Part shown: positions 1-43,063 of the stretch, in pieces | Layout: every line of letters begins with the position of its first letter | Position numbering within the stretch: position 1 is the stretch's first letter | IMG/VR virus record: IMGVR_UViG_3300020049_009769 | Coordinates: 1 to 43,063 of that record | Strand: one strand, 5' to 3' | From: a virus | Length of the DNA: 43,063 nucleotides | Program-made: the position numbers and the translations under genes | The notes under the pieces: generated by a model | The model's database searches: none | What the model was told of the DNA's origin: nothing | What the model saw: only the letters and a program-made list of their open reading frames with translations

Positions 1-121
1 AAAGATACATTGATTACGGAGTTTGTTAAATGAGCTCAGATTGTTGTGATGGTTTTTTAACTGTTCTTTTTCTTATACTAATATTTGTATCAGTTAGACA
101 TACTTGCCATTATGTACATGA
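1..121. repeat. Terminal overlap, identical to 42943-43063 (circular closure of contig)
   Basis: Read directly: the same 121 nt (aaagatacattgattacgg...cattatgtacatga) occur at both window ends; the junction lies inside ORFs. Confidence 0.95.
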
Positions 122-173
122 TATTATGAAACATGTTGATAAAAATTTGCCAATTTCGGAGTTTGTTAGATGA
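30..173 (+). CDS. Small single-TM protein, 47 aa (holin/antiholin-class candidate); same gene as 42972-43063
   Basis: Hand translated: MSSDCCDGFLTVLFLILIFVSVRHTCHYVHDIMKHVDKNLPISEFVR. The ATG overlaps the upstream stop in GGAGTTTGTTAAATGA. Below the ORF-track size cutoff. Confidence 0.6.
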   Translation: MSSDCCDGFLTVLFLILIFVSVRHTCHYVHDIMKHVDKNLPISEFVR

Positions 174-325
174 GAATAGAAATAGTGAATATATCAAAGA
201 TAATAATGTATGCATGTTTATTGGGGGCTTTATTTGCAACAGCTAATAACATAAAAAATATAGCTGTAGATGTTCATAAATTTGTATCGGCGGTAACTAT
301 TGTTCAAAATGAAGAGGGTCAGTAA
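170..325 (+). CDS. Small single-TM protein, 51 aa (lysis-cassette member candidate)
   Basis: Hand translated: MRIEIVNISKIIMYACLLGALFATANNIKNIAVDVHKFVSAVTIVQNEEGQ. Start overlaps the upstream stop (GGAGTTTGTTAGATGA); its stop abuts the next ATG. Confidence 0.6.
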   Translation: MRIEIVNISKIIMYACLLGALFATANNIKNIAVDVHKFVSAVTIVQNEEGQ

Positions 326-580
326 ATGAATTATTTATTATTAAACTTGCTTGAGAAAATAGCCATTTCGATTGTTGCTATTGTTGGCTCTGTATTTGCA
401 TTGTCTGCACTTGCGTTTTGTTTTAGTGAGATTTACGAAGATAGAAAAGAAAAGAAAAAAGACAACAAAGAAAAAGCGCTTTTCTTTTTTAAAGAAGACA
501 ATGGCAATGTTTCAGGCAAATCTAATGAATCTAATGAGTCCATTTTAGAAACTGAGGTGCTTAATATATCAATTTCTTAA
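326..580 (+). CDS. Single-TM membrane protein, 84 aa; paralog of 34798-35016
   Basis: ORF track; hydrophobic segment IAISIVAIVGSVFALSALAFCF followed by a K/E-rich tail; shares MNY...KI.I.I..I.G....LSA.A..F.EIYE...FFF.ED with the 34798 ORF. Confidence 0.7.
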   Translation: MNYLLLNLLEKIAISIVAIVGSVFALSALAFCFSEIYEDRKEKKKDNKEKALFFFKEDNGNVSGKSNESNESILETEVLNISIS

Positions 581-620
581 TAACGAAGAGCTTAAACGTC
601 AGTTAAATTGTAGTAATAAT

Positions 621-654
621 GTTGGGAGACATGTTGGGAGACATGTAGGGTGAG
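621..654. repeat. Tandem 12-mer GTTGGGAGACAT x2 plus a degenerate third copy; left copy of the repeat flanking the HD gene
   Basis: Read directly: gttgggagacat gttgggagacat gtagggtgag; contains the GGGAG RBS and GTG start of the HD gene. Confidence 0.9.
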
Positions 655-1228
655 TAAAAAAATAGCAAAACTTCGTATTGCAGAATGCAGCGGATTGGCT
701 TTTATTGCCCATGGAGCAACAGGTCAAAAAAGAAAATATACCAATGAACCATATTACAATCATTGCAAAAATGTTTTTGAAATTTTAAAGATAAATTTAG
801 AAACAGATGACAAAAACTCTGAATCGATTATGCTTTGTTCCTGTTATCTGCATGACGTTTTAGAAGACACTCACTTAACAAGTAGTGATTTAATATGTGT
901 TGGAGTTCCTAGGCCAGTAGTTAAGGTCGTTATTGAATTAACTGACATTAGCAAGCCAGAAGATGGCAACCGAGAAGCCCGTAAAAAAATAGATAGAGAA
1001 AGATACGCAAGCGCTTCTTACGAAGCTAAAACCGTTAAATGCGCTGATCTAATTGATAATACATCAAGCATTGTTAAATATGACAAAGATTTTGCAAAAA
1101 TTTATTTACGAGAAAAAGAGCTTTTATTGCCTTATTTGCTAGGGGCGGACCAAAACTTGCATAATATGGCAGCGGCAACATTGGAAAAAGCCAAAAGAGA
1201 ATTAGGAATTAATTATGACCTTAGTTAA
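650..1228 (+). CDS. HD-domain small alarmone hydrolase (RelA/SpoT-hydrolase, Mesh1/SAH-like)
   Basis: GTG start. Motifs AHGATGQKRKYTNEPYYNHCKNV, CYLHDVLEDT and KCADLIDNTSS match the (p)ppGpp hydrolase HD signature. No synthetase domain (192 aa). Confidence 0.8.
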   Translation: MSKKIAKLRIAECSGLAFIAHGATGQKRKYTNEPYYNHCKNVFEILKINLETDDKNSESIMLCSCYLHDVLEDTHLTSSDLICVGVPRPVVKVVIELTDISKPEDGNREARKKIDRERYASASYEAKTVKCADLIDNTSSIVKYDKDFAKIYLREKELLLPYLLGADQNLHNMAAATLEKAKRELGINYDLS

Positions 1229-1229
1229 G

Positions 1230-1248
1230 GTTGGGAGGCATGTAGGGT
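1230..1248. repeat. Right copy of the 19-bp direct repeat GTTGGGAG[A/G]CATGTAGGGT (left copy 633-651)
   Basis: 18/19 identical to 633-651; begins 2 nt after the HD gene stop codon. Confidence 0.9.
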
Positions 1249-1363
1249 AATGGGCAGATTTTTGGGTTAATAAATGAAAAAACATAAACCGCCCACATTA
1301 AGAGAAAAGGCTAACTAATCTTACACTTTTTATTTCCGCCTTTCATTCCTTTGCTGTCTTTTT

Positions 1364-1537
1364 TCATTGGCATATTTTTTTTCCTTTCTCACCTCGTTGT
1401 TGCTGTTTAATATTTCTAGCTATTTTTTTAAGTTGTTTAAATTCTGATTGCTTAATCATTATTCCTTCAAATCCAAAAATAGCTATCGTTTGTCTTTCAA
1501 GAAATTTTGCAAATACTCGTTTTTCACTATTGGTCAT
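1364..1537 (-). CDS. Hypothetical small protein, 57 aa
   Basis: Hand translated: MTNSEKRVFAKFLERQTIAIFGFEGIMIKQSEFKQLKKIARNIKQQQRGEKGKKICQ. The ATG directly follows the upstream TAA. Last ORF of the minus-strand block. Confidence 0.45.
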   Translation of the reverse strand: MTNSEKRVFAKFLERQTIAIFGFEGIMIKQSEFKQLKKIARNIKQQQRGEKGKKICQ

Positions 1538-1669
1538 TTATTTTTTTTTAGATTTTCCAGCGACTGACATAGCAATTGCTATTGCCTGTTTTTCAGGCTT
1601 TCCCGCATGCCTTTCAGTGGCTATATTTTCTGAAATAACTTTTTTAGATTTACCTTTTTTAAGGGGCAT
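1538..1669 (-). CDS. Small basic protein ([10 protein letters not shown]...[17 protein letters not shown])
   Basis: Internal Met of track ORF 1538-1747, chosen because the longer form overlaps the 1659-1874 membrane ORF by ~90 nt. KxAIAIAxSxAGK-type small basic proteins recur in phages. Confidence 0.45.
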
Positions 1670-1874
1670 TTTTCTCATTCTCTTGTTTATTTTTAAAACC
1701 AAAGTAAGCATTAAAGACGTCTTTAACAATGCCAAATAATCCCCCAAGGATAATAGCTAGCACACGTGCCGTATCGTCAGGAACGTCTACAAAACATAAT
1801 ACCAAAATTATAACAAATAAACCAACAAACGAAAGTATCGCTAAAATATGTGGCATCGCAATTTTTAATTTCAT
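1659..1874 (-). CDS. Two-TM small membrane protein, 71 aa
   Basis: ORF track; hydrophobic stretches [19 protein letters not shown] and [13 protein letters not shown]; follows the tail fibre cluster. Confidence 0.65.
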
Positions 1875-1879
1875 TAAAA

Positions 1880-2353
1880 TTAGCGTCTTCTTCTTGCGTA
1901 AATAGTGCCAAAACCAGTAACAGAGCCACCGGAAAAATTAATCCCTACGTTTAAATAATAGGTAGTGGTTGCGCTTAAAGATGCCCTGCGGGCTTCAATA
2001 GAAAATGTATAAGGTTGATTGTACAAAACCCCATTTATCGGCAATGCGCTAATAGCTGTATTGGCATCAAATGAGGCGCCTGAAGTTGTATTTATATCGC
2101 CCGAAATAAGGGTTGCATTTACGCCCGTTGACGGAATGATGCCGCCCTTTGCCCACACATCCCAATCGCCAGCGGTTAAAGAAATACTTGTGACGGCCGC
2201 CGGAATTGTGGATGTTAAAGAAAGAGGGCTGGCAGTGCTTCTTGAAGCGGTTACAAACTCCCCGACATATCCAGCGTCAGCATTATTATTAGTAGTAGTT
2301 CCAACAATTCCATTGCTTTGTATATTGTTAGAAACTTTAATTGAAATAGCCAT
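1880..2353 (-). CDS. Tail-fibre-cluster protein, 157 aa (S/T/N/G-rich, beta-rich)
   Basis: ORF track; position and composition like the neighbouring fibre genes; ends in RRRR. Confidence 0.65.
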   Translation of the reverse strand: MAISIKVSNNIQSNGIVGTTTNNNADAGYVGEFVTASRSTASPLSLTSTIPAAVTSISLTAGDWDVWAKGGIIPSTGVNATLISGDINTTSGASFDANTAISALPINGVLYNQPYTFSIEARRASLSATTTYYLNVGINFSGGSVTGFGTIYARRRR

Positions 2354-2374
2354 AAGTTATTCCTTTAAAAATAT

Positions 2375-3193
2375 TCACGTTGGTAATTCATACATAGTTA
2401 CATAAGCGCACTGTGTATAGTCATCGGTTGTGCTATAACTGCTGTCAAGCTGAATAGTTGTTCCGGCTGTTGTAAGGCAGGTATTAACTCTTATTGCGTC
2501 ATTTGTCCAAACACCGTCACCGGTATCATTATTCGAAACATTTCTTGTGACTAAATTTGCACTGCTTGGTGAACCTGCTGGCGGTACAAGGTAGGTGTTA
2601 TAAGTAACAGATCCCCCGCTATTTTGAAATGTGTAACCAGCGCCAGGGCTTAACAATCCGCAACCATCAACGCGAGGATCACCTGTACCGCTAATATAAG
2701 CCATGGTATCAGCTGGTAATGTATAAAGGGTGGCTGTTGAGCTAAAGTCCGTTGTTAAATAGGTCGTGCCCGGGTAATTTTCAGGAATTAAAGTAATTTG
2801 AACCATAAACTGGAAGATTATAGGCTGAGAAACATCCCCGCTAATACAGTCAAGCGCTATCACATCTCCGGGATTGAAAATATAAGGTGGTGAGAATGCC
2901 GCCGTGCCTGCTACAGAGCTACTATAAAAAGATAAACGATAGTAAATACCGCTTACATCAATACACACATACCATTTAATAGCATTTGATAATGCATCTT
3001 GAAATATTGATATGCCCGATATAATCGCTTTATAGCCAGCGGGTACAGTATAAAAACCATAAGGGAAAGGGGGGTTCGATAAAATTGCAATATGTTCTAT
3101 TTTTTGAATTATTTGATACTGAGAGCCCGCCGCATACAATCCGCTAATATTATATGAACTTAACGGACTAAAATTTATTGAATTTTGATACAT
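2375..3193 (-). CDS. Tail-distal paralog 3 of 3 (receptor-binding candidate), 272 aa
   Basis: Shares N-terminal YQNS...GPL/GLY...YTVPAGYKAIISGISI with 3193-3951 and 3958-4722. Confidence 0.75.
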   Translation of the reverse strand: MYQNSINFSPLSSYNISGLYAAGSQYQIIQKIEHIAILSNPPFPYGFYTVPAGYKAIISGISIFQDALSNAIKWYVCIDVSGIYYRLSFYSSSVAGTAAFSPPYIFNPGDVIALDCISGDVSQPIIFQFMVQITLIPENYPGTTYLTTDFSSTATLYTLPADTMAYISGTGDPRVDGCGLLSPGAGYTFQNSGGSVTYNTYLVPPAGSPSSANLVTRNVSNNDTGDGVWTNDAIRVNTCLTTAGTTIQLDSSYSTTDDYTQCAYVTMYELPT

Positions 3194-3951
3194 TATACGT
3201 CTACCTCTAATAAATTAACCCAAGAAAAAGATTGGAAAAATGGAAAGGTTCCAATATCGATACCATCGCCTGCGGTTGTTAAATTAAAGGTGTTAAAAAA
3301 TGAATTTACATCAATTGTTTTAGCAGAAACATTATGACTATTAAGTGTATAATTAGTCGCCCCTACTGAATCATGCCAAGAAGTGGTGCAAGTATAAGCG
3401 CCCGTATCTTCATTTGTAAAAGCCACAGTTGGAATATAAGGAGAAAAAGGTGGCATTGCATTTAAAAAAACGGCTTTTTTTCCTGCCGGTAATCTATAAA
3501 GCGTACTTGAATGCGCGGAATAGGTATAGACACAGGTAATCGGATAAATCCTTGGAATTAATATACCGCATATTCTAACATTAACGTCGACTGACTGTGT
3601 GCTGTCGTAGCCTAAAATGTCCCCTTCATCAAGCACCATTCCTATAGGGAAATTATGCCTATCTTCAGGTGCTATAGAATATTCATAGGGTGTTATAAAA
3701 TGGAATACACTATCGACTTGATAAAGATAATATATCGTGGCGCCCTGTGTAGTAGAATTTGACCTATTTAATATAGAAATATTACTGATAAGTGCTTTAT
3801 AACCCGTTGGCACTGTATATAGATCGTGTGGGGCTTGATCACTATAATTTGTTACCTGATTAATAACTTCTATCTTTTCGCCCAAAATAAGCGGCCCATA
3901 CACAAAAGAATTATAAGGGGAAACATCACTATTGGTTTGATAAGCAGCCAT
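3193..3951 (-). CDS. Tail-distal paralog 2 of 3, 252 aa
   Basis: MAAYQTNS...YGPLILG...LYTVPTGYKALISNISI; same length class and motif order as its two neighbours. Confidence 0.75.
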   Translation of the reverse strand: MAAYQTNSDVSPYNSFVYGPLILGEKIEVINQVTNYSDQAPHDLYTVPTGYKALISNISILNRSNSTTQGATIYYLYQVDSVFHFITPYEYSIAPEDRHNFPIGMVLDEGDILGYDSTQSVDVNVRICGILIPRIYPITCVYTYSAHSSTLYRLPAGKKAVFLNAMPPFSPYIPTVAFTNEDTGAYTCTTSWHDSVGATNYTLNSHNVSAKTIDVNSFFNTFNLTTAGDGIDIGTFPFFQSFSWVNLLEVDV

Positions 3952-3957
3952 CTTTTG

Positions 3958-4722
3958 TTACACTCCTATTTCTAACAACACTTGCCAAGCTATTTGCGGC
4001 GTTGAGCTTGAAGAAGATGATATTTGTAACGTATCACCCGCTGTGTCCATATTGAACGCAAAAACATTTCTTGTACTAAACCCATCAGTTAACCCATAGT
4101 TAATAATTGTTTGATTAGTGCTTACAGGAGTATCACCATTTGCCACGCCCCACAAATTATAACTACAAGCACCAGCTCCAATATTACAAATTGCCATACT
4201 TCCGCCGGTCGGATTGAAAGGAAAAAATGATTCACATAAAACGACTTTTGTATTTGCTTGGCATGTGTATAACACATCTTGCGTACCACTACCTGTAAAG
4301 GTTGTTAATTTAGGGGCTTTTAAAGGATATTTATCTAAATATTCAACAATGCAAGGCATCACATTCATTGTCACGTTTGTACTTAAATTTATTTTAAAGA
4401 TTTCTCCTGCTTCAAAAATATAATCGATAGCTAATGTAATATTCTGATTTGCTGAGATGGTAGTTACAGGCGATATAGGATAATCAACACCGGAAATTGT
4501 AACTAGAAAATTTACATCACAAGATGAGCCGCTTTGATTGCATATTCCCACGCCTGAAATAATCGCCCTATTTCCACTTGAAACAGTATGTAAGGTATGA
4601 TTACCGGTCGTTGTTATATTAGTAAGGTTTTCGAAAAAAAATAAATCTTTTCTTGGGATAAGCAACGGCCCTAAAGACACGCTTTGCATAGGTGGCGTAT
4701 TGCTGCTGTTTTGATAAATCAT
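3958..4722 (-). CDS. Tail-distal paralog 1 of 3, 254 aa
   Basis: MIYQNSSNT...LGPLLIP...LHTVSSGNRAIISGVGI; paralogous to the two downstream genes. Confidence 0.75.
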   Translation of the reverse strand: MIYQNSSNTPPMQSVSLGPLLIPRKDLFFFENLTNITTTGNHTLHTVSSGNRAIISGVGICNQSGSSCDVNFLVTISGVDYPISPVTTISANQNITLAIDYIFEAGEIFKINLSTNVTMNVMPCIVEYLDKYPLKAPKLTTFTGSGTQDVLYTCQANTKVVLCESFFPFNPTGGSMAICNIGAGACSYNLWGVANGDTPVSTNQTIINYGLTDGFSTRNVFAFNMDTAGDTLQISSSSSSTPQIAWQVLLEIGV

Positions 4723-4730
4723 AATTCACC

Positions 4731-5195
4731 TTAATTTAATTGGACATTACCAACGCAATTTATAACTTCCCATGTGGTATTAGCAACAATACCCATTAAT
4801 GTTATTCTACATTGCAAATCTACTGTTGTAATGTTGCCTGTGGTCGTAGTGGTTGTTAACCCCAGAAATTTAATGTTGACGCCGCTACCGTAATCGATAA
4901 TTAAACCGCCAGCGCCAACGCTAACACAATCAATAATATCACCTACTGCAAAAGTAGCGGGCAATGTTCCTGTTGACTGGGCTGCATTAGTAAAAATATA
5001 GCCATTGTGAACAGCCATGCTTTGAGTAGTGCCCGTAACATTTGTATAAGTAAAACCACCTGAGCTTAATACCCAGGTTGGCGCTGAGCCAGCACCATTT
5101 GATTTTAAAAAATACCCACTCGTGCCAGAACTACCATTCACTATTAGGTCTTCAGTGAAGCTTACAGAGCCAGTTACTTGAATCGCTTTAGTCAT
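4731..5195 (-). CDS. Short tail fibre-like protein, 154 aa
   Basis: Carries GTSGYFLKSNGAGSAPTW, the same fibre motif as GTSGYVLTSQGAGTYPVW in the 859-aa protein. Confidence 0.7.
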   Translation of the reverse strand: MTKAIQVTGSVSFTEDLIVNGSSGTSGYFLKSNGAGSAPTWVLSSGGFTYTNVTGTTQSMAVHNGYIFTNAAQSTGTLPATFAVGDIIDCVSVGAGGLIIDYGSGVNIKFLGLTTTTTTGNITTVDLQCRITLMGIVANTTWEVINCVGNVQLN

Positions 5196-5205
5196 TTTTT
5201 ATTCC

Positions 5206-7785
5206 TTAATAAGGTATGTTAGCCGCTAATTGTGTTGCCGTTCCACTATCCGTTAATGTATTATAAAAACATCCAGTAAATATATTACTTGCAGCGCCAC
5301 TTTGAATATCGATCGTATTACTACCCCCCGCATTTCCAAACTTACATTGCCCAAAAGTATTATAATCACTTTGTATAGTTACTGTGGTAGTCGTGGAACC
5401 ATCCCAGAACTGACAGTTCGTGAATTGGTAACCGCTGGCAGTTAAGGTTTGCGCTGAGCTTGTAAAAGTTACATTTGTAGCTTTTACACTTGTCGTTACT
5501 GCTGAATCTGTAAAAGAATTTAACGTTCCATTAGAGATTTTCCAATTCCGCCCATTAACAAAATCAATGTATCCAGTTCCTAAATTAAAATTGTTCAAAG
5601 TAACATTATCACCTGTAAGGTAAAGGACACCACTAAATATTTTATTAATATTACTAATTCGGCAAGTATCAGAGCGGATTAAAAAGCTACCTGTTGTATT
5701 AATATCAAGGTTTGAAACGCTAAAGTTACGTAAATAAAAATTCGGTTTTGTATTATCAAAAGAATTAAATTGACCTTGAACATGTAAATTAGTGATAGAC
5801 CCATTTGTTATAGATGATGGTGTTCCGAGGACTGTTTCACAAGAGGTGCCCCCGCCGTACATATAATCTTGATCACTATAAACATGATTAGTATTAAAGC
5901 CACAGTTATTTTGATTAGCAAAATAATATATATTATTCGTCGAATACAATGAGCTATTCGTAGAGCCTAAGGGCCCAGAATCAAACATATAACAATCTGT
6001 TACAGAAGATGAATTTGAGATATAGGAATTTTGTACGTTAAAATAAAAGGCGCTGCTGCCATCTAAGATACCTACAAAAGATTTAGCACTCGAATAAGCA
6101 AAAGTAATGTATGCCCTATTCAATACACAATTGACACGGGCTACATTTGTCATCTGAAAAGGTGAATAAGTGCCCGCGCTATAAAAGTAATAATTTGGAT
6201 TATAAATAAAAATATTTGCTGAGATACCATTAAATGTAAAATCCGCTGTTTCCACTATATTACTAATTTGTAATAAATTATAAGCACCGGCCGCAAATGC
6301 TGCTGACCATGTGGCGTAATCACCCCCAACCCCGACGGTCTTAATATTACCGACAGGCGCGGTACCCGTTGCACTAAGCGTAGTACCTGACATACTTATT
6401 CCACTGCCTAATGTAATAGCCGCTAAATTACCCGTCGAGCCACGACCAAAAAGCTGACTTGCTGATAAGGCTACCGTAGAATAGTTAGCTGCGCTTGCTG
6501 TAGGATTACAAAGCACAACGTTGCCTGCCGCTGCTTGCTGAAATTTTGCGTATGTAACTGCATTATTTGCAATGGTAGTGGCGTTAGAGTCCGCAGACGC
6601 CGTTACATCCCCGGTTAATGCAGCTCTAAATAAAGTGCTCGTACCAAAAGCCAAACTATTGCCGGCACCTAATTTAATATCGCCAAGATTGCTAGATGTA
6701 CCGCGCCCCACTAGGCTATTCGCTGTAACATTTATGCCTGTATAGTTTGCTATCCCACCAGAAACGCCTAGAAACACATTGCCTGCTGCTGGTTGCTGAA
6801 ATTTGGCATAAGTCACCTTGTTAGTACCTATCGTAGGATTAGGATAGGTTCCAGTTAAATCACCCCCCGCTGCACCGCTAGGTGGAGGCGCCGCTGACCA
6901 AACCGGATAAGTACCAGCGCCTTGACTTGTTAATACATAACCCGAAGTACCGGCGTCATTATTAGGTCTAAAGGCACCAAAAATATTTGTATTTTTGCTT
7001 GCGTCTAAATTCATGACTTCTTGCATAGTACCGGCAGCATCAGCCGTGTCAAATTCCAATCGACCAGAAACAACGCTCCCTGGGGTTATTGTATTTCCTG
7101 CTAACCCAAAAATTTGAGCCGCTTGTCTATAGTTAGTGCCGTCGTAACCAAGAAATTCTACAAGACCTAATTCATCATTCGTTTGTACGATAGTGGGCGA
7201 CGCTATAGTTCCTCGAGATTTTGCATAAATCAGGGAGGGCGCGGTATCATTATCCGCAGAATATGACGCTAAAAAATTGGCATCATATTGCGTACCTTCA
7301 CGAGGCGTACTAAACATCACGTGGGTGCCTGCAAACGATGTTAATAATGAGCCTACAGAAACGTTGTTATTACCGTTGGTTTCATTAACAAATAAACCAT
7401 TTACGCCTAGACGTGTATAACCTTTTGTAGCGCTTGTGGTTGATGAAAGCAATAAATTCTCTGATGCCCCATTACCGCCAACTAAAGTTGTTCCACCTGC
7501 TTGGCCGTCAGCGGTAGCAATGTATTGCAACAATACTTTTTGACTTGAATTGACATATAAATAGCTCGGGGTGATACGTAACCAACGCCCAGGGCCAGTT
7601 GTTGGGTCAACAACGTTTAAGTCATCGCCTGTCGCGACAGAGGCTGAGCTAAATTCAAATAGACCAAAACCAAAGACTCGGGCTATTACCGAGTTTTGTA
7701 ACGGGGTTGTATCAAGCGCCTTCAATGCCGCCAAGTCTGCAAATGGTTCAGCGATAACCCATTCTCTTAGTATTCTAGTTGCCAT
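5206..7785 (-). CDS. Tailspike/tail fibre, 859 aa: internal ~86-aa tandem repeat plus an N/S/T-rich C-terminal beta-helix-like domain
   Basis: VTYAKFQQ[PA]AAGNV..L...NY....S.L.GRG....L..I.LG.G.S occurs twice. The C-terminal half has short N/T/S-rich periodic segments typical of parallel beta-helix depolymerases. Confidence 0.7.
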   Translation of the reverse strand: MATRILREWVIAEPFADLAALKALDTTPLQNSVIARVFGFGLFEFSSASVATGDDLNVVDPTTGPGRWLRITPSYLYVNSSQKVLLQYIATADGQAGGTTLVGGNGASENLLLSSTTSATKGYTRLGVNGLFVNETNGNNNVSVGSLLTSFAGTHVMFSTPREGTQYDANFLASYSADNDTAPSLIYAKSRGTIASPTIVQTNDELGLVEFLGYDGTNYRQAAQIFGLAGNTITPGSVVSGRLEFDTADAAGTMQEVMNLDASKNTNIFGAFRPNNDAGTSGYVLTSQGAGTYPVWSAAPPPSGAAGGDLTGTYPNPTIGTNKVTYAKFQQPAAGNVFLGVSGGIANYTGINVTANSLVGRGTSSNLGDIKLGAGNSLAFGTSTLFRAALTGDVTASADSNATTIANNAVTYAKFQQAAAGNVVLCNPTASAANYSTVALSASQLFGRGSTGNLAAITLGSGISMSGTTLSATGTAPVGNIKTVGVGGDYATWSAAFAAGAYNLLQISNIVETADFTFNGISANIFIYNPNYYFYSAGTYSPFQMTNVARVNCVLNRAYITFAYSSAKSFVGILDGSSAFYFNVQNSYISNSSSVTDCYMFDSGPLGSTNSSLYSTNNIYYFANQNNCGFNTNHVYSDQDYMYGGGTSCETVLGTPSSITNGSITNLHVQGQFNSFDNTKPNFYLRNFSVSNLDINTTGSFLIRSDTCRISNINKIFSGVLYLTGDNVTLNNFNLGTGYIDFVNGRNWKISNGTLNSFTDSAVTTSVKATNVTFTSSAQTLTASGYQFTNCQFWDGSTTTTVTIQSDYNTFGQCKFGNAGGSNTIDIQSGAASNIFTGCFYNTLTDSGTATQLAANIPY

Positions 7786-7796
7786 TTCTTAAATCC

Positions 7797-7976
7797 TCAT
7801 GCGTAACCGTACGGATCCCCATTGGGGGCTTCATAAACATCTAAATTAGGAGCTACATAAAAGCTCCCAATCGGGGGCGGTAAAACACCGCTGCTAAAAT
7901 TACCTCTATCGTTATACGGCGAGTTTACAATCGGCGTAGTTTGTATAGGATGGTCTATCGTTAATGCGTTTTTCAT
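7797..7976 (-). CDS. Hypothetical small protein, 59 aa (P/G/Y-rich)
   Basis: Hand translated: MKNALTIDHPIQTTPIVNSPYNDRGNFSSGVLPPPIGSFYVAPNLDVYEAPNGDPYGYA. Its ATG overlaps the upstream TAA and it fills an otherwise empty gap. Confidence 0.5.
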   Translation of the reverse strand: MKNALTIDHPIQTTPIVNSPYNDRGNFSSGVLPPPIGSFYVAPNLDVYEAPNGDPYGYA

Positions 7977-8332
7977 TAGTTAATGTAATCCTGTGCTACA
8001 TACCAAATAATCCCAACGTACGCACCGGCTGCGTCAGGCGTAAATAAACTAATTGTTTCGCCAGGCTGGAAGAGGCGGCATGACGGGTTTAGCTCAGATG
8101 TTACCGCACCAATCGTTCCCGTAAATGCAGCGGCCGTTGTAATATTATCGACGAATACATTTGCGCCGGGGGTATAACTAAAGATTGCTGCAAATCGCGG
8201 GTACCCCGTAGGAACTGTTACGCTTTGCGCAACGCCTGTCGCTAATAAAACACCTGTTTTTTGGTCTGTAGTAATAAGCCCAAAACCGTTATAACCGGCG
8301 ACATCTTTTGTTAAATTAAACTTTGTTGACAT
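7976..8332 (-). CDS. Virion/tail-associated protein, 118 aa
   Basis: ORF track; sits between two fibre genes and is tightly packed. Confidence 0.65.
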   Translation of the reverse strand: MSTKFNLTKDVAGYNGFGLITTDQKTGVLLATGVAQSVTVPTGYPRFAAIFSYTPGANVFVDNITTAAAFTGTIGAVTSELNPSCRLFQPGETISLFTPDAAGAYVGIIWYVAQDYIN

Positions 8333-8341
8333 AATAAATCC

Positions 8342-10723
8342 TTAATATTTGATTACCCATTGAACAGAAAAATTAAAAGGCCTAGGTTCGCTTTGGCCTG
8401 AGTAGCCGGTTATACCCGCCGCATCGGCGCCTACATTTACCGTCGTACCTGAAGTGCCTACAGTTTCAAAACCCTCGTTACTACCATGCGCATGCTGTAA
8501 ATTTGCATAGGTTTGATAGCTGCCGATATCTTCGATATATTGAGAAAGAAGCGAGTATTTAGCTAAAGAAGATTGATCGCCTAACGTGTCTAAAGAGCCT
8601 AAATCAACACCACGTAAAAATGCGCCGTTAAGATTTGGCACTGCATATTGATAACCATTAATAGCAATTTTTGTTTTTGTTACGATTTGTGCCGCGGTTT
8701 CTGTGCCGTCGATATCAACTTGAATTACACGCGTAAACGCGCCCGCTGGAGCAGTGCCAGCGCCTGCTTTTTTATACCAAACAGCATTTTGCACGCCGTT
8801 AGTGTAGAACGTAAACCAAGCTCCTGCGGGTATAGCAGAGCCTGCAACCGTAGTGATTTGCGTTACATTGCAGCCAGCAATAACATCGCGCATAACGCCG
8901 ATTGCTTCTTGTATTGTGTAGGTAGAAAGTAACGGGCATAGAATGCCGGTGCCCCCAGGCGCGGGGTCTGCGCCTGCGCCATTAATCGTAAACCACATGT
9001 AATAATTTGTAGCCGTGTTTCGAAAAGTAAAATAGGTTCCGGCAGCCGGTAAGCTGGATATTTCAACCGTGAATTCATAGGACGCGCCCGGTGCATTTAC
9101 TTCTTCCGCTAATGAAAGACCAGACGTTCCCGCGCTTAAACCTGTTATAACCCCGGCGGTTTTACAATAGCAAATTAAAACCGTATTCATGGCATTAGGG
9201 TAAGCGAAATAATCATAAGCCGTGGTTCCGGCTTTTGATGTTGCAATAGTGAAAGTTGGCGATGTAGCACCATTGGCTGTCGCAGTTTGTAAACCGGCTT
9301 TATTCGTCGTTAATCTAAATTGATTTGTCGGATTTGCGTATGTATAAACAGTACCAAAAGAATTACCGGTACCGTAAAGCGGTAAATAATCCGCTAGGTC
9401 AAAAATCTTTGTCCATAACCTGGCGTAAGGTATGCCTAGAGGAGAATAATCCGTTGTTTTTAATTCTGTGCCATCGCATAAAATCTCGTTACTTACGACG
9501 CTTAAGCTATTTACGAAACCGCCGGAATAGGCTTGGCCGTAGATTTTTCCAATAACAGAACTATCAAATATTGCGCCTTCTAATGTGTAAACAACAGGTA
9601 GATATAAATCGCTACCATTAGGATTTGGTATCGGCATAGAGCCCAAAATACCTTGCGCCTTTACAATCGTTTGTGGCTGTGGTGGATAAAATGTAACGGT
9701 TTCTGTACCTTGAAATAACATAAAATCGGTTAACTGAACATCGAAAGAGCTTTCAGGGCTTCTTAATGAAATTTGAACATAATCGTCATTATTGGTACCA
9801 AGTGTTCCTGTGTTGCCATCAAAGCCAGGAATTTGGATTGTTTTATAGGCGTAAGTAGGTGTTATAGATATCGTGCCTAAACTCACTGGATTAGAAATTG
9901 ATGGTGAACCACCGGTGCCAAAATTGTAAGTTATAAATACTTCGAAAGTATAGGTGGTTGCATTGTTACTTTCTGCTGCGAACACGAAAGTGTAAGGTTG
10001 TGAGCCAACAGGATCGCCGCCTGAAAAAGTATTAACACCTTCAAACTGAATGGCTATGTCATGTACTTGGTCATCAGAAACAAAGTTTGTACATTTAAAA
10101 TTAAATCCGTAGCGTGGATAATCATTTAAACTACCGATACCCGTTGTAATACGCTCGAATGAATTATCAAAAGTGGAAGTCCCACCGACAGAGCGTATAA
10201 AAAACCAGCCGCCTTGAGCGATGGGTTGCAATAAGGAAGTTCCATCGTTGAGAGGGGGCGGCTGTAAAGTAGAGATAATGTCATTATGCACCACGAATTG
10301 GCCGTTAGCAATAAAGTTTCGATTGTCTAAACCGGTAGCATCCCCGCCGCCATCACCCATCGGTGGCCAATTTTCACGAGTAAATTGCGAGACAGCGCCA
10401 GAGCTTTTAACGTCAATATAATATTTCTCAACTACACTGCTATTTTCTTCTGGCAATCCTTCGTAAGGATAATAATAAGGTACGATGTTATTACCTAACG
10501 CATCTTGAAATGTACCTACGGCGGATAATGTACAAGGGTTAGGTAAGGGCGCCCAGTTGTATGCGCCTGGTGAGCCCGTTAATTGATAAACTGCTTTTTT
10601 TTGTGTCCTGTTATTATCTTCATAAAAAGTTACAACACCAGCCGCTAAGGGCGCGCCAGTAATCTTGTTAACAAAATAACTTTCTAAATCCGATGTAACG
10701 ATAAACTTTGTTTCATCAACCAT
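8342..10723 (-). CDS. Tail fibre protein with a C-terminal phage tail-collar domain, 793 aa
   Basis: C-terminus VPNLNGAFLRG...LQHAHG...SEPRPFNFSVQWVIKY matches the tail-collar signature (PDLRGxF...H.H...RP.N..). Confidence 0.75.
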   Translation of the reverse strand: MVDETKFIVTSDLESYFVNKITGAPLAAGVVTFYEDNNRTQKKAVYQLTGSPGAYNWAPLPNPCTLSAVGTFQDALGNNIVPYYYPYEGLPEENSSVVEKYYIDVKSSGAVSQFTRENWPPMGDGGGDATGLDNRNFIANGQFVVHNDIISTLQPPPLNDGTSLLQPIAQGGWFFIRSVGGTSTFDNSFERITTGIGSLNDYPRYGFNFKCTNFVSDDQVHDIAIQFEGVNTFSGGDPVGSQPYTFVFAAESNNATTYTFEVFITYNFGTGGSPSISNPVSLGTISITPTYAYKTIQIPGFDGNTGTLGTNNDDYVQISLRSPESSFDVQLTDFMLFQGTETVTFYPPQPQTIVKAQGILGSMPIPNPNGSDLYLPVVYTLEGAIFDSSVIGKIYGQAYSGGFVNSLSVVSNEILCDGTELKTTDYSPLGIPYARLWTKIFDLADYLPLYGTGNSFGTVYTYANPTNQFRLTTNKAGLQTATANGATSPTFTIATSKAGTTAYDYFAYPNAMNTVLICYCKTAGVITGLSAGTSGLSLAEEVNAPGASYEFTVEISSLPAAGTYFTFRNTATNYYMWFTINGAGADPAPGGTGILCPLLSTYTIQEAIGVMRDVIAGCNVTQITTVAGSAIPAGAWFTFYTNGVQNAVWYKKAGAGTAPAGAFTRVIQVDIDGTETAAQIVTKTKIAINGYQYAVPNLNGAFLRGVDLGSLDTLGDQSSLAKYSLLSQYIEDIGSYQTYANLQHAHGSNEGFETVGTSGTTVNVGADAAGITGYSGQSEPRPFNFSVQWVIKY

Positions 10724-12671
10724 TATTATTTCCTCGTGATGATAAATTAATTATTTGCGCTAATTTAGTTACTAGCTCTTGCGTTTTACCGCCTTCGAAT
10801 TTAGTTTTATTTTCTAACATTTGCTTAACTAAGTTTTCTCTTAATTTTTCGCTGGTTAATTTTTTAGTTGCGACTTTACCTACCGTACTTAAACCGCCTA
10901 AAGCTATTGCGCCACCTGCGATAGCGCCGGGCAACCCTGCAATTTTCGCCCCTGTTCCAATGGCTGATAAAACAACTGTCGCTGGACCCCATTGACTTGA
11001 GCGAAAACCTGTTAATGGATTTGCTAACGCTCTTTCACCTTCCGCATTTAAATCAATACCTTTAGAAAGGTTATCCATAGCCTTTAAATCTTCTGGGCTG
11101 TTATTAAATAATTCTTCTTTTTGAGTAGGGCCTAGCGCTTTATGCAACGTATTTAATCGACCTAAATTTACATTGCCTTTATTGTCTACGGCGGATTTGT
11201 AATAAGAATATTTTAATAAGTCTTTTTGCTTGTCTGGCAATTTGCTTGTCAGCTTTTTAAGCAAAGACCCTCTGTCGGTTTTTCTGCTGGTTTTTAAAAA
11301 GGTGTTTAATATTAAATCGGTATCACCTTCGCCGGTTTCTAAATATTTTTGTATATCTTTATCTTCAAAAGGTGCCCATTGCTCAGCGTAAAACTTTCTA
11401 TAATCATCACGTAATTTCATAACCTGCGGGTCTTTCGATGCGTTCAACGCTTCGTCAATATCTTTTTTAGCTGCTTTATCTAAACGATTATAAATTCCGC
11501 CTTCATATTTATCGCCTGACATAAATAACTTGGATGCCTTTTCTCTAAAAAGCTTTGGTCTGGAAATGTCTGCGCCTTTAAGCGATTTTATTTTCTCTGG
11601 GCTATTAGCATGCTTATCAATTGTTTTAATTAACTTGGGGTTTTCGTCTTGTAAATCCTCAAATAAATCTGGATCATCACGGATTTCTAAGCTTAGGTCT
11701 TGAGCTGCTTCTTTAAGGTTTTTATTACCAACCTTTACGCCTGCATTTTCTGCGGCTTTATTTAAAGCTTTTTCTTTTTGATTCTTCACTCCTTGCAGCT
11801 CGTCCTTGGTGGCATTCATTGCCTTTCTAATTTCAGATAAAGCGTTATTAGGCTCAGTATTACCCCTAAATCTTTCCAAAATATTTTCAGCATTTCCTTT
11901 TAGTTTTTTAGCTGTGCCTAAAATGGCGTTTTTTGCGCCGGTGAATGGAATTGATGAGGCTTTTGTTTCAAGTGTATTTTTAAGATACGAATTACCAATG
12001 ACATCGCCTAGACCAGTTTCAGTGCCTTTTGAGGCTTCGAGATTTTCTTGTAGCTCTTCGGGCGATAATTGGCCACGTAATATTTTAGAAGGTCTGCTTT
12101 TTTCAAGAAATTTAAATACGCCAGGTAATAAAGTCCCCATAGCTTCAGAAACAGCGGCGCCCTCTTCCTTCTCGCCTTGAGGTGCATTTAAAGCCGTTGC
12201 GCCGGTAGCGGGAAGTGATTTAACAGCATTCTTTGAAAGAAACTGAACTATCTTAGGGTATTTAGCAGTGGCTTGCTCAACAAGCTTTTCACCTAGCTTT
12301 GCCTTTTCTAAAGGGCTAACACTGAATATTTCACCAGCTCCACGCGCTAGGTTTGCCTCTTTATTATTTCTACCGCTGCCTATTTTATTAAATATCCAGG
12401 AATAATCTGTTTTATCCTGCATGCTTTTTGGTAAAGCTAGATTAGCCAATCCTTGACCGCCTCTTTCTAAAGATTGTAAATAGCCTTGAACGGCGTCACG
12501 CGCATCTGCTTGGACGTTGGGCGTATTGTTTTTTAGCTGACTCATAGCTTCATTTAATGTTGGACTTTTTATATCAGAATCATTACCCGCAAGTGCTTCA
12601 CTGATTTCGTCATCTGTCGCTTCATCAGGAAAATTATGTATGGTGTCGCCAACTCTTATATGTCTCGTCAT
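10716..12671 (-). CDS. Internal virion/ejection-type protein, 651 aa
   Basis: K/E-rich helical protein with a Gly-rich hydrophobic C-terminal segment (VVLSAIGTGAKIAGLPGAIAGGAIALGGLSTVG). Position matches the P22 ejection proteins. Confidence 0.55.
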   Translation of the reverse strand: MTRHIRVGDTIHNFPDEATDDEISEALAGNDSDIKSPTLNEAMSQLKNNTPNVQADARDAVQGYLQSLERGGQGLANLALPKSMQDKTDYSWIFNKIGSGRNNKEANLARGAGEIFSVSPLEKAKLGEKLVEQATAKYPKIVQFLSKNAVKSLPATGATALNAPQGEKEEGAAVSEAMGTLLPGVFKFLEKSRPSKILRGQLSPEELQENLEASKGTETGLGDVIGNSYLKNTLETKASSIPFTGAKNAILGTAKKLKGNAENILERFRGNTEPNNALSEIRKAMNATKDELQGVKNQKEKALNKAAENAGVKVGNKNLKEAAQDLSLEIRDDPDLFEDLQDENPKLIKTIDKHANSPEKIKSLKGADISRPKLFREKASKLFMSGDKYEGGIYNRLDKAAKKDIDEALNASKDPQVMKLRDDYRKFYAEQWAPFEDKDIQKYLETGEGDTDLILNTFLKTSRKTDRGSLLKKLTSKLPDKQKDLLKYSYYKSAVDNKGNVNLGRLNTLHKALGPTQKEELFNNSPEDLKAMDNLSKGIDLNAEGERALANPLTGFRSSQWGPATVVLSAIGTGAKIAGLPGAIAGGAIALGGLSTVGKVATKKLTSEKLRENLVKQMLENKTKFEGGKTQELVTKLAQIINLSSRGNNNG

Positions 12672-13771
12672 TGCTTTTCATACTTCCCTGTTTTAGGGTT
12701 TTTGACCCAGTTTTCAACGTTTTGGGCGCCGGAGGTTACGTCATTTGAGATATCATCGGGTGAAAAAGATTGTTCGCTCGAGCTGTCTTCATCCGGTGGC
12801 GCAAATCCCTGACGCGCTTCAATACCAACTTTTTCACGAGCCCGTAACATGTTGCCGAATAATTCATCAAGTGCTCTGATGTACTCTTGTTTAGATTCCC
12901 CCGATTGCATTACTTTTGAAATCTTAGAATACGTTGGGGAATTACCTAAAATATCATGCAATCCTGAAATGGTAGGGTTAGCGCCCATAATCCAATCACG
13001 AACACGTGCTTGTTCAATATTAGCCGTTTGCGCGGCAAGAAATCGTCCAAGCTTTTTCTGAGAATCTGGGTCTGAGCTAAATTGATCTCTAATTTGCTCA
13101 AAGCTATATCCATCAAAAGTTTTTCCATAAGGCTTAATAGCATCTGAAATAAATTTACTAATTACTTTATTTTCCGCTTCAGACTGTTTACCCTTGATTA
13201 AGTTTGTTAATAATGCTGCTGTAGTATTTGGTCTTTGCCATCGACTTATTGCATCAAGCGTTGTTTGCTTTGGTGTATTTAATGGGGTACCATCAGATAA
13301 AGTTGTTTTGCCTGTTTCATAAGCGTTTATGGCATCTCTTACTTTGCTCAAATCGCCTTTTAATTGCGGATTGTCAGCAGAAACTTGATTAACTAAAAAA
13401 TCCCATTGCTGACCTTCCGCTCCCTGTATAGGCTTTCTATCCGCGAGATTATTGTTTCTTTTAATTATAGATTCTTGCATCTGAGGTAAAAACTTATTCA
13501 AGATGCTTTTTTGCATATTGCCAAGTAATGTTTGATCTAACCCTGCTTGTTGTTTATCACGCTCAAAGGGTAAATCAATTTGTGTCTTTTGATTTCCTAA
13601 TTGTGCCGCTAATAATTTTTCTTTTTCTTCGTCACCAATGTAAGGTAATTGTGCTTCTAATTTTTGATTAGCCAAACGCTTACCTTGACGTTGTAAGCCT
13701 TTATTTATGCCATTAAGCAATGGATTGTTATCTGTATTTCGACCAAAAAAATTAGGATTACCAATATTCAT
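12668..13771 (-). CDS. Internal virion/ejection-type protein, 367 aa
   Basis: ORF track; Q/N/K-rich; overlapping start/stop coupling with both neighbours; synteny. Confidence 0.5.
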   Translation of the reverse strand: MNIGNPNFFGRNTDNNPLLNGINKGLQRQGKRLANQKLEAQLPYIGDEEKEKLLAAQLGNQKTQIDLPFERDKQQAGLDQTLLGNMQKSILNKFLPQMQESIIKRNNNLADRKPIQGAEGQQWDFLVNQVSADNPQLKGDLSKVRDAINAYETGKTTLSDGTPLNTPKQTTLDAISRWQRPNTTAALLTNLIKGKQSEAENKVISKFISDAIKPYGKTFDGYSFEQIRDQFSSDPDSQKKLGRFLAAQTANIEQARVRDWIMGANPTISGLHDILGNSPTYSKISKVMQSGESKQEYIRALDELFGNMLRAREKVGIEARQGFAPPDEDSSSEQSFSPDDISNDVTSGAQNVENWVKNPKTGKYEKQ

Positions 13772-14436
13772 TATAAAATATCTCCTAAAATTGGTATTTT
13801 TTTCTTCTTGGCTACATTTAACCCGCCTAAGACACCAAGACCTGCAATGCCGCCACGATGCCTATTTTGATTATTTTGTCCCGAGTATTCGCCTTGCGCT
13901 TGAGCCATTAACGATTGAGCAATGCCAGACGCTAAATCTTTAGACGCATTAAATCCTTGATGCGCTAAGTCACGCTCACCTGCTAAACCGGTTTTATAAA
14001 GCCCTGTCTCACCACTGACGCCCGTATTAAATAAATGCAATGCATTATTTAAATACTGGTTATAGTCTTTCATGGCTAATTGCTCAGCCTCTTGACCAGC
14101 TAATTGTCCATGTTGGTTAGTTCCCGCCATGCCGCCCGCAGCTTGCGCATTAGTGATTGCAGTTTCGCCTTGATTAACTTCATTTTGATATCCTGGTGAT
14201 GCTGTATAACCTGAGCCAATTTGCTTTAAGATTTCGTCTGGGTCAGTAACCATTTGGCTATAATTACTTTGAACCTGACCGCCCATATTGGCTAAATTGC
14301 CATACTGAGTGCCAGCGGTTCCCAGCGCTTGATTGCCGGCATTAATATAAGGCTGATAATAAGGCGTAATCGCCCCCGGTATTTGCTCAACCGTCTTTAA
14401 TGATTTGCTAGCAGGGTTCTTAAATAAAAATCCCAT
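13771..14436 (-). CDS. Internal virion/ejection-type protein, 221 aa (G/Q/N/A-rich)
   Basis: ORF track; low-complexity G/Q/A-rich with a C-terminal GGIAGLGVLGGL hydrophobic patch; synteny. Confidence 0.5.
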   Translation of the reverse strand: MGFLFKNPASKSLKTVEQIPGAITPYYQPYINAGNQALGTAGTQYGNLANMGGQVQSNYSQMVTDPDEILKQIGSGYTASPGYQNEVNQGETAITNAQAAGGMAGTNQHGQLAGQEAEQLAMKDYNQYLNNALHLFNTGVSGETGLYKTGLAGERDLAHQGFNASKDLASGIAQSLMAQAQGEYSGQNNQNRHRGGIAGLGVLGGLNVAKKKKIPILGDIL

Positions 14437-14445
14437 TATTTACCT

Positions 14446-14775
14446 CTATAAATTTGGTATTGCATGAAAAACACCGTCTTGTAATTTAATAAAAAGCTGT
14501 CCATTTGGATTTGCCGTTGACCCACCATTTACCGTTGTACTATCAAAAATCAAGGTACCGGGTAAAACGGTATCACTTGCTTGTAATTGCGCTATTTTAG
14601 TTTGCGGTTGCGGCGGAACTGCAAAACCCTCATTGCTAATTGCTTGCTGCAATGACTGTAATAACGTTTGTAAAAAATTCCATAACGGAGCCGACCAAAC
14701 AAATTCAACATCTCTAAATCTTGGGTCTTCCGTTTCGATGGGTACATCAATAGGTAATGTCGGTATATAACTCAT
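14446..14775 (-). CDS. Virion protein, 109 aa (tail plug/needle position)
   Basis: ORF track; immediately follows the gp10-like gene with a 4-nt overlap. Confidence 0.5.
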   Translation of the reverse strand: MSYIPTLPIDVPIETEDPRFRDVEFVWSAPLWNFLQTLLQSLQQAISNEGFAVPPQPQTKIAQLQASDTVLPGTLIFDSTTVNGGSTANPNGQLFIKLQDGVFHAIPNL

Positions 14776-16235
14776 TGCATAATCCCCTGTATTCCATCTT
14801 TAACAATATATTTCCCGTAGCCATGAAAGCGAAATTGACACGTTAAATTATTAGCCGCCCCTAAGTTGTACCACATTAAACGATTAGCTCTTTGACCTAG
14901 CGGGAACATATCTATCGATACCGCGCTCCCGTAATTAACACCATTATCATTTGATATGGTTAAATCAATTCTGGGAACCAAATCGTCTGCCGGTAAGGTA
15001 AAATTAAAATTACCCTGTCTTACCGTAAAGCCGACATAACCGGTTTTAAATCGGGATTGATCGGGCAGCATCATTGTCGGGCATACGCGAATTTGTGGGA
15101 TTTCCTTAACATCTCCATCACCATAGTCATACGTAGGAAATTCGCTACTAATTTCGTACAGATTGCCATCACGGATTGAAACAAAGAAGTAACGTTCATC
15201 AAAAAAAGCAACCGCTTTAGGTATAAAAGCATTCATATTTTCGTCAGTAAGTGTATAAAACTTACCCGTGTTAAAATCATATAAATAACTGAGATTATCT
15301 TTTACCCATGTCACGATATAACATACATGCCCGTCAAGACGCAGCATATAGCCGTAACAATCCGAGGGATGTTGTAATTGAGATAATTTATAATCAATAC
15401 CATCCGTTGAGATTTTTTGAATGTTTGCGCCGTTGGTGTACATGATAGCAATACCAGACTTTTCATTCTGCCCTACCCAGCAAACCATTTTTTCATTAGT
15501 AGCAATCGTTGCCGGATTAATGCAGCCATAGTCAATATTGGTATTTTGATTACGTTGATACGGAAATAATGTTGCACCTACGTTTTGCCATAATTCAGTG
15601 ACGTTATCACCAAAGACTAATAATAAATTGCCCCTCCCTGGAAAACGTACACAAGCCACGCAATTACCGGGCTTTGTTTCTATAGCGCCCTGTTGCTGGG
15701 ATGAGCTTGCATTCCAGGATTTTGCTTGGTTTGGCCCTGAGATATACCAAAAATGCGTATCAAGCCCTGGGCTAATAATATAGGTTGTCTGGAAAGTTAA
15801 ATAACCGGGTCTAAACCCTAAATCTGTAGCTGTTAATTTACTAAAGGTAGGCGCGGCTAATATATCGTAAATATAAAGGCTTTGTTGGTCGCTAAAGATA
15901 ACTTGTCCATTATTGTTTTCATCGATAAAAACATCACCTTCATAACTATCCATTTGACCAATGTAAGTTTGTGCAAAATTACGGTCAAAAGCATAAATGT
16001 CATTATCAATCACAACGAATAGTTTTTTTAATATTTGACTAGAAAATATGGCTCGGCCTACGCCCTGGTCACTGATTTGCACGACTCTTGCGTAACCCGC
16101 GAAAGGAACTAAGGCATCATCAGAAATAATCATATTGAAGGTTTCTTCGGGCGAAATCTGAGGAAAGCGACCGAATAAATTGGAACCTACAATTTTTAAT
16201 TCTAAATCTTTGTATTCTGGTGAGCCACCTTTCAT
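14772..16235 (-). CDS. P22 gp10-like tail hub / packaged-DNA stabilisation protein, 487 aa
   Basis: Size and position match. The N-terminal pattern FNMIISDDALVPFAGYARV...GVGRAI...IYAFD parallels P22 gp10 NML...SGYLRSFPGI...GVSRGV...VYRV. Confidence 0.55.
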   Translation of the reverse strand: MKGGSPEYKDLELKIVGSNLFGRFPQISPEETFNMIISDDALVPFAGYARVVQISDQGVGRAIFSSQILKKLFVVIDNDIYAFDRNFAQTYIGQMDSYEGDVFIDENNNGQVIFSDQQSLYIYDILAAPTFSKLTATDLGFRPGYLTFQTTYIISPGLDTHFWYISGPNQAKSWNASSSQQQGAIETKPGNCVACVRFPGRGNLLLVFGDNVTELWQNVGATLFPYQRNQNTNIDYGCINPATIATNEKMVCWVGQNEKSGIAIMYTNGANIQKISTDGIDYKLSQLQHPSDCYGYMLRLDGHVCYIVTWVKDNLSYLYDFNTGKFYTLTDENMNAFIPKAVAFFDERYFFVSIRDGNLYEISSEFPTYDYGDGDVKEIPQIRVCPTMMLPDQSRFKTGYVGFTVRQGNFNFTLPADDLVPRIDLTISNDNGVNYGSAVSIDMFPLGQRANRLMWYNLGAANNLTCQFRFHGYGKYIVKDGIQGIMQ

Positions 16236-16942
16236 TAATTAGGCTCCCATCCGCGACCGATATTGATTTGCTGCCAATCAACGCCTGTCTTATTATTAAT
16301 AAATCTTGTTTTCTTGATTGTTAAATCGGGTGGAGAAACCCAGGCAAGTTGTTTTTGAATACTTCTTAGCATTTTAGTTTTGCTTGCTGGAAATTCCATA
16401 TCTTGGTCTTGACACATATATTGCGCCAATGCGTAACGCAAGTATTCAATGTAGAAATTATCGTAAGTTAACGATAAATCTGTTGTTAAATCGACATTCG
16501 TTAAAGCAAATTTTGCGGTAATTTGCGCCGCATAGGGCGCTTGAGGTAAAAAATAAACATACAAATTTATACCATTTTCTTTACGCTCTGGGTACCACAT
16601 AAAAGGCAATGATTGAATGTTTGTAACACGACCTGTGCCGAAATAAGAGTCACGCGAAACTTTATTCGTTGGGTATCTTACATCACCGTCTAGAAAGAAA
16701 GTAAATGTTTCTATATCAATCACGTTTTCTAAGAAATACGTTTCCTGTCCTGCGACTAAGGTAAAATCGTATTTGCGATAGTAAGGTATTAAGCGCATAT
16801 CAACAGATTTCATCGCTAATAAAGCATTGAGCAGATACAGGCCCTCAGTGATTTGAGCGCCTGATACTGTCTGCAAGTCTTTTGCAACGATGCCTGATAA
16901 ATACCAGGCTCTCGTTATTAGTTCCGTTACCGTATACGCCAC
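16235..16942 (-). CDS. P22 gp4-like head-to-tail adaptor, 235 aa
   Basis: N-terminus ELITRAWYLSGIVAKDLQTVSGAQITEGLYLLNALLAM resembles gp4 DLVRAALRKLGVAS...MQDAVDDLEAMMAE. Sits between the coat region and the gp10-like gene. Confidence 0.5.
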   Translation of the reverse strand: MAYTVTELITRAWYLSGIVAKDLQTVSGAQITEGLYLLNALLAMKSVDMRLIPYYRKYDFTLVAGQETYFLENVIDIETFTFFLDGDVRYPTNKVSRDSYFGTGRVTNIQSLPFMWYPERKENGINLYVYFLPQAPYAAQITAKFALTNVDLTTDLSLTYDNFYIEYLRYALAQYMCQDQDMEFPASKTKMLRSIQKQLAWVSPPDLTIKKTRFINNKTGVDWQQINIGRGWEPN

Positions 16943-16967
16943 GCTTAATACCCTCCATCGCTATGGC

Positions 16968-17783
16968 TTATAAGAAAATCTGGAAACCGGCGACATTTAA
17001 TGCCGCTGCATCACCAGAGTTACTAACCTTATAAGAAATGCTAGGTGCGCCACTATTTAACTTAGAAGCTAAAAAGCTATTGGACGTCACAACAACCGAG
17101 GTTACTTGACCCGTAATCGCAATCGCATTACCTGTTCCACCATAAGGAGTCAGATTAAGAATACGACTTGCTGCACCCGGGGTGAATGCGCTAGCAATCC
17201 AAACCGGCGTACCGTCAATCGCAGGCACTAAGTTAGTTAATGCTGCTGCTGTATAGCTGGTTGCATTACCTGCGGTCACAGCAGTAGCTTGTGGCGCATC
17301 ATACATGATGGTGCGTGTATTGCTATTACCAAGCTTATTAACAGGTAAGAAATGCGCGCTTGAATCAGTAACCATGATATCAACCCAACGATAAATACCA
17401 TAACCGCTTGGCAGCAATGGGCCGGTTGCTGGGCCGGTTAATGAAATTAAGCATTTAGGAATGCTGGCAGTTGAGCCATAAATAAAATCACTGATGATAT
17501 AAACATAGTAAATTCTACTTGCGGTTAATGTGCCAGTATCTAAACCATTGACGCCGTTGGTTGTTGCATCAATAACAGTTACACTATCAACGCTTAAATT
17601 TGCATTAACACCGTTATAATTACCTAAATTCATGTCAAACGTATTGCTTTGGTCACGCCAAATGCCTGCGCTAACATCAATTTTAGTATTGGGGGTGGTT
17701 GCATTATTAGTTGCAACAGCACCAAACCCGACTGGGTAAGGTGCGTTGATGATTTGTGAAGAACCCGTTACATTTTGAGTCAT
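16968..17783 (-). CDS. Virion structural protein, 271 aa (possible capsid decoration/head fibre)
   Basis: ORF track; directly downstream of the coat gene; S/T/N/G-rich beta-type composition. Confidence 0.55.
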   Translation of the reverse strand: MTQNVTGSSQIINAPYPVGFGAVATNNATTPNTKIDVSAGIWRDQSNTFDMNLGNYNGVNANLSVDSVTVIDATTNGVNGLDTGTLTASRIYYVYIISDFIYGSTASIPKCLISLTGPATGPLLPSGYGIYRWVDIMVTDSSAHFLPVNKLGNSNTRTIMYDAPQATAVTAGNATSYTAAALTNLVPAIDGTPVWIASAFTPGAASRILNLTPYGGTGNAIAITGQVTSVVVTSNSFLASKLNSGAPSISYKVSNSGDAAALNVAGFQIFL

Positions 17784-17792
17784 GTTAGTTCC

Positions 17793-19115
17793 TTAGTATG
17801 TGTACAATGGGAATAAGATACGCATAGAGTTTTCAGGCACTAAGGTTGAACCCCAGATACCATCTCGTACGTAAGCTTGGTTATTTTGACCAAATTGATT
17901 ACCCCAGTAGTGACGGATGCTAGCACCTGAATCGGGATCCATCGTGTTAACAGAGTCGTAAGGTGAGTAATCAGGTAATTGCGGCATAGCCAAATAAAAT
18001 TGGTCGCCAGAGTACAACAATCCTGCCACATGCGAAGGCGCTACACGTAATTTCATGCCTGCGCTTAAAGGCGCATTCAAGTTTTGATTTTGTGTAGTTT
18101 GCCATACCAATGGTGGGAAAATTGAAATTGTCACACTGCCCGCAGTAGTTGCGGCATCGGCAGTTGCACGAATTTGCACAGGCTGAGCCGATTGCTTGTG
18201 ACCAATAAAGGTTAAGTAAAACAGATTAGTTTCACCTGTAATACCCCATTGGAATTGCAGTAAATCACCTGCTTTAATTGCATTCGCGTCAGTGGTGCCC
18301 TGTGGCTCTGTAACGGTAATGCTAGTAACGTTATAACCCGTTGGGTCATTGACGCTAACCAATGTAACAATATTGTAACCCGATGATACGCTTGCGTTAC
18401 CGATACTACCTGCAATATGTGTTGGTAATAAGTTAGAAGTATACCAGTCAGTATCTAACCATTTACCCAACTCCCAAGAGTTGGCAATTTCGTTATTACG
18501 ATTAACGGCAAATTGATTTAATCCAGTACCGACAATCGCAGGGATAGCAACATCAGGTAAAATACACTTAACACGTGGCGCAGCACCATAGTTTTTAAAG
18601 TTCGCGACCATTTGCGCTAATTGGTTATAGCTATTAATTTGAGTATAGCCATCACCGAAGAAACGATAAGGGCCTGAGTTAGTTTGTAATGCGCCAAAGT
18701 TTGCATTTTGCGGGTCATTAATACGAACGCCAGAAATTGCATTTAAAAGAATGTCAGACTCAACAATTGTACCAAATTCCTTAATTGCCGCCTCACCAAA
18801 ACGCTGCATGTAATCCTCAACGTTGAAGATAAATTGTTGCGCGGTGTATGCTGCTGAAATATTCGTTGCTTGAGTCACTGATAATGATTGTAAGCGTTGC
18901 GCAGAGGGTTGTTCAGTAATCACCAAACCATTTAGTGCGCGGTATCTTGGGCTCAAATCGAAAGAAACCGTGTCGCCCAAATTGCCGACCTTATCCTGGA
19001 AGTTCTGGAACTTCTTATTAGTCATTCGAATAGCGCAAAACGAGTTTAGCAACCAGGCTAACTCGGCCATTTGGTACGTTTGTACCTGTTGTAAAATATT
19101 AACTGGAACTGCCAT
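17793..19115 (-). CDS. Major capsid (coat) protein, 440 aa
   Basis: Follows the scaffold gene; length typical of P22-type HK97-fold coats; strong RBS context. Confidence 0.7.
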   Translation of the reverse strand: MAVPVNILQQVQTYQMAELAWLLNSFCAIRMTNKKFQNFQDKVGNLGDTVSFDLSPRYRALNGLVITEQPSAQRLQSLSVTQATNISAAYTAQQFIFNVEDYMQRFGEAAIKEFGTIVESDILLNAISGVRINDPQNANFGALQTNSGPYRFFGDGYTQINSYNQLAQMVANFKNYGAAPRVKCILPDVAIPAIVGTGLNQFAVNRNNEIANSWELGKWLDTDWYTSNLLPTHIAGSIGNASVSSGYNIVTLVSVNDPTGYNVTSITVTEPQGTTDANAIKAGDLLQFQWGITGETNLFYLTFIGHKQSAQPVQIRATADAATTAGSVTISIFPPLVWQTTQNQNLNAPLSAGMKLRVAPSHVAGLLYSGDQFYLAMPQLPDYSPYDSVNTMDPDSGASIRHYWGNQFGQNNQAYVRDGIWGSTLVPENSMRILFPLYTY

Positions 19116-19162
19116 TGCAATTACTCCAAAAGTTTAACCTTTTGAGCAATGGCTAGTAGATA

Positions 19163-19912
19163 TTAACCTCTAAAGCGTGGGTTGTTCATAAAACTCGCAA
19201 CCGACGGTTTACCATCACTCAAAGCCGATGTTCGTGACGGTTTTACTTGGCTCAAAGGTTCAGGTGCGTTTTTCTGTTGCGCAGCTGCCTTATTAGCTTT
19301 AATCGATAAGGCAATTTGATGTAATTGTTTTTGAGCTAACTTTTCCGAGCCTGCATTTACTAACGTCAATATAGACGAGTATTTAGCCGGATTAGTGCCT
19401 AGCTCTTTCATCACATCAGTCATTTCATCCGTTTCGTTAAGCATTTTTACTAACAACGGATTAGACCCAATATTCATATCTTCATAAAGCTGGATAAACT
19501 CAGGGTCTTGTGACATGGCATCATTTATCTTGTCGCTAAACTCTTCAACAATTCGCTGGCCCTCTTGCTCTGCTTTAAGGGTTTCGCGCTGTTTAACAAG
19601 CTCATTCGCGCTTGCCGCTACTAACGATTGCAAATATTGCCTTTGTTCAGGCTCTAAACCTGACAACACATCTTCGCTTTGCATTTGCTGTTGTTGCTGC
19701 GCATATTTCGCTTCAACTTCAGCCCTTGCTCTCGCTGCGGCCTTTGCTGCAATTGAATTAACTTGGGACTTCGGAATCATCTTTTCCGGTTTGGGTGCAG
19801 GCGCACTTGCTTCCGGTTCGGGTGATTCGCTGAGTGCCTCGGTTGTTTCAACGGGCGCTGGCGCTGACTCGATAACTGGCTCTGTTGTTACCTCTGTATT
19901 TATCTCATCCAC
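19163..19912 (-). CDS. Scaffolding protein, 249 aa
   Basis: Acidic A/E/Q-rich predicted helical protein between portal and coat; AGAGG RBS. Confidence 0.65.
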   Translation of the reverse strand: MDEINTEVTTEPVIESAPAPVETTEALSESPEPEASAPAPKPEKMIPKSQVNSIAAKAAARARAEVEAKYAQQQQQMQSEDVLSGLEPEQRQYLQSLVAASANELVKQRETLKAEQEGQRIVEEFSDKINDAMSQDPEFIQLYEDMNIGSNPLLVKMLNETDEMTDVMKELGTNPAKYSSILTLVNAGSEKLAQKQLHQIALSIKANKAAAQQKNAPEPLSQVKPSRTSALSDGKPSVASFMNNPRFRG

Positions 19913-20072
19913 TTAAAACCTCTTTAGCTGTTAACCTGCAACGGTAAAACTGAGTTACTTACCCAGGGAAAGGGCTTTTAACGCGCCAACGTATAACTAT
20001 TTAAAGCATAGTTGCTTAATTGATTATAGTTTAATACTTTAATGCATTTAATGCAATTAAGTCATGCATAGG

Positions 20073-20135
20073 AAATGTCGATAACATGTGCATGTTTCAA
20101 AAACATGCACAAAAAAATGAATTTTTTCGACATTT
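20073..20135. promoter_or_regulatory. Nested inverted repeats in the portal-operon/scaffold intergenic region
   Basis: Outer AAATGTCGA (20073-20081) / TCGACATTT (20127-20135); inner perfect 11-bp stem TGTGCATGTTT-caa-AAACATGCACA (20087-20111). Confidence 0.6.
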
Positions 20136-20136
20136 A

Positions 20137-20163
20137 CCTAGCCGATGCTAAGCATCGGCTAGG
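20137..20163 (-). terminator. Perfect 12-bp hairpin 12 nt downstream of the 321-aa gene (terminator or RNA-stability element)
   Basis: CCTAGCCGATGC-taa-GCATCGGCTAGG. The U-tract is poor on the minus strand (UAAAUGUCG) and better on the plus strand (UGUUUU). Confidence 0.45.
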
Positions 20164-20174
20164 TGTTTTAAAGC

Positions 20175-21140
20175 TTAAGCTACGCGTTGATAGATAGCGC
20201 TTATCACTAATGAGCCTGCGGTATAGTCTGCTGTACCGCCTGAATAAATAGCTCTCAAATTAGCGCCAGCAGCTGTGGAAGTATTCGCAGCCGCTGAGAC
20301 GGGGTAAGGTAACCCCGTTGTACCCCAATTTGAGTTTGTTAAACTTTGCGCTGTTGCTGCTGGGATGACGCTATAAACGGTAGTTCCGTCAGTGATGCTA
20401 ATATTTCTATCACCGCCGCCGCCCGAGAAGTTTGTGCCACCGCTATTTAAGTTCATCATTCGTAATTTATATCTTTTTGAACCGCTAGAAACGATAAGCG
20501 GAACATTACCACCGGCGGCTAATGCTGCTTGACCGACGGTGACGTCAAAAGAAATTAAGTTAGCGCAAGGGTCTGGGTTTTGTGTCGTGGTTTGGATATA
20601 GCCAAAAGCATTACCTGGGTCTGCGATAGTTATATTTGTTGACTGGCCAAACGAAGCATTTTGTAAAAATGAACCATAAGGTCCTCCCTGGGTTTGGGCT
20701 CTAAAAACAAAATAACTTGCTTGTGAACCTGGGTATGATTTAAAGTTGCCACCCAAGGAAGTGCTGCCCGCTTCGATATCACCTAAATGAATCGCCGTTG
20801 TATTAGACGTAACACCTAGCGTACCTTGCGTGTCTAAAAATACCGCTAAATTATTAGCAATTGTAGGTAATACAATATCACCGCTATCAACAAACAAAGT
20901 AACAATACCGCCAGAAAAGCTAACGCCTAGCTGGATATTAGTACCAGTACCGGTTGCAGCATCATAACTATAAGTGCAATCGATAATATCAGTTTGATAT
21001 AAAGTTTGTGGCTGTATTGCTTGTAAGGTTAAATAACCCGCAGATGTAATCGCTGCTAAGTTATCAGTACTGCGTAATTTACCGCGTCTTGGTGTGTTTC
21101 CAACTTGGTTGGGTGTCCCCATATCTAAAACATAACTCAT
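20175..21140 (-). CDS. Virion-module protein of unknown role, 321 aa, inserted between portal and scaffold
   Basis: ORF track; its start overlaps the portal stop by 4 nt; S/T/G/N-rich. Confidence 0.65.
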   Translation of the reverse strand: MSYVLDMGTPNQVGNTPRRGKLRSTDNLAAITSAGYLTLQAIQPQTLYQTDIIDCTYSYDAATGTGTNIQLGVSFSGGIVTLFVDSGDIVLPTIANNLAVFLDTQGTLGVTSNTTAIHLGDIEAGSTSLGGNFKSYPGSQASYFVFRAQTQGGPYGSFLQNASFGQSTNITIADPGNAFGYIQTTTQNPDPCANLISFDVTVGQAALAAGGNVPLIVSSGSKRYKLRMMNLNSGGTNFSGGGGDRNISITDGTTVYSVIPAATAQSLTNSNWGTTGLPYPVSAAANTSTAAGANLRAIYSGGTADYTAGSLVISAIYQRVA

Positions 21141-23320
21141 TTTTTAGTTTCCTTTTTTTCAGGTTTAGTGGCTTCATGAATATTTAATAAATGTTCATGT
21201 GCTTGATTCTCTCGTTTAAGTTGCATTTCCTCGAGACTCATAACAAGCTCAGCCTGCGTTCTGCCTTCTTCGGCTTCGGCTTTTGCTTTTTGAGATTCGA
21301 CTTCTGCTAACGATACGCCTGCATTAACGAGTACTTGCATTCTATCAGTATCGTTTTTGTATTTGTCTTCTTTGAGCTGCACCAAGTCAATGACATGGTC
21401 AACGGCAGCTTGTTGCGCTTGCATATGTATTTTTTGTTGTTCGATTTTGGTTTCTTCGATTTTAGCTTTTGCAGTCGTCATTTTCGCAATCGCATCGATA
21501 ACTTCTGGGTCTGGCATTTGCGGTTTATTTGCAGCCGCTTGTTTTTGTTGTTCCATCCATTTATCGGCACGTTCTTTAACAATTTCAACGCCTTTAAATT
21601 CCATATTGTCGAACCAAATATCCATACCTTCTTGACCCATAAAAGCTTCGATTTGTGGTGAAACTTTGGTTGCCATCATGAGCTGTTCTAAGGCTTGGTT
21701 TTTAGCAATCGTGTGATTAACGCCGGGCTGAACTTTTACTTTAAGTGCATTTTCATCGTATTTGAATGGCACGCCATCGGGGGTGTTAATCTCAATATAG
21801 GAGCGCTTACCATCTTTGTGGCGAATAGGAATCGTGCGCGGAGTCACCCAAATTTTTGGAATCATATCAACAATAACTTGTAATGCTTGATTTAAACCTA
21901 ATAGATAATTAACGGTATACGGTAATGCGGTAGCGCCTGTTTGCATAGCGCCCATTTGTATTGCGCGCCCTGAAAGTTCTTTGTTTTGCACGCCCAGCTC
22001 AGCATCATAGCTACCTAAAATACTTTGTTGCATCTGCATGCTAGTACCAAAAGTCGTTAAAACTTCGCTTGGAAACGTTCCACGTGGAACGGGGGCAGGC
22101 GCAGGTAATGGTTGCGTAGGGTCGTGAGGATTGTAAGCATTATAAACTAACGTATTTGCTTGCTGTACATTTTCATACGCTTCGAGGTAGGCATCTTCTT
22201 CGGGCAATGATTCTTTTGCTACCATGAATTTATGCATAGTGAGGTTTTCATATTCATTTGCAATAACTTGACCGCTAAAATTAAGTAAGCGCTGTAAACC
22301 TTCAACGTGATATGCATAGGGCTTCGTAAATTGCGTTAATTTACTGCTATTATTTTCGCGTAATAAAACAGAATCGCCATCAACAAAAATGTAGTTCGGC
22401 TCTTTGAAATCAGTTTCTTCGTAATCGATAACTTCGCTACCGATTAATGTGTAGCGACAAAAATAACTAATCGTGGTTTTTCGTGGCTGCCCAGCAATAG
22501 CTGGTGGCTGCATCATTTCGCCTGACATTACCCACCATTCAACAAAAGCTTTGTAATCTTCCATCGTCATGACTTTGCCATTGACAAGACGAACTATAGT
22601 TTGTTTCTTACGTTTTTTCTTGTAGAAATAACAAAGTGTAATGACTTTTTCATTACCGACTTTTAAGCCCCACTGAATCGTTGAATTGCTTTTATCAAAG
22701 CTTAGCTTGCTAATATCAACATCAGGAAATTCTTCTTTAAACTCTTCCTCGGTCATGCTGCAAAGTTCACAATAATATTCAGCGTCACGCTTTGTCGGTT
22801 CTTTTGCCGCGGGGTCAAAAACAACTAAAGTAGGATCATAAACTTTTTTAAGCGTAAGTTTTTGGTTAAAACTGCGCTCATGTTCATACTCGGCTAATAC
22901 TTTAAAAACGGCAAAGCCACCTACCAAACTATCGCGATAAGTTAAATATTGCGTATTATCTTGCTGAGCTTCCCACATGATATGACGTAAGTGGCCTTCG
23001 GTAACTGCAATAGTTAGCTCGTCAACTTGCGCGCCGTCCACAGGAGAAACATCCACACCTGGTTCTTGCTTTGAAAACTCACCGCATAATCTTGAGATGG
23101 GCGCGTTGACTATATTAAATTCAATAACGGGTTTATTAAGTGCGTTTAGCGTGTCTTCATCGGCTTGTGAAAGTGCAGTTTGATAAACGAATTTTTGAAA
23201 ATGATGGAATCTATCGGCATTTGCTTTGTTAGCGGCAACAGCATCACCGACCAGTTTTTTAATATGCTCGAGTTTGTCCTTGTGGGATTTTGCAATATCG
23301 CTCAATTTTTTTATGTCCAA
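21137..23320 (-). CDS. Portal protein, P22-type, 727 aa
   Basis: Immediately downstream of terL. The long C-terminal helical/coiled-coil extension (last ~140 aa, K/E/Q/A-rich) resembles the P22 portal barrel. Confidence 0.85.
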   Translation of the reverse strand: MDIKKLSDIAKSHKDKLEHIKKLVGDAVAANKANADRFHHFQKFVYQTALSQADEDTLNALNKPVIEFNIVNAPISRLCGEFSKQEPGVDVSPVDGAQVDELTIAVTEGHLRHIMWEAQQDNTQYLTYRDSLVGGFAVFKVLAEYEHERSFNQKLTLKKVYDPTLVVFDPAAKEPTKRDAEYYCELCSMTEEEFKEEFPDVDISKLSFDKSNSTIQWGLKVGNEKVITLCYFYKKKRKKQTIVRLVNGKVMTMEDYKAFVEWWVMSGEMMQPPAIAGQPRKTTISYFCRYTLIGSEVIDYEETDFKEPNYIFVDGDSVLLRENNSSKLTQFTKPYAYHVEGLQRLLNFSGQVIANEYENLTMHKFMVAKESLPEEDAYLEAYENVQQANTLVYNAYNPHDPTQPLPAPAPVPRGTFPSEVLTTFGTSMQMQQSILGSYDAELGVQNKELSGRAIQMGAMQTGATALPYTVNYLLGLNQALQVIVDMIPKIWVTPRTIPIRHKDGKRSYIEINTPDGVPFKYDENALKVKVQPGVNHTIAKNQALEQLMMATKVSPQIEAFMGQEGMDIWFDNMEFKGVEIVKERADKWMEQQKQAAANKPQMPDPEVIDAIAKMTTAKAKIEETKIEQQKIHMQAQQAAVDHVIDLVQLKEDKYKNDTDRMQVLVNAGVSLAEVESQKAKAEAEEGRTQAELVMSLEEMQLKRENQAHEHLLNIHEATKPEKKETKK

Positions 23321-23347
23321 TACGCTATTGCATGATTATATAATCTT

Positions 23348-24919
23348 TTAACGTTTTCGCCTAATCTTATTGAGGGCTATATTTCTTGCCATGACGACAG
23401 CGGCTTTTTCATTCTCACGCTTTTCTTTATTTAGATTTTTGATATTAATTGGTCTAGCAAATGTGAGCAAAAATGCGTCAGCTGCGTCACTTGAGCGCAC
23501 GCCTCGCTTTTTCATGTCTGATTTTTTCTCAATCTTTAGCCGGTCTTTAGAGTCGTTATCATACTTTGTGTTACATAAGTCTGCGTGAAGCTCGTTGCTA
23601 TCAGGTAATTGGCACGGCATATCAAGCAACCATTCACGCCCTAAAAACCACATTTCTGCGCGCTTGTTAGTAAATCTATCCTCGTCCATGGCTCGCTCGG
23701 AAGAATTGACAGGAATAATAATGTCACCGTAACCCATTTCAACCAATCTATCGACGACACCAGCACCTAAACCGCCGACATCAATAAAAACAGCGTCGGG
23801 TTGTTCAGCGTCAATAATGCGCTTAACAATACCCGCAATTTGCATCGTATCTTTTTTCTTATAGGTCTCTAAGCCATAAGCAACGCGACCTTGACGTCTA
23901 ATAATTGCAGTACGGTCATCACCAAATCTAGCTGGGTCAACACCGAGCAATTTAGCCCCGACCCGCTCTAGATCATGCATTTTGCGAGCAGTCATAACTA
24001 GCTCTGACGGCATATAAACGTCATTGTCTGACATCACAAACGCTTCTGTCGGATTATTCGGATATTCTTGCTGAAACGCTCTTGCGCCATCTTGGCCATT
24101 AGCCGACAGCTCAGAAATCTTCATTCTTCGCCACGCAATTTGTTTGTCCGATAAGCTATAGTTATGCTTTAACTCTTCCTCTTCCTCGGTAAGCTTAAAG
24201 TTATCTGGCAATTCCATTTCGTATTCATCTTGCCAGTACCACGGTAAAAAGATTGCTTGATAAACTGATTCGCCCGATTCAGCCGCTTGCCACTGCTGAT
24301 GAAACCAGTTACCAACCCCATTAGCGGTTGACTCTAAATAAATCTCAGTGCCGGGCGCAAACGGCACCGCTTGCATAATGCCTTTACTATGTTCTGTTGC
24401 ATGAGAATAAAATGCGGCTTCGGATGCATGCAGGTATTGAATTGTGCTTGAGCGCCCTACGGCTTTATTGCCAGCGGTACCGACTTTGTAGCCTGAGTCG
24501 AGTTTATCAAAAAACAATTCTTTTGCGTTTGATGCCCCTACGCTAGGCCGCATATTGATAGGGCAATCGTCGTGAAATCGTTTCGCCATTTCAAACAAGT
24601 TTGATGTTGCTGAGTCATCATGCGTCAGAATAAATGCCCGCATACCCGGATTATGTGTAACAAACCAATATCCGCGACCTTCAATGTAAGTAGATGCGCC
24701 TTGCTGACGTCCTTTTAAGATAATTACTCTTACATAACCGTACTTTTCTCGTTGCTCTTCGATTTTTGCGTGTAAATATTTTTGTACCTTATTGAGCTTA
24801 AACGGTTCAATGCCGCCATCTTTTGGTCTAATTTTTAAACAATTTTCGGCGTAATAAGGGAAATCATGCGCCATTTTGAGGCGAATTCGTCTTTCTTTTT
24901 CGTAAGGGGTTTCAATCAT
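23348..24919 (-). CDS. terL: Terminase large subunit, 523 aa
   Basis: Walker-A-like VIILKGRQQGAST, ATPase plus C-terminal nuclease-length architecture, followed by the portal gene. Confidence 0.85.
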   Translation of the reverse strand: MIETPYEKERRIRLKMAHDFPYYAENCLKIRPKDGGIEPFKLNKVQKYLHAKIEEQREKYGYVRVIILKGRQQGASTYIEGRGYWFVTHNPGMRAFILTHDDSATSNLFEMAKRFHDDCPINMRPSVGASNAKELFFDKLDSGYKVGTAGNKAVGRSSTIQYLHASEAAFYSHATEHSKGIMQAVPFAPGTEIYLESTANGVGNWFHQQWQAAESGESVYQAIFLPWYWQDEYEMELPDNFKLTEEEEELKHNYSLSDKQIAWRRMKISELSANGQDGARAFQQEYPNNPTEAFVMSDNDVYMPSELVMTARKMHDLERVGAKLLGVDPARFGDDRTAIIRRQGRVAYGLETYKKKDTMQIAGIVKRIIDAEQPDAVFIDVGGLGAGVVDRLVEMGYGDIIIPVNSSERAMDEDRFTNKRAEMWFLGREWLLDMPCQLPDSNELHADLCNTKYDNDSKDRLKIEKKSDMKKRGVRSSDAADAFLLTFARPINIKNLNKEKRENEKAAVVMARNIALNKIRRKR

Positions 24920-25061
24920 TCCTGTCTTGTCCTATACTATGTGCGACTTAGAATGACCTTCTTTGATTAGCTTAAAACCCGTATAGTAACGTATCATCCT
25001 CCTAAGGCAATGCGAGCTCCCTGCGGGTTTAATTCAACCAAATATTTTTTTTAATTACCCA

Positions 25062-25070
25062 TGATATACT
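25062..25070 (+). promoter_or_regulatory. Extended -10 element TGaTATACT
   Basis: Read directly; plus strand, inside the ORF-free gap upstream of terL. Confidence 0.4.
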
Positions 25071-25178
25071 ACTTATGACGCTCTAAAGATAGAGCCGCAT
25101 TGTAATACTGTTGCGCGCATAGTAATGCAGCACCTGGTAAACCTCCAACTCTGCAAGCTCCCTGCGCGCATTATCTTA

Positions 25179-25187
25179 TGGTATACT
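25179..25187 (+). promoter_or_regulatory. Extended -10 element TGgTATACT, 11 nt upstream of the tRNA-like gene
   Basis: Read directly; places a start site a few nt before 25199. Confidence 0.5.
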
Positions 25188-25198
25188 GCACGCCTGAG

Positions 25199-25267
25199 GC
25201 TGAAATCAACTAATCGGTAAGACCTTTTGGTGACGAAAGGGATGCAGGTTCGACTCCTGCTTTCAGC
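25199..25267 (+). tRNA. tRNA-like gene, non-canonical (weak D stem, 8-nt anticodon loop)
   Basis: Acceptor GCTGAAA/TTTCAGC, T arm GCAGG-TTCGACT-CCTGC, and U8, A14, G18G19, A21 in register. However the D stem has only 2-3 pairs, and the CCTTT/AAAGG stem encloses TGGTGACG. Confidence 0.45.
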
Positions 25268-25306
25268 TTCTAAAACATGCCCCGATCGCGTCATCGCCAA
25301 TATACA

Positions 25307-25537
25307 TCACCTTTTTAAGTTGCTAAAAGTAATTAAGTTAACTTTACCCCCTACCTGGATGCCAACTTTTATTGTTGCAACATCTAAATCAACCGACTCA
25401 GTCATAAGACGCAATTCTGTGCTTATTGCGGCGATTATTTGATTGACGCTATCAAAACCCTTTGCGGGAACAGCCTTCACGCCATCTTCGCTAGTAATAA
25501 AACAAGTTCCGGGTTCGTAACTTTCTAAATCTTTCAT
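25307..25537 (-). CDS. Hypothetical protein; paralog of 26167-26475
   Basis: MKDLESYEPGTCFITSEDGVKAVP versus MKELESYESGTCFVAGKDGMKAVP. Internal Met chosen so the start clears the upstream stop at 25548. Confidence 0.6.
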   Translation of the reverse strand: MKDLESYEPGTCFITSEDGVKAVPAKGFDSVNQIIAAISTELRLMTESVDLDVATIKVGIQVGGKVNLITFSNLKR

Positions 25538-25547
25538 CATTCTACCC

Positions 25548-25772
25548 CTAGTCTTCAAAAACTTTAATTAACGCTCTTGTTTGCCCAGGACATGTCTCGC
25601 CAATACAGTCCATTGCCAAATGCTTAATACCTTCAATTAGAAAATCTTGGCACATCTCCCTTTTGATTACATGACCCCTCAACGTCGATCCTACCAATAT
25701 ATAAACCGCATCTATTAATTTTTCTTTAAGTTCTAAAATATCTTTATGCTTATCAATTAAACCATTTTGCAT
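25548..25772 (-). CDS. Hypothetical protein, 74 aa
   Basis: ORF track; its start abuts the terS stop. Confidence 0.6.
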   Translation of the reverse strand: MQNGLIDKHKDILELKEKLIDAVYILVGSTLRGHVIKREMCQDFLIEGIKHLAMDCIGETCPGQTRALIKVFED

Positions 25773-26170
25773 TATTCTATCTCCTGCGTACCAACATCTT
25801 TAATCTTCTTGCGCGCTTTATAGTCAATTTCTTGCAACCATTCCTCGTGACTAAATCCTGTATGCTGCTCTTGTGTAACACCGTCACGCCATTTGCCTTT
25901 GGCTCTTAGATAAAACATTTGAGCTTGTACACTGCCATTGCATGCAGCTTCAAATAATGCGCTAGCAACTGTCGCTATACCAACGGATTTGCCATATTCT
26001 TCAAGTCGTTTAACGTCTGAGTGATTTGCTAATTGTTTTTTATCAATTCTTTCTTCGGAGCTTATAATATTATAAATATCCTCCGAATCAACGCCATTTT
26101 TTGCAAGCTCTGCAATATGCTCTATTGTGCTAGGCGTTAATGAGATTTGTTTTTTAAGTTGTTTTGTCAA
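25772..26170 (-). CDS. terS: Terminase small subunit, 132 aa
   Basis: N-terminal HTH-like segment plus AQMFYLRAKGKWRD, the FWLKNRxGWRD-type motif common in small terminases; upstream of terL. Confidence 0.65.
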   Translation of the reverse strand: MTKQLKKQISLTPSTIEHIAELAKNGVDSEDIYNIISSEERIDKKQLANHSDVKRLEEYGKSVGIATVASALFEAACNGSVQAQMFYLRAKGKWRDGVTQEQHTGFSHEEWLQEIDYKARKKIKDVGTQEIE

Positions 26171-26475
26171 AGCAGGTCACCCGCTTTAATTCTATCGCCA
26201 TGAGGAAATATGTCATCTTCGAGAGTAATAGATAAAAAATCCACATCGCTAAAATCCGGTTTTACCATGACCTTAAGAGCCGATGAATATAAGCCGCTAT
26301 CCATGTTAATAGTAAAATATTTCGCTTGCGCTCCATCAAGAAAGAAGTGCACATGCTCATCAATGCGATTTATGATTTTCCGTCTAACCTCAAGATAACC
26401 CGGAGGAACAGCCTTCATGCCATCCTTACCAGCAACAAAACAAGTTCCAGACTCATAACTTTCAAGTTCTTTCAT
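26167..26475 (-). CDS. Hypothetical protein, 102 aa; paralog of 25307-25537
   Basis: Shared N-terminal 25 aa and ~72 bp of ~80% identical DNA (26404-26475 versus 25467-25537). Confidence 0.65.
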   Translation of the reverse strand: MKELESYESGTCFVAGKDGMKAVPPGYLEVRRKIINRIDEHVHFFLDGAQAKYFTINMDSGLYSSALKVMVKPDFSDVDFLSITLEDDIFPHGDRIKAGDLL

Positions 26476-26513
26476 TTGCGCATATGCTCCTATTTTTAAA
26501 TTGTTTCGTCATA

Positions 26514-26855
26514 TTAAATATTTAATTTGTCTTTAATAAAATAATCAAACAAATCAGGGTATCGCTCTTTTATCAAAGCAAATAAGAAAGTAATAAAATC
26601 AGCTTCAGAATTAGGTATGAAATCTATTTTTAAAATTGAATTTTCTGGGTCTTTTTTATCTACATACCAAGTAGATTCTAGATAACTTACACCAACAAAC
26701 CCCATCGCAAAATTATTTGGAAAATCTTTTAATTGCTTACTGATATTTTCAATGTTTTTTTTAAAAAAATAGGCTTTTTCAGCTTTTTGAAATAGCCTGA
26801 CCTGTTTTTCTATTTCATTCTCAGCGCTTTCAAATTCTTTTTCAAGTTCTTTCAT
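26514..26855 (-). CDS. Hypothetical protein, 113 aa
   Basis: ORF track; same first 15 nt (atgaaagaacttgaa) as the 26475 gene. Confidence 0.6.
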   Translation of the reverse strand: MKELEKEFESAENEIEKQVRLFQKAEKAYFFKKNIENISKQLKDFPNNFAMGFVGVSYLESTWYVDKKDPENSILKIDFIPNSEADFITFLFALIKERYPDLFDYFIKDKLNI

Positions 26856-27012
26856 TTTTTAACAACCTATGTAATTTAGTCTCTTGCGGTATCCTAAATT
26901 CATTATTAAACTTAGGCTCTCCGTAATTTTCTTTGAACCATTTTAAATAATTAGTCATATTGTATTCTTTTAAATCATATTCTTTCGTTTTTTCCCCTTC
27001 TTTTAGTGGCAT
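26842..27012 (-). CDS. Hypothetical small protein, 56 aa
   Basis: Hand translated: MPLKEGEKTKEYDLKEYNMTNYLKWFKENYGEPKFNNEFRIPQETKLHRLLKNERT. AGAGGA RBS 6 nt upstream. Confidence 0.45.
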   Translation of the reverse strand: MPLKEGEKTKEYDLKEYNMTNYLKWFKENYGEPKFNNEFRIPQETKLHRLLKNERT

Positions 27013-27323
27013 ATGCAATCCTCTAATATAATCTGCTCAATCGCATCAGCAACAGCCAATACCTTATCTTTAAAATTAGGGTCAAAACGTTTATCAAATA
27101 AATAACGGCGTCTATCCATTCTTTTTACTTTGTTTAGCGCTCGATAATGCATACTGTTGGATGGAAATCTTATTCTTATACAATTTTCTGTTACATAAGA
27201 CCACCCAAAAACCTCATCATAAATAGCTTTTTCTTTTATTTTTCTAAATATTAAATGTGGATGCAGTTTTTCAATAAGAAGCTTATGAAATTTTATTCGT
27301 TTAGATGATTTTTTAAACTTCAT
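27003..27323 (-). CDS. Hypothetical basic protein (start taken at MKFKKSSKR)
   Basis: Track ORF 27003-27350, trimmed to the Met with a GGTGA RBS that clears the upstream stop. Confidence 0.55.
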   Translation of the reverse strand: MKFKKSSKRIKFHKLLIEKLHPHLIFRKIKEKAIYDEVFGWSYVTENCIRIRFPSNSMHYRALNKVKRMDRRRYLFDKRFDPNFKDKVLAVADAIEQIILEDCICH

Positions 27324-27330
27324 TAATTCA

Positions 27331-27483
27331 CCATATCCCATCTTCACCAACCAGCATCAAACGAGGCGAATTAGTTTTCTTATCAAACAATTCACGCCTG
27401 CGCTTTTGCCTATCTTCTTTTTTAAGCTTGCGATAAACCATGCTATCAATTAATTTTCGTTTAGGTGATTTTTTAGGTTTCAT
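27331..27483 (-). CDS. Hypothetical small basic protein, 50 aa
   Basis: Hand translated: MKPKKSPKRKLIDSMVYRKLKKEDRQKRRRELFDKK... Shares MK.KKS.KR and RRR.LFDK with the next gene. Confidence 0.45.
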
Positions 27484-27649
27484 TTAATCCCTCATGCCCA
27501 CATTCACAGCCTGACGGTTTATGTCTTTCGCAAACAACCTCATGACCTTTCATTTTTATAAAATAAATACCGTTTGTTTCTGGGTTTTCTATGCCGTCCT
27601 GAATCACCTTACGGATAGAGAATAACTCTAGGCCTTTTTCATTTGTCAT
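27473..27649 (-). CDS. Hypothetical small Cys/His protein, 58 aa
   Basis: Hand translated: MTNEKGLELFSIRKVIQDGIENPETNGIYFIKMKGHEVVCERHKPSGCECGHEGLNET. AAGGAGG RBS. Confidence 0.55.
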   Translation of the reverse strand: MTNEKGLELFSIRKVIQDGIENPETNGIYFIKMKGHEVVCERHKPSGCECGHEGLNET

Positions 27650-27664
27650 TGCTAATAACCTCCT

Positions 27665-27829
27665 TTAATTAACCGACACCATCTCATCCATCACTAAAAT
27701 ATCAGTTACCATCTTAAATAAATCTGAAATCTTTTCGGGCGTAACCGAGGTTTTGTAAACCATATTTTGATTTGTTGGCGTGTTTATCTTTACTAAAAAA
27801 TTATCAGCATTTACCGAAATAGATATCAT
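27665..27829 (-). CDS. Hypothetical small protein
   Basis: Track ORF 27665-27850; the internal Met gives an ATGA stop/start overlap with the upstream gene, the coupling style used throughout this genome. Confidence 0.5.
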   Translation of the reverse strand: MISISVNADNFLVKINTPTNQNMVYKTSVTPEKISDLFKMVTDILVMDEMVSVN

Positions 27830-28026
27830 TTCTTTATATTCGTCTTGCATATCAAAAAATCCTCATCCAATTGCTTTTGTAGTTTTTCTAAATCAGCCCG
27901 CTTGTAATTCTTGGGCAACCATCCACGACCTGCATTCACAGGCCAAAAAAAATACCTCTCATCATTTAAGTTAAAGTTTGTTATATAATCACCACCGTCT
28001 TGGTCAATTATCCTCATTAACACCAT
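27826..28026 (-). CDS. Hypothetical protein, 66 aa
   Basis: ORF track; tightly coupled to its neighbours. Confidence 0.55.
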   Translation of the reverse strand: MVLMRIIDQDGGDYITNFNLNDERYFFWPVNAGRGWLPKNYKRADLEKLQKQLDEDFLICKTNIKK

Positions 28027-28226
28027 TACCCAACCTCTATTTCCAATATTTGAATTTCTTTAAACTTCCTAACCGCAACACCCTGGCACCTAAGCCGTTC
28101 ACGAATAAAAGCTTCTGCTTTTTCTTTGCTGTTGAAACATTTTATAGCTGCACCAGAAACGTTAAAAAGCACAGGTACCCAATATACTTTCACTCTTTCG
28201 CCTTTCTTGGTAAACCTTGGAAGCAA
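28026..28226 (-). CDS. Hypothetical protein, 66 aa
   Basis: ORF track; overlaps the upstream ORF by 37 nt, so the start is uncertain. Confidence 0.45.
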   Translation of the reverse strand: MLPRFTKKGERVKVYWVPVLFNVSGAAIKCFNSKEKAEAFIRERLRCQGVAVRKFKEIQILEIEVG

Positions 28227-28462
28227 CTATGACACATCATGTGACACTCGCCTGTATCTAAAAAATAAACATGTCTAAAATAAAGAGGAAACCCATCGAC
28301 CTTGATATACCCCCATTCAATTACTAAATCTCTTTTTTCTGGATTGAATAAAAAGCCAACCTCTGGATTTTCAGCGCTCTTTATAAAGCCACAAAACCAT
28401 TCATCATTAGCTTTTTGCATCTCACTGACAGCTTCTTGTGCCTTGGCATTTTGATTGCTCAT
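28190..28462 (-). CDS. Hypothetical protein, 90 aa
   Basis: ORF track; its start abuts the upstream stop. Confidence 0.55.
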   Translation of the reverse strand: MSNQNAKAQEAVSEMQKANDEWFCGFIKSAENPEVGFLFNPEKRDLVIEWGYIKVDGFPLYFRHVYFLDTGECHMMCHSCFQGLPRKAKE

Positions 28463-28650
28463 TATTCTTTCGCCTTCTTCGACCTGCCTTTCTTTTTTGG
28501 CTCAATTTTTGGAGTGGTGGCATTAACAAAGCTGCCAACAGTCTGTTTAAATCCCGTCGCATTACAAACAGGACAATCTTGCCAAATCATACCAAAGCCC
28601 ATCAAACGCTTTTGACCTTTACAGTTATCGCATTGATTAAAATAGCTCAT
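28462..28650 (-). CDS. Small DnaJ-type zinc-finger protein, 62 aa
   Basis: CDNCKGQK and CPVCNATG (CxxCxGxG-like pairs) plus a basic tail. Confidence 0.6.
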   Translation of the reverse strand: MSYFNQCDNCKGQKRLMGFGMIWQDCPVCNATGFKQTVGSFVNATTPKIEPKKKGRSKKAKE

Positions 28651-29129
28651 TATACGTTTACCAAATCCTGATTATTAATCGTATCACTATGCTTATAACG
28701 CCAACCAATTTGCGCTAATCGATAGAGATTTTCCTCATCGATTAAGCCGCTGTAATCCGCATAATGCTCTATGATAACTTTAACACCTTTAACATCATCC
28801 CCAAAGACTTTTCTAACTATCAACTGAAAAATCAAATCATCATCTTCTAACGCGCCTGCATAGACTAATGTATCAAGTAATAATTTATTTATGTTATCTA
28901 TATCATGCTTGCGCCTATCTTTGATGTACATATCTATATATATAGATACAGGCCTCTCAAACATACGACAGACCTGTTTTCTCATCTGTTCAGCAATAGA
29001 CCATGCATTCTTTTTTTTGTAAGCAACACCCGCGGGTCTTAGAAAAACTCGTCTAGTTTTTGGACTAAAGCTATAAAGCTCATTGACCGACAACGGCATA
29101 TCAAGTATAAGCTCAAGTCTTTTTTTCAA
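28650..29129 (-). CDS. rusA: RusA-family Holliday junction resolvase
   Basis: TTG start; LSVNELY...RRKHDIDNINKLLLDTL...ALEDDDLI matches the RusA acidic catalytic motifs (DxDN...D...DD). Confidence 0.8.
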   Translation of the reverse strand: MKKRLELILDMPLSVNELYSFSPKTRRVFLRPAGVAYKKKNAWSIAEQMRKQVCRMFERPVSIYIDMYIKDRRKHDIDNINKLLLDTLVYAGALEDDDLIFQLIVRKVFGDDVKGVKVIIEHYADYSGLIDEENLYRLAQIGWRYKHSDTINNQDLVNV

Positions 29130-29165
29130 TTAATTTACCTATAAATAATCAAATTTAAGTAATTT

Positions 29166-29193
29166 ATTATACAAAACTATTTAAATAAGTCAA
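29166..29193 (-). promoter_or_regulatory. Sigma70-type promoter TTGACT-N16-TATAAT for the long minus-strand block
   Basis: Reverse complement reads ttgact tatttaaatagttttg tataat, ~35 nt upstream of the rusA start. Confidence 0.7.
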
Positions 29194-29338
29194 CAATTAA
29201 TCATCAACACATAATTTATTCTTTATTAAATAATTAAAATATTCCTTTAAATAATAGTTGTCACCCCTGTTTTAAAAATAGGTTGACGGTATAAATACCC
29301 ATTAAAAATATAACTTATAAGTAATTAAATTCATTTAA

Positions 29339-29379
29339 ACTTTGTAACTATTTATAAATGACTTTGTAACTATTTATAA
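29339..29379. repeat. Two 19-bp direct repeats ACTTTGTAACTATTTATAA, 22-bp period (operator/UP-like)
   Basis: Identical copies at 29339-29357 and 29361-29379; the second ends 17 bp upstream of the early -35. Confidence 0.85.
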
Positions 29380-29396
29380 TTATTTTCAAATAACAG

Positions 29397-29425
29397 TTGA
29401 CATACTGATTTTAGTTAGCTATACT
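29397..29425 (+). promoter_or_regulatory. Early promoter TTGACA-N17-TATACT
   Basis: Read directly; ~58 nt upstream of the first early ATG (29484). Confidence 0.75.
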
Positions 29426-29483
29426 ATCAACATATCGCAGCAATACGATATACGAAATAATCAAACCTAAGGAGATTTTTAAA

Positions 29484-29798
29484 ATGAGCACATTAACAGG
29501 TATGAAAAAAACATTAATGAAGCCCCGCTTTTACGTTAAAGCAGACGCAATAAATGCCGTATATATTGTAGGCGATATAATAGAAGATGAAAATCAAGAC
29601 ATTATATCGCAAGATGAGTTTGAAAATAGATTAGATGACTTAGGTGAAAATGAGGTTATTTGCACATTCGTTGAATTATTCGATCCGGCTCAAGAAGAAT
29701 TTTTTGAAAATTTGCGAAAAAATTATCTTGTAAGAAAATTAACGATAAAAGGTTTTGCAGAGATTACTGACGAAAATTTAGCGGCACGCCCCATTTAG
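29484..29798 (+). CDS. First early protein, 104 aa, acidic
   Basis: ORF track; AGGAGATTTTTAAAATG start cassette; D/E-rich core (DIIEDENQDIISQDEFENRLDDLGENE). Confidence 0.75.
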   Translation: MSTLTGMKKTLMKPRFYVKADAINAVYIVGDIIEDENQDIISQDEFENRLDDLGENEVICTFVELFDPAQEEFFENLRKNYLVRKLTIKGFAEITDENLAARPI

Positions 29799-29810
29799 GA
29801 GATTTTTAAA

Positions 29811-29999
29811 ATGAATGCTAAATATATTTTAAAAAACAATCGCGGTGAAAACTTAGCGGAGTTAGCTGGTCAAGACGGGGTAATAGCGCCATCAACAGCA
29901 ATCAGGAAATTCAAAAAAAAATATGAAACCAAAAATTGCTATATTATTCGGGAATTTGTCGATGGAAGCTCGTTAATGATGCATCATTATCGAACATAA
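29811..29999 (+). CDS. Hypothetical early protein, 62 aa
   Basis: ORF track; the identical AGGAGATTTTTAAAATG cassette. Confidence 0.7.
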   Translation: MNAKYILKNNRGENLAELAGQDGVIAPSTAIRKFKKKYETKNCYIIREFVDGSSLMMHHYRT

Positions 30000-30013
30000 G
30001 GGAGGTTTAAAAA

Positions 30014-30316
30014 ATGAAAGATTATTTTTTAACGCGTAATGAAATTGATAAAATATTTAACGCAACAGAAATCGACAAAGCTTTGGATGCCGCTAATTTT
30101 GATTTTACAAACAGAGTAAGTCCAGATTTAGATTGTGCAAATGTTTACGAATTTTTTGCGTATTTAGGGCAGATGAAATCAAAAGATGGAAAAAGGTTGT
30201 ATGAGGTCAGAGCTTATTATTATCAAGATATAGATGAATGCGATGCATACGACGAACTCGATCAATTAGATTGGGACGCATGCGATGATTTCGAAATAAC
30301 AGAATATGAGGTTTAA
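30014..30316 (+). CDS. Strongly acidic early protein, 100 aa
   Basis: ORF track; by hand count ~26 D/E versus ~10 K/R; C-terminus YYYQDIDECDAYDELDQLDWDACDDFEITEYEV. Confidence 0.75.
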   Translation: MKDYFLTRNEIDKIFNATEIDKALDAANFDFTNRVSPDLDCANVYEFFAYLGQMKSKDGKRLYEVRAYYYQDIDECDAYDELDQLDWDACDDFEITEYEV

Positions 30317-30319
30317 AAA

Positions 30320-30448
30320 ATGAAAAAAATCTTAAATCATTTCAAAAGCAAACAATTTGAATATAAATGTTTAACCTTATTATTGACTGTTGCTTGTTGT
30401 TATTTTTACGGATGGTATTGTGTAGCGGCTAGCGTGGGAGGATGGTAA
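30320..30448 (+). CDS. Small membrane protein, 42 aa
   Basis: Hand translated: MKKILNHFKSKQFEYKCLTLLLTVACCYFYGWYCVAASVGGW. GAGGTTTAAAAAATG cassette identical to that of the 30014 gene. Confidence 0.6.
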   Translation: MKKILNHFKSKQFEYKCLTLLLTVACCYFYGWYCVAASVGGW

Positions 30449-30450
30449 AA

Positions 30451-30567
30451 ATGAAAGAATTTTTTAAATGTTTAGTAAAAAATATTGACAAAAATTTTGT
30501 TTATTATCTTGCTATAATAATGATAGTCAGTGGTTTAATTGGCATTATTTTTACAAAAGGCTCGTAA
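30451..30567 (+). CDS. Small membrane protein, 38 aa
   Basis: Hand translated: MKEFFKCLVKNIDKNFVYYLAIIMIVSGLIGIIFTKGS. GGGAGGA RBS. Confidence 0.55.
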   Translation: MKEFFKCLVKNIDKNFVYYLAIIMIVSGLIGIIFTKGS

Positions 30568-30668
30568 AGAATTGGCCGTCTTTGAAACAATTATTTGTTG
30601 GCACGGTCATAGGTTGAATGACACACAGGGAGCCGGTCTGTGTACCGGCATTTAATGGGAGTTAATAA

Positions 30669-31040
30669 ATGTACGCACACGAAATACTAAAAAATTTATT
30701 TGATGGATATAAATTAAGACACAAAAGCTGGGCAAAAAATGAATTTATTTGTTATGAAAATAATAATATTTATTTATGCAAAAGCTTTTTAAGTAAAGCA
30801 GATAGAGAGTATTTTCAAATATGGGAATTTTTATCAGGCTACGGCTCTAATATAAGCATAAATTACGCAATGGAAATTGTAGAGCCCACAGTACAAAATG
30901 AGGCGATCGGTTTAATTGCCGAATGGAAAGAATATTGCGAATCTTATTTAGGGTTTTCGAACCCTCAGGTTTTGCAGGGTGTATTACAATCTATTTACGA
31001 GTCTTTTGAAAATTTTTTAAAAAAAGCAAGTGAGGAATGA
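30669..31040 (+). CDS. DUF2829 (Tad2-like) paralog 1, 123 aa
   Basis: HEILKNLFDGYKLRHKSWAKNEFICY...FQIWEFL. Confidence 0.6.
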   Translation: MYAHEILKNLFDGYKLRHKSWAKNEFICYENNNIYLCKSFLSKADREYFQIWEFLSGYGSNISINYAMEIVEPTVQNEAIGLIAEWKEYCESYLGFSNPQVLQGVLQSIYESFENFLKKASEE

Positions 31041-31043
31041 AAA

Positions 31044-31505
31044 ATGAAACTTAAGTTAATTACAAATTTAATATCAGATGCAACACGTTTTCGTCGAGCG
31101 TCCTGGGAGCCTGGGTTATATATAAACATAAAAAATATAAACGACCCTACATTTTTAGATGCGTCAGAAGTAGATGCTGATGACTGGGAATTTTTCATCG
31201 ATGATAATTTATTTTCTAAAAAAATCGAATTAAAACGGGATGTACCGCGTTATCATATTAACCGTAAGCCTGCATTTTTCAATGATTGCGATTTTAACGT
31301 GTTTAACATGCCCTTTGAGCGCTCGACAACGCCCTCACCGGTCGATAGCAGCGACGAAGAGGAAGAATGGTGTATGATTGCTAAACCAGTAAAGCTCATA
31401 AACGTAAAAGAAGACCGAAAACAACGCGCTTCGTTTTTTGCTCAGAACACAAATAGAGATGAAGTTTTTGACGCAGAATGGCCAATTAAGAGGTTAAAAA
31501 AATGA
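31044..31505 (+). CDS. DUF2829 (Tad2-like) paralog 2, 153 aa
   Basis: LITNLISDATRFRRASWEPGLYINI...DADDWEFF. Confidence 0.65.
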   Translation: MKLKLITNLISDATRFRRASWEPGLYINIKNINDPTFLDASEVDADDWEFFIDDNLFSKKIELKRDVPRYHINRKPAFFNDCDFNVFNMPFERSTTPSPVDSSDEEEEWCMIAKPVKLINVKEDRKQRASFFAQNTNRDEVFDAEWPIKRLKK

Positions 31506-31843
31506 GTGAATATTTATATTTGAATGATATTAATACTGAAGAAATGGCAATTGATTATTTGCTATGTGAAATTCATACCAACCCAAAATGTAAATTAGTT
31601 ATTGAAGATAATGACATTTGCTTACATACTCAAATTCAAAAATTTATATACAAAATTTTAAATGAAATAAAAACTTCAATAGGTGAAGTTATTGTTGATG
31701 AGGATAAATGGTGGGAAGAAAACGAAGATAGAAATTATATTGAAAATAAAAAAACTATTTTTTATATCTTTTACGGTTTGCTAAGTTCCAAAAACATTAG
31801 AAAAATATTAAGATTATGTCATGAGGAGGGGTTAATTAAATGA
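31502..31843 (+). CDS. Hypothetical protein, 113 aa, interrupting the DUF2829 array
   Basis: ORF track; ATGA-type overlaps on both sides; no DUF2829 motif. Confidence 0.65.
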   Translation: MSEYLYLNDINTEEMAIDYLLCEIHTNPKCKLVIEDNDICLHTQIQKFIYKILNEIKTSIGEVIVDEDKWWEENEDRNYIENKKTIFYIFYGLLSSKNIRKILRLCHEEGLIK

Positions 31844-32172
31844 AACTCAAAGACTTAAAAACTTTTGTTAACCCTTGCGGCAAAATACGCCGTGCATGTT
31901 GGCAACAACATTTATACTTAAATGCATTAGAAATGAATAATGAAAGGTATCTATCTTATCAGGATAGGCATGCAGAAGATTGGGAAATATTTGTCGAACA
32001 AGATTTACGCGAAGGCATCCCGATTCCAAGACGTAGAATGATAGACCAGCATATTCCTGAAAGGTTTTTTTCTAATCATGAATTTTTGAGAAGAACCAAT
32101 AGACCAAATTATGAGGCGTTAAGAATTTTAGATGAAATCGATTTTTTAATTAAGAACCCGAAAGGAAAATGA
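31840..32172 (+). CDS. DUF2829 (Tad2-like) paralog 3, 110 aa
   Basis: LKTFVNPCGKIRRACWQQHLYLNA...HAEDWEIF. Confidence 0.65.
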   Translation: MKLKDLKTFVNPCGKIRRACWQQHLYLNALEMNNERYLSYQDRHAEDWEIFVEQDLREGIPIPRRRMIDQHIPERFFSNHEFLRRTNRPNYEALRILDEIDFLIKNPKGK

Positions 32173-32173
32173 A

Positions 32174-32539
32174 ATGAAACCAATTGAAATATTGCAAGCA
32201 TTAAAAGATGGTAAGAAAGTAAGAGGCAAAAATTGGGAAAAAGGTTATTTTATTTACCTTAAAGATGGATTAGTGGTTGAAAAAGACAATGACCGTTTTG
32301 ATATTTATCGATACATACATAATGAAATTAATTACAATGACTGTAGCCTAGAGCCAAATTTAAACTTTGAAATCTATGAAGATTGCGAAGATAAAACGAT
32401 TTTATTAATCAAAAATTTAAAATATATTTCTGATTCCGCCATTAATGAAAATAAAAATTTTTTCCATTATCAAATGATGGAAAATGTATTGCATGAAATT
32501 TCAAAAATATGTGAACAATTTTTAAAGGAAAAACAATAA
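32174..32539 (+). CDS. DUF2829 (Tad2-like) paralog 4, 121 aa
   Basis: MKPIEILQALKDGKKVRGKNWEKGYFIYLKDG is the closest match to the family consensus (..EAlkaLkeGkkvrRkgW...). Confidence 0.75.
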   Translation: MKPIEILQALKDGKKVRGKNWEKGYFIYLKDGLVVEKDNDRFDIYRYIHNEINYNDCSLEPNLNFEIYEDCEDKTILLIKNLKYISDSAINENKNFFHYQMMENVLHEISKICEQFLKEKQ

Positions 32540-33024
32540 TGAAACTAAGTGAAGCAATTCAAGCATTAAACGATGGCAAAATGCTCAAAAATATTTACTG
32601 GGCAAAAGAGGATTTTATTTATTTAAAAGATGGGGTTGTTTATGACCATAAAAACCATCAATTTGATTTTTGGAATTTCATAGGCCATAATTATGGCGCT
32701 TCTTGCGCTCTTGATTTATATATTAATTTCACACTTTACGAGCCACCCTACACAATCGACGATGCTTTTAATGACTTGAAAGAAATTTATGCTAAATATA
32801 AATATCAATATGACTATACCAGCGCTAAAATATATATAATAAAAATACATCATATTCATAATCAAGAGCTTTATATAGAGCCTGATAATTGGCCTATGGG
32901 AACCTATGGCACGTGGTCTCTTTTTCCTTTGTTTACCACATATGCAGATTGCGAAAAAGCCATAGAAGAAATCGGAAAAGACAAAATACTAAAAATCGCT
33001 AAAACTTTAAAGGGGATCAAATAA
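32539..33024 (+). CDS. DUF2829 (Tad2-like) paralog 5, 161 aa with a C-terminal extension
   Basis: MKLSEAIQALNDGKMLKNIYWAKEDFIYLKDGVVY...FDFWNFI. Confidence 0.7.
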   Translation: MKLSEAIQALNDGKMLKNIYWAKEDFIYLKDGVVYDHKNHQFDFWNFIGHNYGASCALDLYINFTLYEPPYTIDDAFNDLKEIYAKYKYQYDYTSAKIYIIKIHHIHNQELYIEPDNWPMGTYGTWSLFPLFTTYADCEKAIEEIGKDKILKIAKTLKGIK

Positions 33025-33299
33025 TGCCATGCCAATCCTGGACTGACCCACTAGAAGACGGGGGAGCTAAAATAAGGGAGGTTACTCGAATAAATCATTC
33101 TTTGGTCGACAAAATAGAAGATCTAAAAAGATCCTTAGATAACCACGCAAGAATGCTCTGTTATTTATTAACCTCACTCGAAAAACAAAATATCAAACAA
33201 ACGGCTTTTGATGGTTTGAATCTTAAAGATAAATTAGAGGTAGAGCTTTGGTGGTTAAATCACCAAAATTACGATAGTCAACGAAATGGGAAAAAATAA
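33024..33299 (+). CDS. Hypothetical protein, 91 aa; paralog of 33299-33568
   Basis: Shares DLKR...LC.L.T..E.Q...WW..HQ..D.QR with the next ORF. Confidence 0.7.
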   Translation: MPCQSWTDPLEDGGAKIREVTRINHSLVDKIEDLKRSLDNHARMLCYLLTSLEKQNIKQTAFDGLNLKDKLEVELWWLNHQNYDSQRNGKK

Positions 33300-33568
33300 T
33301 GGGATGCTCTTCATCGTCCGGATATGAATCAATGCCATCCGTTGTTACAAATTGCAAGTGCAGCGAAATGTATAATGACCTTAAAAGATTATACAAACAT
33401 GAAGCTGATATTATTAATCGTGTATTATGCGCTTTAGTAACGACTATAGAACAACAGGGGCATTTGAAAGAAGCTCTGGCAAATATGCCTGTTCGCGAAA
33501 GCTCAGAATTAACTGCTTGGTGGTATACTCATCAAGAATTTGATAAGCAAAGAAAGGAGATAAAATAA
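33299..33568 (+). CDS. Hypothetical protein, 89 aa; paralog of 33024-33299
   Basis: See the previous feature; N-terminus MGCSSSSG. Confidence 0.7.
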   Translation: MGCSSSSGYESMPSVVTNCKCSEMYNDLKRLYKHEADIINRVLCALVTTIEQQGHLKEALANMPVRESSELTAWWYTHQEFDKQRKEIK

Positions 33569-33768
33569 TGATTCAATACGGCAAAGGCTCAGACTTTGAA
33601 TTTGTAAGAGATACAGATTCTAATCTTTCATTTATGATAAATGAAATTACCCCATACCTAGAAATATGGACTATCGATAATCCTGTAAAATTAACAAAAA
33701 CAAATGTTGCTAAAATAATTAAGCATTTACAATCTTGGGTAGATAATGACACTATGGAGATAAAATAA
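33568..33768 (+). CDS. Hypothetical protein, 66 aa
   Basis: ORF track; C-terminal KLTKTNVAKIIKHLQSWV resembles ELEKHEVKQLIEQLTNWL of the 35030 ORF. Confidence 0.65.
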   Translation: MIQYGKGSDFEFVRDTDSNLSFMINEITPYLEIWTIDNPVKLTKTNVAKIIKHLQSWVDNDTMEIK

Positions 33769-33770
33769 AA

Positions 33771-34214
33771 ATGTTTAGTATTTTTAAAAAAGGTTTTTCT
33801 TTAACTTTTGAAAATGGATTATGCATTTCTACTCGATTTGGTGGTGGAAATTATTGTGATAATTATGAATCAGACTTTAACAGCAAAGATATTCCGCCAT
33901 GCAAAGATTGCGAAATAGCCATCCTTGACACCTTGAGGGGTGATGCATTTGTCACAAAAGAATTTTTTGGTAAAGATAACGACGTTAAAGGGTATGTTAC
34001 CTTTAATGAATGGTTAGAAATAGTTGACAAAATAAAAAATTGGAAAAGAGGTGAAAAGATGTACGCGGTCACTTATACGCGAAAAGTTTTATATGAAAGC
34101 GAGCTAGAGGCAAGTTTATTTTTAGCAAATCAATTAAGTGTATTAGAGGGTATGTTAGAATATGAAATAAAAGAAATTCAACCTTATGCAAATCATGAAA
34201 AGGAAATAAAATGA
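33771..34214 (+). CDS. Hypothetical protein, 147 aa
   Basis: ORF track; contains the FGGGNYCDNY...CEIAIL motif seen in other phage hypotheticals; a strong internal GAGGTGA-N5-ATG occurs at aa 97. Confidence 0.65.
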   Translation: MFSIFKKGFSLTFENGLCISTRFGGGNYCDNYESDFNSKDIPPCKDCEIAILDTLRGDAFVTKEFFGKDNDVKGYVTFNEWLEIVDKIKNWKRGEKMYAVTYTRKVLYESELEASLFLANQLSVLEGMLEYEIKEIQPYANHEKEIK

Positions 34215-34399
34215 CAATAGCATCTAACCTAATGGAAATTTACAAAGAAGATTCAACATGTGAATTTAGCAAAATAATCCAAGAATTACAAACTAATTAC
34301 AAGGATTTCAATACTAGAACATTTACATTTAAAGACGGTTCACAAATAAAAAGAATAAATGAAGGCTCAAGTATAGTTAAATATGAGGAAATAAAATGA
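34211..34399 (+). CDS. Hypothetical protein, 62 aa
   Basis: ORF track; ATGA overlaps; ends in KYEEIK. Confidence 0.65.
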   Translation: MTIASNLMEIYKEDSTCEFSKIIQELQTNYKDFNTRTFTFKDGSQIKRINEGSSIVKYEEIK

Positions 34400-34584
34400 A
34401 AAAAATAAATGATTATATTTTATTGCTCTGCAATGACACACGCCATTTATCAGGTATCGTCAAATCAAGGCTGCAAGATGGTTATGAATTATACGGCAAT
34501 CCTATATTTGAAAATGACCCCAATGACCCTGACGAATTTATAGCAGGGCAAGCTATGATTAAATATGAAGAAGAAATAAAATGA
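34396..34584 (+). CDS. DUF1737-like small protein, 62 aa
   Basis: LQDGYELYGNP...GQAMIKY resembles the DUF1737 pattern (..eGW.p.G....QAm); ends in KYEEEIK. Confidence 0.55.
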   Translation: MKKINDYILLLCNDTRHLSGIVKSRLQDGYELYGNPIFENDPNDPDEFIAGQAMIKYEEEIK

Positions 34585-34778
34585 AATTCAGGTTAATAAT
34601 TACTTATGAATTTGATAAACACATCAACCATTACAAGGATTTTAAATCGTTAGATCTTTTAAATGATTATATTTTAAAACAAATAAAAGATGGAAAGCAT
34701 CTAGTAAACAATAAAGATGGTACAATTTGGAATATAACAGATTGGTGTATTTACGATTGGGAAAAAACCGCCGGCTAA
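34581..34778 (+). CDS. Hypothetical protein, 65 aa
   Basis: ORF track; ATGA overlap with the upstream gene. Confidence 0.65.
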   Translation: MKFRLIITYEFDKHINHYKDFKSLDLLNDYILKQIKDGKHLVNNKDGTIWNITDWCIYDWEKTAG

Positions 34779-34797
34779 AAACAGGAAGATTTACAAA

Positions 34798-35016
34798 ATG
34801 AATTATTCAATATTTGAAGCGCTTGCAAAAATAAGCATAGCCATAACTTTTATTACTGGGGCAATTTTAATTTTATCTGCTATTGCAAAAGGATTCATAG
34901 AAATATATGAAAATCTATGCAAGAATAAAGTAAATGAAAAAAAATTTTATTTTTTTGCCGAAGATAAGAAAACACCCCAAAGCCCAGAAAGTGAAATTAG
35001 CATCTTAAGTTTGTAG
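34798..35016 (+). CDS. Single-TM membrane protein, 72 aa; paralog of 326-580
   Basis: MNYSIFEALAKISIAITFITGAILILSAIAKGFIEIYEN...FYFFAED. AGGAAGATTTACAAAATG cassette. Confidence 0.7.
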   Translation: MNYSIFEALAKISIAITFITGAILILSAIAKGFIEIYENLCKNKVNEKKFYFFAEDKKTPQSPESEISILSL

Positions 35017-35029
35017 GAGCCCTCACAAA

Positions 35030-35272
35030 ATGAAATTAACAAAAGATTTTGATATTAACGATGATGAATTTGATTATCAAACGCTAAGAACAGATAATCA
35101 TGAAATATTTATATCGAATCATTATAGCAACCTAAAACCAAATGAAAATTTTTTAGTAATAAACGCTAGCAGCCTTGACGATAACAGCTGCGGAGAGCTA
35201 GAAAAACACGAAGTAAAGCAATTAATCGAACAATTGACAAATTGGTTGGAAACAGGGAAATTTAAAAAATGA
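35030..35272 (+). CDS. Hypothetical protein, 80 aa
   Basis: ORF track. Confidence 0.65.
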   Translation: MKLTKDFDINDDEFDYQTLRTDNHEIFISNHYSNLKPNENFLVINASSLDDNSCGELEKHEVKQLIEQLTNWLETGKFKK

Positions 35273-35721
35273 CTAATATGAAATTTGAAAACTTAGAACA
35301 ATTCAAAGAATGGTTTAAAAAAGATATTTTACCAACACTTGATTTTGATTATTTAGTTAACAGATTAGCTAAAAATAATGCAATTAGCTTAACTAATTTT
35401 TTATCGACCGCCAATACAGACGATAAAAATTCTTTTATTAAAAACACGGCATCAATTTTCTTAGAAAATGGCACCACTCTTTTACCTTCCATTTATCATT
35501 TAGACCGAAGATGGGCGGCAATCCTTTATATTGATTCATTTTTTAACTTAAGACTTGATTTTTATGAAGTAAATCTGCCTTACGAGGAATTTTTAGATGT
35601 AATTATTTATACATTCATGAAAGACAAAAAATATACCCGAGAAGATGAAAAAGAAGTTTCAGACTATTATTTAAATCTTTACGAAAAATACAAAAAGGAA
35701 AATTTACAAAATGAATCATGA
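35269..35721 (+). CDS. Hypothetical protein, 150 aa
   Basis: ORF track; ATGA overlap. Confidence 0.65.
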   Translation: MTNMKFENLEQFKEWFKKDILPTLDFDYLVNRLAKNNAISLTNFLSTANTDDKNSFIKNTASIFLENGTTLLPSIYHLDRRWAAILYIDSFFNLRLDFYEVNLPYEEFLDVIIYTFMKDKKYTREDEKEVSDYYLNLYEKYKKENLQNES

Positions 35722-35929
35722 GGAAATGTTAAAAGACATCAAAGAAACAAGCAAAAAATTAGCTCAGCAAAAAATAGAAACTATTAAAAATAACAAACGA
35801 TATCGTCGTCAACAAAATATACAGGACTTGGGAGATGTTAGCATAGCTTTTATTATTGTATCTTTCCTTGTCATTATGTGTATATGCGCATGTTGCTTAG
35901 GTATTAAATTATTTTATTTAATTTTTTAA
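35711..35929 (+). CDS. C-terminally anchored membrane protein, 72 aa
   Basis: AGGAAAATTTACAAAATG cassette; TM segment VSIAFIIVSFLVIMCICACCLGIKLFYLIF. Confidence 0.65.
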   Translation: MNHEEMLKDIKETSKKLAQQKIETIKNNKRYRRQQNIQDLGDVSIAFIIVSFLVIMCICACCLGIKLFYLIF

Positions 35930-35956
35930 CAAGTAAATAAAAGGAAAATTTACAAA

Positions 35957-36280
35957 GTGAACCCATTTAAACTTATTAGACAAAAATTCATAGGATATAC
36001 ACCCGAAGAAGTTGACAACATTGCCAAGCCTGGTGATTGTTTTTATGCTACAAAATTTGATAACCTAAGCATGAGAGGTGAAACAGTCATTCAAATTAGT
36101 ATTGAAGCTTGTAAAAACTTTACTTCTTTTACTGGCGTTACCTCAAATATCATCCAGGAAAATAATTATAAAATATTTATCATGTGCATTCCAGGCGCTT
36201 ACGAACTTTATGGATTTGGTGGATTAGCAAAAAATATTGCACCACTCTTTAACATTAAATATTTTAGGAAAGAAAAATGA
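35957..36280 (+). CDS. Hypothetical protein, 107 aa (GTG start)
   Basis: AGGAAAATTTACAAAGTG cassette, identical apart from the start codon. Confidence 0.6.
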   Translation: MNPFKLIRQKFIGYTPEEVDNIAKPGDCFYATKFDNLSMRGETVIQISIEACKNFTSFTGVTSNIIQENNYKIFIMCIPGAYELYGFGGLAKNIAPLFNIKYFRKEK

Positions 36281-36326
36281 TCAATGCACAACAGATTTTT
36301 AGATTCAACAACAACCGAGAGGAAAA

Positions 36327-36719
36327 ATGCGCATGAAAAAAGAAGACTTAAAGGATGAATTAAAATTTCATACCGAAAGAATGAAAGAAAGTTATGCTAA
36401 AGATGATGAATGCAAAAATATTTTGAAAGAAAATATAGAACAATATTCTAAGCTTATAACTAGTTGCGAGAAACTTGCAGAATTTATCAAAATGCAACTT
36501 TCGGTTAATTTTAGGGATGAGGGTTATGAAAAAGCTATTGATATTTGCCAAAAAATAGAAAACGCTTACAAACGAGGAATCATTAACATGGCAGAAAAAT
36601 ATAAAATCGACCCAGGAACTGTGGGTAATGTTATGTTTATTTGCGGATTAGAAGTAAATCAACAATCATTAGAGCAATCATTAAAAATTTTTAAAGAAAT
36701 CATTGAGAATGAAAACTAA
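36327..36719 (+). CDS. Hypothetical helical protein, 130 aa
   Basis: ORF track; immediately upstream of the HTH gene. Confidence 0.65.
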   Translation: MRMKKEDLKDELKFHTERMKESYAKDDECKNILKENIEQYSKLITSCEKLAEFIKMQLSVNFRDEGYEKAIDICQKIENAYKRGIINMAEKYKIDPGTVGNVMFICGLEVNQQSLEQSLKIFKEIIENEN

Positions 36720-36915
36720 TTATACAAAATACATGGGCGATATTGATAAAATGTCGCTCAAACAAATGCGAGCAGCGTTGGGCTTGACTCAAATGCAACT
36801 TGCCTCTAAACTTAGCCTTCCTCTTAAATCAATCCAGGTCTGGGAAAACAACCCCAAAAAAGCTAATCCGATTGTAAACGAATACTTACAATTCATGCTT
36901 TCACAACAAAAATGA
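36709..36915 (+). CDS. XRE/Cro-type helix-turn-helix regulator
   Basis: SLKQMRAALGLTQMQLASKLSLPLKSIQVWENNPKK matches the XRE HTH pattern. Start uncertain (TTG 36703, ATG 36709/36733/36751). Confidence 0.7.
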   Translation: MKTNYTKYMGDIDKMSLKQMRAALGLTQMQLASKLSLPLKSIQVWENNPKKANPIVNEYLQFMLSQQK

Positions 36916-36985
36916 ATTAAAGTTATCCCCAAAACCTGTTGATAAGCTTGTTAATAAGCCATTTTGTATTTAATGAATCTTGTTG

Positions 36986-37252
36986 TTAATGCGAAAGCTG
37001 ACTCTCTGCTTGTTTTTTTGCAAGCTCTCGTCGGCTGTTAAGAATTGTCCACATACCCTCTTGGCTTATCTGACCTTTCAAAAAATCGCCTAATGCTCGT
37101 ATGCAATGTTTCCCGATTTCAAACTCAACAACTTTGGCTTGCTCAGCTTCTGACAATGTCGTCGAACCGGGGAATTTTTCTTTCAAACTTTCCTCGAATT
37201 TCCGCTGTTCTTGGTCAAATAAAAAATCATCTTTTTTCCATGGATTGCTCAT
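36986..37252 (-). CDS. Hypothetical protein, 88 aa, translationally coupled to the replication initiator
   Basis: ORF track; 4-nt overlap with the rep stop; occupies the position of a helicase-loader/accessory gene but is much smaller. Confidence 0.6.
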   Translation of the reverse strand: MSNPWKKDDFLFDQEQRKFEESLKEKFPGSTTLSEAEQAKVVEFEIGKHCIRALGDFLKGQISQEGMWTILNSRRELAKKQAESQLSH

Positions 37253-38373
37253 TTTAACACCTCTCTTATCTTTTTGATTGTTTCTTGTGCAACTTCAGAT
37301 TGTCCCGAGTTTTTAACGCAGTGCACAAATACGTTTAAAAACGGATTAGAAGGATCTGTCTCAATCCTCCTATCTACCCGGTAGGTATGTCTACCCCCTT
37401 CCTCGATATCCTCTCCTTGCCTGGTATTCTTTTGCTTCCGTGGCTCTTCGAGGCTGATTCCTGACTTGTTATGCAGCTTATCCATGAAATGTTGTTCGCA
37501 AAGGCATTTATTGTATAAATTATAAACTTTTCCAAGTTCTTTACAGTCTGGATGAGTGCATCGCCCATCGAATTTTGGTTTTTCTTCTGTCACGTCGGGT
37601 TCCCAATCGCCTTTATTTGCACATTTTATAATCACGTTCAATTTTTTAGCAAAATCGCCGTGGCAAAACTTGAATTGCTCGGGGTCTTGAATGGATTTTG
37701 CTATGCCATGAAGTATAGCAGTTTTCGAATGAGTTTGCAGGACAGTGAGGGATTTTGTTTTTAAAACTATCAGGTCGGCTTGTAGCTTAGTGAGTCCGTA
37801 TTGTTCCCATGGGTGGTCATTGCTCGGTGTTAATTCAGGGCACAGGGGTTGGGGCTCAGTCCCCCCGTCTTCGTCTTGCAAAGCGAAAGCGGCAGCAGCA
37901 GGGGCGTCCGCGAAAGCGGGCGACCTCTCTTCTTCTCGGATCTTCTCTATCTGTATATATTGTAAAAGGGTACTCCCCTCCGAGGGAGTGTTTCTACTCC
38001 CCTCCGAGGGAGTGTTTCTACTCCCCGGGAGGGGAGTACCCTTGCGAGGGAGTACCCTTGTTCCTGTGGATAACTTTAACCATGATTTTGTATCATAATT
38101 TATGCTATATAAAAATTGATTATTATGTGGTATTCGAATTATCATGTTTCTTTGAATTAGTTTTTTTATGATATCGGGGGAGTGTTTAGTTTTTATTTCA
38201 GTAAGTCTTTCGAAGGTCTTGAGGGATATAATTGCTTCGTCTTTAAAACATCCGATCGTTTCTGCGACGATGGTTTGGAATATTTTATTTTCCTCACCTG
38301 TTAAATCCCATCTACAAATTGTTCTTAGAATATCCATTGAATATTTAGCGAAAGGAGTAGCTAACTTTGACAT
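37249..38373 (-). CDS. Replication initiator, lambda O-like N-terminal domain, 374 aa
   Basis: LTGEENKIFQTIVAETIGCFKDEAIISLKTFERLTEIKTKHSPDIIKKLIQRNMII parallels lambda O LTKRQFKVLLAILRKTYGWNKPMDRITDSQLSEITKLPVKRCNEAKLELVRMNII. Iterons lie inside the gene. Confidence 0.75.
   Translation of the reverse strand: MSKLATPFAKYSMDILRTICRWDLTGEENKIFQTIVAETIGCFKDEAIISLKTFERLTEIKTKHSPDIIKKLIQRNMIIRIPHNNQFLYSINYDTKSWLKLSTGTRVLPRKGTPLPGSRNTPSEGSRNTPSEGSTLLQYIQIEKIREEERSPAFADAPAAAAFALQDEDGGTEPQPLCPELTPSNDHPWEQYGLTKLQADLIVLKTKSLTVLQTHSKTAILHGIAKSIQDPEQFKFCHGDFAKKLNVIIKCANKGDWEPDVTEEKPKFDGRCTHPDCKELGKVYNLYNKCLCEQHFMDKLHNKSGISLEEPRKQKNTRQGEDIEEGGRHTYRVDRRIETDPSNPFLNVFVHCVKNSGQSEVAQETIKKIREVLK
37966..38060. 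repeat. Origin iterons inside the rep gene
   Basis: Identical 24-mers TACTCCCCTCCGAGGGAGTGTTTC at 37971-37994 and 37995-38018, then TACTCCCCGGGAGGGGAGTACCCT and TGCGAGGGAGTACCCTTG. Each is built on an ACTCCC/GGGAGT dyad. Confidence 0.8.
38061..38170. other. AT-rich tract adjacent to the iterons (candidate DNA-unwinding element)
   Basis: Read directly: ttcctgtggataactttaaccatgattttgtatcataatttatgctatataaaaattgattattatg... A further GGGAGTGTTT lies at 38178-38187. Confidence 0.6.
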
Positions 38374-38414
38374 ATGTCAGTCCTTATTTTTTTTAAAACT
38401 CCCTCAAAAATGTC

Positions 38415-38442
38415 TTGCAATTTGATCGTACAGCTTTATAAT
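38415..38442 (+). promoter_or_regulatory. Promoter TTGCAA-N16-TATAAT reading away from the rep start
   Basis: Read directly; followed within ~40 nt by a plus-strand intrinsic terminator. Confidence 0.55.
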
Positions 38443-38446
38443 TGCC

Positions 38447-38508
38447 GCTTGCTCAACTTAGGACAAAGTTTGAGTTCTTTGGAGAGGTGGTTTGAACACC
38501 TCTCTTTT
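38447..38508 (+). ncRNA. Candidate ~60-nt small RNA antisense to the rep upstream leader
   Basis: Promoter, then hairpin CTCAA(c)TT..AAAGTTTGAG, then terminator GAGAGGTG-gtttgaa-CACCTCTC-TTTT. Contains no ORF. Confidence 0.45.
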
Positions 38509-38570
38509 CCGTTAGCTAAGATATTATAAAATAACACAAAACAAAAGCCATTGAACAAAATCTTTATTGC

Positions 38571-38596
38571 ATAAAAAAGGATGCTTTCGCACCCTT
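38571..38596 (-). terminator. Intrinsic terminator after the Zn-ribbon gene
   Basis: The minus-strand RNA reads AAGGGUGC-GAAA-GCAUCCUU followed by UUUUAU. The G.U pair exists only on the minus transcript. Confidence 0.7.
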
Positions 38597-38600
38597 ACAG

Positions 38601-38813
38601 TTATTCGTCTTTTTTTGCTTTGGCTTCTTTAGCTTTTAAATAATTCCCCCGTCTTTTTTTTTGGTAAACCGCATTATTTTCTAAACTGCACCCGTGACAA
38701 CTTCCGCTACTTGTGTATCTTTCTTCAATATGTCCACGTGAACATGGTTTACCCGTATAGTATTTGGTAAGCCCATTTTTTATAGCCTCAACTCTCGATA
38801 TTAATTTCATCAA
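38601..38813 (-). CDS. Small Zn-ribbon protein, 70 aa, basic C-terminus
   Basis: YYTGKPCSRGHIEERYTSSGSCHGC (C-x3-H...C-x2-C); monocistronic, lying between its own promoter and terminator. Confidence 0.65.
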   Translation of the reverse strand: MMKLISRVEAIKNGLTKYYTGKPCSRGHIEERYTSSGSCHGCSLENNAVYQKKRRGNYLKAKEAKAKKDE

Positions 38814-38842
38814 TGCCTCTTAAATATTTTTTTGTAAGTTAG

Positions 38843-38871
38843 TTGACAAAAGTATTGTAGTCAATTATACT
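38843..38871 (+). promoter_or_regulatory. Promoter TTGACA-N17-TATACT for the replication/recombination/lysis operon
   Basis: Read directly; same architecture as the early promoter at 29397. Confidence 0.75.
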
Positions 38872-38883
38872 CTCAAATGTCAA
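38854..38883 (-). promoter_or_regulatory. Divergent overlapping promoter TTGACA-N18-TACAAT for the Zn-ribbon gene
   Basis: Reverse complement reads ttgaca tttgagagtataattgac tacaat; its -10 lies inside the spacer of the plus-strand promoter. Confidence 0.6.
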
Positions 38884-39120
38884 GGCGAATTGTATAAGGT
38901 GCCCGCAGGCATTTAACCATTATCGAATAGATAGTTTATACGATTCGCCTTGCAATTTCCTTAAGAAATAGGCGCTTTTGATGGCACACGTTAAAAGCGC
39001 CGACTTACAGGTTGAAAAAGTTTAACGAATTTGCTTGCCCAGCGAGTGGAATTAAGAGGTTGTGTAGTAGGTTGAATTAGCATTTCCTACGTACATGTAA
39101 AAGCTCCTCTTAATTTTTTT
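38878..39120 (+). ncRNA. ~240-nt structured untranslated leader ending in an intrinsic terminator
   Basis: 16-bp stem 38881-38896/38937-38952; 9-11-bp stem 38971-39001; stem AATTAAGAGG/CCTCTTAATT (39050-39059/39106-39115) followed by TTTTT. The RBS TAGGAG and ATG 39144 lie just beyond. Confidence 0.55.
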
Positions 39121-39143
39121 AGTTAACATTTAGGAGTAGTTTT

Positions 39144-39530
39144 ATGGATACTTATATCAATCACGTTGAAAAACTGATTAAAGACCAATGTTTATTTGTT
39201 CCCGACGAATCACTTGACGAGGTTTATGTACCTTTAGGTGATGTTTCTCAATTTATTTTGAACGAAACAGCCAATATTAATTTAGCCCCATTTTATGACG
39301 ATTCCTTTTCAAGCAACGCTATTTTAGACATCCTCATTGCTTTTGTGCGTTACGTTAAAGATGTCAAAATTGAAAGTAAAGAGGCCGCGGAATCTGCGGT
39401 TAAGCATTTAGAAGATGCCTTTAATAGCATTGGTAGTTATGTTGCTAACACAATTATTGATATACTACCTTCTGTTATCCAGGATGTGAAAGACGCTAGA
39501 CGTGATCGGAGGGATTTTCAAAATGTTTAA
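39144..39530 (+). CDS. Hypothetical protein, 128 aa
   Basis: ORF track; TAGGAG RBS. Confidence 0.7.
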   Translation: MDTYINHVEKLIKDQCLFVPDESLDEVYVPLGDVSQFILNETANINLAPFYDDSFSSNAILDILIAFVRYVKDVKIESKEAAESAVKHLEDAFNSIGSYVANTIIDILPSVIQDVKDARRDRRDFQNV

Positions 39531-39657
39531 ACGAAAAATGGCCACACCGATTCGCCGGCAAAAAAATATAGAAAGAATTTTCAACAAAACAAATTTTTTT
39601 GCTGGTGCTTTTATTTTTGGTTTTTGGTTGGGTTTATGGGTAGGTAAAGTATTATGA
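39523..39657 (+). CDS. Small membrane protein, 44 aa
   Basis: Hand translated: MFKRKMATPIRRQKNIERIFNKTNFFAGAFIFGFWLGLWVGKVL. ATGA overlap with the ATPase gene. Confidence 0.5.
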   Translation: MFKRKMATPIRRQKNIERIFNKTNFFAGAFIFGFWLGLWVGKVL

Positions 39658-40304
39658 GTAGAGCATGTTTAATTATTGGAGAATCGGGGTGCGGAAAAAG
39701 CACCTCGATTGAACATTTAAACCCAGAAGAAACATTTTTAATTAACGTTGAAAATAAACCCTTACCCTTTCGTGGGCATAAGTCAAAATACAAAATGGTA
39801 GGAACAGGCGAGGGGGGTAATTGTTTAGCTACCGATAATTATGAATTGATTTTAAAATATTTAAGAGCTATTAACAAAGAGCGTTTATTTATTAAAAATA
39901 TTATCATTGATGACTTTCAATATATTATGTGTAACGAATTTATGGGTAGAGCGACTGAAAAAGGCTACGGTAAATTTGCAGAAATTGGGCAGCATGCATG
40001 GTTTATTTTAAATGCACTGTCTAAATTTCGTGATGATTTAAATATCTTTGTTTTAAGCCATTCCATGCGCGACGAAGACGGTGTTTACCGTTGCAAAACC
40101 ATTGGTAAAATGTTGGATAATACGATTACGGTTGAGGGTCTATTTACGGTTGTATTGCATGCATTGCTAATTGATGGTCACTATAAGTTTCAAACGCAAG
40201 TATCCGTTCATCACTTAGCTAAATCCCCTCGCGGCATGTTTAATGACATGTATATCGATAATAATTTACAATTAGTAATTGATGCGATTAAGGGGTATGA
40301 ATAA
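39654..40304 (+). CDS. Sak4-like (AAA_24-type) recombination ATPase
   Basis: Walker A GESGCGKST and Walker B NIIIDDF; ~216 aa; neighbours are the Gp157-like and DUF669-like genes. Confidence 0.7.
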   Translation: MSRACLIIGESGCGKSTSIEHLNPEETFLINVENKPLPFRGHKSKYKMVGTGEGGNCLATDNYELILKYLRAINKERLFIKNIIIDDFQYIMCNEFMGRATEKGYGKFAEIGQHAWFILNALSKFRDDLNIFVLSHSMRDEDGVYRCKTIGKMLDNTITVEGLFTVVLHALLIDGHYKFQTQVSVHHLAKSPRGMFNDMYIDNNLQLVIDAIKGYE

Positions 40305-40792
40305 TGAGCTTGTATGAAATAACAAGGCAGTACGAAGAGATATTGAATGACTTTGATGAGGAAACCGGCGAGATTAACTTTCAAGCGCTGGAAAATATTA
40401 ACGATGCTTTTGAAGATAAGTGCTTATGTATTGCTGCTTTTATTCGTAATTTGCAAGCGGATGAATTGGCTATAAAAGAAGCTATTGCTGCAATGAAAGA
40501 AAGAAAAGAAAAAAAAGAAAAATTGATTGTAAAGCTACAAGATTACGTGTTAAATAACATGGAGCGATTGGGTATTCAAAAAATTGATTCCTCTCCTTAT
40601 TTTGAAATCAATTTAAGAAAATGCGCTCCGTCAGCGGACGTGTATGACGAAACACAACTTTCGCCATTATATCGGTATGAACGTAGTGAATATTTTACAG
40701 ATAAGCGCGCTATATTAAAGGCGCTTAAATCCGGGCTAGAAATTCCCGGGGCTAGATTAGTTACAGACAAGAAAAGTTTACAAATTAAATAG
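40304..40792 (+). CDS. Siphovirus Gp157-like protein
   Basis: MSLYEITRQYEEIL...coiled coil...KSGLEIPGARLVTDKKSLQIK fits the Gp157 family pattern end to end. Confidence 0.7.
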   Translation: MSLYEITRQYEEILNDFDEETGEINFQALENINDAFEDKCLCIAAFIRNLQADELAIKEAIAAMKERKEKKEKLIVKLQDYVLNNMERLGIQKIDSSPYFEINLRKCAPSADVYDETQLSPLYRYERSEYFTDKRAILKALKSGLEIPGARLVTDKKSLQIK

Positions 40793-40800
40793 GGGTTTTT

Positions 40801-41325
40801 ATGATAGTTAATTTTGAGCCGTTCGATTGCGCTGAAATTGGAAGCAAAATGCTTGCTGCGGGTTTGGGAAGTTTTAAAATCATTTCTTTTGAAAAAAAGA
40901 TAAGCCGTAAAGCAGAGCAAATGATTCAGCTTAACTTTATGATTAAAGATTGCAACGGTAAAAAAGGCGAATGGGAAATGTTTATCGTTCCCGGTAATCA
41001 AATGTGGAAGTTTTCAGAAATATTTAAATCTTTAGGGATGGAAAATGTTGCTAAAACAGGCGCTGTTGATTTTAATTCACTTATTAATAAAACCGGTCGT
41101 TGTGAGATCTTTATGAAAGAATATCAAAATCAATACGGGGCAATCAAAGAATGGCATGATGTGCAATTAATACCTCATGACGAAGAAAGAAAAGAGCCTA
41201 TATTAAAAACTAAAAAACTTGATTTAACGCCTGGACAACATGTTAAGGCCGCTGTTGGCTCATCGCTTGAAAAAGTTGGCGCTATGCCGCCGGTTAATGA
41301 CTTCGATGATGATATACCATTTTAA
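40801..41325 (+). CDS. DUF669-like ssDNA-binding protein with an SSB C-terminal tip
   Basis: Ends in NDFDDDIPF, identical to the E. coli SSB acidic tip DFDDDIPF; sits in the classical position after Sak4. Confidence 0.75.
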   Translation: MIVNFEPFDCAEIGSKMLAAGLGSFKIISFEKKISRKAEQMIQLNFMIKDCNGKKGEWEMFIVPGNQMWKFSEIFKSLGMENVAKTGAVDFNSLINKTGRCEIFMKEYQNQYGAIKEWHDVQLIPHDEERKEPILKTKKLDLTPGQHVKAAVGSSLEKVGAMPPVNDFDDDIPF

Positions 41326-41335
41326 GGAAAGTTAA

Positions 41336-41638
41336 ATGAAAAAAGAAGAACGCGAAATCATGATGCAAGTTTCTGATAATATCGAATACATTCGAATGTA
41401 TTTAAACGAAATTATTGCAAAATCATTCCAGCAAGATGAAAAGCTTTATAATGAATTTGTTATAACAAGGGTTTATCCTGTGTTTGAAAATTTTATTAAA
41501 CAGCATAACATCGATATGCGATTGGCTGCCTGTATATTAGGCGCGGCATCTTTAAGCCATATGGCTTATAATTTAAACATGGTTTTAAAATCTGATAATT
41601 TTGTTAAGGAAAATGAAAATGCAGCCAACAATAATTGA
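41336..41638 (+). CDS. Hypothetical protein, 100 aa
   Basis: ORF track. Confidence 0.65.
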   Translation: MKKEEREIMMQVSDNIEYIRMYLNEIIAKSFQQDEKLYNEFVITRVYPVFENFIKQHNIDMRLAACILGAASLSHMAYNLNMVLKSDNFVKENENAANNN

Positions 41639-41948
41639 TTATGATGAGGTTAGAAAATCTGTTGATATATTACACGCGCTTTGCGGCTCTATTGTAAAAA
41701 GTTATTTATCAAGACTCGGGATTACCGTCGATGAATTTGACGATAAATTTCAGGAAATTAAAGATAAAAGTGGCGAGCTCATTAAATCTTTAGGATTGGA
41801 ACCATATTTTTACGGTTTTATTGTGGTTTCACACATGATGTCGGAATTACAGCATGGATTTGATAGCATTGGCGTAGCTACCTTAACAGAATTATTAGAT
41901 GATGAATATTTACAAAAGGTAAACCCTGATGAGCAATTACAGCATTAA
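41619..41948 (+). CDS. Hypothetical protein (~109 aa)
   Basis: Track ORF 41601-41948, trimmed to the ATG with the best AAGGA spacing. Confidence 0.6.
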   Translation: MQPTIIDYDEVRKSVDILHALCGSIVKSYLSRLGITVDEFDDKFQEIKDKSGELIKSLGLEPYFYGFIVVSHMMSELQHGFDSIGVATLTELLDDEYLQKVNPDEQLQH

Positions 41949-42156
41949 TAATCGCATAAGATTAAATGAAATACAAAAAGAGCTTAAGCAAATTATGGGT
42001 GAATTATATAATTCTGAGGGTGTTGACAAGCGAGGGGTTAATGTTGCCAAAACGAGTTTTGATACAGGGTTTTTATGGGCGTTTAATATCATAAATTCTT
42101 TACGAAAATTCAAGACTAAACAATTTGGCTTTAATGATAAAATTGATTTTGAATAA
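41929..42156 (+). CDS. Hypothetical protein, 75 aa
   Basis: ORF track. Confidence 0.6.
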   Translation: MSNYSINNRIRLNEIQKELKQIMGELYNSEGVDKRGVNVAKTSFDTGFLWAFNIINSLRKFKTKQFGFNDKIDFE

Positions 42157-42172
42157 CAAAAAGGATATTTAA

Positions 42173-42703
42173 ATGAGCATCAATATTAAGCATTTTTATG
42201 ATTTTGTGATTACACCTGCATGTTTAAGATTAAGCAGCGCGAGACCTGCAATAGATAGCCCGGTAGCCAGAAAGCTTGTTTTATTTACTTTCTGCCAAGA
42301 GTCTTTAGCGGGTATGTATTTGCGACAAGTTGTTCCCGGGGGTTCTTATGGGGTGGGGCGCGGTGTATTTATGTGCGAACCAAACACGCATGAATGGATT
42401 TGGAAAGAATTGTCTAGACAAGAAAACAACACGCTTAGGGAGTCGGTTCTAGGTGAGCTTCCCCGTAATGCGGTTTATCCTTATAACGACCAGCTAATGA
42501 GTAATTTAATTTATGCAGCTATGATTTGTCGCTTACGTTATTGGTTTGTTAGGGCTGCATTACCTGAAAATAATTTAGAAGCTATAGCAAATTATTGGGG
42601 TAAATACTATCAGACTGACGACCAGGACTTAAGTAAGCTTGGCGCAAAAGAAATTCAATTTATAGAAAACGTTAAACGATTAGCGCCGGAGTTTGTTAAA
42701 TGA
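42173..42703 (+). CDS. Putative lytic-transglycosylase-like endolysin, 176 aa
   Basis: FCQESLAG...GVGRGVFMCEPNTHEW resembles the SLT E-S...GxxGLMQxxPxT arrangement; followed by three small TM proteins. Confidence 0.45.
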   Translation: MSINIKHFYDFVITPACLRLSSARPAIDSPVARKLVLFTFCQESLAGMYLRQVVPGGSYGVGRGVFMCEPNTHEWIWKELSRQENNTLRESVLGELPRNAVYPYNDQLMSNLIYAAMICRLRYWFVRAALPENNLEAIANYWGKYYQTDDQDLSKLGAKEIQFIENVKRLAPEFVK

Positions 42704-42975
42704 TTTATGATAGCGCGCCATCAGATTTTTTAAATGAAAAAATTGAGATTGTAATTACAAGATTTGTGCCTGATTTAGAAAACCCAGGCTCAGATAGTGG
42801 TTTATATGGCATAAATGTTCGCACTCAATTTGAAGAGGGTGTTTGGTATTCCTACGGCATTCCTGACCCTGTTACAGTAGAGTCCGTTATCGAAAAGCTT
42901 ATGGGTGTTTACAATACGGCTAAAAAGCAAAATGAAATGAGAAAAGATACATTGATTACGGAGTTTGTTAAATGA
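42700..42975 (+). CDS. Hypothetical protein, 91 aa
   Basis: ORF track; no TM segment; ends in EFVK like the endolysin candidate. Confidence 0.65.
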   Translation: MIYDSAPSDFLNEKIEIVITRFVPDLENPGSDSGLYGINVRTQFEEGVWYSYGIPDPVTVESVIEKLMGVYNTAKKQNEMRKDTLITEFVK

Positions 42976-43063
42976 GCTCAGATTGTTGTGATGGTTTTTT
43001 AACTGTTCTTTTTCTTATACTAATATTTGTATCAGTTAGACATACTTGCCATTATGTACATGA
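42943..43063. repeat. Terminal overlap, identical to 1-121
   Basis: Read directly. Confidence 0.95.
42972..43063 (+). CDS. 5' part of the 47-aa TM protein gene, truncated by the window end (complete copy at 30-173)
   Basis: Same sequence as 30-121. Confidence 0.6.
   Translation, partial: MSSDCCDGFLTVLFLILIFVSVRHTCHYVH

Follow-up and report, generated by a model that had tools for sequence, protein, structure and literature searches.

Near one end of a viral genome in IMG/VR (IMGVR_UViG_3300020049_009769; all 43,063 nt were analysed and are referred to here as the window), a gene resembling RelA/SpoT hydrolases lies between two nearly identical 19-nt direct repeats. A preliminary description read this arrangement as a moron-type cassette at the end of a lysis operon, gained, or losable, by recombination between the repeats. 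Here we ask what the gene encodes, and whether the repeats mark a mobile unit or came about in some other way.

Organization of the genome

The first 121 bases of the window (positions 1-121) are identical to its last 121 bases, which indicates that the window represents an entire phage genome, circularly assembled and about 42.9 kb long. Structural and packaging genes, including those for the portal, the large terminase and a RusA-like resolvase, occupy the minus strand from 1364 to approximately 29.1 kb, with a tail-fibre C-terminal domain at 1880-2353 on the same strand. They are followed by an early region on the plus strand (29.5-36.9 kb), which has many small genes and tandem paralogues, including an array of Tad2-like proteins (30669-33024), and by an O-like replication initiator (37249-38373) on a short minus-strand island. 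A second plus-strand unit begins at about 39.1 kb, crosses the contig ends and terminates at position 1228 with the hydrolase gene. This operon opens with recombination and replication genes; at its start lies a gene for a protein with a Pfam AAA_24 match (39654-40304), and the Gp157 gene comes next. A strong candidate for a sigma-70-like promoter, predicted on the plus strand at 38843..38871 (TTGACA-17-TATACT, 11/12), may be the point from which the operon is transcribed. No tRNA genes were found in the window.

Identity of the portal protein to the P22-like portals of isolated phages does not exceed 23%, and blastn of positions 1-6000 against GenBank phages returned zero matches. The 859-aa tail protein matched four distant loci, while the concatenated sequences of eight neighbouring proteins matched only tail-fibre C-terminal domains, at 34-49% identity, among the best 8000 candidates scored, a selection that possibly masked closer neighbours. 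Judging from these comparisons, this is a phage without a close sequenced relative.

Identification of a stand-alone hydrolase

ORF 650-1228 (plus strand, GTG start, TAA stop at 1226-1228) is the last plus-strand gene before the convergent structural operon, and its 192-aa product carries the HD signature (GQKRKYTNEPYYNH, LHDVLEDT and KCADLIDN). Sequence searches of the PDB retrieved Drosophila Mesh1 (3nqw, E 1.3e-9) and Lmo0812 (E 4e-7) and, lower in the ranking, human MESH1, a (p)ppApp hydrolase, and SpoT and Rel hydrolase domains. The protein also matched phrog_990, "metal-dependent phosphohydrolase" (2e-30), and TIGR00691, the latter over its hydrolase part only. The match to Pfam HD_4 (PF13328) scored 25.2 bits (E 1.5e-5) against a gathering cut-off of 27.2 bits. 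In total, 769 homologues were found, the majority with PF13328, and this domain was present in the precomputed annotation of all 119 homologues listed, the protein of the window itself being excluded.

In an alignment of 46 sequences, R28, H38, H68, D69, E72, D133 and N137 were invariant and D73 was nearly so (kept in at least 90% of the homologues). These residues, which make up the H...HD...ED...D...N pattern and the basic RK motif, align with the corresponding ones of Mesh1, and we take them to be the Mn2+-binding and catalytic residues of Mesh1 and RelSeq. The AlphaFold2 model built from the same alignment had a mean pLDDT of 96, with the hydrolase fold spanning residues 3-184 of 192. Its best Foldseek matches in the PDB were Mesh1, RelH and the P. 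aeruginosa SAH (probability 1.0, TM 0.70-0.84), and the top 43 were all Mesh1, small alarmone hydrolase (SAH), Rel, SpoT or Lmo0812 structures, the best of them at TM 0.75-0.84. The Mesh1/HDDC3 and bacterial SAH structures (3nqw, 3nr1, 5vxa, 7qod RelH and 6yvc P. aeruginosa SAH) have the same single-domain fold and share the metal/substrate residues with the window protein (the R28 region, H38, H68-D69, E72-D73, D133 and N137), but they are cellular proteins with only 19-27% sequence identity to it.

A synthetase domain is absent from this single-domain protein, and no SAS gene adjoins its gene: upstream lies the gene for an 84-aa membrane protein, and the DNA downstream is non-coding. In its context the gene thus differs from the Type IV toxSAS-SAH pairs (FaRel-ATfaRel), whose hydrolase chemistry it would share. 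PADLOC gave no match for the hydrolase. The database matches (PDB and PHROGs), the conserved residues, the AlphaFold2 model and the Foldseek results bear out the reading of the gene as a synthetase-free, stand-alone hydrolase with an intact active site. The product is a RelA/SpoT-type HD hydrolase that very probably destroys alarmones, and presumably a Mn2+-dependent 3'-pyrophosphohydrolase, that is, an SAH of the Mesh1 fold which is closest to PaSpo of Salmonella phage SSU5.

PaSpo (SSU5_099) is also a stand-alone phage HD hydrolase, and the relationship is based on its pairwise alignment with the window protein, which covers the full length at 41-42% identity (E 1e-22). The two proteins have the motifs GQKRKYT.E.Y.NH, LHDV.EDTHVT, EDGNR, KxADL.DNTSSIV and YL.EKE in common. 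SSU5_099 differs in its size (213 aa), in a longer C-terminal insertion and in its genomic context, and flanking repeats were not reported there. The SAHs of phages PVP-SE1 and SSU5 neutralise every toxSAS tested, and it was proposed that phages bypass alarmone-based defence by such hydrolases (Jimmy et al. 2020, PMC7229694). Moreover, PaSpo reverses the tRNA pyrophosphorylation made by FaRel2 through removal of the tRNA 3'-pyrophosphate (PMC11245113), and it is routinely employed to tame CapRel (PMC9712102). As for PbcSpo of PVP-SE1, no annotated hydrolase was present within the first 50 kb of the record.

From these characterised relatives, we infer that during infection the hydrolase would act on (p)ppGpp and/or (p)ppApp by removing their 3'-pyrophosphate, and that tRNA CCA ends modified by toxSAS could be a further target. 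As an outcome, the host would be held out of the stringent response, or abortive infection by toxSAS of the CapRel/FaRel type would be defused. Phage alarmone hydrolases are plausible counter-measures to both, a role that was shown by co-expression only and not during infection. The Tad2-like array suggests that the genome carries an accessory repertoire directed at nucleotide-based defences.

Mesh1 acts on NADPH as well, and the top structural matches of our model include human MESH1 with bound NADPH and with bound PAPS. Perhaps, then, the protein is an HD phosphohydrolase for NADPH, PAPS or another defence nucleotide signal rather than for alarmones. The HD_4 score below the cut-off would fit such a substrate, as would the metabolic promiscuity ascribed to an "orphan" bacterial SAH (PMC9765508). 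On the other hand, the full set of RSH hydrolase residues is conserved, and the closest characterised relative, PaSpo of SSU5, counteracts alarmone-synthesising and tRNA-pyrophosphorylating toxSAS (PMC7229694). We therefore regard a non-alarmone substrate as quite unlikely.

Homologues are present in 165 GenBank phage records, and the SAH homologues of other phages occur in quite different gene contexts. The nearest homologue (P0002, 76% identity) is found on a 3,219-bp JGI contig and is mosaic relative to the window protein, with 97% identity over residues 94-192 and about 57% over residues 1-93. Exchange thus occurs in the hydrolase gene, but with its breakpoint inside the gene and not at the repeats. 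Scans of IMG/VR and metagenomes with the SAH retrieved only homologues of at most 52% identity. Since phage-encoded SAHs are a known kind of gene, the claim at the gene level is sound but not new; the window adds a divergent and well-modelled SAH (~41% identical to PaSpo), and the phage lineage it comes from has no close relatives.

Direct repeats at both ends of the hydrolase gene

Upstream of the gene, the 12-mer GTTGGGAGACAT is present in two exact tandem copies (621-632 and 633-644; plus strand, 621..644). Tandem Repeats Finder (TRF) reported this array as 619-650 (period 12, 2.7 copies, 95% matches, score 57); only one tandem array in the window scored higher. The left 19-mer, GTTGGGAGACATGTAGGGT (633..651, plus strand), covers an SD, GGGAG (636-640), and ends two bases into the GTG start codon at 650. 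GGGAG lies inside the duplicated 12-mer, 9 nt ahead of this GTG, from which translation of the hydrolase would start. The right 19-mer, GTTGGGAGGCATGTAGGGT (1230..1248, plus strand), matches the left one at 18/19 positions, has a stronger SD (GGAGG) and is separated from the TAA stop by a single base (G1229). A pattern search of the genome allowing up to 3 mismatches found the 19-mer at these two sites only, and exact occurrences of the 12-mer were limited to 621, 633 and 1230. The pattern search and TRF recovered the repeats as they were first described, and the left copy was confirmed as the source of the ribosome-binding site and the GTG start.

Read in one frame, both copies of the 19-mer encode V-G-R-H-V-G followed by a stop codon that shares bases with a start codon (GTGA at 650-653 on the left, TAATG at 1248-1252 on the right). 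Both also contain ATG-TAG. Such an overlap has the layout of two genes coupled in translation, although no real ORF ends at it today. The absence of a real ORF behind the right copy, which had been pointed out before, was likewise upheld: before the convergent minus-strand genes there are just a six-codon ORF (ATG 1250) and a 14-codon ORF (ATG 1274). The former (1250..1270, plus strand, MGRFLG and a stop), the ATG of which overlaps the TAA that ends the V-G-R-H-V-G frame of the repeat, is probably a vestige, and we refer to the right copy as an orphan junction. A frameshift extension of the preceding ORF 326-580 through the repeats was also considered and was ruled out, as the paralogue of this ORF at 34798-35016 ends at the equivalent position.

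Simple consensus scans detected no sigma-70-like promoter in 581-649 and no intrinsic terminator in 1229-1363. RNA structure in the flanks was not significant (z = 0.12, and 0.48 for the 3' flank), and the flanks had no Rfam match. In gapped alignments of the flanks, similarity did not extend beyond the repeats (p = 0.6, 0.78 and 0.12 against shuffles), and only TAA-N was shared immediately to the left. No remnant of a lost downstream gene was detected in these alignments either, a point against any model in which the right copy is left over from such a gene. The 19-mer was absent from IMG/VR. A degenerate 18-mer gave 22 single matches in GTDB genomes, from unrelated taxa and none with flank similarity, where we estimate that ~70 would be expected by chance.

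Could the pair be a chance match? When the genome was shuffled with a first-order Markov model, 1 of 20 randomised versions had a local repeat of this length (19 nt, no more than one mismatch) somewhere, so that the length alone is not extreme. None of 100 dinucleotide-preserving shuffles, however, matched the repeat motif itself, which is G-rich in a genome of 37% GC. Chance is implausible above all because the copies lie right at the two ends of a single ORF, and one of them is in addition tandemly duplicated; the probability that we would leave to it is close to nil.

Junction repeats elsewhere in the genome

Counting local direct repeats of 15 nt or longer and tolerating a single mismatch, we found 41 in the genome, compared with 5.8 +/- 1.9 in Markov shuffles. 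The longest of them are the SD-spacer-ATG regions of neighbouring genes (29468/29795, 30002/30308, 34201/34386/34570, 35693/35939 and 42687/42959/157). The last set, the CGGAGTTTGTTARATGA junction family (...EFV[K/R]-stop; 42687, 42959 (=17) and 157), belongs to the same operon as the hydrolase gene. Tandem paralogue arrays with common initiation regions were also identified (33024/33299, 34211/34396 and the Tad2-like array). Overall, about 8 of the 39 plus-strand genes are bracketed by near-identical SD/start junctions of 17-23 nt, which places the 19-mer of the hydrolase in a generic class of junction repeats. At the other seven bracketed genes, the gene that follows is initiated from the right copy; the right copy at the hydrolase is the only one with nothing behind it.

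The possibility that the repeats are a generic motif had been raised at the outset as what would speak against a cassette, and it comes close to what we observed, given how widespread the junction class is in this genome; yet the 19-mer itself occurs only at the hydrolase. The hydrolase junction is G-rich and uses a GTG start, in contrast to the A/T-rich ATG junctions elsewhere in the genome, and as its G-rich motif is found nowhere else in the genome, it may have a separate origin or function. The junction repeats provide a small concrete case of how genes gained or lost in phage operons may be recognisable by short homologies of initiation regions.

Comparison with morons and other repeat-flanked units

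A moron is an independent unit that brings its own promoter and terminator and stands out in its composition. Like the morons of lambdoid phages, the hydrolase gene is accessory, stands at an operon end and is near candidate lysis genes, and SAH contexts vary among phages. The hallmarks of a moron were nevertheless not found: the simple consensus scans detected neither a promoter (581-649) nor a terminator (1229-1363), and the composition of the gene (GC 34.2%, GC3 24.4%) does not deviate from that of the genome (37.2%) and the other plus-strand genes (26-37%). From the moron cassette as first proposed, the direct repeats flush with the gene are retained, whereas these hallmarks are lacking and about 8 of 39 genes are bracketed in a similar manner.

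Another parallel is offered by the PeSLs of T4-like phages, short regulatory repeats around non-essential genes that mediate indels, swaps and mini-circles (Arbiol 2010, PMC2839356; Comeau 2014, PMC4122927). The repeats in the window do flank an accessory gene. However, a PeSL consists of a sigma-70 promoter and a terminator stem-loop and is present in many copies, whereas the element described here is a 19-nt SD/start junction that has neither part and is found at this gene only.

None of 92 other SAH genes was flanked at both ends by a repeat of 12 nt or more lying within 50 nt (0/92), which ruled out that SAH genes generally carry such flush repeats. When 300-nt flanks were considered, one group of marine phage loci (L081-L086) had repeats of 19-21 nt around the SAH. 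These are part of a 65-70 nt intergenic element, a composite of promoter and RBS, which stands before successive genes and brackets a two-gene unit including the SAH. By analogy, this arrangement resembles the PeSL cassettes that drive gene shuffling in T4-like phages.

Origin of the repeats

Taking these results together, the reading that we favour, and consider rather probable, is that of a phage SAH with a duplicated SD/start junction, the right copy of which is a leftover that could still recombine. The right 19-mer would be a second copy of the hydrolase's own SD/start junction, in keeping with the near-identical junctions at neighbouring genes, which appear to be a habit of this genome. 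As it has no gene behind it, unlike all other cases, it is most simply explained as a leftover. It could once have served to initiate a downstream gene, since lost, or it could have arrived with the hydrolase gene from a donor in which another gene followed. Recombination between the two copies could still delete the hydrolase gene, although nothing shows that this has occurred. As it stands, we would regard the locus as a routine annotation with a tentative evolutionary footnote.

Alternatively, the 19-mers could be the sites at which a mobile single-gene cassette recombines. The hydrolase gene would then have entered a resident copy of the junction, perhaps as a mini-circle with one junction copy, and its excision would leave one 19-mer behind. 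The flush direct repeats agree with this, and the phage has recombination genes of its own (the AAA_24-match protein, Gp157 and RusA); mini-circles and indels produced by PeSL-type repeats, the bracketed SAH unit of the marine phages, the varied contexts of SAH homologues and the exchange within P0002 all point in the same direction. Yet the breakpoint of P0002 is within the gene and away from the repeats, and the 92 other SAH genes had no flush flanking repeat. IMG/VR yielded no empty site and no further instance of the motif, and the GTDB matches were at chance level and without similar flanks. A resident junction copy should, moreover, precede a resident gene, and there is none behind the right copy. 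A mobile cassette therefore seems doubtful to us, though worth keeping in mind. More speculative, and in our view unlikely, is that the 19-mer serves as a portable translational-coupling linker, comprising the last six codons of one gene (V-G-R-H-V-G-stop), the SD of the next and the overlapping stop/start, through which recombination moves single genes. If true, recombination at such linkers would shift genes like that of the hydrolase between unrelated phages with translation restored automatically, it would be a counterpart of the PeSL mini-circles at the level of the RBS in a non-T4 phage, and the CGGAGTTTGTTARATGA junction family would be another linker set in the operon of the hydrolase.

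We also considered that the repeats are functional cis-elements, such as regulator binding sites, ribosome standby sites or ATG-TAG mini-ORFs that tune translation of the SAH, the 3' copy acting on the mRNA end. The three phased GGG-containing copies of the 12-mer ahead of the start, and one and a half after the stop, could be taken in this sense, as could the ATG-TAG and the V-G-R-H-V-G-stop that overlaps the start codon in both copies. This is very unlikely in view of the limitation of the motif to the sites at this gene, the non-significant RNA structure of the flanks, the absence of an Rfam match, the poor SD-to-ATG spacing of the mini-ORFs and the lack of a candidate regulator. Scarcely any more credit can be given to a tandem duplication of the junction together with the hydrolase gene, followed by deletion of the second gene copy, of which the right 19-mer would be the remnant; if anything, we give it slightly less. 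Paralogue arrays with common initiation regions are frequent in the genome, but the sequence past the right copy is unlike the start of the SAH gene or anything after the hydrolase gene.

Genes upstream of the hydrolase

Upstream of the hydrolase gene are a 176-aa protein (42173..42703, plus strand), a 91-aa protein and three small plus-strand genes (30..580) that encode proteins of 47, 51 and 84 aa, each with a hydrophobic stretch recognised by eye. The first label of a lysis operon is weakly supported by the small membrane proteins and by the 176-aa protein, a candidate lysozyme-like enzyme, whereas the operon itself opens with recombination and replication genes and no known lysis family was matched: among the upstream proteins, Pfam gave no match and PHROGs no functionally annotated one. 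By size and hydrophobicity only, the 47-, 51- and 84-aa proteins might be holin- or spanin-like. The 84-aa protein (ORF 326-580) has its paralogue (34798-35016) in the early region, which does not favour a dedicated lysis role.

The 176-aa protein belongs to phrog_3108 and is a candidate lysozyme-like or transglycosylase-like enzyme on weak evidence. Its single-sequence AlphaFold2 model was unusable (pLDDT 40), and no word-level homologues or viral loci were found, but an exhaustive search retrieved 1,055 remote homologues. The family alignment has an invariant Glu43-Ser44 and a G..Q motif, and 12 of 50 homologues showed weak matches to SLT or Phage_lysozyme2. These features are suggestive of a lysozyme-like protein, and goose lysozyme aligns with the family on its catalytic ES...G.MQ motif (E 1.5).

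Repeats and gene junctions around the alarmone hydrolase gene

Both copies of the 19-nt repeat flanking the stand-alone small alarmone hydrolase (SAH) gene (650-1228, + strand) encode, in one frame, V-G-R-H-V-G followed by a stop codon (633-653 and 1230-1252), and this stop overlaps a start codon, as GTGA in the left copy and as TAATG in the right one. No present-day real ORF ends at the V-G-R-H-V-G stop at either copy. Elsewhere in the window, CGGAGTTTGTTARATGA is common to three consecutive gene junctions (42687-42703, 42959-42975, which equals 17-33 in the circular assembly, and 157-173); at all three, the upstream protein has EFV(K/R) as its C-terminus and its stop codon overlaps the next ATG.

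A 72-aa paralogue of the 84-aa membrane protein encoded directly upstream of the hydrolase gene (326-580) maps to the early region (34798-35016), and more tandem paralogue pairs are located at 33024/33299 and 34211/34396.

SAH homologues in other contigs

The nearest homologue, P0002, which is located on a 3,219-bp JGI contig, showed 97% identity to the window protein over residues 94-192, whereas residues 1-93 showed only about 57%. P0002 is a mosaic, and this split in identity implies a recombination breakpoint within the gene.

In marine phage contigs, a 65-70 nt composite promoter/RBS intergenic element recurs ahead of successive genes (L082, 4575-4640 and 5308-5381; also in L021, L078, L081, L083, L085 and L086), and the unit that it encloses consists of a 63-aa ORF and an SAH homologue. 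This arrangement, with the repeated element on both sides of the SAH unit, is similar to that of PeSLs, the promoter and stem-loop cassettes of T4-like phages.

On the phage-like contig L137, which also encodes Erf, YqaJ, SSB and an integrase, the SAH homologue P0007 (6001-6570) precedes a Thg1-like gene (PF04446; 7789-8604) by 1.2 kb, and the two may represent a pairing of tRNA-end repair functions.

Candidate replication and transcription elements and the Tad2-like array

Within the O-like replication initiator gene (37249-38373, − strand), a perfect 24-nt tandem repeat, TACTCCCCTCCGAGGGAGTGTTTC, is present in 2.3 copies (37971-38026), each copy with an internal inverted repeat; these are probably origin iterons, comparable to those of lambda O. 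Candidate sigma-70-like promoters, near-consensus (11/12 each) and arranged back to back (38843-38883), occupy the interval that separates the plus-strand operon ending with the hydrolase gene from the O-like gene island. A 19-nt direct repeat, ACTTTGTAACTATTTATAA, whose two copies are 22 nt apart (29339-29379), lies in the divergent intergenic region separating the operons of the two strands and may serve as an operator or promoter element.

Small paralogous proteins with an N-terminal Tad2-like domain (PF11195, DUF2829) are encoded in an array at 30669-33024. With the PF11195 cut-off at 25 bits, ORF 32174-32539 reached 25.1, and ORFs 30669 and 32539 had weak scores. The array genes are candidate anti-Thoeris or nucleotide-sponge genes.

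Follow-up and report, generated by a model that had tools for sequence, protein, structure and literature searches.

A putative tRNA-Thr-derived, tRNA-like small RNA in a three-module non-coding island upstream of terL in an orphan phage

In this study, we asked what occupies the 387-bp gap between terL and the gene upstream of it in a metagenomic phage, for which a promoter-equipped, non-canonical tRNA-like gene lying antisense to the packaging operon had been proposed, and whether the sequence found there is a working tRNA, the remains of one, or an RNA of a different kind. The window, by which we mean the whole stretch of DNA analysed (43,063 nt), represents a complete phage genome that was assembled as a circle from a JGI metagenome; its terminal repeat of 121 bp is exact, and its G+C content is 0.37. 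A block of minus-strand genes spans the region from about 29.1 kb down to 1.9 kb and contains RusA, small ORFs, a weak terS match, TerL, a P22-type portal and a head-closure protein. The early genes, which include Sak4, Gam and an HD phosphohydrolase, lie on the plus strand from 29.5 kb. The nearest TerL among 5.8 billion proteins is 64 % identical, and since no TerL relative exceeds this value the phage is an orphan in its large family, whose members have genomes of 35–42 kb. The 83-aa ORFan upstream of terL has a sole relative, which is a paralogue located beyond terS. Family scans of the ORFs revealed no tRNA-repair, tRNA-modification or other tRNA-related genes in this phage that would hint at a conflict over tRNA, which speaks against the reading favoured below. 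The positions of all features are listed in Table 1.

Table 1. Positions of the island, its elements and the neighbouring genes in the window
Feature	Position	Strand	Basis or remark
P22-type portal	21137–23320	−	within the minus-strand block
terL	23348–24919	−	ORF list
Non-coding island, 387 bp	24920–25306		between terL and the 83-aa ORFan
TATACT −10-like hexamer, module 0, no TG extension	24933–24938	+	consensus match only
Hairpin A, 9-bp closing stem AAACCCGTA/TGCGGGTTT, 3-bp and 5-bp inner stems	24975–25030	+	RNAfold
Extended −10-like TGATATACT, module 1	25062–25070	+	consensus match only
Hairpin B, closing stem TGCGCGCA/TGCGCGCA, inner stem TGCAG/CTGCA, then TTATCTTAT	25112–25170	+	RNAfold
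Extended −10-like TGGTATACT, module 2	25179–25187	+	11 nt upstream of tRNA position 1
tRNA-like element, extended 10-bp closing stem	25196–25270	+	Rfam, relaxed ARAGORN, RNAfold
Core tRNA match	25199–25268	+	Rfam RF00005
Acceptor stem GCTGAAA/TTTCAGC, 7 bp	25199–25205 with 25261–25267	+	
D region, 2-bp stem, loop AATCGGTA	25208–25223	+	
Anticodon arm CCTTT-TGGTGACG-AAAGG	25223–25240	+	
Variable loop GAT, 3 nt	25241–25243	+	
T arm GCAGG-TTCGACT-CCTGC	25244–25260	+	
Discriminator T	25268	+	no CCA encoded
ORFan upstream of terL, 83 aa	25307–25558	−	ORF list
Weak terS match	25772–26170	−	within the minus-strand block

A coding function of the gap was considered and rejected. As originally predicted, the ORF lists contain no credible gene here: the sole long ORF, located at 25073–25300 on the minus strand, would start at a TTG codon and encode an Arg/Cys-rich protein of 75 aa, and it has no PHROG or Pfam match. 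Two plus-strand ORFs of 31 and 71 aa are likewise without support. The G+C content of the island reaches 0.48–0.51 across 25075–25299, compared with 0.37 for the genome.

That tRNA-related sequence is present on the plus strand, antisense to the packaging genes, was borne out by two programs. The Rfam tRNA model RF00005 matched the core of the element with a marginal score of 31.0 bits against a gathering score of 29, with an E-value of 0.011 when the whole window was searched with all 4227 families and of 1.4e-4 in a search of a 551-nt region. Typical tRNAs score well above 31.0 bits on this model. A covariance score at background level, which had been named beforehand as grounds for abandoning the proposal, was thus not seen. 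tRNA was the only Rfam family to pass its gathering score in the window, and within the 551-nt region no Rfam match besides tRNA was obtained at E <= 10. ARAGORN, whose use had also been suggested, finds no tRNA gene in the window at default settings and detects the element, which it labels 'tRNA-Ser(tga)', only once its thresholds are lowered to -ps90 or less. The cloverleaf drawn at 90 % thresholds has an 8-bp acceptor stem, a 2-bp D stem, the loop GGUGACG, a 3-nt variable loop and a perfect T arm. RNAfold, the third of the suggested checks, gave a z-score of −4.05 for the element on the plus strand versus −1.24 on the minus strand. Based on the model E-values, a pure chance resemblance to tRNA is excluded, and borderline covariance-model matches can be real tRNA derivatives that are missed by standard tRNA finders. 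tmRNA was rejected as an identity for the element, since the tmRNA mode of ARAGORN reported none even under relaxed settings and there was no Rfam tmRNA match.

All coordinates and sequence features given in the original prediction were correct when checked against the window, and its description of a canonical top half combined with an off-type D stem and anticodon loop agrees with the letters as well as with the relaxed ARAGORN fold. The 7-bp acceptor stem, the 5-bp T stem and the TTCRANY-type T-loop are those of a canonical tRNA; U8, A14, G18G19 and A21 are in register; and pairing of the acceptor stem extends to 10 bp (25196–25205 with 25261–25270) if one G.U pair is included. In the D arm the loop is canonical but the stem is not: a canonical arm has a 3–4-bp stem with G10 and Y11-R24, whereas here A10.C25 and A11.A24 are mismatched and only C12-G23 and U13-A22 pair, so that the non-canonical stem originally described as having two to three pairs has just two. 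The anticodon hairpin pairs perfectly over 5–7 bp and encloses the 8-nt loop TGGTGACG. An alternative register gives the 7-nt loop GGTGACG, in which position 33 is G rather than U and position 37 is C rather than a purine, and the Rfam alignment gives a loop of 6 nt; none of these is the canonical loop of 7 nt, in which U33 is combined with a purine at position 37. The variable loop is below the class I minimum of 4 nt and position 26 is non-standard (C26). Because the D stem, anticodon loop and variable loop all depart from the canonical form and ARAGORN rejects the element at default settings, we refer to it as tRNA-derived and tRNA-like and not as a tRNA. If the last U-A pair of the anticodon stem opens, the loop reads UUGGUGA and then CGA, which would correspond to the loop context standard for tRNA-Thr(GGU) plus three additional nucleotides on its 3′ side. 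By our own estimate from the sequence, a U-NGU-R context has a chance of about 4 % of occurring in some register of a random loop.

Sequence comparisons support the assignment of the element to a probable tRNA-Thr-type origin. Among tRNAs with the acceptor stem GCUGAAA/UUUCAGC, 121 of 126 are tRNA-Thr, and the 3′ half of the element is identical at 23 of 24 positions to the three closest phage-borne tRNAs from IMG/VR (L077, L079 and L081), two of which are tRNA-Thr(UGU), while the third has the same body but is a tRNA-Arg(UCU). R1, a covariance model for which the element was the single input sequence, retrieved genuine tRNAs only, the top match being the phage tRNA-Thr of L079 with 46 bits. 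When the element was compared by blastn with GenBank phages, matches were confined to the 3′ half, that is the T arm and the 3′ acceptor strand, and those reaching the acceptor strand were annotated tRNA-Thr genes of rV5-like phages, with weak E-values of 0.2–0.6. The acceptor stem contains G1-C72 and C2-G71, which are identity pairs for the E. coli threonyl-tRNA synthetase (ThrRS), and GGU is present in the loop, although in a non-standard register. The resemblance is unevenly distributed. Compared with the tRNA-Thr of L079, the T arm is identical at 16 of 17 positions, the D loop at 7 of 8, and the acceptor stem is near-identical, whereas in the D stem, at position 26, in the anticodon arm and in the variable loop the two differ about as much as random sequences would. 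The comparison tRNAs had been retrieved with a pattern that fixes the acceptor stem and the T loop, so part of the identity in the top half arises by construction. The inner region of the element carries no clear isotype signal, and an isotype assignment from this region was therefore discarded.

The closest known counterparts are the tRNA-Thr(UGU) genes of L079 and L081 and the tRNA-Thr of rV5-like coliphages, which the element resembles in the acceptor stem, T arm, D loop and 3′ half. It differs from them in its 2-pair D stem, its 8-nt (or 7-nt and U33-less) anticodon loop, its 3-nt variable loop and the lack of an encoded CCA, and also in its setting, as it is solitary in a 43-kb podovirus-type genome and not part of a large-phage tRNA cluster.

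Two further structured elements are present in the gap. It had been noted earlier that a 14-nt motif occurs twice, and both copies (25012–25025 and 25153–25166; 0.18 expected) were recovered at these sites. However, it is not a free-standing motif but part of two paralogous hairpins of about 57 nt, here named A and B, and for this reason we describe the locus as a three-module island and not as one gene. Hairpin A holds ATAGTAA together with the motif copy GCGAGCTCCCTGCG, is followed by a U-rich tail and has a predicted folding energy of −19.1 kcal/mol (z = −3.40 on the plus strand versus −0.41 on the minus strand). Hairpin B holds ATAGTAA and GCAAGCTCCCTGCG and is predicted to fold with −24.0 kcal/mol (z = −3.78 versus −3.0). 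Covariance model R2 scores the two hairpins with 81 and 91.5 bits, respectively. Their common fold consists of an 8–9-bp closing stem, a bulge, a 3-bp stem, a 2-nt interior loop, a 5-bp stem and an apical stem–loop. When the two are aligned, standard pairs are present in 33 of the 34 pair cells; five pairs have changed on both sides (compensatory) and two on one side through G.U, and slid-alignment controls all collapse. As only two sequences are compared, these changes are suggestive but not conclusive of structure conservation; the five compensatory changes suggest that structured RNA (or DNA hairpins) in the island may be under selection.

U-rich tracts come after both hairpins, which gives them a terminator-like appearance. 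The idea that the tRNA-like element forms the 3′ module of a single RNA of about 190 nt that starts at the first of the two originally proposed promoters is weakened, as hairpin B with its U-rich tail and the second −10 site intervene. With an A-tract on one side and a T-tract on the other, hairpin A resembles a bidirectional terminator. Hairpins A and B may also be paralogues of the tRNA-like element; GGTAA[A/G]ACCT and CTCC(C)TGC are suggestive in this respect, but R1 does not match the hairpins. A 12-mer at 38748–38759 is not a third copy of the hairpin.

Each of the three structured elements is preceded by a TATACT hexamer (starting at 24933, 25065 and 25182), the last two with TG, and the hexamer of module 0 overlaps a TTGTCC-16-TAGAAT match at 24927–24954. 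An A/T-rich palindromic tract (25040–25057) lies ahead of the extended −10-like site of module 1. From the site of module 2, transcription would start at about 25194–25196, at the 5′ end of the 10-bp stem. The designation of the element as promoter-equipped stands in so far as extended −10 sequences are found at the proposed sites; they are consensus matches only, no −35 element is present for any TATACT site of the island, and clusters of this kind are common in shuffled sequence. Six extended −10 sites occur in the window versus 1.67 expected, while a triple TATACT cluster arises in 979 of 2000 block shuffles (49 %) and is for that reason not evidence by itself. No terminator was found downstream of the tRNA-like element. 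The two clearest sigma-70 promoters of the phage, both TTGACA-17-TATACT on the plus strand (29397–29425 and 38843–38871), use the same hexamer, which makes TATACT a plausible −10 element in this host. For all three elements z is <= −3.4 on the plus strand, versus −0.41, −3.0 and −1.24 on the minus strand. This asymmetry supports a plus-strand RNA, with G.U pairs becoming A.C mismatches on the minus strand.

Comparison with related phages indicates how the gap arose. All 12 TerL relatives that were examined lack a gap here, with terL lying directly against or overlapping its upstream neighbour on the same strand, and the 387-bp gap is therefore a lineage-specific insertion. In several relatives the slot between terS and terL holds unrelated accessory genes, including an HD-domain gene, a sigma-70 region 4 gene and others; the island thus sits in a known variable accessory slot, and does so in this phage only. 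With regard to a moron, which is an independent transcription unit within a phage late operon and has a promoter and terminator of its own, the insertion is absent from the same junction in all 12 relatives, and its promoters and terminators are consensus-like only. For a wider survey, TerL relatives were gathered from IMG/VR (75 loci), metagenomes (80 loci) and Logan (3 loci) and scanned with ARAGORN (default and relaxed), blastn and the covariance models R1 and R2, the closest ones also with Rfam. Near terL in these loci there was no tRNA-like element and no hairpin, and neither the tRNA-like element nor the hairpins had a homologue in INPHARED, IMG/VR, the metagenome scan or the 159 TerL-relative loci. 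The whole gap gave no blastn match among GenBank phages, and the exact 3′ half of the tRNA-like element had no match in IMG/VR. An acceptor-anchored pattern returned normal tRNAs only from IMG/VR and genomes, and a loop-anchored pattern had no match in the metagenome collection, which evidently also lacks this contig itself. A pattern for the hairpin motif matched once in IMG/VR, within a coding sequence and without the stems, where about four matches are expected by chance according to our own estimate, and this candidate was discarded. All evidence on the tRNA-like element thus comes from one sequence of one metagenomic phage.

The reading that we favour, while rating it slightly below an even chance, is that the element is a transcribed, tRNA-Thr-derived, tRNA-like small RNA within a three-module non-coding island and not a standard decoder. 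According to this model, the island would consist of three plus-strand modules, each comprising a structured RNA preceded by a −10-like TATACT hexamer, and the tRNA-like element would be the last of them. Host sigma-70 RNA polymerase would transcribe the modules early, in the same direction as the early genes of the phage. The tRNA-like RNA would keep the surfaces recognized by proteins that handle tRNA, such as RNase P, the enzymes that trim the 3′ end or add CCA, those that modify the T loop and possibly ThrRS, and owing to these surfaces it would build up as a stable mimic of tRNA. Two roles are conceivable for it: it could sequester a factor that binds tRNA, as a decoy or sponge, or it could serve as a handle through which the adjacent hairpin RNAs are processed. 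Ordinary delivery of threonine at ACY codons would not be among its functions. An intact top half joined to a remodelled decoding half is the pattern expected of an RNA that is recognized as tRNA-shaped and has been freed from decoding, and the plus-strand folding, the apparently selected hairpins and the early-promoter-like signals agree with a non-decoding mimic.

RNAs of phages and plasmids with comparable properties are known. P1/P7 C4 (Rfam C4 antisense RNA family) and P4 CI are tRNA-like regulatory RNAs that are processed by RNase P, and the T4 tRNA cluster holds small stable RNAs. The element is like these in being a small phage RNA with an acceptor-like stem, its own (here putative) promoter, a non-decoding role (here proposed) and possible use as an RNase P substrate. 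In contrast to C4 and CI, it is clearly tRNA-derived in sequence and has no target complementarity of more than 12 nt in the genome. An antisense RNA of the C4/CI type was accordingly rejected: there is no Rfam match to such an RNA, and the longest complementarities, of 11–12 nt, are at chance level and lie outside plausible mRNAs.

A different explanation, which we regard as rather unlikely though still deserving serious weight, is that the element is the decaying relic of a phage tRNA-Thr gene, or a recombined fragment of one, that has lost its function, so that the island would only provide spacing or terminate stray transcription; the hexamers and hairpins would then either stem from a small tRNA cluster that once existed or have no connection with it. 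The borderline covariance-model score (31 bits versus a gathering score of 29), rejection by ARAGORN at default settings and the simultaneous failure of several defining tRNA features are what such decay would leave. The element is in addition a singleton, with no conservation found anywhere searched, its neighbouring genes are ORFans in a variable accessory slot, and the promoter evidence is weak. On the other hand, what has been lost are unpaired decoding positions, while the acceptor helix (7/7 plus three further pairs), the T helix (5/5) and the anticodon helix (5–7 pairs) are perfect. Had decay been random and as strong as in the bottom half, these helices should have been broken as well; three perfect helices are not left by uniform neutral decay, which points to selection on RNA structure and not on decoding features. 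Nor would a relic account for significant plus-strand folding in all three elements or for compensatory evolution in hairpins A and B, and it is rare for a small phage genome to retain 387 bp of useless sequence within its packaging operon. However, a recent one-step chimeric replacement of the bottom half could yield the same mosaic without function.

Phage tRNAs are now regarded as weapons against tRNA-targeting immunity and, to our knowledge, all documented examples still decode and carry small anticodon-loop changes. A more specific reading is that the element is a purpose-built mimic of tRNA-Thr(GGU) which, through its rebuilt anticodon arm, acts either as an uncleavable decoy or as a +1-shifting decoder, with the two hairpin RNAs co-expressed and belonging to the same early counter-defence island; we consider this improbable in its full form. 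The retained acceptor stem, T arm, elbow and GGU-bearing loop would still be bound by a tRNA-Thr-directed host factor; candidates for this factor are an anticodon nuclease, an ADP-ribosyltransferase, other defence effectors and ThrRS. If this were true, the idea of tRNAs as weapons would extend to decoys that do not decode, in which only the half of tRNA-Thr that proteins recognize is kept. It has been proposed or shown that phage tRNAs with altered anticodon loops evade tRNA-targeting defences (PMC10264068; PMC11555353), and a toxin that specifically ADP-ribosylates the anticodon of tRNA-Thr(GGU) has been described (PMC13617354). The element shares with such defence-evading tRNAs the concentration of differences from cellular tRNAs in the anticodon loop; the published examples, however, keep a 7-nt loop, a canonical body and decoding (PMC10264068; PMC11555353), whereas the decoding competence of the element is doubtful.

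It is quite improbable, in our judgement, that the element is a working, non-canonical tRNA-Thr(GGU) that is charged by ThrRS through G1-C72, C2-G71, G35 and U36 and, owing to its enlarged or altered anticodon loop, either reads ACC-N as a +1 or quadruplet decoder or resists a host enzyme directed against the anticodon loop of tRNA-Thr. The E. coli ThrRS identity pairs in its acceptor stem would allow charging, and the loop UUGGUGA would provide a Y32-U33-GGU-R37-A38 context if the last stem pair opens; yet no stable register has both U33 and a purine at position 37. The toxin acting on the tRNA-Thr(GGU) anticodon (PMC13617354) and the proposal that anticodon-loop changes in phage tRNAs serve nuclease evasion (PMC10264068) would give such a tRNA a purpose. 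Precedents for the loop exist in sufJ, a tRNA-Thr(GGU) with an 8-nt loop and C31.5, and in SufA6, which has an insertion between positions 37 and 38, 3′ of the anticodon (PMC4238358). As in sufJ, the element is Thr-type with GGU in a loop of more than 7 nt, and the extra nucleotides are on the 3′ side as in SufA6, so that its GGU context and enlarged loop make a natural sufJ-like frameshifter conceivable. Both of these, however, are laboratory-selected single-insertion mutants of otherwise normal tRNAs (PMC4238358), whereas in the element the body is non-canonical too, with a degenerate, 2-bp D stem, a short, 3-nt variable loop and C26. A quadruplet or +1 suppressor, one of the possibilities raised originally, would have one extra loop nucleotide on an otherwise canonical body, which is not what is found here. 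The Thr codon usage of the phage is unremarkable (ACC 20 %, ACU 28 %), and an argument from codon supply was dropped for that reason. No split gene needing a +1 shift was noticed, the ORF pair inspected being the adjacent +1 pair 25548–25772/25307–25558; this pair is explained by an internal ATG start that is common to the paralogue, and no shift is needed.

Very improbable, finally, is a signal acting at the DNA level or on the minus strand, such as a packaging site, protein-binding repeats, a tRNA-derived attachment site or a late-operon terminator or antiterminator, in which the tRNA resemblance would reflect ancestry only. Repeated motifs, the A/T-rich palindromic tract and the A- and T-tracts flanking hairpin A would suit such signals, but folding favours the plus strand over a minus-strand mRNA, and G.U pairs are among the compensatory changes that distinguish hairpins A and B, as would be expected of RNA more than of sites in duplex DNA. 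Integration often takes place at tRNA-Thr genes; nevertheless, an attP site was rejected, as there is no integrase or recombinase among the 40 ORFs scanned and the element also keeps a 5′ acceptor strand, a D loop and an anticodon hairpin, none of which an att core needs. The island lies between terS and terL, where packaging signals often occur, but relatives with the same type of TerL and portal have no gap at this junction, so the packaging machinery does not need the island.

The phage-borne tRNA contig L077 from IMG/VR carries a tRNA-Arg(UCU) gene (2098-2173) whose acceptor stem and T arm are those of the phage tRNA-Thr(UGU) genes and are also common to the tRNA-like element at 25196-25270(+). 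This sharing suggests that anticodons have been switched on a common phage tRNA body. In the gap next to terL, a small perfect hairpin separates hairpin B from the second -10-like site (see table). Its stem GCTC/GAGC corresponds to the usual D stem of tRNA-Thr, and the sequence that follows it, ATTGTAAT, resembles a UGU anticodon loop. Hairpin and loop together may be the remnant of a second tRNA, a reading that found no support from any model.

This phage family has a variable accessory slot in the interval upstream of terL, which corresponds to the terS-terL interval in those genomes in which terS could be recognised. Its contents differ from one relative to the next and include an HD-domain protein, a sigma-70 region-4 protein, a ParB-methyltransferase and various ORFans, and in the relatives the slot genes are always closely packed against terL. 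In the phage studied here terS is flanked on either side by ORFan paralogues, which share 38% identity over 58 aa and the N-terminus MK[D/E]LESYE.GTCF. No homologue of the 83-aa member was found among 5.8 billion proteins, and its true start is probably an internal ATG, giving a protein of 76 aa. Upstream of terS, the stretch 26425-26950, which spans small minus-strand ORFs, is markedly A/T-rich (G+C 0.23-0.29 versus 0.37 for the genome).

Several TerL homologues, namely P0017 (879 aa), P0021, P0025 (784 aa), P0038 and P0111 (about 900 aa), exceed the rest by 260-380 aa. Two of these long proteins match PF14528 and PF14890, which are LAGLIDADG and intein-splicing domains, and these matches suggest that inteins are inserted in the terminase of this phage family.

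Features of the window and of related loci
Feature	Position	Strand	Remark
Small ORFan protein, paralogue pair member	25307-25558	-	83 aa
Small ORFan protein, paralogue pair member	26167-26475	-	
Small perfect hairpin	25082-25097	+	GCTCTA-AAGA-TAGAGC
Near-perfect sigma-70 promoter	29397-29425	+	TTGACA-17 nt-TATACT
Near-perfect sigma-70 promoter	38843-38871	+	TTGACA-17 nt-TATACT
Slot upstream of terL, relative L001	2770-3992		
Slot upstream of terL, relative L285	1600-2501		
Slot upstream of terL, relative L284	265-2504		

The two sigma-70 promoters head the early gene blocks on the plus strand, and TATACT appears to be the preferred -10 sequence of the phage. An exact 121-bp repeat occupies the window ends (1-121 and 42943-43063). 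The contig represents a complete genome, either assembled as a circle or terminally redundant, with a length of about 42.94 kb.

What the first reader, a model, noticed from the sequence alone, without database searches (positions are those of the whole stretch)
30669..33024. Five diverged DUF2829 (Tad2-like) genes in six consecutive positions: a possible multi-specificity immune-signal sponge battery
Five of six consecutive early ORFs open with the same ~30-aa module:
- HEILKNLFDGYKLRHKSWAKNEFICY
- LITNLISDATRFRRASWEPGLYINI
- LKTFVNPCGKIRRACWQQHLYLNA
- IEILQALKDGKKVRGKNWEKGYFIYLKDG
- SEAIQALNDGKMLKNIYWAKEDFIYLKDG

A second aromatic motif follows 15-25 aa later (FQIWEFL, ADDWEFF, AEDWEIF, FDIYRYI, FDFWNFI). 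This is the signature I recognise for DUF2829, the family that includes the Thoeris anti-defence sponge Tad2. The C-terminal parts differ completely in length and sequence (110-161 aa in total), and an unrelated 113-aa ORF is embedded in the array.

A single phage carrying five diverged copies in its first-expressed operon is unusual. It suggests either a set of sponges tuned to different signalling nucleotides (gcADPR isomers, CBASS/Pycsar/type III CRISPR cyclic nucleotides) or obligate hetero-oligomers. To my knowledge neither has been described as an organised locus.
Basis: partly seen in the sequence, partly recalled or inferred. Interest (0 to 1): 0.85.

Follow-up and report, generated by a model that had tools for sequence, protein, structure and literature searches.

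The report
Tandem array of short Tad2-like genes
A complete 43-kb phage genome carries five diverged copies of a short version of the Tad2-like (DUF2829) domain in six consecutive small genes; the array is real and is conserved in a distant relative, but similar arrays exist in other phages and the residues that known Tad2 immune-signal sponges use to hold their ligand are mostly missing, so the 'sponge battery' idea is plausible but unproven.

Summary
ORFs A (30669-31040), B (31044-31505), C (31840-32172), D (32174-32539) and E (32539-33024) share an N-terminal ~55-aa module. ORF X (31502-31843) is unrelated.

The module belongs to the PF11195 (DUF2829/Tad2-like) superfamily, in a short-form subfamily:
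- A profile of the five modules retrieves 80 proteins from 1.84 billion; 76 are PF11195.
- An independently built profile hits only these five ORFs in the window (E 4e-14 to 6e-4; next best 1.3).
- An AlphaFold model of D (pLDDT 83) matches only Tad2 structures in the PDB.

The link to verified Tad2 sponges is remote. Only one of the main ligand-contact residues (the first Trp) is kept. Asn26 and Trp73 are missing in all five, and the beta2-beta5 insert is largely missing.

The array, including X, is conserved with rearrangement in a diverged relative (terminase 59% identical), so the paralogs are old and maintained.

It is not unique. Lactobacillus phage Iacchus has five clustered copies, and IMG/VR contigs have up to eight. 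I found no paper describing such arrays.

Most likely these are oligomeric counter-defence proteins. Nucleotide-signal sequestration is an inference (~0.35).

The parts
29397..29425 (+). Sigma-70-like promoter candidate (TTGACA-17-TATACT, 11/12) at the head of the rightward operon of small genes (29484-36915) that contains the array. A divergent partner lies at 29193-29166 on the - strand.
   Evidence: This is a consensus match only. The number of such sites in the region is not above the shuffled expectation, so the assignment rests on position and on the quality of the match.
30669..31040 (+). ORF A, 123 aa: short-form DUF2829 head (about residues 1-55) plus a C-terminal tail of the same class as D's.
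   Evidence: PF11195 17.5 bits; A-D 29% over 127 columns; E 2.3e-11; E 4.4e-7. No ortholog was found in L001.
31044..31505 (+). ORF B, 153 aa: divergent short-form DUF2829 head plus a long tail with a 'TTPSP' motif and an acidic tract.
   Evidence: E 2.5e-10; E 5.9e-4; B/C against the short-form family: hhalign probability 96%, E 3e-9, 53 columns. There is a full-length ortholog, P0056, on L001 (37% identity, E 2e-27).
31502..31843 (+). ORF X, 113 aa: unrelated orphan embedded in the array. It is conserved with the array in the related phage.
   Evidence: no significant family. No hit with any module profile. 39% identical to L001 5631-5960, next to that phage's array.
31840..32172 (+). ORF C, 110 aa: divergent short-form DUF2829 head (paralog of B) plus a short basic tail.
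   Evidence: B-C 30% over 84 columns; E 4.8e-9; E 1.1e-4. Its ortholog is L001 5957-6268.
32174..32539 (+). ORF D, 121 aa: the best-matching DUF2829 head plus a predicted C-terminal helical hairpin.
   Evidence: PF11195 25.1 bits against a cut-off of 25; Tad2 8v3e, E 0.09; E 3.7e-14; AF2 pLDDT 82.7; top 12 PDB matches are all Tad2. Its ortholog is L001 6715-7059.
32539..33024 (+). ORF E, 161 aa: DUF2829 head (44% identical to D's head) plus a distinct ~80-aa tail.
   Evidence: 16.4 bits; phrog_3474, E 1.9e-5; D-E 37% over 98 columns; E 5.3e-9. The tail is conserved in the L001 7244-7990 two-module protein. D and E share 81% DNA identity over their first 42 nt (repeat D9).

Best explanation
The locus is an old, maintained tandem array of five paralogs from a short-form subfamily of the DUF2829/Tad2-like superfamily. 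It sits in the rightward operon of small accessory genes of a complete ~42.9-kb podophage with a P22-type portal.

Each protein has a ~55-residue head and a paralog-specific tail. In the model of D the head is an N-terminal helix, a short antiparallel sheet carrying the invariant Trp, and a small helix (shown for D, inferred for the others).

The mechanism I consider most likely is an inference:
- The heads oligomerise as Tad2 does, forming pockets at the interfaces between protomers.
- Those pockets sequester small nucleotide-derived immune signals.
- The diverged paralogs cover different ligands.
- The genes are expressed together from a host-type promoter by translational coupling.

What is shown: the paralogy, the superfamily membership, the Tad2-like fold of D, and the conservation of the array. 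What is not shown: the oligomeric state, ligand binding, the anti-defence effect and the timing of expression.

My confidence in the identity (an array of short-form DUF2829 paralogs) is about 0.9. The confidence given below is for the sponge mechanism.
For: Family membership:
- The five-module profile finds 80 non-self proteins at E <= 1e-3 in 1.84e9 proteins; 76 of the 80 are PF11195.
- The subfamily profile hits all solved Tad2 sponges.
- B/C against the short-form family gives hhalign probability 96%.

Fold: the AF2 model of D has pLDDT 82.7. Its 12 best PDB matches are all Tad2 (probability 0.69-0.98, target-normalised TM up to 0.57), and its viral matches are DUF2829/Tad2-like proteins.

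Functional precedent: tested Tad2 homologs together inhibit CBASS, Pycsar and Thoeris types I, II and IV, and specificity shifts easily (PMC12393519). Tad2 domains are often fused to other sponge domains to block several signals (PMC12265669).

Maintenance: the array and X are conserved, with one-to-one orthologs for B, C, D and E, in a phage whose terminase is only 59% identical. This argues for non-redundant, selected functions.

Module-module association: 57 of 80 relatives carry two modules in one chain.

Partial pocket signature: the Trp equivalent to SPO1 W25 is invariant. B and C keep Ser/Thr and acidic residues at the S76/T78/D79 positions.

Context: a near-consensus promoter lies upstream, and the genes are tightly coupled.
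Against: - The canonical ligand contacts are mostly missing. N26 becomes A/E/Q/E/A. W73 is absent in all five. D79 is kept only in C (Asp) and B (Glu).
- The beta2-beta5 insert, which forms the cyclic-dinucleotide pocket in HgmTad2, is largely missing.
- The five-module profile does not reach any solved Tad2 directly. hhalign against the verified sponges gives only 43% over 27 columns and 6% for B/C.
- Known sponges are short single-domain homo-oligomers, often under 100 aa. These proteins are 110-161 aa with conserved tails.
- I found no experimental data for any short-form or tandem-module DUF2829 protein.
- Foldseek E-values against the PDB are modest (0.03-0.5).
Confidence: 0.35

Rival explanations
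1. Scaffold-plus-effector reading. The DUF2829 head is only an oligomerisation or stability module. The paralog-specific tails are the working parts, each binding a different host protein (a defence protein or a host-takeover target). The array would then be a battery of protein inhibitors, not of nucleotide sponges.
For: The tails are conserved between the two phages: the B tail with P0056 (37% over the full length), the D tail with L001 6715-7059, and the E tail with L001 7244-7990. The tail classes differ in charge and predicted structure. The canonical Tad2 ligand residues are largely missing from the heads. The proteins are longer than known sponges.
Against: Every family member with a known function is a small-molecule sponge. 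Most relatives of this subfamily consist of heads only, as one or two modules without tails, so the head must have a function of its own. No tail matches any known domain.
Confidence: 0.3
2. Hetero-oligomer reading. The paralogs co-assemble into one mixed complex, so the array encodes the subunits of a single machine rather than independent proteins.
For: 57 of 80 relatives fuse two diverged modules in one chain. The L001 ortholog of E carries two modules. The genes are translationally coupled, with overlapping or abutting stop and start codons, which favours fixed stoichiometry. The whole set, including X, is co-conserved.
Against: The window's two subgroups do not map onto the N-type and C-type modules of the tandem proteins. 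All characterised sponges are homo-oligomers. Gene order differs between the two phages, and A has no ortholog in L001. Both points are easier to reconcile with independent units.
Confidence: 0.15
3. Other or no counter-defence role. The short-form DUF2829 proteins may do something unrelated to immunity, such as regulation, nucleic-acid binding or metabolite binding. Alternatively the array is nearly neutral duplicated accessory DNA.
For: The short-form subfamily has no experimental characterisation. PHROG relatives are all 'unknown function'. No anti-defence or defence profile matched. The closest terminase relatives lack the array altogether, so it is dispensable for the phage type.
Against: Neutral duplicates would not persist as one-to-one orthologs at 30-40% identity across phages with 59% terminase identity. 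Intact ORFs with ribosome-binding sites argue against decay. Patchy presence among relatives is typical of counter-defence genes.
Confidence: 0.15

Closest known systems
Tad2 sponges (SPO1 Gp34.65/Tad2, ModTad2/MoTad2, HgmTad2 = AcrIIA7, SptTad2; Pfam PF11195)
   Same: Same Pfam superfamily. Shared elements are the N-terminal helix with the 'GKKxxRxxW' element, including the Trp equivalent to SPO1 W25, and the C-terminal 'A-x-D-W' element in B and C. The model of D matches only Tad2 structures in the PDB. Both are small phage proteins encoded among accessory genes.
   Different: The domain is ~55 aa instead of ~80-100, with the beta2-beta5 insert largely missing. The 'WN' Asn and the 'W-x-x-S-x-T-D' Trp are missing. 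The proteins carry extra conserved C-terminal tails (110-161 aa in total). There are five paralogs in tandem rather than one gene. No functional data exist.
Short-form and tandem-module DUF2829 proteins of other phages (e.g. Lactobacillus phages Iacchus, Dionysus and Semele; IMG/VR contigs L106 and L151)
   Same: Same short module. These also occur as clustered multi-gene arrays: five genes within 4 kb in Iacchus, and seven and eight module ORFs in L151 and L106.
   Different: No detectable orthology to the window's genes beyond the module. Most of those proteins are heads only, or two heads in one chain. The window's copies carry paralog-specific tails, and an unrelated conserved gene (X) is embedded in the array.
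Multi-sponge fusion proteins (Tad2-Acb4, Tad2-Sequestin/PF21825)
   Same: Both combine several signal-binding units in one genetic element to cover several immune signals. A Tad2-like head followed by a helical C-terminal part is superficially like a Tad2-Sequestin fusion.
   Different: Here the units are separate genes of one family, not fusions of unrelated sponge families. Neither PF21825 nor PF13876 was detected in the tails, even with the reporting limit set at E = 10.

Membership tests
PF11195 (DUF2829 / Tad2-like domain) | Score at or above the Pfam gathering threshold (25 bits) | tested here: inconclusive
   D 25.1 bits (just met); A 17.5, E 16.4 and B 11.2 (below); C no hit.
PF11195 (DUF2829 / Tad2-like domain) | Significant profile-level homology to bona fide family members | tested here: met
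   76 of the 80 proteins retrieved by the five-module profile are PF11195. External profiles hit only A-E in the window. B/C against the short-form family: hhalign probability 96%, E 3e-9. The subfamily profile hits all solved Tad2 at E 2.5e-6 to 3e-4. Caveat: a deliberately harsh leave-out profile lost B and C.
PF11195 (DUF2829 / Tad2-like domain) | Tad2-like fold: N-terminal helix followed by an antiparallel sheet | tested here: met
   Tested for D only. AF2 pLDDT 82.7. The top 12 PDB matches are all Tad2 (probability 0.69-0.98, TMt 0.26-0.57, E 0.03-0.5). BFVD matches are DUF2829/Tad2-like proteins at E down to 2e-4. A, B, C and E were not modelled.
Functional Tad2 sponge (gcADPR / His-ADPR pocket) | 'G-W-N-G-K' loop: Trp25 and Asn26 of SPO1 Tad2 (W21/N22 of HgmTad2) contact the ligand | tested here: not met
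   The Trp is invariant in all five, but the Asn is replaced by A, E, Q, E and A in A-E.
Functional Tad2 sponge (gcADPR / His-ADPR pocket) | 'W-x-x-S-x-[ST]-D' motif before 'A-x-D-W' (SPO1 W73, S76, T78, D79; HgmTad2 S90, T92, D93) | tested here: not met
   The Trp is absent in all five. At the S/T/D positions B has D/S/E, C has S/Q/D and D has S/E/P. A and E could not be aligned there.
Functional Tad2 sponge (cyclic-dinucleotide pocket, HgmTad2/SptTad2 type) | Long insertion between beta2 and beta5 carrying R31, S47, F70 and N85 | tested here: not met
   The 25-45-residue insert of solved Tad2s falls in gaps of the subfamily profile. The window heads are ~55 aa.
Functional Tad2 sponge | Homotetramer with ligand pockets at protomer interfaces | not testable with these tools
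   No multimer prediction was available. The only indirect hint is that 57 of 80 relatives carry two modules per chain.
Functional Tad2 sponge | Binds an immune signalling nucleotide and rescues phage from Thoeris, CBASS or Pycsar | not testable with these tools
   This is experimental. I found no data for any short-form member.

The most novel reading that the evidence does not exclude
Short-form DUF2829 arrays are a recurrent, so far undescribed way of organising counter-defence. They would be a diversifying 'sponge battery': tandem paralogs, homo- or hetero-oligomeric, that have each evolved a different pocket, and here a different tail. One phage operon would then neutralise several nucleotide immune signals, possibly including ligands not yet known. 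The same principle would explain the five-gene array of Lactobacillus phage Iacchus and the seven- and eight-ORF arrays in IMG/VR contigs.
Probability: 0.2. Interest if true: 0.75.

Novelty: new variant of a known kind. Interest (0 to 1): 0.5.

Why it matters
Tad2 is the most widespread and the most functionally plastic family of phage immune-signal sponges. Only the long-form, single-gene members have been studied.

This locus, and the arrays found in passing in other phages, show that a shorter version of the domain is repeatedly expanded into tandem paralog sets. Those sets are kept for long evolutionary times.

If the paralogs bind different signals, such arrays would be a compact natural library for discovering new sponge specificities, and perhaps new immune signals.

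If they act through their tails, the DUF2829 head would be a reusable oligomerisation scaffold. In that case annotating DUF2829 domains as 'Thoeris anti-defence' would be misleading for a large subfamily.

Either outcome can be tested directly with five small, easily synthesised genes.

Tried and rejected
1. Direct similarity searches found nothing. This covers megablast and tblastn of the locus against GenBank phages, the word-indexed protein search for D, B and the five-module alignment (self hits only or none), and B and X against IMG/VR.
2. The single-sequence AlphaFold model of D was unusable (pLDDT 47) and cost one of the two prediction jobs.
3. The five-module profile against the PDB gave no Tad2 hit, only a spurious SnoaL match. 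The connection needed the deeper subfamily profile.
4. In a harsh leave-out test, a profile built from relatives chosen to be unlike B/C lost B (E 1.9) and C (E 0.14). Membership of B and C therefore rests.
5. The Rosetta-stone idea was rejected. It proposed that {A,D,E} and {B,C} correspond to the N- and C-modules of the tandem-module relatives and hence pair as heterodimers. In the test, A, D and E score equally on both module types, and B and C slightly prefer the N-type.
6. The metagenome scan with B+P0056 found nothing. The terminase-anchored scans of IMG/VR and the metagenomes (155 loci) yielded no further array or early-gene homologs. L001 was found separately, through P0056.
7. PADLOC gave nothing significant for any of the six ORFs. 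For the tails and for X, Pfam and PHROGs gave nothing significant either. There was no Sequestin (PF21825) or Acb4 (PF13876) signal in the tails.
8. The supplementary tables of the Tad2 diversity study were not available, so I could not check whether a short-form member has been tested.
Full report
**1. What is in the sequence**

The six ORFs exist exactly as reported, all on the + strand:
- A, 30669-31040 (123 aa)
- B, 31044-31505 (153 aa)
- X, 31502-31843 (113 aa)
- C, 31840-32172 (110 aa)
- D, 32174-32539 (121 aa)
- E, 32539-33024 (161 aa)

Each is preceded by a Shine-Dalgarno-like sequence, and neighbouring genes abut or overlap. The opposite strand holds only short unsupported ORFs.

The window has an exact 121-nt terminal direct repeat, so it is a complete, circularly assembled genome of about 42.9 kb. 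It is a podophage with the following layout:
- a P22-type portal, and a terminase about 50% identical to those of Pseudoalteromonas and Vibrio phages;
- a leftward operon running from RusA through terminase and portal into the structural genes;
- a rightward operon of about 25 small orphan genes (29484-36915), which contains the array and ends at an HTH gene;
- replication genes after that (Rep-O-like, AAA_24, Gp157).

The divergent region at 29166-29425 holds two near-consensus sigma-70-like promoters. 'Early operon' is therefore plausible but inferred.

**2. Is the shared module real, and is it DUF2829?**

Pairwise comparison separates {A,D,E} from {B,C}, with only a weak B-D link. Direct Pfam scores against PF11195 are weak: D 25.1 bits (cut-off 25), A 17.5, E 16.4, B 11.2, C none. 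D alone reaches a solved Tad2 at E 0.09. All five are orphans in word-indexed searches.

The decisive evidence is at profile level:
- A profile of the five heads, searched against 1.84 billion representative proteins, found 80 non-self proteins at E <= 1e-3, the best at 4.7e-10. 76 of the 80 are PF11195.
- A profile made from those external domains hits only A-E among the 609 six-frame segments of the window, at E 5e-9 to 2e-13, with the next best at 1.7.
- That profile is partly circular, so I repeated the test with 95 modules retrieved independently from IMG/VR and from phage Iacchus. The results were D 3.7e-14, E 5.3e-9, A 4.4e-7, C 1.1e-4, B 5.9e-4, next best 1.3.
- The B/C pair alone aligns to the short-form family over 53 columns with hhalign probability 96%.
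- A deliberately harsh leave-out test lost B and C. They are the most divergent members, but they are members.

**3. Fold**

With a 44-sequence alignment, AlphaFold2 gave a usable model of D. Mean pLDDT is 82.7, and above 90 for residues 1-40. The model has a helix at 3-11, strands at 15-18, 27-30 and 33-36, a helix at 44-51, a strand at 65-68, and then a C-terminal helical hairpin (71-91 and 96-120).

In the PDB its 12 best Foldseek matches are all Tad2 structures: ModTad2, SPO1 Tad2 and SptTad2. Probabilities are 0.69-0.98 and target-normalised TM reaches 0.57. Nothing else comes close, although the E-values are modest at 0.03-0.5. In the viral library the matches are DUF2829/Tad2-like proteins down to E 2e-4.

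**4. How close to verified sponges?**

The relationship is remote.
- The subfamily profile hits every solved Tad2 at E 2.5e-6 to 3e-4. The alignments show that this subfamily keeps only the N-terminal helix with 'GKKxxRxxW' and the C-terminal 'S..D..A.DW' element. The 25-45-residue beta2-beta5 insert of the solved proteins falls into gaps.
- The five-module profile reaches no solved Tad2 directly.
- hhalign against the four verified sponges gives 43% probability over 27 columns, and 6% for B/C.

I mapped the published ligand contacts through an HMM-guided alignment. The published contacts are SPO1 W25, N26, W73 and D79, plus S76 and T78, and HgmTad2 W21/N22 and S90/T92/D93, with R31, S47, F70 and N85 in the insertion for cyclic dinucleotides. 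The mapping gives:
- W25: invariant in all five.
- N26: replaced by A/E/Q/E/A.
- W73: absent in all five.
- S76/T78/D79: D/S/E in B, S/Q/D in C, S/E/P in D; not alignable in A and E.

The canonical gcADPR pocket signature is therefore not met, and the cyclic-dinucleotide insertion is largely missing. This lowers the claim 'these are Tad2 sponges'. It does not exclude sponge-like action, because ligand specificity in this family is known to be very plastic.

**5. Conservation of the array**

One external hit, P0056, is a full-length homolog of B (37% identity, E 2e-27). It lies on a 10-kb contig, L001, from a phage whose terminase is 59% identical to the window's.

L001 has the same divergent layout and a syntenic array:
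- an X homolog (39% identity);
- a C-like gene;
- the B ortholog;
- a D-like gene;
- a 63-aa gene;
- a 248-aa protein with two modules and an E-like tail.

Nearest-neighbour analysis gives one-to-one pairs: B with L1_6265, C with L1_5957, D with L1_6715, E with L1_7244. A has no partner. The duplications thus predate the split of the two phages, and each paralog, with its tail, has been kept.

Within the window, the D and E heads resemble each other more than they resemble their orthologs. They share 81% DNA identity over their first 42 nt, which suggests local gene conversion.

The other relatives recovered lack the array and every other early gene of the window. This covers 75 IMG/VR loci and 80 metagenome loci anchored on the terminase. 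The array is patchy accessory content, as is typical for counter-defence genes.

**6. Is a five-copy array unusual?**

It is uncommon but not unique.
- A tblastn search with the module consensus found five places each in Lactobacillus phages Iacchus and Dionysus.
- In Iacchus the five module genes lie within 4 kb, the last four nearly consecutive, and all are annotated 'hypothetical protein'.
- In a sample of 79 IMG/VR loci encoding the module, 63 have one module ORF, 12 have two, and four have 3, 4, 7 and 8. The last is from a 261-kb contig.
- 57 of 80 relatives carry two modules in one chain.
- I found no paper in the searchable library that discusses DUF2829/Tad2 arrays. What is described is the fusion of Tad2 to other sponge domains (Acb4, Sequestin), interpreted as multi-signal blocking.

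**7. Mechanism**

The best-supported reading is that these are oligomeric counter-defence proteins built on a Tad2-like head. Sequestration of nucleotide immune signals by diversified paralogs is the leading specific mechanism (about 0.35). It rests on family precedent, on the fold, on the invariant Trp and on long-term maintenance of distinct paralogs.

The main rival (about 0.3) is that the head is a scaffold and the conserved tails bind different host proteins. A hetero-oligomeric complex (about 0.15) is compatible with the tandem-module relatives and the translational coupling, but one indirect test of it was negative. A role unrelated to defence, or a nearly neutral array, is the remaining rival (about 0.15). 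Neutral duplication in particular is unlikely given the orthology pattern.

**8. Verdict**

The family assignment is supported at superfamily level, in a short-form subfamily. The functional interpretation is plausible but unproven, and the canonical pocket features that I tested are not met. The uniqueness claim is overstated.

I rate the locus a new variant of a known kind, with interest 0.5.

Noticed in passing
window 1-121 and 42943-43063: Exact 121-nt terminal direct repeat. The window is a complete, circularly assembled phage genome of about 42.9 kb.
   Followed up: yes
window 33024-33299 and 33299-33568: Immediately after the array lies a second tandem paralog pair (91 and 89 aa). Both hit phrog_11759 at about E 1e-4. 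They share 74% DNA identity over their last 54 nt and a 'WW..HQ..D.QR' C-terminus. A homolog sits in L001 at 9583-9822. Function unknown.
   Followed up: partly
window 34200-34586 (and 34780, 35251, 35693, 35939; 30002, 30308, 31490): Gene junctions in the operon come in repeated families. Examples are 'GAGGAAATAAAATGA' three times at exactly 185-nt spacing, which makes successive proteins end in '...YEE(E)IK', and 'AAAAGGAAAATTTACAAAATGAA' four times. These look like conserved translation-coupling cassettes or recombination boundary sequences. The exact 12-mer count is not significant on its own (12 of 100 shuffles reach it).
   Followed up: partly
L001 7244-7990: The ortholog of E in the related phage is a 248-aa protein with two DUF2829 modules followed by the E-type tail. 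This is a natural fusion within the array.
   Followed up: partly
L077 (Lactobacillus phage Iacchus MH809529) 16793-20797; L106 6631-12145; L151 1024-4661: Other phages carry clustered arrays of the same short module. Iacchus has five genes within 4 kb. An IMG/VR contig of 261 kb has eight module ORFs within 5.5 kb, and another contig has seven. All are unannotated. A census of such arrays was not done.
   Followed up: partly
window 32174-32215 vs 32539-32580: The 5' ends of D and E share 81% DNA identity over 42 nt (repeat D9). Their heads resemble each other more than they resemble their orthologs in L001. This suggests gene conversion between adjacent paralogs.
   Followed up: partly
window 25199-25268 (+): Marginal Rfam tRNA match (31 bits against a gathering score of 29, E 0.011). 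ARAGORN does not call it, and it lies antisense to the small leftward genes. Probably spurious.
   Followed up: partly
window 34396-34584: A DUF1737 gene (PF08410, 25.1 bits against a cut-off of 24) lies downstream of the array. A DUF1737 gene sits at the corresponding place in L001, at 8548-8721.
   Followed up: no
window 31502-31843 (ORF X): The unrelated 113-aa orphan embedded in the array is itself conserved (39% identity) next to the array in L001. It may therefore be a functional partner rather than a passenger. It has no family or structural assignment.
   Followed up: partly

Follow-up and report, generated by a model that had tools for sequence, protein, structure and literature searches.

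A strongly structured leader RNA with a probable leaky terminator between interlocked divergent promoters and the early recombination operon of an uncultivated phage

What is made, and what is controlled, in the long gap between the two divergent early operons of an uncultivated phage? The DNA analysed, called here the window, is a genome stretch of 43,063 nt with 37% GC (IMG/VR record IMGVR_UViG_3300020049_009769). The host is probably a proteobacterium; an assignment from Sak4 matches was rejected, the best genome matches being phage contigs mis-binned into unrelated MAGs. A tRNA-like element at 25199-25268 is a possible att site. The original prediction described two interlocked promoters, followed on the plus strand by a terminated, structured leader without coding capacity. 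The questions are whether such an RNA is plausible, whether it could end before the first gene and what would then allow expression of the operon behind it.

Overlapping divergent promoters are known from phage P22 (Pant/Pmnt). In the present genome, a rightward early sigma-70 promoter (TTGACA-N17-TATACT, plus strand, 38843..38871, predicted start at about 38878) is interlocked with the leftward sigma-70 promoter of the Zn-ribbon/replication operon (TTGACA-N18-TACAAT, minus strand, 38854..38883, predicted start at about 38847), and each matches 11 of the 12 consensus positions. Only four sites with at least 11/12 matches occur in the whole 43-kb window, while dinucleotide shuffles contain 1.8 on average. 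All four sit in two divergent intergenic gaps, each facing its flanking genes, which places them far beyond chance. The best genome match of the rightward promoter is the other plus-strand early promoter, at 29397-29425. The -10 hexamers of the interlocked pair (38866-71 on the plus strand and 38859-54 on the minus strand) do not overlap and leave 6 bp between them, and the two predicted starts are 31 bp apart. The leftward promoter has its -35 hexamer over the first six nucleotides (+1 to +6) of the rightward transcript; that of the rightward promoter, in turn, overlies the predicted start site of the leftward one. This overlap geometry predicts that the promoters compete, with one RNA polymerase at a time on the site, as had been proposed.

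In bacterial bidirectional promoters, the starts are 7-25 bp apart (mode 18) and symmetric -10 elements overlap (Warman et al., 10.1101/2020.01.31.928960). The present pair resembles them in that DNA is shared and one orientation of RNA polymerase would exclude the other (10.1101/2020.01.31.928960; PMC12825309), but its starts are about 31 bp apart, its -10 elements are separate and each -35 lies over the start of the partner. Moreover, bidirectional promoters combine a strong and a weak member, whereas both are near-consensus here. The promoter region also bears the predicted inverted repeat AGTTGAC-N12-GTCAATT (38842..38867), a candidate operator that spans the -35 to -10 region of the rightward promoter and the -10 and start of the leftward one. 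The repeat is present, but taken alone its core pattern falls short of significance: the window has two matches (0.38 expected), a count reached by 8 of 100 shuffles. No equivalent dyad was found at the 29.3-kb promoter pair. If the repeat is an operator, the Zn-ribbon protein and a 70-aa HTH protein (36703-36915) would be candidate ligands. The only other candidate promoter for the rightward operon lies downstream (39123-39152, 9/12) and would start inside the ORF. No other promoter therefore serves this operon, and any terminator in the leader must be read through.

The leftward operon begins with a gene (38601..38810, minus strand) for a basic 69-aa Zn-ribbon protein (PHROG 1081), consisting of a CHCC knuckle and a 30-residue helix (AlphaFold2 model, pLDDT 96). 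No PDB match was obtained by sequence or fold, and no close homologues were found. The module itself, of about 45 aa, is very widespread (8151 cluster representatives) and occurs mostly in several copies within larger proteins; in viral proteins, it is fused to endonuclease VII, GIY-YIG and HNH nucleases. The protein is a generic DNA-binding-type module. In epsilon15 and Tyrion, the Zn-ribbon is encoded directly upstream of replication genes without such a leader, which, together with its spread as a nuclease-fused module, speaks against the antitermination role that had been suggested for it. A canonical intrinsic terminator (38577..38596, minus strand; 8-bp stem, GAAA loop, U6; -11.4 kcal/mol, z -2.9) separates this gene from that of an O-like replication initiator (37249..38373, minus strand; PF04492, TIGR01610). 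The latter contains iterons (37966-38060) and palindromes and thus a probable origin, and an origin inside the leader was discarded on this account.

The first rightward gene (39144..39530, plus strand) encodes an acidic orphan protein of 128 aa (pI 4.4) without family match. It has no homologue among 5.8 billion proteins, no similarity to its positional equivalents in related phages and no arginine-rich N-terminus. It is followed by genes for Sak4-like ATPase, Gp157/Gam-like and SSB-like proteins (39654..41325, plus strand; PHROG 2872 at 8e-69, PF05565 at 4e-37 and PHROG 378/2698). The operon behind the leader is thus an early recombination operon and not a late one. The lysis genes said to end it were not confirmed: the product of 42173-42703 matches only PHROG 3108, a family without assigned function, and has no Pfam, NCBIfam or PDB sequence match. 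Since the three small proteins encoded after it have N-terminal hydrophobic segments, a lysis cassette at the far end of the operon is possible. The minus strand carries the genes for terminase, portal and head, behind a promoter at 29193.

Between promoter and first gene, the predicted plus-strand transcript (about 38878-39120, 243-245 nt) is non-coding, and no plus-strand ORF of at least 30 aa exists between 38878 and 39143, in line with the original prediction. Two shorter candidates for a leader peptide were not credible: a TTG-initiated 22-aa ORF has no usable RBS (its SD-like string lacks a spacer), and a 14-aa ATG ORF is buried within the second strong hairpin. For the leader as a whole, the folding energy is -86.8 kcal/mol (z about -5.9), a value that none of 200 shuffles attained, while the minus strand reaches only -62.8 kcal/mol. 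The plus-strand fold has nine G.U pairs and the minus-strand fold one, and each of the three strong hairpins (HP1, HP2 and HP5) is 4-7.5 kcal/mol more stable on the plus strand. By comparison, both DNA palindromes of the genome (the ori block and the 20-kb inverted repeat) are strand-symmetric. The leader RNA looks real, and it is strongly and strand-specifically structured. In the computed ensemble, unpaired probabilities are near 0 for the arms of HP1, HP2 and HP5, the single-stranded segments measure 4-12 nt each and no alternative fold competes with any of the three hairpins. An origin of the leader as an insertion between direct repeats (38816-48 and 39106-28) was also considered and dropped (p about 0.016; many genome windows score equally).

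All three stems that had been described were found, and they are stronger than stated. HP1 (38878..38954, plus strand, 77 nt; -33.8 kcal/mol, z -7.0) is a Y-shaped 5'-terminal hairpin that begins 0-2 nt from the predicted +1. Its outer stem of 19 bp, rather than 16, encloses two 6-bp hairpins (loops CGCA and GAAUA) in a three-way junction. With four G.U pairs and -33.8 kcal/mol on the plus strand versus -26.6 on the minus strand, it is the third strongest folding locus of the genome and the sole strand-asymmetric one. HP2 (38971..39001, plus strand; -20.6 kcal/mol, z -6.4) has 13 bp, instead of 9-11, with a GC-rich base and a 5-nt loop. Its ensemble frequency is 0.92, its minus-strand counterpart folds at -13.1 kcal/mol and no U tract directly follows it. 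The spacer behind it (39011..39047, plus strand) contains two weak hairpins no better than those of shuffles (z -0.9).

HP5 and its T7 run (39048..39120, plus strand) form the end of the leader. The hairpin proper (39048-39117, 70 nt; -20.3 kcal/mol, z -2.9) is compound, with a perfect 10-bp AU-rich base stem (39050-59/39106-15) and an inner helix. The T7 run (39114-39120) abuts the stem and leaves five U beyond the 10 bp, so that the TTTTT described after the last stem is confirmed. The stability of its closing hairpin ranks 4 among the 145 T-runs of at least six in the genome, about 2% of which carry a closing hairpin as stable in this AT-rich background, and HP5 is the only intergenic, sense-oriented member of the top-ranked group. 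Canonical intrinsic terminators combine a GC-rich stem (5-14 bp) with a loop of 3-8 nt and a U tract directly after the stem. Compared with this, HP5, at 70 nt, is long and compound, its base is AU-rich and 5-7 U follow, and a scan for canonical terminators did not call it. The predicted terminator thus stands as a hairpin and U run right before the first RBS, though of atypical form, and HP5 is a probable leaky intrinsic terminator. The distance to the RBS is 12 nt and not 10 (AGGAG 39133-39137, within the RBS and ATG at 39133..39146, plus strand). No further terminators were found downstream in the rightward operon; together with the lack of a fold competing with HP5, this favours plain attenuation over a switch or processive antitermination.

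Sequestration of the SD sequence or an RNA thermometer could be ruled out: the SD pairing is diffuse, and the translation initiation region, with an accessibility of 0.52, is ordinary within the genome's range of 0.29-0.79. With no competing fold and no match to a riboswitch model, the suggested ligand- or temperature-sensing attenuator finds no support either. The Rfam models, which cover riboswitches, C4 antisense RNA, thermometers, ribozymes, 6S, Y RNA and others, gave nothing at gathering thresholds, and hits in 38500-39300 at E values up to 10 were noise far below threshold.

Relatives of the leader were sought at several levels. With blastn, the leader and 1 kb around it gave nothing or only 30-nt noise in 50,697 phage genomes. 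The pattern of the HP1 base stem had 23 matches in IMG/VR, all chance or coding, one of them a fold-back assembly artefact, and that of HP2 had none. A combined HP1 and HP2 descriptor had 34 matches in 241 million metagenome records, none with extended similarity, and an HP1 20-mer was absent from 185,579 genomes. A covariance model built from HP1 and HP2 (R2, single sequence) detected nothing in 91 related loci and only itself in the window, which excludes a second copy there. Relatives of the Sak4 protein are at most 62% identical, and their operons have short heads (median gap 102 nt in 70 loci; below 250 nt in 66 of the 70); the single long divergent gap among them is unstructured. The leader hence appears to be a lineage-specific gain. 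As these searches brought up no homologue and Sak4 operons mostly have no long leader, no helix has covariation support.

The architecture was likened to lambda pR'-6S RNA-tR', in which Q antitermination is needed. It is indeed like that of lambda and Stx phages (6S RNA, StxS; PMC7547250) in its strong promoter, short non-coding transcript and terminator before an operon, a likeness at the sequence level only (11/12 promoter, ORF-free transcript of about 243 nt, hairpin and U run). In that system, a stable and functional RNA can arise as a by-product, and promoter-proximal terminated phage transcripts can persist as functional small RNAs, as shown for StxS (PMC7547250). The parallel ends with the architecture: the genes downstream are early recombination genes and the structural genes are on the other strand, the terminator is atypical, and no sequence relationship links 6S or StxS to the present RNA, which has about 243 nt and three strong hairpins. 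As had been noted, no Q homologue is recognisable; neither a Q nor an N family was found when about 60 proteins, those of all but a few small ORFs, were scanned against PHROGs, Pfam and NCBIfam. The only candidate for a -10-like, sigma-dependent pause element in the initial transcribed region is TATAAG (38893-38898, +16 to +21), with A at position 2 but no T at position 6.

A put-type RNA was the other proposed parallel. Like HK022 putL/putR (PMC9378689), the leader would be a structured RNA that starts 1-3 nt from an early pL-like start, leads into recombination genes and has no recognisable protein antiterminator at its side. The put RNA binds the zinc-binding domain of beta' and suppresses pausing and termination in cis. 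It is about 70 nt long, with two adjacent irregular stem-loops (a V shape) from about +3, whereas HP1 (77 nt) encloses a junction and HP2 is a separate perfect hairpin 16 nt further. The put sites occur as two related copies, one per early operon, and the leader as one; here, unlike with put, there are no downstream terminators beyond the leader's own. The put consensus elements tested were GAACGGCGCG, GTCGG and GGCGGGTTCAGGATGAACGGCAATG, with two stems. A put covariance model (R1, eight put sequences), run over the whole window with filters off, had no match in 38878-39143, its best match elsewhere in the window having an E value of 0.25. Given the negative model, the enclosed three-way junction of HP1 and the single copy, a put-type RNA is not supported. 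A looser analogy is offered by Tn916, where the insulating terminator T1 guards replication-type genes of a mobile element and the cis RNA canT, made solely from the element's own promoter, may override it (PMC11658703); the terminator is alike, such an override is hypothetical here, element type and host phylum differ, and sequence relatedness is not to be expected.

In the lambda pL leader, nutL and an RNase III-sensitive hairpin lie ahead of N, and no terminator precedes N. Like it, the present leader is structured, with a length in the range of 220-260 nt that covers both, and connects an early promoter of leftward type with a recombination operon whose first gene is small. It differs in having no boxA/boxB, a terminator-like hairpin before the first gene and, in place of the arginine-rich N, an acidic product. 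No nut site was matched in Rfam, and the only string resembling boxA is hidden within the stem of HP2. The immunity RNAs c4 of P1/P7 and CI of P4 also derive from leaders (Rfam C4). HP1 shares with them a size of about 77 nt, a basal stem with two arms and a position in the leader of the operon that it precedes, but no Rfam C4 match was obtained at E values up to 10, and neither leader nor RBS contains complementary target boxes. A 16-nt match between 38868-83 and the RBS was rejected as self-complementarity of this type because it lies mostly upstream of +1 and so is not in the RNA.

Taken together, these features suggest, with a probability of roughly 0.4, that the leader is specific to this lineage, is stabilised by its 5' hairpin and ends in a leaky terminator. 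The region would be a fused control point of two early operons, where the interlocked promoters admit one RNA polymerase. Leftward transcription would pass the Zn-ribbon gene and the canonical terminator before reaching the O-like initiator, and rightward transcription would yield a static, highly structured non-coding leader of about 243 nt. HP1, forming from the first nucleotides, would most likely protect the RNA from decay that depends on the 5' end, because its position at +1 is the geometry that blocks entry of RNase E/RppH. According to Emory, Bouvet and Belasco, ompA-type hairpins at the 5' end reportedly act in this way. HP2 would be a second stable module. HP5 and its U run, 12 nt ahead of the RBS, would terminate transcription intrinsically and without a factor, but leakily. 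Most transcripts would thus stop there and give a discrete, stable, U-tailed RNA of about 243 nt, while a fixed fraction would read on and allow expression of the orphan gene and the recombination genes (Sak4, Gp157 and SSB). A caveat for the static-leader model is that the static stem of 19 bp may rather serve as a cleavage site for RNase III.

The latter possibility leads to the view of the leader as a plain 5'-UTR, structured for mRNA stability or processing (for instance by an RNase III cut of the 19-bp stem), with an incidental U run and no significant termination. The failure of the scan to call HP5, an AT-rich genome rich in T-runs, an operon without other promoter and the precedent of the structured lambda pL leader of about 220 nt with its RNase III site all fit this view. 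It is nevertheless judged unlikely, because HP5 is the one intergenic and sense-oriented hairpin near the top of the ranking, its U run directly abuts the stem and its plus-strand bias, with three G.U pairs, indicates that selection has acted on the RNA. Alternatively, HP5 could be efficient and its read-through regulated, in a Q- or N-like manner, by a phage antiterminator protein of an unrecognised family. That the family scan found no Q, N or other antiterminator weighs against such a gate, as do an acidic first product without arginine-rich N-terminus, the missing boxA/boxB-like nut site and Rfam match, a -10-like element without the critical final T and the absence of later terminators that would call for processivity. 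The order of strong promoter, short structured RNA and terminator would suit it, and both early operons carry an early terminator before their main genes, as with lambda tL1/tR1. Since most early genes are orphans, one of their many products could be the factor; the Zn-ribbon protein, the other candidate, is a generic nuclease-associated module. This regulated form is considered somewhat less likely still than the plain 5'-UTR.

HP1 and/or HP2 might also bind the polymerase and make it resistant to HP5, as functional analogues of put or canT, in which case HP5 would insulate only against transcripts started elsewhere. Two very stable modules right after +1 and ahead of a terminator do occupy a putL-like position (PMC9378689), the combination of insulator and cis antiterminator is documented for Tn916 (PMC11658703) and no protein factor is recognisable. 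But the put model is negative, the helices of HP1 and HP2 are perfectly regular, without the bulges and loops that mediate put-RNAP contacts, and a junction replaces the two adjacent irregular stems. In addition, about 45 nt of unstructured spacer separate HP2 from HP5, and the leftward operon has a terminator without any copy of the element. Antitermination by the leader itself is accordingly improbable. A little less so is a trans-acting regulatory or decoy RNA, StxS-like (PMC7547250) or anti-defence, whose promoter the operon merely shares: a consensus promoter, stable structure and a terminator hairpin with U tail (a typical Hfq-type 3' module) speak for it, as does the lineage-specific gain against the short gaps of related heads. 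No target, seed or conserved single-stranded region is definable, homologues are absent, the single-stranded segments measure only 4-12 nt, and neither internal nor RBS complementarity is significant. That HP1 and/or HP2 represent a new, put-unrelated class of cis RNA modifying host RNA polymerase, so that only transcripts begun at this promoter would get past HP5 and a phage would have a protein-free pair of insulator and antiterminator, or that a new early RNA with a regulatory or anti-defence role is seen in the 243-nt transcript, is a long shot of much the same order. That the structure belongs to an element of the DNA itself (origin, cruciform or palindromes bound by protein) or arose by chance is very improbable. 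The leader is a neighbour of the replication-initiator operon, and at the DNA level HP1 and HP2 also form inverted repeats, but the strand asymmetry sets them apart from the symmetric ori block and 20-kb inverted repeat, the iterons in the O-like gene account for the origin, and the shuffles never folded as well.

If the leaky-terminator reading is true, the ratio of a stable early non-coding RNA to the recombination operon would be set in a compact and protein-free way, and the coupled promoter pair would force a choice between the replication and recombination operons. The coordination of the two early operons would then differ from that in the lambda immunity region. The leader adds an orphan candidate to the small set of promoter-proximal phage RNAs (6S/StxS, put, c4 and CI); its value is limited by the absence of relatives, and the promoter-leader unit of about 300 bp makes a compact test object for termination, antitermination and promoter competition. 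The leftward operon repeats the same logic with its early canonical terminator.

An exact 121-nt direct repeat occupies both ends of the contig (1-121 and 42943-43063) and shows that the assembly, of ~42,942 bp (~42.9 kb), is circular or terminally redundant. The genome (37% GC) belongs to an uncultivated tailed phage whose head genes (terminase, portal, Hc3 and major head protein) form a P22/epsilon15-like module, and no integrase was recognisable in it. It contains two large intergenic gaps, 29130-29483 and 38814-39143, each located between divergent genes. Sigma-70 sites scoring at least 11/12 occur only four times genome-wide, versus 1.8 on average in dinucleotide shuffles; every one of them falls within the two gaps and is directed at the flanking genes. 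The plus-strand promoters at 29397 and 38843, both AGTTGACA-N17-TATACT, match one another better than any other part of the genome.

In the gap at 38814-39143, the predicted rightward promoter has its -35 at 38843-38848, its -10 at 38866-38871 and its start at ~38878, while the predicted leftward promoter has its -35 at 38883-38878, its -10 at 38859-38854 and its start at ~38847. The interlocking of two divergent promoters, as originally predicted, is borne out by these hexamer positions and by the rarity of such sites in the genome; this observation is real and statistically solid. Each -35 covers the start site of the partner promoter and the -10 hexamers are separated by 6 bp; judging from standard RNA polymerase footprints, it is therefore implausible on steric grounds that two polymerases sit there at once. 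The inverted repeat AGTTGAC-N12-GTCAATT within the pair does exist and is not significant on its own. The interlock is unusual, and here it is combined with a structured leader. The gap at 29130-29483 has a second divergent near-consensus pair, ~200 bp apart and not interlocked: a minus-strand promoter TTGACT-N16-TATAAT (29193..29166) points to RusA and the late genes, and the plus-strand promoter at 29397-29425 is followed by a short leader. Two copies of the direct repeat ACTTTGTAACTATTTATAA are also found there.

As predicted, the rightward transcript is free of ORFs, with none of at least 30 aa on the plus strand between ~38878 and the ATG at 39144. This 266-nt leader folds at -86.8 kcal/mol, versus -58.2 ± 4.9 kcal/mol for shuffled sequences (z -5.85; 0/200 as good), and its reverse complement reaches only -62.8 kcal/mol. 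The three stems of the original prediction are all present. HP1 (38878-38954), a 19-bp stem around two 6-bp hairpins, folds at -33.8 kcal/mol on the plus strand and -26.6 on the minus strand (plus-strand z -7.0); HP2 (38971-39001), with 13 bp and a 5-nt loop, at -20.6 and -13.1 (z -6.4); and HP5 (39048-39117), a perfect 10-bp base stem with an inner helix, at -20.3 and -16.4 (z -2.9). Together they contain nine G.U pairs on the plus strand and one on the minus strand. HP1 and HP2 are real and statistically solid; the stretch from HP2 to HP5 holds two small hairpins at chance level. The leader is thus an RNA-level structure of the plus strand.

The first gene behind the leftward promoter encodes a basic 69-aa Zn-ribbon protein (38601-38810, minus strand) and is followed by a textbook minus-strand terminator (8 bp, GAAA loop, U6). 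Next come an O-like replication initiator (37249-38373, minus strand) and an 88-aa gene. Four or more palindromic iterons lie within the O-like gene (37966-38060); the iteron ACTCCCCTCCGAGGGAGT forms two exact 24-bp tandem units with further copies in 37921-38100 and encodes the GSRNTPSE repeat of the protein. The region 37921-38100 is the strongest folding locus of the genome, equal on both strands, and is probably a lambda-style replication origin within the initiator gene. Moreover, a promoter-like TTGCAA-N16-TATAAT (10/12) occurs in 38415-38512 on the plus strand, with a canonical plus-strand terminator ~40 nt further on (38481-38505, 9 bp, UUUUCC). This region could produce an RNA of ~65 nt antisense to the O-like gene leader, placed much as lambda oop RNA is.

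On the right, the first gene 3' of the leader encodes an acidic 128-aa orphan (pI 4.4) with no homologue among 5.8 billion proteins, followed by a Sak4-like ATPase, a Gp157/Gam-like protein, an SSB-like protein and several unknowns. Further on are a 176-aa protein (from 42173, plus strand) matching PHROG 3108, of unknown function, a 91-aa protein and three small proteins of 47, 51 and 84 aa whose N-termini contain hydrophobic segments (42173-42975 and 30-580, plus strand); this set could be a lysis cassette. Given the terminal repeat, the operon runs across the circular junction to an HD phosphohydrolase gene at 650-1228. No canonical terminator lies inside the operon, and no other usable promoter lies ahead of it. 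From its content it is therefore an early recombination operon, a counterpart of the lambda pL operon rather than a late one; the proposed guarding of an operon that ends in lysis genes is not supported in its specifics. A holin-like 71-aa protein with two TM segments is encoded at the end of the late operon (1659-1874, minus strand). A 75-aa protein (41929-42156, plus strand) gave a Pfam match, probably noise, to the Acb2/Tad1 hairpin domain found in sponges against CBASS and Thoeris; at E 0.07 the match is very weak and falls well short of the threshold.

Relatives of the leader were sought at several levels. Blastn against phage genomes gave no match, and the Rfam scan that had been suggested originally was negative too with E values up to 10 admitted. 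Searches by pattern through IMG/VR, JGI metagenomes and 185,579 genomes gave no true match, and a structure-aware model found none over 91 related loci. One HP1-like pattern match (IMGVR_UViG_3300025943_000038, 7500-7651) was rejected as an assembly artefact, since the contig end folds back perfectly on the coding sequence before it. Among phages and prophages that carry the Sak4 module, identity does not exceed 62%; the divergent layout persists in them, but the left-hand gene is a small HTH gene and the intergenic regions are short. Over 70 such loci the gap at the operon head has a median of 102 nt and reaches at least 250 nt in only four, and the sole comparable gap is unstructured. The leader thus appears, from these comparisons, to be a lineage-specific orphan.

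The reading we favour, with a probability of roughly 0.4, is a static structured leader with an HP1-protected 5' end and a leaky terminator in HP5. Transcription from the rightward promoter would yield a highly structured, static RNA in which HP1, folding from the first transcribed nucleotides, would shield the 5' end. HP5 and its U run would end part of transcription with no need for a factor, the product being a stable RNA of ~243 nt with a U tail, and the remaining polymerases would continue into the genes for recombination. The same logic would apply on the left, where a canonical terminator follows the first gene. Because the promoters exclude each other, the replication operon and the recombination operon would be balanced against one another by the relative promoter strengths and by any protein that occupies the dyad. 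The element is of a known kind, the structured or terminated leader RNAs found close to the promoters of phage operons, and fits no known family; it is clearly defined and easily tested.

A UTR that serves purely in stabilising or processing the transcript, with no significant termination at HP5, is an unlikely competitor. The canonical terminator scan makes no call on HP5, because its loop is too large. A T7 run (39114-39120) comes directly after HP5, with the RBS 12 nt downstream, and HP5 ranks fourth by closing-hairpin stability among 145 runs of at least six T on both strands, being the only intergenic, sense-oriented member of the top-ranked group; statistical support for a terminator is moderate. 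Somewhat less probable is a protein antiterminator of an unrecognised kind. The architecture does match the lambda pR'-6S-tR' arrangement; none of ~60 proteins scanned is Q- or N-like, the downstream operon is early, and the sole -10-like element of the initial transcribed region has no T at its essential last position. The Zn-ribbon protein had been named as a candidate factor, and nothing ties it to the leader RNA. It has a CHCC knuckle and a basic 30-residue helix (AlphaFold2 pLDDT 96), with no PDB relative and no Pfam model. The module of ~45 aa defines a very large, uncharacterised family; it is found in 8151 cluster representatives, usually as two to five tandem copies in larger proteins. 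Some viral proteins join it to endonuclease VII, GIY-YIG or HNH nucleases, and these fusions point to a generic, modular DNA-binding domain. The Zn-ribbon protein could bind at the promoter dyad. In epsilon15 and Tyrion a Zn-ribbon gene also lies just upstream of replication genes, but with no structured leader close by.

That the short RNA is itself the chief product, acting in trans, seems improbable. A cis-acting RNA like put, with a new fold, is slightly more doubtful still. HP1 begins at +1 to +3, as does putL of HK022 (PMC9378689), but its regular helices form an enclosed three-way junction, and there is a single copy. A covariance model built from aligned putL and putR of HK022 and six put sequences of other phages found no match in the leader when the window was scanned with filters off. 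The specifics of a Q- or put-dependent guard are therefore not supported. The suggested ligand or temperature sensor likewise finds no backing, as the ensemble holds no competing fold and the RBS is as accessible as those of other genes. There is very little chance that the region is a DNA element or a chance fold: in a survey with 120-nt sliding windows, HP1 was among the three strongest folding loci of the genome and the sole strand-asymmetric one, the other two (the O-like gene block and an inverted repeat at ~20.1 kb) being symmetric DNA palindromes.

The latter repeat (20021-20260, about -55 kcal/mol on both strands) lies around the gap between the head-region genes 19163-19912 and 20175-21140 (minus strand). 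Elsewhere, a plus-strand Rfam tRNA match at 25199-25268 (31 bits; gathering score 29) has a good acceptor stem and T arm (GGUUCGACUCC), a degenerate D arm and a short anticodon loop, and ARAGORN made no tRNA call on it. It is antisense to the late operon, overlaps a doubtful 75-aa ORF, and may be what is left of a tRNA or a sequence related to an att site. The early operon that includes 30669-33568 (plus strand) has runs of paralogues in that stretch: a PHROG 6670-like N-terminus is common to three neighbouring genes, and a PHROG 11759-like C-terminus to two neighbouring ones. Nearly all of the ~25 genes in this operon are orphans.
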